Source: Candidatus Peribacteria bacterium
GTDB lineage: Bacteria; Patescibacteriota; Gracilibacteria; Peribacterales; Peribacteraceae
Assembly: GCA_041691135.1 (NCBI GenBank)
Contig: JBEPVF010000017.1
Span: forward strand, 1 to 26,195
Reading direction: 5' to 3'
DNA: 26,195 bases
Position numbers and translations under genes: made by a program. The number at the start of each line of letters is the position of its first letter. Positions within the stretch are counted from its first letter, which is position 1. This document shows, piece after piece, positions 1 through 26,195 of the stretch. The notes under the pieces are model-generated. The model ran no database searches. It worked only from the letters and a program-made list of their open reading frames with translations, and was not told where the DNA came from.

Positions 1-61
1 GCCAACGATGAATCGACCAGCTTCCACCAAACCGCGCCGAAAGCGGCAGCGCCATGCTGAA

Positions 62-119
62 GAACCTCATCAATCTCTTGATTCTCTAAACTCTTCTCCT
101 AGGTCCCATCGGTCACTTC
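62..119 (-). repeat. Degenerate 9-nt-periodic repeat tract directly after the rpsJ stop
   Basis: Minus strand reads GAAGTGACC GATGGGACC TAGGAGAA GAGTTTAGA GAATCAAGA GATTGATGA. GAGAATCAAGAGATT matches the carA insert GAGAAACAAGAGATT at 14/15. TGACCGATG recurs at about 7355-7363. Confidence 0.6.
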
Positions 120-122
120 TTA

Positions 123-545
123 TTACGCCATATCAATCTTGATATCCACGCCACTTGGCAAGGATAACGATTGCAGGCCTTCGATCGTCTTCGGCGTTGT
201 TTCGCTGAGGTCGATCAGGCGGCGGTGCGTGCGCATTTCGAATTGGTCGCGAGCGTCCTTGAATTTGAATGTGGCGCGTTGCACGGTGAATTTGCGGATG
301 AGGGTTGGCAAAGGGATGGGGCCGTGGACGATAGCGCCGCTGCGTTCGGCCGTCTCCAAAATCTTTGCGGCTGCCTCGTCGAGCACAGTATGGTCAAAAG
401 CGCTCAGGCGAATGCGGATGAACTGCTTGGATTCCTTTTTATCTTTGGCTTTGGTTGCCTTGTCGGCTCCCGCAGACGCGTCAGCTTTCGTGCCCTTGGT
501 GGCAGGCTTCGTTTTCTTCTCGACGGGTTTTTTCGTGGGCGTCAT
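123..545 (-). CDS. rpsJ: 30S ribosomal protein S10 (NusE) with a ~40-aa Lys/Ala-rich N-terminal extension
   Basis: [33 protein letters not shown] and LPSGVDIKI are S10 signatures; lies directly downstream of tuf. Confidence 0.97.
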
Positions 546-571
546 GGAACGGGAGGGGAAAGAGCAGGGGA

Positions 572-609
572 GCGAAGGAAAAACTTCGCAAGGGGCGCCG
601 AAGCGCCCC
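572..609 (-). promoter_or_regulatory. Two hairpins in the tuf-rpsJ spacer (possible attenuator or processing site)
   Basis: Minus strand GGGGCGC-TTCG-GCGCCCC (592-609, cUUCGg tetraloop), followed by GCGAAG-TTTTTC-CTTCGC (572-589). Confidence 0.55.
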
Positions 610-622
610 CGGAAGTGATGTA

Positions 623-1801
<1,179 letters not shown>

Positions 1802-1846
1802 AGCGAAAGGGAGAAAAGAGAGGTAGGGGAAAGCTAAGTGGAAGAG

Positions 1847-1876
1847 AGAATAGCCTCTTTTAGCCGCGGCAGTCTA
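1847..1876 (-). promoter_or_regulatory. Putative sigma70 promoter for tuf
   Basis: TAGACT-18 nt-TATTCT (preceded by GC), followed by a pyrimidine-rich leader with no Shine-Dalgarno. Confidence 0.4.
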
Positions 1877-1966
1877 GGGAATATGCCTAGTATTCGTCAA
1901 TATCACTTTGTATCTGTACAAAGCGTTCTTGAAGAAAAGTGAGGAGCAAGGTCCAAGCCACTCTCC

Positions 1967-2072
1967 GGATTCAAGAGAGGGGACCAAAGGATAAAAGGAA
2001 TCCAGAGTGTTTTGCATTTTTTTGCGTGAATCCCTTGTTTCCCTTAAATTTCCTGAATCCTTGACTGAATCA
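1967..2072. repeat. Inverted pair of 9-nt-periodic repeat arms downstream of the ABC transporter stop
   Basis: Minus arm GATTCAGGA AATTTAAGG GAAACAAGG GATTCACGC (2059-2024). Plus arm GGATTCAAGAGAGG...AAGGAATCCAGAG (1967-2007). T-rich spacer between them. Confidence 0.6.
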
Positions 2073-2092
2073 ACGGTGGCAGACAAGCCAAA

Positions 2093-4027
2093 CTACTCCT
2101 CCGCCAGCATCCCCTGGCTCTGGAGCTCGACCATTTCGCGGTAAATGGCGCAGGTTTTCATCAGCTGTTCATGTGGAGCTACATCGATCAGCTCTCCTTT
2201 ATGGAAAACGGCGATGCGGTCGACGGAGCGGACGGTAGAGAGACGATGGGCGATGATGCAGGCCGTGCGGCCTTCGACCAGACTTCTGATTCCTTCCTGC
2301 ACCTGTTTCTCGGTCACCGAATCGAGTGCGCTGGTTGCTTCATCGAGCACCACGATCTTGGGTCTCTTTAAGATGGCGCGGGCAATTGCCACACGCTGAC
2401 GCTGTCCGCCGCTCAGGCGGATGCCGCGATCACCGATCAATGTATGGTATCCATTCGGCAACGATGCGATAAATTCATCGGCCGCCGCACGTCTGGCCGC
2501 CTCTTTTACTTCTTCGGTTGTTGCATCGGGACGCGCATAGCGGATGTTCTCCAGAATCGAATCGTTGAACATGATATTTTCCTGCAGCACCAGTCCGATC
2601 TGACTGCGCCACCATTCCATGTCGAGCTCGCGCAGATCCACGCCGTCGATCAGGATCCGTCCCTTCGTCACGTCGTAGAAACGATTGATCAACATGGCCA
2701 GCGTCGTTTTGCCGGCGCCGGAGTGTCCTACGAAGGCGATGTGTTCGCCGGGTTTGATGACCAGATTTATATTGTGCAGCACTTCGCCAGGATGGCGGTC
2801 TTCTTCGTCGGGACATTCGATCGTGCTGCTCTTCTTCTCCTTGTCTTCGTGGCCAGGAATCGCACGCACCAATTCTGCATCATCAGACTCTTCGTCCGTC
2901 GGCTTTATATCAATCGCTGGCGTGGGTGCTTCTTCGCTGGTATCGACCAGGACTTTTTCCGCAGCATAGGCAAAACACACATCTTCGAAATGAATTTCCC
3001 CTTTAAGCCCATTCGGCACAATTGGTTTTTCCACGTTCTTCACGTCCACTGGCATCGAGAGGATTTCTTCGGCCAGCCGTACGCGGCCCACGCGCTTGTT
3101 CCACTGTGGCATGATCCCGCCGAGCATTTCGAATGGAGTGAGGACGCGGAAGAACGACGATTGGAAAAAATACACCTCACCCAGCGACAGCAAGTCCTGC
3201 GTGTATAAATAGATACCGATTGAAATCAGCAAGATGCGCGTGAGCATGAAAAAGTTCACCGCTTCCACCATCGCCCAGCGCCGGTTCACTTGTTTCTGTT
3301 TGCTGTAGGTTTCCAAGTGGGTCGCATGCATCGTCGATTCTTCCCGGTCTTCCTGTGCGCCCGACTTCACCGAATAAATATTCGTGACCGCGTCGTACGC
3401 GCGACCGATGGAAGTGACCCATAAACGATTTGCCTCCTCCTGGAACTTCATCGTCCGGCGCGTGCCGATCACCGCAATCAACAGAAAGAAACCGATGCTT
3501 CCGATCAGGATGAGAGCCAGCAGGGGATTGATCAGAAAACCGATGACCAGGAAGACGATGGCTGACAGGAACGATGGCACAAACTGCACGATCAGTTCGC
3601 GTTGGAGGTCAGCCATGGTGTCGGCTGCATTGTCCAGAATCTTCACCACTTCTCCCGACTTCTGACGCGTGTGAAACGAAATGCCCAAATGAAGCACGTG
3701 ATTGTAGATGCGTTCGCGATAATCAAGGATCAACCACTCGCTTAATTTCCAACTGATGAATTTTTCGGTCGTCTGAATTGCCGACATCAGCACGAACAGG
3801 CCGGCCCATGCGCTGAAGATCATCTTGTAGTTCACCGCCGCGCCGGTTTTGGCCAGTAACATCTGATCGATCGCGTAGCGCGCGTACAGCGGCTCGGTAA
3901 TCCAGATACCTGCTGTCAGTAGAATAAAGATGAATAGCGCCGCATATCCCCCTGGATAGCGCCTTATTTGTTGCCGGATGATGTGCAGAATTACGTTCAA
4001 CTTCTTAATTGTTAGAGTATCTAACAA
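2093..4027 (-). CDS. ABC exporter, fused TMD-NBD half transporter (MsbA/Atm1-like)
   Basis: N-terminal transmembrane helices, Walker A GHSGAGKT, Q-loop VLQE, signature LSGGQRQR, Walker B VVLDEATSALD, H-loop IAHRLST. The TTG start is uncertain. Confidence 0.93.
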   Translation of the reverse strand: MLDTLTIKKLNVILHIIRQQIRRYPGGYAALFIFILLTAGIWITEPLYARYAIDQMLLAKTGAAVNYKMIFSAWAGLFVLMSAIQTTEKFISWKLSEWLILDYRERIYNHVLHLGISFHTRQKSGEVVKILDNAADTMADLQRELIVQFVPSFLSAIVFLVIGFLINPLLALILIGSIGFFLLIAVIGTRRTMKFQEEANRLWVTSIGRAYDAVTNIYSVKSGAQEDREESTMHATHLETYSKQKQVNRRWAMVEAVNFFMLTRILLISIGIYLYTQDLLSLGEVYFFQSSFFRVLTPFEMLGGIMPQWNKRVGRVRLAEEILSMPVDVKNVEKPIVPNGLKGEIHFEDVCFAYAAEKVLVDTSEEAPTPAIDIKPTDEESDDAELVRAIPGHEDKEKKSSTIECPDEEDRHPGEVLHNINLVIKPGEHIAFVGHSGAGKTTLAMLINRFYDVTKGRILIDGVDLRELDMEWWRSQIGLVLQENIMFNDSILENIRYARPDATTEEVKEAARRAAADEFIASLPNGYHTLIGDRGIRLSGGQRQRVAIARAILKRPKIVVLDEATSALDSVTEKQVQEGIRSLVEGRTACIIAHRLSTVRSVDRIAVFHKGELIDVAPHEQLMKTCAIYREMVELQSQGMLAEE

Positions 4028-4092
4028 TGCCTTACTTACTCTTAATAATCAATAAAAAACACCTAGTACAGACGCCATGGTATTGCGTCTCA

Positions 4093-4100
4093 GCTACACT
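4093..4100 (+). promoter_or_regulatory. Putative -10 element giving a leaderless mutY mRNA
   Basis: GC-TACACT ends 7 nt before ATG 4108; no SD. Confidence 0.4.
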
Positions 4101-4107
4101 GATGCCT

Positions 4108-5076
4108 ATGAAGCATGCCGAACGTTCAGCGGAATTTTGCCAACGAATGTGGCAATGGTTCGAGACACACAAGCGCATCCTCCCATGGCGTGATCTGCAG
4201 ATTAGCGACGACACGCAACGTGCATACATGATCCTCATTTCCGAGGTGATGCTGCAGCAGACGCAGGTGCCGCGGGTCGAAGTGATCTTCAAGCGATTCC
4301 TCGGACAATTTCCCACGATCCATGATCTTGCGCGTGCGTCGAACAAAGATGTCGTCATCGCGTGGAAGGGCATGGGCTACAACTCGCGTGCGCTGCGGTT
4401 ACGCGATGCTGCGAAGGTCATTGTCGAGGAACATGGCGGTATTTTTCCGCGTGAGCTCGGTCAGTTGTTGCATATCAAAGGCATTGGTTCCTATACCGCA
4501 GCGGCAATCCGCAATTTTGCCTTCAGCTTGCCCACGCCGTGCGTCGATACCAACATTCGCCGGATTCTGCATCGGGTCTTCATTGGTCCCGATCAGGCCG
4601 ATGGAACATTTGAAACATCCGATAAAAAACTTCTTCCGCTTGCGACGGATACGTTGACGATCGCGCTGGAATTACAACCGAAACTGACAGGTGCCACCTG
4701 GCACGCTGCGCTGATGGATTTCGGCTCGGCAATTTGTAAAAAATCGAATCCGCAATGTGCGATTTGTCCGATGGCGAAAAATGGCCTGTGCAAATCGGCA
4801 TTCAAGATCAACGGCCGTACGGTCCAACGAAAATCAAAGACGGAACCGGGCCGTCTGGTTGGCTCGGTGTTCATCCCGAACAGAATCTTCCGCGGCCGCA
4901 TCATCGACGAATTGCGCCATGCGCCAAAGGGCCTGACGTTCGCGGATATCGGCAGCCGGATCAGTGTTGATTGGAATGCGATTGAGCATGCCGAATGGTT
5001 GAAGGGTCTGATCGATCGTTTAAAAAAGGAGACATTCATCGTCGAAAAACAGTCAGTCTTTCATTTGGCCGAATAA
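4108..5076 (+). CDS. mutY: A/G-specific adenine DNA glycosylase (short MutY, HhH-GPD family with 4Fe-4S cluster)
   Basis: LPWR, ISEVMLQQTQV, WKGMGYNSRA, HhH IKGIGSYTAAAI, VDTNIRR, ALMDFGSAIC-x6-C-x2-C-x7-C. Start moved from 4009 (which overlaps the divergent ABC gene) to ATG 4108. Confidence 0.88.
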   Translation: MKHAERSAEFCQRMWQWFETHKRILPWRDLQISDDTQRAYMILISEVMLQQTQVPRVEVIFKRFLGQFPTIHDLARASNKDVVIAWKGMGYNSRALRLRDAAKVIVEEHGGIFPRELGQLLHIKGIGSYTAAAIRNFAFSLPTPCVDTNIRRILHRVFIGPDQADGTFETSDKKLLPLATDTLTIALELQPKLTGATWHAALMDFGSAICKKSNPQCAICPMAKNGLCKSAFKINGRTVQRKSKTEPGRLVGSVFIPNRIFRGRIIDELRHAPKGLTFADIGSRISVDWNAIEHAEWLKGLIDRLKKETFIVEKQSVFHLAE

Positions 5077-5100
5077 AAAGCCCGATGGTATCGGGCTTTT
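5076..5100. terminator. Bidirectional intrinsic terminator between convergent genes
   Basis: AAAAGCCCGAT-GGT-ATCGGGCTTTT perfect inverted repeat with A/T tails on both sides. Confidence 0.88.
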
Positions 5101-5123
5101 GGTTCTAATTGACTTATGGCTGT

Positions 5124-7208
5124 TTATCGGCCGCCGCTCATTCCGCCGTATCCTCCTGAGCCGTACATGCCGCCAGCATTCGTGTAGTTGGTGTTCGTGT
5201 TGTTGGCTGATGGCGTAATCGGACAGCCCTGTGGTCCGCAGCCGTCGCCATTGCTTGTTGCCGAATCTTTTCCAAATTTTGTTGAGAAGAACGGACCTCC
5301 GATATTCATCTGCGTGTGTTCGACACTTGATCCGCTGTCGGCGTCGAGCCAGCTGAAAGGGGCGACATCCGTTCCATAGATTTCTTCGCTTGTATTGTTG
5401 CCCAGTCCCGATAACGAGAGCATGACCTGCAAATGAGAAGAAGCATTGGGGGCAATGACTTTCGCCTGTAATCCGAATGAAACGGTTTTGTCCGATTCAA
5501 TCCCGCCAGGCAACAGCGTGTCGACATGCTGACACTCGACAATGATGTAAGACTGCGTGTTGAGCAGCGCTGTACGCGGCGTACAGGGCAACTGCCTGGT
5601 CGGATCCACTGAACTTACCAGGTTGAATGAATTGCTATCGAGGCCGACATTCATCGCATTGACCTGAAAAATAAGCGTCTTGAAGATCACCCTGTTCTCG
5701 CCGTTCTTCGTATTAGTATTTTTTGACGCATCGATCTTGAAAGCGCCGATCATTTGTTTGCCTTCAATGGTCAGAGGCGAGCCATCGGGCATAGACAAGC
5801 CGTTCTCGACCGATTTGATCGATGATAGAACAACCTCGTGCGTCTGGCTGACGATGCTGTAGTTCGGTCCGGGTGCGTCTGTTCCAATCAGGACTTCGCC
5901 GACGGCATTGTTGTCACCGTCATTCGTGCGCAGCTGCGCACCGCCGTTCACTTCCGTTGCGCTGAACGAATCAGGCTGCAGATGCAACTGAATGAGTTCG
6001 CCAGACCGTGCGCCGTTATTGTCATCTTTCATCTGAGCGACGAACAAGATATTGCTTGGCTGTGACATCTGTACGGTAAGTGGCACTCCGCCTTCGATGC
6101 GAATGCAGAACGGCGTGTCCGGACCATTTTTGAGTGCATCAGGACAATCAGCTGTCGTGCCGATTCCCATCACCATGTGTCCGTTGTCGGCACTGAGGAT
6201 GGATATTTGTTCGATGCTTGCCGGTTTGCCACTCACGTATACGGTGATGGCATGGACATCCACGCCCGCGGCAGTATCGGTCTTGAGTTGCAGATTCCAA
6301 AGCGATTCGGTCTGCGTCTTTCCGCCCAGCAACTGCTGAGGGCCGGTGTGGTTACTCTCCGTAACGAACAAATTGCTGGTTGCTTCCAACTTACAGATGT
6401 TTGAACAACCGTCGTTGTTCGTCGTATTACCATCATCGCATTGCTCACCTGTCGTAGGCTCCAAGGTACCGTTACCGCATTTTGATTCGCAAATGAGCTT
6501 GCCACATGCGCAAGGGTCAGCGCCCTTTTCATAGTGACAACCCACGGGAGGCTGCGCACACATCGCAATGCCGCTGGTGCAATGGATCGCCGAGCTGGAA
6601 CTCTGACCACTACTGTCGCTTGATCCGGTTTCTATGAGCATCACTGCATCGGCCATCGCAACATTCGGTCCGGCATTGGTCATGGTTACGGTAATGCTGT
6701 TCGTTGCTCCGTGCGCGGTAAATTTGCCGAGTGACTGCCATGGGCGATCTTCCACCTTGTCGCCCGAGGGCGGACTCGTTTCATCGATCGTGACGGTCTG
6801 CGCATCAGATTGTCCGCCATTTACCGTGATCTGCAGAGTGTTCGACAGAAAGAAATATTCTTTCCAAGTCAGACGAACGTCATATGTCGTACCTGCCTTG
6901 AGTTTGTCGAAGGTCCAAGTGGCCGAGCCGTTGGCATTTGTCCAATGGAAGTTGTTCTTGTATCCCAACGGTGACTGCTGAGTTTTCCACGTCCCTACTG
7001 GAAGGGAAAAAGCAGGTGTCGCATCGCTGTCATCAATAAGGAGCGTAGCAGCGGTTGTTCCTGCGCTGCTTCCGTTGCTGCCCGGAACCGGTGGCAAAAA
7101 GCCCGGAGGCAGCTGACCGAGGAGAAGGTGACCGGACACGCTGATCAGACTGAACAGCATGAGACCGGCAGAGGAGTACGCAAGGACAGCGTGCTTCGAA
7201 TGAGACAT
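5124..7208 (-). CDS. Secreted/surface protein with a golvesin-like beta-sandwich, a Myxococcus-type Cys-rich repeat (DUF4215-like) and beta-rich C-terminal domains
   Basis: Hydrophobic N-terminus; IDDSD...GTW...SATWTF...YDVRLTW...ADAVML pattern; CGNGTLEPTTGEQCDDGNTTNNDGCSNIC; Gly/Tyr/Met-rich tail. Confidence 0.75.
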   Translation of the reverse strand: MSHSKHAVLAYSSAGLMLFSLISVSGHLLLGQLPPGFLPPVPGSNGSSAGTTAATLLIDDSDATPAFSLPVGTWKTQQSPLGYKNNFHWTNANGSATWTFDKLKAGTTYDVRLTWKEYFFLSNTLQITVNGGQSDAQTVTIDETSPPSGDKVEDRPWQSLGKFTAHGATNSITVTMTNAGPNVAMADAVMLIETGSSDSSGQSSSSAIHCTSGIAMCAQPPVGCHYEKGADPCACGKLICESKCGNGTLEPTTGEQCDDGNTTNNDGCSNICKLEATSNLFVTESNHTGPQQLLGGKTQTESLWNLQLKTDTAAGVDVHAITVYVSGKPASIEQISILSADNGHMVMGIGTTADCPDALKNGPDTPFCIRIEGGVPLTVQMSQPSNILFVAQMKDDNNGARSGELIQLHLQPDSFSATEVNGGAQLRTNDGDNNAVGEVLIGTDAPGPNYSIVSQTHEVVLSSIKSVENGLSMPDGSPLTIEGKQMIGAFKIDASKNTNTKNGENRVIFKTLIFQVNAMNVGLDSNSFNLVSSVDPTRQLPCTPRTALLNTQSYIIVECQHVDTLLPGGIESDKTVSFGLQAKVIAPNASSHLQVMLSLSGLGNNTSEEIYGTDVAPFSWLDADSGSSVEHTQMNIGGPFFSTKFGKDSATSNGDGCGPQGCPITPSANNTNTNYTNAGGMYGSGGYGGMSGGR

Positions 7209-7235
7209 AGAGGATTTTGGTATAGATTTCTCCTT

Positions 7236-7264
7236 ATTATAGCTTAATCTGACATTTTAGACAA
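7236..7264 (-). promoter_or_regulatory. sigma70-type promoter for the 5124-7208 gene
   Basis: TTGTCT-17 nt-TATAAT (preceded by GC), 27 nt upstream of the ATG. Confidence 0.65.
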
Positions 7265-7274
7265 TAACATGCTT

Positions 7275-7380
7275 ACTGAGGTAACCGATGTGGCAGAGGT
7301 GGTAAAGGAGAGGGATTGCTCATTGCTTTTCTTTTTTTCCTTAATCCTCGGTCACATCGGTCATTCCTATCACATCTGTC
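7275..7380. repeat. Inverted pair of 9-nt-periodic repeat arms directly after the rny stop
   Basis: Plus arm GAGGTAACC GATGTGGCA GAGGTGGTA. Minus arm GATGTGATA GGAATGACC GATGTGACC GAGG. ACCGATGTGGCAGAGG vs ACCGATGTGACCGAGG is 14/16. T-rich spacer. Confidence 0.7.
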
Positions 7381-7383
7381 GGC

Positions 7384-8940
7384 TTATTTCGCTGTTTCCT
7401 CGATTCGTCGTTCGCGGATTACATTCACCTTGATGATTCCTGGGTAGGTCAGTTCCGCTTCGACTTTCTTGGCGATGTCCTTGGCTAACTTTTCCTGCTC
7501 CAGATCGTTAATTTTGCCAGTATCGACATACACACGGATCTCGCGGCCGGCACTGATGGCGAACGCTTTCTGGACGCCAGGGAAGGTCTTGGCTACATCT
7601 TCGAGTGCACGCAGACGCTTGAAATACTCTTCGATTGATTCGCGGCGAGCCCCTGGTCGAGCGCCGGAGATGGCATCGGCAGCGGCGACTACGAACGCTT
7701 CGGGCGAGGCGATGGGGATATCTTCATGGTGCGCGGCCACACAGTGGATCACTTCGGGTCGTACTTTGAACCGCTTGCAGATCTCCACGCCGATCTCGAC
7801 ATGCGTGCCAGTTACCTCATGGTCGAGGGCCTTGCCGATATCGTGCAATAGACAACCTTCCACGACGATCTGCGGATCAGCGCCGATTTCCTCGGCCAAC
7901 ATGCGACCGATGTGCGCCATCTCTACCGAATGCTTCAAAACGTTCTGTCCGTAGCTGGTACGGAAGCGCAGACGCCCGATGATCTTCAGCAGATCGGCCG
8001 GGTAGCCGGCGATACCGAGTTCCTCAGTCGCGCGCTTGCCGAACTCAAGCATCATCTTGCTCACCTGCTCCTTCACCTTCGCCACGATTTCTTCAATTCT
8101 TGCCGGTTGAATGCGGCCATCCTGGATCAGTTTCTCCATCGACAGCTTCGCCACGTAGCGGCGCACCAGATCGAAGCCCGAGACGATAATGGCGCCTGGG
8201 GTGTCATCAATGATGATATCGACGCCGGTTGCCTGTTCGAAGGCGATAATGTTGCGTCCTTCTTTGCCGATGATCTTGCCTTTCACGTCATCGCTCGGCA
8301 GCTGCACCACGGTCGCGGTCGATTCACTGGCTACTTCGGCGGCGTAGCGCTGCATGGCTTCTGACATCAGGTTCTTCGCTTTATCTTCGACCTCCTGTTC
8401 CATTTCTTCGCGTCGAAGTTTCAGTTGTGATGCGAATTGGGTCGAGAACTCTTTTTCCAGCTCCTCCCAGAGCTGCTTCTTGGCCTCTTCTTCGGTCAAC
8501 TTGGCAGCCGCCTGCAAGGCTTCGCGGTGCTTCTGGCTGGCGCTGGAAAGTTCCAGTTTCAGCGCTTCATTTTCCTTTTCCTGTTCTGCCAGATGAACGC
8601 GCTGGCGCTCCATCTCTTTTACTTTGGTATCGAGGCCTTTCTCTTTTTCCTCCAGCCGCCCCTGTTCTTTTTCGAGCTTGGCTTCCATTTCGGTGGCCTG
8701 GATCTTCGCTTCAGTCAAAATATCTTTGGCAGCTGCCTTGGCTTCGACTTCAGCTGCTTTAATCTGATTCTGTGCTTCCGAGATCTTGGACTGAAGTTTT
8801 TCGAGTGTACGTTCCTGTTCCAGGATCTGATTCTGTAACGTCGAACTGATTTTCTTTCCTTTACTAAAGAAGAACCAACCAGCGGCGAGTCCCAGGAGGA
8901 GTCCTCCAAGGAGAAAGGGGATATCGATGATGAAATTCAT
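7384..8940 (-). CDS. rny: Ribonuclease Y
   Basis: N-terminal TM, long coiled coil, KH (KGKIIGKEGRNI), RTSYGQNVLKHS, HD motif LLHDIGKA, HHED, ADAISGARPGARRE. Start set at ATG 8940 (MNFII) rather than TTG 8982. Confidence 0.97.
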   Translation of the reverse strand: MNFIIDIPFLLGGLLLGLAAGWFFFSKGKKISSTLQNQILEQERTLEKLQSKISEAQNQIKAAEVEAKAAAKDILTEAKIQATEMEAKLEKEQGRLEEKEKGLDTKVKEMERQRVHLAEQEKENEALKLELSSASQKHREALQAAAKLTEEEAKKQLWEELEKEFSTQFASQLKLRREEMEQEVEDKAKNLMSEAMQRYAAEVASESTATVVQLPSDDVKGKIIGKEGRNIIAFEQATGVDIIIDDTPGAIIVSGFDLVRRYVAKLSMEKLIQDGRIQPARIEEIVAKVKEQVSKMMLEFGKRATEELGIAGYPADLLKIIGRLRFRTSYGQNVLKHSVEMAHIGRMLAEEIGADPQIVVEGCLLHDIGKALDHEVTGTHVEIGVEICKRFKVRPEVIHCVAAHHEDIPIASPEAFVVAAADAISGARPGARRESIEEYFKRLRALEDVAKTFPGVQKAFAISAGREIRVYVDTGKINDLEQEKLAKDIAKKVEAELTYPGIIKVNVIRERRIEETAK

Positions 8941-8950
8941 AGGACATGAG

Positions 8951-9070
8951 GGGCAGTGGATAGTGGAACTGCCTCTCCTCAAAAATTTTTACTTCAAGGG
9001 ACGAGCCGTTGGAATGCGAGAAAATTGAGCATCGTTCTTAAAGGGGAGATTCGTCAGTTGAGGAGAGAAG
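8951..9070 (-). ncRNA. Candidate structured RNA / 5' leader upstream of rny (6S-like position)
   Basis: Perfect 10-bp closing stem CTCTCCTCAA (8973-8982) / TTGAGGAGAG (9058-9067), inner stems GACGA/TCGTC and ATGC/GCAT, large unpaired segments, a further GGCAGT/ACTGCC hairpin. GC-TATACT -10 at 9078-9083. Confidence 0.4.
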
Positions 9071-9300
9071 TGACTGGAGTATAGCGATGGAATATGTCCG
9101 GTGCGAGCCCTGACCGTCAATTTTACAAAAATGGCTTAAGGAAGGGCTGAAATTATTTATACATTCCCAAGTTGCCAAAGCTGTTCCGTGATACCAAAGA
9201 ACAGTCTTTATCCTTTCTGGTAGCCCGAATTTTGAGCTATATGCATTAAAGAGAGTCAATTGTTCTCCGAAAAGTCCATAGACACTGATTTCATTCTGGT

Positions 9301-12300
9301 GTGCGATTTTTCTCTCCCCTCCACGATCAGCTTATCAATTTTGTCTGCTTTGCCATCTTAACGCTTGGATTTTGGCATATTTGCCATGGACAGGCCGTAA
9401 TCAACGAAGTGATGTGGATGGGGTCTGATCTCTCCACGGCCGATGAGTGGATTGAACTTCTGATAACCGGAACGGGTGCAGTCGATCTTTCCCATTGGTC
9501 ACTCACATCCCTTGATTCCAAAGGCAAAGAAGCAACGATTGCTCAATTGGGTCTTGGGACAACACTGGCGTCTGGTCAGTACTTCATGATTGCAAATTTT
9601 ACGGCCGATCATTCCAGACTCAGCGCCGAGCCCCAGTTGGTGAGTACATCCATGTCTTTGCCCAATACGAAATTGCTGCTGCGCTTGCGCAATGCATCCG
9701 GAATGTTGATTGATGAAGTGGATGATGGAGTGGGCAATCCGTTCGCCGGTGCCAATGGCTCACAGCTGTGGGGAAAGGCCAGCATGGAACGAATCAATCC
9801 ATTGTCAGCCGGCAATGTGCAGACCAACTGGCGCACTGCGACAACCATTGCCGGTTTTGATGATGGCGTGCGTCTGTATGGTACGCCGGGTGCTTTGAAT
9901 GGATCAGGTCCTGCAGCCGACATCTATGCGCCGCTCGAAGCGACCCAAGTGGCTGGCAGTTTGCTTGCCGTGGGAACAGGTGCTTCGCTGCATATTTTAT
10001 GGCAGCCAAGTACATCGCTCGACCTGATAGCACAATTGCTGACTATAACGCCATTATCCGGCAGCGGATTCACCCTATCATTTGGACGCACAGCCACTGG
10101 CACGACGATCACGAGTTTGGCACTGGCTTCAGACTATATTTTTGTCCTGCGTTCTCGGGATGATCTGGGCCATACGTCTACCGGCATCACGCTGCATATT
10201 CCAGCACCGCTCACAGGCTCCGGATCAAGTAGTAGCGGCACGGCACATCTGCGCATCAGCGAAGTATTGCCCGACCCTGCCGGTATCGATACCGATGAAT
10301 GGATTGAACTTCAGAATACGGGCGATGGCCCTGCATCGATGAATTCCTATCAGCTGCAGGTGGGAACGCATCTCTATCAGCTTACTGGTGCAGCGTTGCA
10401 ATCAGGTGCTTTTGCAGTTGTTTCGAAGCAGCAATCAGGTCTTTCGCTTAAAAATACAGGTGATACGGTCATTTTGAAGCAATCAGGCACGGCAATTGAT
10501 ACAGTGGTCTATCCGCCATTGCCCGAAGGAGTTGCTTTTGGAATTGTTGGATCTGGGCCTGAGCAAGCACTCTGTGTTCCGACACCCGGCTTCCCGAATG
10601 GATCTGTCGCGTGGGACGCTGCTCTTGTGTTGCAGAGTGGGGCGCAACAGGGCGCAGGGAAAGTGACACTCAACTTGATCGTTGCGGCGACCGGCTCACT
10701 CGCCGGTGCAAGTTGCCGGGTGGATTTCGGTGATAGCGCCGGGAGTGCCAGTTGTAATCCACCATCGCATAGTTTTAGCCGTGAGGGTGACTATACCGTA
10801 TCGCTGAACGTTTTGAATTACTGTGGTACTACAGTAATACATCAGCTAAATGTGCACGTATCACCCAAAGGTGAAGGTGGCCGTAAGATTACGGTGAAGA
10901 GTCTGATGAACTGTAATCCGCATAGTGGCACTGGCGTCGTGATCAGTGAATTTTTCCCGAATCCGTCGGGCAACGAAGGCAGTGAAGAGTGGATTGAACT
11001 TCGGAATATGTTCGACGAGCCGGCTGATTTGTGCGGCTGGTTCGTCGATGACCAGGATGGCGGCAGTACACCCTACGCACTCGACGGAAAGGTTATAGCT
11101 CCCAAGAGCTACTTGCTTCTCCCTCGTCAGCAGACACATATCGCTCTCGATAATGGCAGCGACCGGGTGCGCTTGCTCGTTCACGCCTCTGGATCACTTA
11201 CCGGCGGTCAGGAAGGTGATTCGCACCGCACAGTGGTCCAGGAAGTCCTCTATTCGCATGCAGAGGAGCAGAAGAGTGATGCATTGCGCGATGATGGCGT
11301 ATTTGTTTGGACGCCGTACCTCACGCCCGGATTCTCCAATCGCTTCCCCGACTCGATAGTACCGTATGGCAGTGAATCGCTGCTCTTATCGGCCTTACCC
11401 AAGCCCATCGATGGCAAGCAGGCACACCAGTGGATCGGTATCACCAATACGACGGAGCAGGCAATTGTGATCGCCGGGTGGTCGCTCGTGTCATCACGCA
11501 ATGGAAGCAAACCCTTTGTCTTCGATTACTACTACATCTTGCCGGGTCAGCGCTTACAGCTGCGTGGTGATCAAACCAATCTGGACTTGAAGGCATCCGA
11601 TATCCTTCGTTTGTCGGATCGAGATGGTCACCTGATCAGCGTATTCGCCTGGAACAAGGCACAAGCAGGCATGGAGTACTCCTCGCGTACTCCACTTATG
11701 ACCGGCACGTTCATCGGGAATATTGATACCACACGATTCGCTTTCCTTTCCGTTCCGGACGAAAGTTCAACCGGCACAGTGATTGTTCATCTGCCTTGTG
11801 TGAGTGCAGTCGTAGATTATCAAAAAAATTATGAACAACAAAAATATGAATTAAGCCTTAATAGTAATGAAAAATATGAACTAAAAAAGTATTCTTTAAT
11901 ATCAGACGCATCCCCGGAAACCATTGCAGACATACTGACCAAAGATCAGGATTCTCTTACAGTTGAGCTGCTTCGCAGCGGCAATATCATGGTTGATACT
12001 GGTTGTCCATCACCGTACCGTGAAATGTTCGAGGTATATGAAGCGGCTGCCCGGAGCGCCAGACTGGGGCTATGGGCAAGTGCGGAACGCGTACAAAAGA
12101 TTGATCAGCTGCGTCTCCAGCAAGCTCTTGAACGCCGTATTGATGCCGAGGGATTACAGGTAAAGATCCGACCCGAATCTGGGCTCGTACAGAAAGGCAG
12201 TGGTGTGACTCTGTCCTCGAATATTCCGGCTGATATCTATGTCTCTGTGAATGGCGAATCGTATCATCGTTCAACCGGGAGTATCATTATACGAAAAGCG

Positions 12301-13566
12301 ACAGACATTCGTGCCTATGCAGTACTGAGCATTCCTACAGCGACTGGATCTCGAAGGTTCTCATCTGCCTTTGCCATTGGTTCGTACATTCCGCGCCAGG
12401 AACATTATGCAAACAGCATCGTCTTTAGTGAATTGTATCCCTCACCACTTAAAGTAGGTCACAATCAGTTGCTGGATCGCGAATGGATTGAGTTGCGGAA
12501 CAAGTCACTTCAATCGGTTAATCTAGGAGGCTGGAGTATTGGCGACAACGCCGGCAGCGGACATATTGCTCAATTGCCTCCTACACTTACAGTCGCTGGG
12601 AATGGCTTTGCGCTTCTCTCGGCACATGAGCTAAAAATCACATTAAATAATTCAGGTGATAATTTGATTTTATACGATCCAAATAAGAAAATAAAAGATC
12701 ATATAATGTATTCAAAAGTGTTAGCTGGTATGGCAGTAGAAGCCAGTGTTTCTTCATCAGACTCTTCCGTTTGTATCTCCAATGCACCGACACCAGGAGC
12801 TAGAAATAGATGCTTACATTTTGAGCCAAAAGCGCTTCTCGATTCGGATCGTGACTTAGTGAGCGATGCAGAGGAAAAACTTCTGTTTCATACCGATCCG
12901 TATCGAGCCGATACAGACGGAGATAGCTATATAGATTCCTTTGAAATTTATAATCAAATGAGCCCTACTGTAAAACAAAATACTATCTATAAGTTCGATG
13001 AAGAGTATAAAAAATTTATTCTAGATAAGATGGCCGTCAAATGGGATATTCTGAAAACCAAAGGCCTTAGAATTCGTACAAAAGTAGCACCGATTCAATC
13101 TGCTGAATTGCATTGGGAGCCAGGAAATTATACTCAAAAAGCCATTCCTGATTCGGATGGCTCATTTACCGTCTATCGCAATGAGTATCTGAAGGCTGGC
13201 ATATATCAAATCTCTCTTATTGTAGTGGATATAGTGAATAAAAAAATAATTCTTCAAAATGCTTTATCAATAGACCTAAAAGATAATTTTTATCCAAAAA
13301 TTACTTCTCGTAAAAAAGTAGCGAAAAGCAAAACTGCAGTGAAGCCAAAGGTATATATAGTCGCAAAGAACCCTACTACAGGTGTTGCCTCGTCGTTTGC
13401 CCAATTCGGTCGCACTATGGTGCTTCGGCCAAGCTACTCATTATTCCTGGCAGATATTTTGATGATAGGTGCTCTTATGATGTCGATTCTCGCTGGAGCT
13501 GGGGTGGCGTGGTTTTTTGGCCGGACACAGGTGAAAGGTAAGAATAAAGCGATCGATCCGTCATAA
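9301..13566 (+). CDS. Large membrane-anchored surface protein: multiple lamin-tail domains, FN3/PKD-like domains, degenerate thermonuclease-like domain, Ca-binding DxDxD repeats, C-terminal TM
   Basis: Repeated I(N/S)E..P....EWIEL.N motifs (VINEVMW/DEWIEL, ISEVLPDP/DEWIELQN, ISEFFPNP/EEWIELRN, FSELYPSP/REWIELRN); VDFGD..HSFSREGDYTVSL (PKD-like); EAAARSARLGLW (SNase C-terminus); DSDRDLVSDAEE..TDPYRADTDGDSYIDSFE; hydrophobic C-terminal helix followed by basic residues. Confidence 0.85.
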   Translation: MRFFSPLHDQLINFVCFAILTLGFWHICHGQAVINEVMWMGSDLSTADEWIELLITGTGAVDLSHWSLTSLDSKGKEATIAQLGLGTTLASGQYFMIANFTADHSRLSAEPQLVSTSMSLPNTKLLLRLRNASGMLIDEVDDGVGNPFAGANGSQLWGKASMERINPLSAGNVQTNWRTATTIAGFDDGVRLYGTPGALNGSGPAADIYAPLEATQVAGSLLAVGTGASLHILWQPSTSLDLIAQLLTITPLSGSGFTLSFGRTATGTTITSLALASDYIFVLRSRDDLGHTSTGITLHIPAPLTGSGSSSSGTAHLRISEVLPDPAGIDTDEWIELQNTGDGPASMNSYQLQVGTHLYQLTGAALQSGAFAVVSKQQSGLSLKNTGDTVILKQSGTAIDTVVYPPLPEGVAFGIVGSGPEQALCVPTPGFPNGSVAWDAALVLQSGAQQGAGKVTLNLIVAATGSLAGASCRVDFGDSAGSASCNPPSHSFSREGDYTVSLNVLNYCGTTVIHQLNVHVSPKGEGGRKITVKSLMNCNPHSGTGVVISEFFPNPSGNEGSEEWIELRNMFDEPADLCGWFVDDQDGGSTPYALDGKVIAPKSYLLLPRQQTHIALDNGSDRVRLLVHASGSLTGGQEGDSHRTVVQEVLYSHAEEQKSDALRDDGVFVWTPYLTPGFSNRFPDSIVPYGSESLLLSALPKPIDGKQAHQWIGITNTTEQAIVIAGWSLVSSRNGSKPFVFDYYYILPGQRLQLRGDQTNLDLKASDILRLSDRDGHLISVFAWNKAQAGMEYSSRTPLMTGTFIGNIDTTRFAFLSVPDESSTGTVIVHLPCVSAVVDYQKNYEQQKYELSLNSNEKYELKKYSLISDASPETIADILTKDQDSLTVELLRSGNIMVDTGCPSPYREMFEVYEAAARSARLGLWASAERVQKIDQLRLQQALERRIDAEGLQVKIRPESGLVQKGSGVTLSSNIPADIYVSVNGESYHRSTGSIIIRKATDIRAYAVLSIPTATGSRRFSSAFAIGSYIPRQEHYANSIVFSELYPSPLKVGHNQLLDREWIELRNKSLQSVNLGGWSIGDNAGSGHIAQLPPTLTVAGNGFALLSAHELKITLNNSGDNLILYDPNKKIKDHIMYSKVLAGMAVEASVSSSDSSVCISNAPTPGARNRCLHFEPKALLDSDRDLVSDAEEKLLFHTDPYRADTDGDSYIDSFEIYNQMSPTVKQNTIYKFDEEYKKFILDKMAVKWDILKTKGLRIRTKVAPIQSAELHWEPGNYTQKAIPDSDGSFTVYRNEYLKAGIYQISLIVVDIVNKKIILQNALSIDLKDNFYPKITSRKKVAKSKTAVKPKVYIVAKNPTTGVASSFAQFGRTMVLRPSYSLFLADILMIGALMMSILAGAGVAWFFGRTQVKGKNKAIDPS

Positions 13567-13621
13567 GATGTCAAGTTCCCGACGAACTCCGCTCTCCTTA
13601 TTTTTTTTAAGATTTTTCACT

Positions 13622-15031
13622 ATGGCTACCGCCCTGGATTCATCAACTATGCCAGAACTTAATCTGGCTGCCGAAGAAGCAACGATTCAAGAAATTGTCT
13701 CTCAAATGAGAGACCATGAAACGCCCATAGAAGTCCTTGATAGTGCATTGGCGCGTGGTATCGAAGTGATTAAGCGCATCAATTTACAAGTAATGGCACT
13801 CGTGCAGGACACTCGTATGGACGTAAAACAAGTTCTCGCAAACAGTGTTCGCACAGTTGATATGATGGTGGATCTGCGCAATGCAGGCCTTGATGCCGTG
13901 CGTGAACGGGCGGCAGACATGCGAAAGGCAGTAGATGGCGAGGTAAGTTTTATTGCCTATCTACGGGATATGGGACAACGAGAAGGGTTGAGCGAAGCAG
14001 AAATAATACAGAAAATCCAAGGACTTAATGCTCAGGGTCAGCAGAAACGGCATGAGGTCTTAGTTCCATTGATGACATTTGCCGATCGTTTATTGGCATT
14101 ACAGTCAGAGATGGACCTAAGTGTGCAGATAACCGGTGACGGTACAACAACACAGCGTCAATTGCCGACTGTTCGTCAGGAGCAATTTTTCGTCGACTGG
14201 GTTCAGGGGGTTCGTTCTCATGGTGCAAAGGAGATTAGTGATGATGACGTGGATCAATATTTGACGTCTCTGGATGATGATCAAGTTGCAGCGGCCTATG
14301 GCAGAATTCTCGATGCAATTGAGTCGATGCCTGCCGATTTTCGCGCAATGTATAGCGGCAAGTTGCCCACATACCGCGATTTTTTGCTGGCGATGTCCGA
14401 GAAGCGTCGTGATCAACAGACCGAAAAACATACGATTCATCGTTTGCTTGTCGGTGCGGCAATCGGTGAACGAGTTGAAGGCTTAGAACCTGATGCCGAA
14501 TGCTGGCTGGATATTTTGAGAAAACTGGATGAGGTACGAGGTTATATTTTAGATGTCTGTACTGATACTGGAAGCAGAGCTTTACTTCAAATTCAGTCGC
14601 CTGATCATGTAGAGGTACTGCGTGGACATTTACCTACGCGATACCCTACGCAAAATGTATTGGAAGGTCTCGAACTGGAGCAGGATACTGACTATGTTGA
14701 CGTCCCAAATAGCAAACCGCTGTTTGTTCATAAATACAAACTTTCCGAAATCCGCGAATCACTCCAGCGACTGCCCGAAGGACTGACGGTCGATTTTATG
14801 CTCGTGTTTCCAGAGAACGAGCGTGAAGCTGAAAAAGTAGAATTAGTGCGTGATGGAAATGGCATTCGCTATGTGACACCACAGTCGTATTACCCTTTGG
14901 TCGAAGAGCTCCTCGAGCATCCTGGCCGTCACATCATTCCTATGTCGCTCACGTTCACTTTTAATCAGTTGCTCGATCTGGAACCCTCCAAAACTGCATA
15001 TGTCCAACCTGCTGCACGAGAAACTGAGTGA
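13622..15031 (+). CDS. Hypothetical protein, acidic, helical N-terminal half (469 aa)
   Basis: Long open frame; ATG 13622 follows a T-rich leader (the 13568 extension SSSRRTPLSLFFLRFFT looks like UTR); no recognisable motif. Confidence 0.75.
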   Translation: MATALDSSTMPELNLAAEEATIQEIVSQMRDHETPIEVLDSALARGIEVIKRINLQVMALVQDTRMDVKQVLANSVRTVDMMVDLRNAGLDAVRERAADMRKAVDGEVSFIAYLRDMGQREGLSEAEIIQKIQGLNAQGQQKRHEVLVPLMTFADRLLALQSEMDLSVQITGDGTTTQRQLPTVRQEQFFVDWVQGVRSHGAKEISDDDVDQYLTSLDDDQVAAAYGRILDAIESMPADFRAMYSGKLPTYRDFLLAMSEKRRDQQTEKHTIHRLLVGAAIGERVEGLEPDAECWLDILRKLDEVRGYILDVCTDTGSRALLQIQSPDHVEVLRGHLPTRYPTQNVLEGLELEQDTDYVDVPNSKPLFVHKYKLSEIRESLQRLPEGLTVDFMLVFPENEREAEKVELVRDGNGIRYVTPQSYYPLVEELLEHPGRHIIPMSLTFTFNQLLDLEPSKTAYVQPAARETE

Positions 15032-15869
15032 TGCGTTCATAGATAGCGCGTCGGATCTTCTTCCCACTGCGACGGCGATACGTGCCACTTCAGATGAGGT
15101 TCGTCGACGTTTTGCGCAGCACGTGATGGAAACCATCGTGAAGAATCAAAACGAAGGCGAAAAATTATCCGACGAGCACGATGCCGTAACTAATGAGGCG
15201 TGGCGCATGTTTACAATTTTTGAACGTGGCATTGCACAGCTTGGAAATCGCCGAGATCGACTTTCCCGTTGGCTGCGCTCTTTGGCTACATCGATGCATT
15301 TTGTAGTCCCTGCATCCGATGATGAATTCCTACGACTTGTGGCGAATAAGAGTCCCGGTGTTCTGCAGGGAGCTTTGTCTGTAGCTGATATTATAAATGG
15401 AGAAGATCTTGTTTTAAGTTCGTCACAGTTGTATGCCGCACTTGCGCTGATGATGGATTCATTGGTGCAGACAACTTTAGTGTCCGAGAATACCAGCAAA
15501 GCTACATTTACCAGTGTTAGACCGGGGGAAGAAGTAAATATCTCGACATATATAAATGGTGGGTCAGATGACGTTGCAGTGCACAGAACTTTTTCTTCAA
15601 ATGTTCTTGTGTCTAATGCTGAACATTCTCAATCAGCTCAAGGGGAAGGTATTCATACGCAATCACATTCTCCATGGGAATTAGAAACTAGTAATCAGGT
15701 AGAAAACGCAGTCGATGCGTCTGTAGCGAGAAAAAAATTGGAAGTTTTACTTAGATTCCAAGGGCCATCAACTCTTATTGGCGGGCCGTTGTGCAACTTG
15801 CTTCGCTACTACGGTAAGGAATTCCGGGACGGAAATATTCAACTTATTGGTGAAAAACATGCTGCATAA
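15000..15869 (+). CDS. Hypothetical protein (289 aa)
   Basis: Open frame overlapping the previous gene by 32 nt; no recognisable motif. Confidence 0.7.
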   Translation: MSNLLHEKLSDAFIDSASDLLPTATAIRATSDEVRRRFAQHVMETIVKNQNEGEKLSDEHDAVTNEAWRMFTIFERGIAQLGNRRDRLSRWLRSLATSMHFVVPASDDEFLRLVANKSPGVLQGALSVADIINGEDLVLSSSQLYAALALMMDSLVQTTLVSENTSKATFTSVRPGEEVNISTYINGGSDDVAVHRTFSSNVLVSNAEHSQSAQGEGIHTQSHSPWELETSNQVENAVDASVARKKLEVLLRFQGPSTLIGGPLCNLLRYYGKEFRDGNIQLIGEKHAA

Positions 15870-15874
15870 AGAAA

Positions 15875-15903
15875 TTGCTATAAAATTGATTTTAGTTTAC
15901 AAT
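15875..15903 (+). promoter_or_regulatory. sigma70-type promoter, near-leaderless transcript
   Basis: TTGCTA-17 nt-TACAAT; ATG 15912 lies 8 nt after the -10. Confidence 0.6.
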
Positions 15904-15911
15904 AGATGTTG

Positions 15912-16349
15912 ATGTCTGATTCAGCGCACTACGAAAAATCGGCGAAAAAGGATGTTTCTGAAGGGACTACTGATTCAAAGGATAAAGCGCAAAGTGCGGA
16001 GCCTGAGAAGAAAAAAGAAGATAAGAAACACAATAAAGAAAAACATGACGAAAAGCATGATAAGCCAGAGCATGTGATAAAAGCAGGCAATTCAGTGCGT
16101 ACTAAGTTGGAAAAGCTTTTTACTCTTCATGGACCTCACTCTCCAATCGGTTGGGTTCTACGCTACATAAAGTCAAAATTTTTGGGAATTCCAATGGAAA
16201 TCCCTATGGACACCACAAAACCTACAGAGGCACCGAAAGATAACAGTCATCAAGCTCATGCTGTGCATGACCACCCCCAAGGGTCTCATATTGGCAAAAA
16301 TAACCCCAAGCCCGCAGATGCCCACAGTAACCATGGGCATGGTCACTGA
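15912..16349 (+). CDS. Hypothetical Lys/His-rich, largely disordered protein ending HSNHGHGH
   Basis: Charged low-complexity N-terminus, one amphipathic segment (PIGWVLRYIKSKFLG), His-rich C-terminus. Start chosen from promoter spacing. Confidence 0.72.
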   Translation: MSDSAHYEKSAKKDVSEGTTDSKDKAQSAEPEKKKEDKKHNKEKHDEKHDKPEHVIKAGNSVRTKLEKLFTLHGPHSPIGWVLRYIKSKFLGIPMEIPMDTTKPTEAPKDNSHQAHAVHDHPQGSHIGKNNPKPADAHSNHGHGH

Positions 16350-16419
16350 AATACAGCAAAGATAGTAACTTTGCTTAAATATTAGCGTCAAAAAGGATCT
16401 TCCCTTACTGCCTAATTTT

Positions 16420-16428
16420 TGCTATAAT
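16420..16428 (+). promoter_or_regulatory. Extended -10 promoter
   Basis: TGCTATAAT (TGn-TATAAT), 11 nt before ATG 16440. Confidence 0.65.
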
Positions 16429-16439
16429 ATTAAGATTTT

Positions 16440-18692
16440 ATGACTGATACACACGAACCAATATTGTCGCCCGAGAATCCTGATGCATACCGAATAAGTG
16501 TGCGACAAGAGTATAATTTGCTAGCGGACCAACTAGGACTGCCTACTTTTGCTACATTACCTGGATTAAGTGCTGCAGATATCGAAGCAGGAATCTCTAA
16601 AATAGTAGACACTATGGCAGGTGTTCGAGGCTCAATTTTTACTATTCTTGAAAAGAAATCTGCTCTTGCGAAATTAAAATCAAAATTCGAACAAGAGATA
16701 AGAGTTTCACCCATTAATTCTTTTGAGTTTATCGGCGATGCTGAGAAGTTGGCATTTGCAAGAGCGGATGCACTACTCAAGATAGTGTATGAAAATTTCC
16801 GCAATGAGGATATACAGACATTGCTGACCACAATGAGTACAGCTATCGCAGATCCTCGTGTGCAACTTATTCTCGATAGTAATATTGATGATCGGCAGAA
16901 AGTTTTAGCTTTGTCTACAATTCAGAAGCACGGTACAGCGCTTGATATTTTGAATAGCTCAGCTACCAAAGAAAAACATGCACGTCATGAGCTTAAAGAG
17001 AATCAACATTTGATGCGTATAGCAAGTAACGTTCAGCAAATTGGATCTTTGGAGTTGCCAGCTTATAATGAGACTGAGACAAAGGTTGGAATCGCAGCGA
17101 TGCGTGTTGTAATGGATAATGCTTTAGCAGCATTTGGGCTTAATAATGGCGATCTGATTAACTTGTACGATAGGCTGACTTCTGATCAACAAGATATTGC
17201 GAGAGATGCAAATGTACCTCAAGGATTTCCTCGAGTGGATCTTCCAGCGCAGTCTGCAACCACTGATCCTATAAGTCTTGTTACCACGCCCGCGCAATCT
17301 GAGAGGACAAATAACCAGCGACTGGATAATATTATCGAGTTGGCAAAGAAACAAATGGCTGAATACGATGCTGCACGTAAAAAGTCCTCTCAGACAATAA
17401 AAGTTTTGGAAGAAATGGGAAGAAATCTACAGGATCAACATATAGCTCACGCTGCTTTAGGTAATACTGATTACCCGAACATACACAGAGTTTTTCAAAT
17501 GTCAGGCACTGCTCCTTATGATGTACAAAGGGATAATATCACTTCGGGTAAGGTGAATCTTGCACAGTTGATGTATGAATATAAGCGTGCTTTGCATGAG
17601 GCGAATCCGGCTCATTCGGTTGACCTTCAACCCGAGGAACATTACAAAGAGCATATTGATCATGCGAAGAAAGAGTTAAATGAAATTTTGCATAGTAAAA
17701 AGGATGCAGGACCGGTGACGGCTGAAACCATATGGTCGATTGTGCGCCATGGACTATTAAAAGAAGGTGTTCGTGGACCAGTGCAAGACTCAACATTGGC
17801 ATACATGCAAGCAAGACTTGATCTTACACCTGAGAAAACTTTTCAGATTGAAGAGATGAAGAGGCAATCTTTCCCTGATTTACATATAGAAGGAGGAGAA
17901 GCCACTAAGCAACGGGTTGAGGAACAAAAAGTGTGGGCTGAAGCAAATGGACTCAGCTTCTCAGAAGAAAGCAAAAAAAGGTATGAAGTGTATATGAATC
18001 GTTTATTCTCGAAGGGATTCGTTGGAGTGGGTCTGACTGAAAGAAACTTTGGGCGTCATAGTTTCCCTGAACTTATTAATGCTTATTTTGCAACGAGGTA
18101 TATTTATAATTTACCTCAGAACCACAAGCTGCGAATCCATAATAGCAGCGTGACGCAACTATTAGGGAATTTACACGATGCAATTATCCGGAGGTTCAAT
18201 GTCAATTACTCACAAGCACCACAGCAGGTAGGAATGAGTCCTAAAGAGATGGAGGTAGCCCTAGGCGAGGATGCCGCTGCTAAAATAGAGTCTGTTCCGG
18301 CGGCAGTGCGGCTCGAAGCTTTCAATGCTTACCTAAATAGTGATGCCTACTATTCAAATACACGTCGAGGTGAAATCGAAACAATAGCTATACGTGCACT
18401 CAGACCTATCCAGGAAGAGACTGATAAGCGCAAAAAGAAACAGGAAGCCTGGAGCAATAAAAGAAAAATAGCTACTGACGTAGTTACATATATTCCTTCC
18501 AAGACTCTAGGGTTTTTGAAGAACACGTCCAAAGCTGCCTGGAATAAGCGCAAGACTATTGCTTGGTATACCACTTTAGGTGCAGCTGCAGGTTCATTTA
18601 TTCCTATATTCGGCACTGCAATTGGCGCAGCGGCTGGTGCCACAATAGCAGCTTTTTCTTCATCTGAATCTCATTCAGGTCATGGACATTAA
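16440..18692 (+). CDS. Hypothetical 750-aa helical protein with a C-terminal glycine-zipper hydrophobic hairpin and GHGH tail
   Basis: Helical/coiled-coil composition; basic patch KRKKK..NKRK..NKRK; then LGAAAGSFIPIFGTAIGAAAGATIAAF; ends SHSGHGH; no N-terminal signal peptide. Confidence 0.85.
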   Translation: MTDTHEPILSPENPDAYRISVRQEYNLLADQLGLPTFATLPGLSAADIEAGISKIVDTMAGVRGSIFTILEKKSALAKLKSKFEQEIRVSPINSFEFIGDAEKLAFARADALLKIVYENFRNEDIQTLLTTMSTAIADPRVQLILDSNIDDRQKVLALSTIQKHGTALDILNSSATKEKHARHELKENQHLMRIASNVQQIGSLELPAYNETETKVGIAAMRVVMDNALAAFGLNNGDLINLYDRLTSDQQDIARDANVPQGFPRVDLPAQSATTDPISLVTTPAQSERTNNQRLDNIIELAKKQMAEYDAARKKSSQTIKVLEEMGRNLQDQHIAHAALGNTDYPNIHRVFQMSGTAPYDVQRDNITSGKVNLAQLMYEYKRALHEANPAHSVDLQPEEHYKEHIDHAKKELNEILHSKKDAGPVTAETIWSIVRHGLLKEGVRGPVQDSTLAYMQARLDLTPEKTFQIEEMKRQSFPDLHIEGGEATKQRVEEQKVWAEANGLSFSEESKKRYEVYMNRLFSKGFVGVGLTERNFGRHSFPELINAYFATRYIYNLPQNHKLRIHNSSVTQLLGNLHDAIIRRFNVNYSQAPQQVGMSPKEMEVALGEDAAAKIESVPAAVRLEAFNAYLNSDAYYSNTRRGEIETIAIRALRPIQEETDKRKKKQEAWSNKRKIATDVVTYIPSKTLGFLKNTSKAAWNKRKTIAWYTTLGAAAGSFIPIFGTAIGAAAGATIAAFSSSESHSGHGH

Positions 18693-18696
18693 CACT

Positions 18697-20697
18697 ATGA
18701 AAACAACAAACACATACACAGCTTTCTCTCAGAACCCACTCGTCAAAGAGCGGAGGCTGTGTTTTATGGCATTTGGTGTACCAGGTGCCGGTGCCGAAAT
18801 ATTTGGTAGTGGAAAGGAAGGGTCAAAAGAATGGGCGAATCGTGGTATCGCCGGGAGAACATTGGATTTTCTTCGCGACTCACTTTTACTTTCCAGTTTG
18901 TTAGAGCAGCGGCTAAAAACAGTTGATTTTCATACTGCCGAAAGATTAATCGATCAGGAGGAATGGATTGATACATTTCGCGATACTCGAAATGATGTTT
19001 TTGCTCCACCCAATGCAGTTCCGGTCGATGAAACCAAGGAGTTTGGACCGAGAGAATTCCTTCTTTCACTCACGCCGGAAGATCGTCAGAAAGTGTATCT
19101 TGAGTTCATTGATAAATATATTCCTGAAAGTGTTCAAAGAGATCCGGCAAATATCGGTATTTTTGATCCTGATAATCGAGCAAATCCAGCTGTTCGTTTT
19201 GCGAACTTAAACAAGCCTGCTAGTAAGGCCATTGTTAATGATGCACTGGCAGGGATGTTTGATCTTGAAGGTATAGCATGGAATGGAAACTCAAAGGAAA
19301 TCGCAAAAGCAAGTTTACAACAGCACTACAAAGCTGCTCCCAGTGGCAGTCTACGGCATTCCTTAACTGATGACTTTAAGGAGGCTCTTCATTATCAAAA
19401 GGAAGTTGCTGGCAATATGCGTCCGCTAACCCCGGATACACTTCGTTCAGATATTCCTGCATCACTGCTTCGGGGTGCATTGAATCCAGAAATCGGTGTG
19501 ATAACTCCCACTAGGTTCAATACTCTTACAAAGGATCTCCAGCGTGTTGCATCTCAAAGAGATTTGGAAAAAGGAAAAACACAACGCGAGGTTGGTAAAC
19601 TTAGAGGTGAAGCCGAAGCACGTCTGGAGCACGAAACTACCGAAGTAGCAGACATTTGGAGGAACATGAATATCATTCAAAAAGGAGTCCTGATTGCTGG
19701 TGTCGTATATTTGGCTACTAAATTTAAGAAAACAGCCACTGTAATTGGTATTCTGGCAGCTTCCGTTTATTACGGAAGGGCATTTGTTTTCAAAGATAAG
19801 ACACCCGGAAAAACTATTTCTGATTATACTCTAAAGCCATTGGGAGATTGGGCGTCCCAAATGTTCAATAAGAAAATGGGCGTAGGTACAGGGGCCCAAG
19901 GGGCAGTACAGCATACTGAAAAATTGTTCTCATTTTTAGATGCATATCAGAGAAACAAAATGGAAGAGGAAGCAGCCGGGCTTGCCCTCATAAATGATGT
20001 AAAATTTAAGGATATTGTTGCAAACTTCGATATGACTAAACCGCATGTTTCTAATTGGCGGCTCGATACGAGACGCGGAGGACAGATTAATGGGTTTATT
20101 CAAAAGGACATGGAGAACAGGGGTTGGGATGGAAACTATTACAAGTACTTCGAGAACGCAGATAACGTGCAGCAATTGAGTCAAGTGGTTGCGTTTGCTT
20201 TCTACTTAGCTGCGAGCAAGGAACCTCGCAATCTGGAGCGAATTCAGCAAGTAGAAGGTGCAATGCGGAAGTTGGATGCAAATAAGACGTATAACGATCT
20301 GACTGATCCAGCTCTTTCTACATATATGGAACTTGCTCGTGAGGGCGCTGCGATGTACGCGAACAATGATCAGACGATGGGCGATTTTATTGCTGAATCA
20401 TTACAAATGCGTGAAGCAACTGCCATTACAAATGTTGAGAAGAATAATCCGAGTGCCGACTTAATTGAACGTAAGAAAGTTGCAGCGAAAGGCATTGCCG
20501 CTCGAGAGTTTGGCTATCCGAGTTTTATTATTAAGATTAAAGGCGACAAAGTGTTGTATGGCCAAGATGGTTTGGATACTGCAGAAACACCCGTAGAAAC
20601 AATCCGTGGTGCCACCGCTAAACAAATTGTCGAGAAGTATAATCGATGGGAAGAAATGCCAGCACCTAGGGCAACGGACGATCCTTTCGTACTTTAA
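18697..20697 (+). CDS. Hypothetical 666-aa helical protein with N-terminal ExRL leader and central two-helix hydrophobic segment
   Basis: ATG 4 nt after the upstream TAA; FSQNPLVKERRLCFMA; GVLIAGVVYLA-TKFKK-TATVIGILAASVYYG. Confidence 0.85.
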   Translation: MKTTNTYTAFSQNPLVKERRLCFMAFGVPGAGAEIFGSGKEGSKEWANRGIAGRTLDFLRDSLLLSSLLEQRLKTVDFHTAERLIDQEEWIDTFRDTRNDVFAPPNAVPVDETKEFGPREFLLSLTPEDRQKVYLEFIDKYIPESVQRDPANIGIFDPDNRANPAVRFANLNKPASKAIVNDALAGMFDLEGIAWNGNSKEIAKASLQQHYKAAPSGSLRHSLTDDFKEALHYQKEVAGNMRPLTPDTLRSDIPASLLRGALNPEIGVITPTRFNTLTKDLQRVASQRDLEKGKTQREVGKLRGEAEARLEHETTEVADIWRNMNIIQKGVLIAGVVYLATKFKKTATVIGILAASVYYGRAFVFKDKTPGKTISDYTLKPLGDWASQMFNKKMGVGTGAQGAVQHTEKLFSFLDAYQRNKMEEEAAGLALINDVKFKDIVANFDMTKPHVSNWRLDTRRGGQINGFIQKDMENRGWDGNYYKYFENADNVQQLSQVVAFAFYLAASKEPRNLERIQQVEGAMRKLDANKTYNDLTDPALSTYMELAREGAAMYANNDQTMGDFIAESLQMREATAITNVEKNNPSADLIERKKVAAKGIAAREFGYPSFIIKIKGDKVLYGQDGLDTAETPVETIRGATAKQIVEKYNRWEEMPAPRATDDPFVL

Positions 20698-20698
20698 A

Positions 20699-20754
20699 TC
20701 ACCCGGACGCATACTCCTTCTGCGCACGGGTGAGGTCTGTCTTCCGACGGACCT
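20699..20754. terminator. Tandem hairpins between convergent genes (probable terminator)
   Basis: TCACCCG..CGCA-loop-TGCG..CGGGTGA (20699-20733) and AGGTCTGTC-TTCC-GACGGACCT (20733-20754); no strong U tract. Confidence 0.5.
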
Positions 20755-20771
20755 AGGTTACTTCACGTCGA

Positions 20772-21746
20772 TCACGGAATGTCTATCACAGGATCCCCGA
20801 TTGGGGGAACGACACCCCCGAAAGCGGCGCCATTTTTGCCGTGGGCGGCAGACTCGATACGTATCCTCTCCTCGATGTGCTCAGCCATCTTACTGGCCCA
20901 AGCGTTGGGGTCTTCTCCTACAGGAAACTTCCTGATGCTCATGAACTTGTTCTTGTCGGTGGCGCTCTTACAGCCGCTGAAGACTACGTAAGCGAACAGT
21001 TCGTCGCCGTTCAACTTGTAAGTCACGTTGTTAATGTGCAGATCCGTCGCGTTGTTCTTCTCGACGACGAGTCTCTTCTTAAGCTCGTCTCGCCAGTAGT
21101 TCCTTACCGCAACTTCCAACTGGTCTTCTGCGAAGGAGACTTCGAAGGGTGATTGTTTTGCTTGGAACCCCGCGAGCCCGGCCCGGTTCGCCTCGCGAAC
21201 TTTGAGCACCAGATTGCCGAGGGGAGGTGCCAAGATCTTGGCACCACAGTTGATGACGAGGTACAGGCCCGAGACAAACAGCACAATTGACAGTATCCCG
21301 AGCAGAATTGCCATGAAAGGCTGCGCTCGGTCTACGGTAGTCGTCGACCCAGCCGATGCGTCTGGTGTGGCCGCCGTCGCTTGGGCGGGTCTTCCCTGCC
21401 ACCATGACCATGTTGGGTACCACTCGAGTTCGACTCTGTCTTGCATGGCCTCCCGTGTTGCCCAAAAACCGAGGAAGGAGATCAGTAGTAGAACGATTCC
21501 GCAACCGCAGGAGGGCCAGGCTATAAGGTCCGGGAGCCATCGCCAGTTGGGGTCTGCACCCCCTTGACGGAGGAGCAATGGACCCAGCCAGCACAGGAAC
21601 ACGACGGCCAGAACCAGGGCGAAAAAATTCAACAAGAGGTTCTCGCGTTTCCTGGTGTTTGCCCATGCAAGAAGCATGAGCACCAACAGGATTCCGAGGA
21701 TTTCCAGGATGATTCCTACCACCAAGGCTTGCTGTGCGCCGATCAT
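20772..21746 (-). CDS. Hypothetical membrane protein (about 4 TM helices plus soluble C-terminal domain)
   Basis: Four hydrophobic stretches; ATG 21746 has AAGGGA 7 nt upstream. Alternative start is GTG 21788. Confidence 0.75.
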   Translation of the reverse strand: MIGAQQALVVGIILEILGILLVLMLLAWANTRKRENLLLNFFALVLAVVFLCWLGPLLLRQGGADPNWRWLPDLIAWPSCGCGIVLLLISFLGFWATREAMQDRVELEWYPTWSWWQGRPAQATAATPDASAGSTTTVDRAQPFMAILLGILSIVLFVSGLYLVINCGAKILAPPLGNLVLKVREANRAGLAGFQAKQSPFEVSFAEDQLEVAVRNYWRDELKKRLVVEKNNATDLHINNVTYKLNGDELFAYVVFSGCKSATDKNKFMSIRKFPVGEDPNAWASKMAEHIEERIRIESAAHGKNGAAFGGVVPPIGDPVIDIP

Positions 21747-21818
21747 TCTCGAATCCCTTTCGGCTAGTTTACCAATCACTACTGGCACTTTGGAGCGATT
21801 CCTTAGTGATCTCAGTGA

Positions 21819-21865
21819 AGTGAAGGAGCTATTTGTAAATATAGTACAAATTTTTATTTTGTCAA
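21819..21865 (-). promoter_or_regulatory. Promoter and weak boxA-like element for the 20772 gene
   Basis: TTGACA-16 nt-TATATT, then AGCTCCTTCACT (8/12 to boxA TGCTCTTTAACA). Confidence 0.5.
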
Positions 21866-21897
21866 TATATACTGTTATATCGCTCTAAAATGGCTTA

Positions 21898-21926
21898 TTG
21901 ATTAAAATAAAGAAAAAATGTATAAT
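21898..21926 (+). promoter_or_regulatory. Near-consensus sigma70 promoter, near-leaderless transcript
   Basis: TTGATT-17 nt-TATAAT; ATG 21936 lies 9 nt downstream. ATG 21918 falls inside the promoter spacer. Confidence 0.75.
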
Positions 21927-21935
21927 AGTAATCAA

Positions 21936-22274
21936 ATGACACAAATATCTACAGATGCTACGGCGCTGCCCGAACACTTCATGGAAGATCTCTATGACCT
22001 GCTAATGTGTTCTATTGAGCCTGAATTGATGAGCGCTATCATACCGCAATTGGATACCCTTTATACGGAAGAAAAAAAGTCTCAAAAAAAGAAAAGGTTG
22101 CAGCGTTACCTAAAGGCATTTGAGACTTTTAATCAACGGTTTGATGCGGTGTTTGCTTCGTGGAAAGAGCAATTAATGGAGCGTAGGAATAAAGCGCTGA
22201 ATATTTATAAAACTCAGGAGAAAAATAGAGAAGACGAGCAGATAAAAAATTTAGAACATTCCTTTGACCTATGA
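21936..22274 (+). CDS. Small helical hypothetical protein (112 aa), translationally coupled to the next gene
   Basis: LYDLLMCSIEPEL...KKRLQRYLKAFETF charged helices; ATGA stop/start overlap at 22271-22274. Confidence 0.78.
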   Translation: MTQISTDATALPEHFMEDLYDLLMCSIEPELMSAIIPQLDTLYTEEKKSQKKKRLQRYLKAFETFNQRFDAVFASWKEQLMERRNKALNIYKTQEKNREDEQIKNLEHSFDL

Positions 22275-24112
22275 TGATACATCTACTTTTTAGCCAAAGG
22301 CGTTTCTCTATCTCTGAAAATAGATTGCTCCATATGGCAGATCCTGAACAGCCACGGCAGAAGGTAGTCGATGATATTTATAGTAACTTGAGCAATTCGG
22401 ATTTACCGGAGGAGCAGCGGGATGAAATAAAAAATAAGATTACAGAATTGTATGCGGAAACTAAATTCGCTCGCCAAGAACAGTTAACAAATTTTCTCAA
22501 TCTATTGCGCGGTACTCTTTTAAATGTGGACCCCAAAAATGTTGTACCCATTGATGTTACTGCAAATGAATTGCAAATGATTGTTGTGAAGATGGGTTGG
22601 ACAGATGAAGTGTTCAGTGCAAAGCTTGCCGACGCTCGAAAGGCGCCAAGAGTTGCCATTGATGAAATCGGCAAGGCCAAGTGGGATGCTTACTTGAATA
22701 GAGCTAAATATATTGCGGCAGACCGACGTCGCCCTGAAATATGGGAAATCGCAACTAAAGTCTATTCGATTGCTCAACGTTATGGCTTCAGTCCTGTCAT
22801 TCAAGGGGTGACCGTGGAGCAGTTCATGGGTGAAATCGAAAGTGCCAATCGTCCTCTCCGTTCGAAAGCTATCCCTCTTCAGCGACGCCCGGCTGAACCG
22901 AACTTAACAGGTGGCACAGTACTTGGAGAATACCCATACGATGTGCCAAGCGATTATCGCGGCCAAGAATTTCCCACATCACATGTGCCGTCTGGCTATG
23001 AGCAAAGATCTGCTCAAATGCGTGGGGGGATGCGCGGACAGAATCGTCGCCAGTATGTTTCTACTCCTCAAGGTGAAATGTACCCGGTGGGATCAGACAT
23101 CGATCCTCAGCATCCGAATTCGGTTGTTCGTAATTATGGCGATGGCCCTGTTGATAGAGCTGGTCGGCAAAACAAGCTGAACCGCGCTAGAGGCAAGTTT
23201 CAGAAATCAGTAGCTCCCGACGGCACATATGATCAGACAACTGTCGGCGGCAAAAATATGGCTGCTTACGAACAGCAGTCAACTGACTATGCCAATCAGC
23301 CTGATGCTGATCCGGACGTGATCGACAATAAGCGTCAACATCTGGAGTCTGCGAAGCGACAGTATCTAATTAACGAGCGCTACAATACCGAGATCATGGC
23401 AATCAACGAGGAGTTGAATGGAAAACAAGTGTTTGCAACGGCAAACACTAACGTGGTATCAACCGATCCTTTTTCGTCAATTGTCATCAATATACCTGAT
23501 ACGAAGCGATTGAATCCTGTCACAGATCTTGCAGAAGGTGAAAGCCTTCGAAAGTTCGGTGTATCGAGAATTGTTATCCAGCCAAATAATCCGCGTTCGT
23601 CAGTGGATATTGATCAGTTGAGACAGGCGGGGGTTGCTCTGGAGGCGGAATACGCATTCGATGGAAAAGTGCGAGCGGTCAAACTCACATTTACGGAGCC
23701 AGGTGAATTCACAGTGAGTCAGGGCAATGCCAATACCGGCGCGCGTGGCATGGTCGGACAAATCGATAAGGCGGCGGCCGGCACGTACGAAAGTCCTTTG
23801 GCTAAAGAAAAAGCTCGTTTAGATTTATGGCTGAATGAAGCGAAAAATGAGGCAACCCAGAAGTGGGCGATTCTCTCGAAGGATAAAGGAACTTTCGATC
23901 GCGCTACGAAAACGAATGTGAAATCTAAGTATTACTACCAGCCCGCAAATGCCGATCAGGGAGAGCTGATGTTTGTTGTTAACGGTAACACAATGAGCGT
24001 GTATGACCCGGCTGTAGGGAAAGTACAATTGGTAACCGATCAATTTATGACTTCCATTGAACCTGACCTTGGTGTGAAGAAAACGTGGGACCGTCTCAAT
24101 AAACCACGATAA
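22271..24112 (+). CDS. Hypothetical 613-aa protein with N-terminal ExRL leader and central Q/G/R/P/Y-rich region
   Basis: FSQRRFSISENRLLHMA; helical N-terminal domain, low-complexity middle, beta-rich C-terminus; no TM segment. Confidence 0.85.
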   Translation: MMIHLLFSQRRFSISENRLLHMADPEQPRQKVVDDIYSNLSNSDLPEEQRDEIKNKITELYAETKFARQEQLTNFLNLLRGTLLNVDPKNVVPIDVTANELQMIVVKMGWTDEVFSAKLADARKAPRVAIDEIGKAKWDAYLNRAKYIAADRRRPEIWEIATKVYSIAQRYGFSPVIQGVTVEQFMGEIESANRPLRSKAIPLQRRPAEPNLTGGTVLGEYPYDVPSDYRGQEFPTSHVPSGYEQRSAQMRGGMRGQNRRQYVSTPQGEMYPVGSDIDPQHPNSVVRNYGDGPVDRAGRQNKLNRARGKFQKSVAPDGTYDQTTVGGKNMAAYEQQSTDYANQPDADPDVIDNKRQHLESAKRQYLINERYNTEIMAINEELNGKQVFATANTNVVSTDPFSSIVINIPDTKRLNPVTDLAEGESLRKFGVSRIVIQPNNPRSSVDIDQLRQAGVALEAEYAFDGKVRAVKLTFTEPGEFTVSQGNANTGARGMVGQIDKAAAGTYESPLAKEKARLDLWLNEAKNEATQKWAILSKDKGTFDRATKTNVKSKYYYQPANADQGELMFVVNGNTMSVYDPAVGKVQLVTDQFMTSIEPDLGVKKTWDRLNKPR

Positions 24113-24118
24113 TGAAGA

Positions 24119-24138
24119 CCCCCGGATCGCTCCGGGGG
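24119..24138. terminator. GC-rich hairpin between convergent genes
   Basis: CCCCCGGA-TCGC-TCCGGGGG; followed on the minus strand by TCTTCATT. Confidence 0.7.
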
Positions 24139-24149
24139 CAGAGAGAGAA

Positions 24150-24758
24150 TCACTGGTACGCCACGACGCGTCGTACGAGCGAAGGGCTGTAGTACAGGAT
24201 CCGTTTGCCGATTTCCGGAACGCGGACCCATTGGTCGACGATTTCGTATTCATATACCGGCTCGGTTGCCAGACTAAGGGGCACTGCTCGGATATAAGCA
24301 AGATCCGTTTCGATCACGTCCCACTCAACTCGATTGAGGGGATAGCCAACACGGATTTTTTCACTCCAAGTGAGGAGCCGCGCTACACGCTCCGCAGCCG
24401 GATATGGGTACGTGCAGTGTGCCTGGACCGCCGCTCGAAGTGTGGCCGTTTCCGTCTTGAGCGCGGCCAGTTGCTTGTCATGGTCGTTCAGCCGTGCATC
24501 GTGCTCGGCCAGCAGATTGTTGGTTGCGTTTTGCGCCGATTCGAGGCGGGTGACTCGCTGTTCCAGCGAGAGTGCTGGCTCTGGATTAGGCGGCGAGACG
24601 ACAACCTGTACGGCGGCTTTGACGATCGGCGCGGGTCCGCAGGTTTCGATGATTTTTCCCTGTCGGACCAATTCCTTGTAGGCCCGTGCTGCTTCAGCAT
24701 CGGTGAGCCCGGAGACTTGCCCGATCAGTACACATACAATCGCGACTGTTCCCATCAT
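24150..24758 (-). CDS. Hypothetical protein with short hydrophobic N-terminus and a coiled coil
   Basis: AAGGA 7 nt before ATG; GTVAIVCVLIGQ; heptads LEQRVTRLESAQNATNNLLAEHDARLNDHDKQLAALKTETATLRAAV; hairpin follows the stop. Confidence 0.72.
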   Translation of the reverse strand: MMGTVAIVCVLIGQVSGLTDAEAARAYKELVRQGKIIETCGPAPIVKAAVQVVVSPPNPEPALSLEQRVTRLESAQNATNNLLAEHDARLNDHDKQLAALKTETATLRAAVQAHCTYPYPAAERVARLLTWSEKIRVGYPLNRVEWDVIETDLAYIRAVPLSLATEPVYEYEIVDQWVRVPEIGKRILYYSPSLVRRVVAYQ

Positions 24759-24780
24759 GGCGTGTTCCTTAAATATGGTT

Positions 24781-24908
24781 CTCTCCCACGAGTCCCAACT
24801 TGTTCGCGAAGCCGGATCCCGAGAGATAGGCTTCCTGACAACAAATCAGGGGGCGTGGGAAAATATGTCAAAGAGCAATAATTGTGGATCCTATGACGTT
24901 GAAGTCAA
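24781..24908 (-). promoter_or_regulatory. Promoter region, boxA-like element and structured 5' leader of the 24150 gene
   Basis: TTGACT (24903-24908) with candidate -10s CACAAT or TAGGAT; TGCTCTTTGACA at 24866-24877 (11/12 to boxA); three-stem fold at 24781-24863. Confidence 0.5.
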
Positions 24909-24964
24909 AAATCCATTACATACTCTGGCGCGTAGCACAGATTCCTGTACCCTACCGCGGACGC

Positions 24965-26092
24965 ATGGCTACGCTCATCCTCCAAGACGGAACCCGTTTC
25001 GCCGGACAATCATTCGGCGCCAAGGTCGATTCCGACGGAGAGGTGGTTTTTACGACGGGCATGGCGGGATATCCCGAGAGCATGACTGACCCGAGCTTTC
25101 GCGGACAGATCCTCACCTTCACGTATCCGCTGATCGGCAATTACGGTGTGCCCGCCGATGACAAGAACGAGTGGGGTTTTTCCAATAACTTCGAGAGCGA
25201 GAATATTCATCTGCGCGGCATCGTCGTGTCGCAGTACAGCGACGAGTACAGCCACCACGCGGCAGTCAGTTCGCTCGGCCATTGGATGGAGCATCATGGC
25301 GTGCCGGGAATCACGGGCATCGATACGCGGGCGCTGACGAAAAAATTGCGGGAGCATGGGGTGATGTTGGGGAAGATTGTTCAGGATTCAGGAGAAACAA
25401 GAGATTCAAGTGATTCAGGGGAACTCCACATTAAGGATCCGAATGAACTGAATCTTGTTGAAGAAGTATCGTGCAAAGAAGTGATTGTGTACGAGCCAAA
25501 GACCAGTGATCAAAAACCCGTCACGATCATTGCCTACGACTGCGGTATGAAGCGCAATATCATTCGCAGCTTCCTCAAGCGCGGCGTGCGCGTTGTGCGG
25601 GTGCCGTGGAACTTCGATCTCGATTCATACGACGGCAAGTACGATGGCGTGTTCTTCAGCAATGGGCCGGGCAATCCCAAGACCTGTGTGCCGACGATCG
25701 AGAACTTGCGAAAGGGGATTGAGAAAAACATTCCCACGTGGGGCATTTGTCTCGGCAATCAGTTGATGGCTCTCGCCATCGGCGGCGATACGTACAAACT
25801 CAAGTACGGTCACCGCGGAGCGAATCAGCCGTGTGTGGAATGGAAAGACGGCAAAGCAACCGATCGCTGCATCATCACCAGTCAGAACCATGGCTTTGCA
25901 GTGGATGGCGATAAACTTCCGAAAGGTTGGGATGTCTGGTGGCGCAACGCGAACGATGACACGGTCGAAGGACTCAGGCACGAATCCGGCCGCTTCGCAT
26001 CGGTGCAGTTCCATCCGGAAGCAACGCCGGGACCGGAAGATGCAAATTATTTGTTTGATGAGTTTCTGGAAGTGGTGAGAAATAAGAATTAA
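24965..26092 (+). CDS. carA: Carbamoyl-phosphate synthase small (glutaminase) subunit
   Basis: GEVVFTTGMAGYPESMTDPSF, YPLIGNYG, GIDTRALT, SNGPGNP, GICLGNQ, SQNHGFAV, QFHPE (Cys-His-Glu triad). Start set at ATG 24965. Confidence 0.97.
   Translation: MATLILQDGTRFAGQSFGAKVDSDGEVVFTTGMAGYPESMTDPSFRGQILTFTYPLIGNYGVPADDKNEWGFSNNFESENIHLRGIVVSQYSDEYSHHAAVSSLGHWMEHHGVPGITGIDTRALTKKLREHGVMLGKIVQDSGETRDSSDSGELHIKDPNELNLVEEVSCKEVIVYEPKTSDQKPVTIIAYDCGMKRNIIRSFLKRGVRVVRVPWNFDLDSYDGKYDGVFFSNGPGNPKTCVPTIENLRKGIEKNIPTWGICLGNQLMALAIGGDTYKLKYGHRGANQPCVEWKDGKATDRCIITSQNHGFAVDGDKLPKGWDVWWRNANDDTVEGLRHESGRFASVQFHPEATPGPEDANYLFDEFLEVVRNKN
25385..25426 (+). repeat. In-frame 9-nt repeat tract inside carA (DSGETRDSSDSGEL)
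   Basis: GATTCAGGA GAAACAAGA GATTCAAGT GATTCAGGG GAACTC; A-ending codons atypical of the rest of the gene. Confidence 0.7.
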
Positions 26093-26195
26093 TTTGTGAA
26101 AGAGAGCGCCATCTCTTGGCGCGATGGTCAGACTTCAACTCGGCACAAACTTTTCCAATCGCTCAGGGTGTTCTTTTTCTTGTCTCCCCGCGACA

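Follow-up and report, generated by a model that had tools for sequence, protein, structure and literature searches.

Why do two large and otherwise unrelated proteins of a Peribacteraceae bacterium begin with the same short, non-hydrophobic stretch of amino acids? The question arose from an initial annotation of the 26,195-nucleotide window analysed here, an entire contig from a 1.74 Mb Peribacteraceae (Peregrinibacteria, CPR) genome. CPR bacteria are host-dependent, and to our knowledge hardly anything has been learned of which among their many unannotated proteins work at the host interface and how those lacking a Sec signal arrive there. We found that the stretch is a translated, N-terminus-specific tag under strong purifying selection, which is carried by unrelated proteins, restricted to the class and linked to a small gene. 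We give about even odds (roughly 50%) to the reading that it is a lineage-specific sorting or export tag, which would be read by a common receptor, would probably lead into a non-Sec export or envelope route and would be served by a small helical helper. The targeting function, the export or envelope destination and the binding of the small protein are what we infer from sequence.

The leaders of proteins A and B

Protein A (666 aa, 18697..20697, + strand) consists of the leader and a mostly helical body, and protein B (613 aa, 22271..24112, + strand) is hydrophilic; neither matched a family in Pfam or NCBIfam. Translation of A from the ATG at 18697 gives MKTTNTYTAFSQNPLVKERRLCFMA, in which F10 lies at 18724 and A25 ends at 18771. 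Its leader (M1-A25, 18697..18771, + strand) holds the core ERRLCF at residues 18-23 (18748..18765). From the ATG at 22271, B reads MMIHLLFSQRRFSISENRLLHMA; F7 falls at 22289, the last letter of A23 is 22339, and the core ENRLLH occupies residues 16-21 (22316..22333) of the leader (M1-A23, 22271..22339, + strand). Re-reading the sequence thus returned the coordinates and letters first described for both leaders, as well as the different codons used for the shared residues (TTC/TTT, TCT/AGC, CAG/CAA, GAG/GAA, AGG/AGA, CTG/TTG). The claimed coupling of both starts to an upstream gene was likewise found, as a TAA ends at 18692, 4 nt before the ATG of A, and the ATG of B overlaps the stop of the ORF at 21918..22274 (ATGA). 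Behind the leaders the carriers are unrelated, and BLASTP among the tagged proteins of the genome gave no similarity at E<=0.1.

Homologs of A were detected in 13 of 60 relatives, with the leader present in 11, degenerate in one and not assessable in one. In an alignment of 12 A-family sequences (19-34% identity) E18 and R20 are two of only seven invariant columns and L21 is nearly invariant; the leader of A scored 35.2 bits (E 3e-8) against the leader HMM. For B, the 29-row leader alignment shows no variation at E16 and R18. A single homolog of B was found among the 60 relatives, and the G004 homolog retains the leader (MHLQFPHRRFSLAERRLLFEQQ).

The AF2 model of A had a pLDDT of 67, with residues 1-57 below 50, and this low value weakly suggests that the leader may not be packed against the folded body. 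A pair of weakly hydrophobic segments lies near residues 340-380 of A, and Foldseek of the model against the PDB returned nothing at E<=0.001. Tagged cargoes span 170-1100 aa, and some carriers have hydrophobic hairpins; these may be conventional membrane proteins that keep the N-terminus in the cytoplasm.

Definition and position of the motif

Alignment of 42 leaders gave the general motif [KAR]-E-x-R-L-[ILVC]-[FHYW]. The leader is about 20 residues long, with the core E-x-R-L-[ILVC]-[FHYW] and behind it a Pro/Glu/Ala/Gly-rich stretch (P 12.4%, E 12%, A 11.8% and G 8% after the core in the 42 leaders). The Glu stands 6-19 residues from the Met (median 14) in every one of them, and core position 5 is Cys in 11 of the 42, behind Arg-Leu. 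The FSQ...MA pattern proposed at first describes A and B, and does not hold as a general motif: Ser at -3 occurs in 13/42 leaders, Met at +6 in 9/42 and Ala at +7 in 10/42. In 2.6 million six-frame residues the exact pattern matched twice, at the sites in A and B.

The pattern E.R[LMFI][LIVCA][FHYW] had 15 matches in the 864 ORFs that reach 300 aa (438,319 residues in total); eight of the matches fell within the first 60 residues, where 1.8 were expected, and six of these eight were leader proteins. A scoring matrix was built from the leaders of 25 relatives only and run on every six-frame ORF of 100 aa or more in this genome. Its five best matches were B (26.5), A (22.8), a 1047-aa ORF (19.2) and a 406-aa ORF (17.0), both on C5, and a 611-aa ORF on C4 (15.6). 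Each of these lay at an ORF start, with the following ones (<=15.1) scattered, and these ORFs are long and show no other detectable similarity to one another. Both counts place the motif above chance at N-termini. Since related genomes are not independent, P-values make the case look stronger than it is. As had been proposed, the shared leader is a tag at the protein level, specific to N-termini and carried by large proteins that are otherwise unrelated and belong to no known family.

One alternative is a chance resemblance, or an untranslated leader with the true start at the Met of 'MA'. The stored gene call for A has 643 aa and thus begins at that Met, and a GGAGG lies 9 nt upstream of it. 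However, this genome does not use GGAGG at its start codons (it precedes 4/540 starts vs 2/540 control sites, and Shine-Dalgarno sequences are not enriched), and the enrichment described above is far over chance. As homologs of A and B retain the leader in frame and most of them have no later Met, the leader is translated, and initiation at that Met cannot explain it. The pentamer ACACT is enriched upstream of starts (19 vs 1 at control sites) and precedes the ATG at 18697, where the start is consistent with the start signals of this genome. We regard the chance or late-start reading, refuted by the homolog leaders and the matrix scan, as having a negligible probability; the stored product of A begins 23 residues too late and loses the tag, which calls for a correction of the gene call.

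A small helical partner gene

The small partner gene at 21918..22274, the general motif and the class-wide spread were missing from the initial annotation. The gene (+ strand) encodes an all-helical protein of 118 aa, its stop overlaps the start of B (ATGA), and it represents a new family without a match in Pfam or NCBIfam. The AF2 model (pLDDT 89.6) predicts two short helices (21-33 and 42-48) followed by one of 64 residues (54-117), an arrangement for which no structural match was found. A profile of the protein collected 949 clusters at 50% identity (E<=0.001), and the family is present in 112/121 genomes.

Within the Peribacteraceae, tagged genes usually stand stop-to-start behind the small-protein gene. 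As an independent route, 29 loci were collected with the small protein as sole guide and the ORF that follows was read; it carried the strict core in 20, the loose core in five and none in four, with 0.024 strict cores expected. The leader ORF begins -4 to +11 nt from the stop of the small gene in 21 of 25 loci. Both the small protein and leader matches are absent from four genomes belonging to g16 and g20, the two most reduced genera, which points to co-loss. In the A family and in a 1086-aa ORF on C12 the leader stands without an adjacent small gene, in the genome G029 leaders are present with the small protein undetected, and in other families the genes upstream of leaders did not match the small-protein profile. 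The small gene as a helper is not obligatory for carriage of the leader.

This tight spacing also bears on the idea that the leader is a translation-level element, a nascent peptide or re-initiation region conserved through coupled translation and not through targeting. The 21 of 25 cassettes with a start at -4 to +11 nt and a genome that makes no use of Shine-Dalgarno sequences would suit such an element. Against it, the shared residues use different codons and so leave no conserved RNA sequence, unrelated upstream genes or none precede the leader in other families, and stop-start coupling requires the junction alone and not 20 conserved residues with an invariant Glu and Arg. We consider this explanation very improbable.

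Distribution in the class

The leader HMM had matches in all 11 Peribacteraceae genomes sampled. Outside this family it gave about 33 matches at E<=0.05, where about five were expected; 20 of these were inspected, and 18 head long frames in six other families and two are internal to DnaA. Beyond the Peribacteraceae, then, no fewer than six families of the class have the leader. In 282 Patescibacteria genomes outside the class the leader HMM found no true leader: neither of the two matches at E<=0.01 is a leader, the first lying inside a long frame and the second in a stop-containing frame of 35 codons.

Comparison with known signals and systems

None of the signal types compared (Sec, Tat, prepilin, double-glycine, LEPR) fits the leader, and the initial claim that a Sec h-region, a prepilin motif and a Tat signal are lacking was borne out. 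A Sec or lipoprotein signal was rejected on hydropathy, with 12-residue Kyte-Doolittle means over the first 50 residues peaking at -0.44 to 1.6 in the 42 leaders. The Cys of some leaders is not that of a lipobox, since it follows Arg-Leu. For Tat, no TatC match was obtained in the genome (92% complete) and the leaders have no h-region; the 'RRF' upstream of the core is confined to the B subfamily. A type IV prepilin (class III) signal was rejected as A and B had no N_methyl match, which the true pilins of the genome (two proteins on C3) did have.

Double-glycine leaders resemble the tag in being short, non-hydrophobic and N-terminal, with a conserved acidic and hydrophobic pattern. They differ in that their cargoes are peptides and not proteins of 170-1100 aa, and GG at a fixed distance occurs in only 4/25 leaders. 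The genome had no C39 peptidase (PF03412), and the ABC exporter of the window (2093..4027) lacks a C39 domain. The same features enter into the suggestion that the leader is a cleavable pro-peptide or degron, which would hold proteins in an inactive or short-lived state until its removal or masking, with the small protein protecting it. The small-residue, Pro-rich stretch behind the core, the GG 8-9 residues past the Glu in those four of 25 relatives' leaders and the tight coupling of the helper gene agree with this suggestion. We find it improbable, as there is no conserved cleavage site (positions +6 to +15 vary), no C39 peptidase in the genome and no protease linked to the loci.

The LEPRxLL N-terminal motif of Planctomycetes marks extracellular proteins and had been offered as a parallel. 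Like the leader it is short and non-hydrophobic, with Glu-x-Arg near the N-terminus of many large proteins in one lineage and, with the letters aligned, an equal E-x-R-x-aliphatic spacing, and for both the function is unassigned. The leader differs in its Leu at +3, its aromatic residue or His at +5, the other lineage and the presence of a partner gene. The LEPR model (NF012209.1, 24 positions, listed as 'LEPR-8K') did not match A, B or three other leader proteins at E<=10. Run on the whole genome at E<=1 it gave 12.4 and 12.0 bits (cut-off 17), neither in a leader protein; the 12.4-bit match is a different protein on C2. The comparison therefore stays an analogy, in which NF012209 does not match the leaders.

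Several systems resemble the locus in its layout. Type III chaperone-effector pairs also have a small upstream helper gene and a recognition element in the unstructured first tens of residues of the cargo, and some cargoes of both kinds have hydrophobic hairpins. However, type III signals are not sequence-conserved, the helper here has one long and two short helices, and the genome had no FHIPEP (PF00771) export gate, on which this candidate was rejected. Type VII substrates comprise PE/PPE proteins and LXG toxins with small helical partners. Those loci likewise place small helical proteins upstream of polymorphic large ones, in several cassettes per genome with variable cargo, but share a helical domain of 100-200 residues and not some 20 N-terminal residues. 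FtsK_SpoIIIE had two matches, a strong one in a 760-aa frame and a weak one (19.6 bits) in a VirD4-like protein, no EssC-type multi-FtsK ATPase was seen among these, and WXG100 and LXG were absent by Pfam from the tagged and small proteins. Encapsulin or microcompartment cargo peptides have the same architecture, in which a flexible linker joins unrelated cargo to a short conserved peptide at one terminus, whereas tagged cargoes are large and helical and some have hydrophobic hairpins; the genome had neither PF00936 nor PF04454, and this candidate was rejected too.

Candidate export machinery and proposed roles of the leader

The genome encodes a VirB4-like (648 aa) and a VirD4/TrwB-like (914 aa) ATPase. 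Known type IV secretion signals are mostly C-terminal. The co-variation with secretion ATPases suggested as a check did not appear: the VirB4-like ATPase is present in 15/16 family genomes tested, including 8/9 without the small protein, the VirD4/HerA-like ATPase is in 121/121 class genomes, and T2SSE ATPases do not track the tag either. No type IV secretion part was found linked to the tagged loci. The Patescibacterial type IV secretion system, whose parts are in nearly all genomes tested with or without the tag, resembles the hypothesised route in being non-Sec, without known cargo and from the same phylum. It is essential in a cultured Saccharibacterium, and the accessible text of the reports names neither a substrate nor a secretion signal (PMC12857230, PMC12102498).

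It is possible, and we propose it only tentatively, that the E-x-R-L leader is the substrate signal of such a non-Sec route, either this system or an unrecognised machine, with the small protein as a secretion chaperone. If so, a secretion route in this part of the CPR would gain its first described substrate signal, and the tag would list all the proteins, about 6-10 per genome, that are delivered to the envelope or into host cells. The tag was not found described in the main text of published work, including PMC4736985, PMC8080830, PMC9166423, PMC12857230, PMC12102498 and PMC13622651.

Alternatively, the leader may be an intracellular docking peptide that binds one cytoplasmic or membrane-face hub with no membrane crossing, for example an ATPase or the scaffold of a structure used for attachment or feeding, and the small protein may be a co-assembling subunit. 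Docking would equally fit the conserved peptide with its flexible linker and unrelated bodies, the carriers are rich in long helices, the predicted 64-residue helix of the small protein suggests coiled-coil assembly, and no export machine co-varies with the tag. Docking motifs are less position-bound than signals read at a free N-terminus, whereas the Glu keeps within 6-19 residues of the Met in 42/42 leaders, as is typical of the latter. Moreover, the carriers evolve fast beside housekeeping flanks of 67-80% identity, which fits exposed, host-facing proteins better. We judge docking unlikely, if well worth bearing in mind.

For the sorting or export tag, we envisage that the leader is an unstructured free peptide of about 20 residues, in which the invariant Glu-x-Arg precedes three further positions: Leu, then an aliphatic residue or Cys, then an aromatic residue or His. 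The flexible Pro/Glu/Ala/Gly-rich linker would join it to large, fast-evolving bodies without a Sec signal. One common receptor would read the tag and direct the carriers to a single destination, most likely non-Sec export or envelope assembly in these host-dependent bacteria. In Peribacteraceae the coupled upstream small helical protein would most likely be a dedicated helper, a chaperone or adaptor meeting the nascent N-terminus. In each genome the tag singles out a defined set of fast-evolving large proteins plus a partner gene, and so provides a short, testable list of candidates.

The locus belongs to a conserved block with the order rny, LTD protein, three fast-evolving ORFs, A, the small gene, B and carA. 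The three ORFs (487, 289 and 147 aa; 13568..16349, + strand) are of uncertain membership in the leader and small-protein system, and the 487-aa ORF was detected in the relatives G015 and G002 only. The ORF at 16440..18692 (+ strand) encodes a 750-aa protein with a hydrophobic C-terminal tail immediately 5' of A. This protein has no leader itself; its synteny with A is kept in relatives, and tblastn placed it 5' of A in G003 and G015.

Leader motif and tagged proteins

Two large ORFs of the window, A (18697..20697, + strand, 666 aa) and B (22271..24112, + strand, 613 aa), start with a peptide of about 20 residues, and the initial annotation had described this leader as FSQ-x5/6-E-x-R-L-x-x-M-A on otherwise unrelated proteins. 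The letters and coordinates it gave for both leaders were all correct, as were the differing codons for the shared residues and the statement that each start is coupled to the stop before it. BLASTP showed no similarity among the tagged proteins, A and B included, outside the leader. The exact pattern had two matches in the 2.6 million six-frame residues of the genome, namely the A and B sites. Across 42 leaders the core was retained as [K/A/R]-E-x-R-L-[I/C/L/V]-[F/H/Y/W], whereas 'FSQ' and 'MA' turned out to be local to A and B. The core is preceded by many aromatic residues and His, none of them fixed, and followed by a short variable stretch and then a Pro/Glu/Ala/Gly-rich run; the distance between the Met and the Glu is 6-19 residues (median 14). 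The 42-leader alignment was anchored on Glu and Arg, and their invariance there is by construction, but it was seen independently in two MAFFT alignments, one of 29 leaders and one of 12 sequences of the A family.

A scoring matrix built from 25 leaders, all of other genomes, was run over every position of all six-frame ORFs of this genome with a length of 100 aa or more. Genome-wide, the five top-scoring matches were B, A, a 1047-aa and a 406-aa ORF on contig C5 and a 611-aa ORF on contig C4, each at the ORF start, which bears out the enrichment of the motif at N termini; below these five the scores dropped into the noise. Two further tagged ORFs encode 1086 aa (contig C12, strict core) and 169 aa (contig C4, degenerate core), so that the genome has at least six or seven tagged proteins with no other similarity to one another detectable by BLASTP. 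Separately, on contig C9 (22669-24318, minus strand) a 550-codon frame opens straight after a stop with the leader-like IPYTGFREHRLIGFGNLEAG; as no in-frame ATG, GTG or TTG lies upstream, this frame is possibly tagged and provided with an unusual start codon.

Translation start of protein A

In the stored gene call, A has 643 aa, and its product thus starts at the Met of 'MA' (Met24, window position 18766), without the leader. A GGAGG is found just upstream of this Met. The 16S rRNA gene of the genome (contig C9:2933-4401, minus strand) has a 3' tail ending in GGATGGAACATTTCCTTACC, and the 3' end reads CATTTCCTT, where CACCTCCTT is usual. The usual anti-Shine-Dalgarno core is CCUCC, and the tail indicates that it has been replaced in this genome. 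No enrichment of Shine-Dalgarno sequences was detected at the starts of the genome, with GGAGG upstream of 4 of 540 starts compared to 2 of 540 control sites. The sequences enriched upstream of the 540 ORF starts were TGCTA, TATAG and ACACT, the last at 19 starts compared to one control site out of 540 each, and ACACT directly precedes the ATG at 18697.

Judged by sequence comparison, the homologs are the decisive point for the leader being translated. A word-based search returned A itself as the sole match; A homologs in 13 relatives carried the leader in 11 cases and a degenerate form in one, and one was not assessable. The sole B homolog, in genome G004, has the leader as well, so the loss of the leader from homologs, which the initial annotation had named as grounds for refutation, was not observed. 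Most A homologs have no Met after the leader, e.g. MHKKQNTYRHIEQRLCYFAGPLDW in genome G003, and in the alignment of 12 A-family sequences (19-34% identity) only seven columns are invariant, E18 and R20 among them. Automatic gene calls may conceal the tag in other genomes as well.

A small protein encoded upstream of tagged genes

In front of each of four tagged genes of the genome there is a small ORF (106-118 aa), the stop of which lies 0-8 nt before the leader start codon or overlaps it; the ORF before B (21918..22274, + strand, 118 aa) is one of them. The four small proteins share homology with one another and matched no Pfam or NCBIfam family. A profile made from three of them was found in 112 of 121 Peribacteraceae genomes, with 1-9 copies each, and in 0 of 178 genomes from 33 other families of the class Gracilibacteria. 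With a 25-sequence profile 949 clusters (50% identity) were retrieved from 1.84 billion proteins; the best 150 of these 949 matches were proteins of 104-234 aa with the domain at or near the C-terminal end, and all named members of the family are 'hypothetical'.

We used the small protein to obtain a test that is independent of the motif: 29 loci of relatives were fetched via the small protein and the next ORF was read for the core. A strict core was present within the first 60 residues in 20 loci and a loose one in five, compared to about 0.024 strict cores expected by chance. The remaining four loci consisted of three without a downstream ORF and one with an ORF lacking the leader. A formal P-value for this test overstates the case, since related genomes are not independent, but the pairing of small protein and leader is not due to chance. 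Together with the A homologs this excludes the explanation that the resemblance of the leaders is accidental or comes from a mis-called start, as the stored call for A would have it. We are highly confident that the tag is real, translated and under selection.

The AlphaFold2 model of the small protein is of high confidence (pLDDT 89.6) and has two short helices and one of 64 residues. Foldseek gave no match for it in the PDB at E<=0.001, and in the ESM Atlas it scored 0.89 or less, to unnamed clusters. Complex prediction with the first 50 residues of the leader proteins gave 0.29 against a mark of 0.32, without controls, and counts neither for nor against binding. Among longer proteins no fused forms of the small protein were found, which is weak evidence; a 519-aa fusion in genome G036 was an artefact of a masked stretch. 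Tandem arrays of cassettes were observed at two loci (G073:C21:1-14000 and G079:C2:71500-80000), where some cassettes have two successive small genes before the tagged ORF; the N terminus of the first small gene's product is extended by a Gly/Met/Pro-rich stretch.

Distribution of the leader

A 32-position leader profile was searched against 11 Peribacteraceae genomes and 109 other genomes of the class. It matched in all 11 Peribacteraceae (all E<=0.04), and in the 109 others there were about 33 matches at E<=0.05 compared to about five expected. Twenty of these, mostly from long open frames, were inspected: 18 stood at the beginning of long frames, in six other families, e.g. MLNPMFKSWGFKENRLIFMAGTTP, and two were internal to DnaA and were rejected. 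The 13 matches outside the inspected set were mostly short frames. Among the genomes with leader matches, those with many in-frame TGA codons in their VirD4/HerA-like matches, which probably use a different genetic code, had only weak ones, in short frames and with E values of 0.08 or more. Of 282 genomes from outside the class, two had a match at E<=0.01, and neither was a leader: one was situated inside a long frame, where the sequence resembles the KGAPE region of P-type ATPases, and the other was in a 35-codon frame with a stop. The spread of the profile beyond Peribacteraceae indicates that the tag occurs throughout the class and predates the detectable small-protein family.

Within the family, two genomes of genus g16 (G019, G117) and two of genus g20 (G023, G118) have neither the small protein nor leader matches. 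At 0.8-0.9 Mb (92-100% complete) these four genomes rank as the smallest in the family, and no homolog of protein A was matched in G019 or G023. Genome G029 has kept tagged proteins and lacks the small protein.

Genomic context of A and B

The genome comprises 1.74 Mb on 35 contigs with 52.9% G+C, and the window is the entire contig C17. Judged by its relatives, it belongs to the Peregrinibacteria within the Candidate Phyla Radiation (Patescibacteria). A and B lie in a block bordered by the genes for RNase Y (7384..8982, minus strand) and carA (24884..26092), together with several family-less ORFs and the gene for a 1421-aa protein (9301-13566, + strand) that has a PKD domain besides five lamin-tail domains and also gave a weak match to staphylococcal nuclease. 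Loci of seven relatives, from six genera, were compared: the block is syntenic in all seven, and in four of them the lamin-tail protein adjoins RNase Y. Identity across the loci is 67-80% for the flanking genes and only 20-35% for the inner genes, indicating that the latter evolve fast. Between A and the small gene the opposite strand has an ORF for a multi-pass membrane protein of 338 aa (20772-21788, minus strand), which had no tblastn match in any of the seven loci, and Rfam detected no RNA families within the window.

Possible function of the leader

In the AlphaFold2 model of A, residues 1-57 do not pack against the folded part; a Foldseek search of this model against the PDB gave no match (best E 0.09 with a TM of about 0.1, which is meaningless). 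A free, conserved N-terminal peptide with a flexible linker on unrelated, fast-evolving bodies has the layout of a sorting or docking signal recognized by one common receptor, and the small protein encoded upstream may be a helper acting co-translationally in Peribacteraceae. We give a probability of about 0.5 to the reading that the leader directs its proteins to a non-Sec route of export or envelope assembly and that the small protein is the co-translational helper in Peribacteraceae. The same free peptide could serve as a docking motif that acts purely inside the cell, which we regard as rather unlikely, and what is left of the probability goes to a pro-peptide, a degron or a role at the level of translation.

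As the initial annotation had stated, the leaders lack an h-region, and a prepilin-type signal is likewise absent (no N_methyl motif). TatC, a C39 peptidase, a FHIPEP gate, BMC shell proteins and encapsulin were not found in the genome. It encodes three T2SSE-type ATPases, one VirB4/TraC-like and one VirD4/TrwB-like. The VirB4/TraC-like ATPase (contig C3:107079-109025, minus strand, 648 aa) shows 66-86% identity within the family, and the VirD4/HerA-like ATPase (contig C3:1260-4004, + strand, 914 aa) was present, with several paralogs per genome, in all 121 genomes of the class that were searched. For a targeting signal these would be candidate machinery; co-variation with the tag was seen for none of the VirB4-like, VirD4/HerA-like and T2SSE ATPases, nor was gene linkage to tagged loci. 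According to the accessible parts of a review and a genomic survey, Patescibacteria possess a monoderm-type type IV secretion system, which is essential in a cultured Saccharibacterium, and no substrate or secretion signal is named there (PMC12857230, PMC12102498).

Non-hydrophobic N-terminal tags and small helpers encoded upstream of variable cargo are already known in kind. No curated family matches the motif, the partner family and the lineage described here, and in the portions of the literature consulted we found no published description of the leader tag. The NCBIfam LEPR model NF012209 did not match the leaders. Its best match in the genome, below threshold (12.4 bits, cut-off 17), was a non-leader protein of about 1000 aa on contig C2 (23138-26129), which extends over two overlapping frames (23138..23524 and 23421..26129), possibly due to a frameshift or an assembly error, and opens with the Planctomycete-like N-terminal motif LEGLEDRLVLSA.
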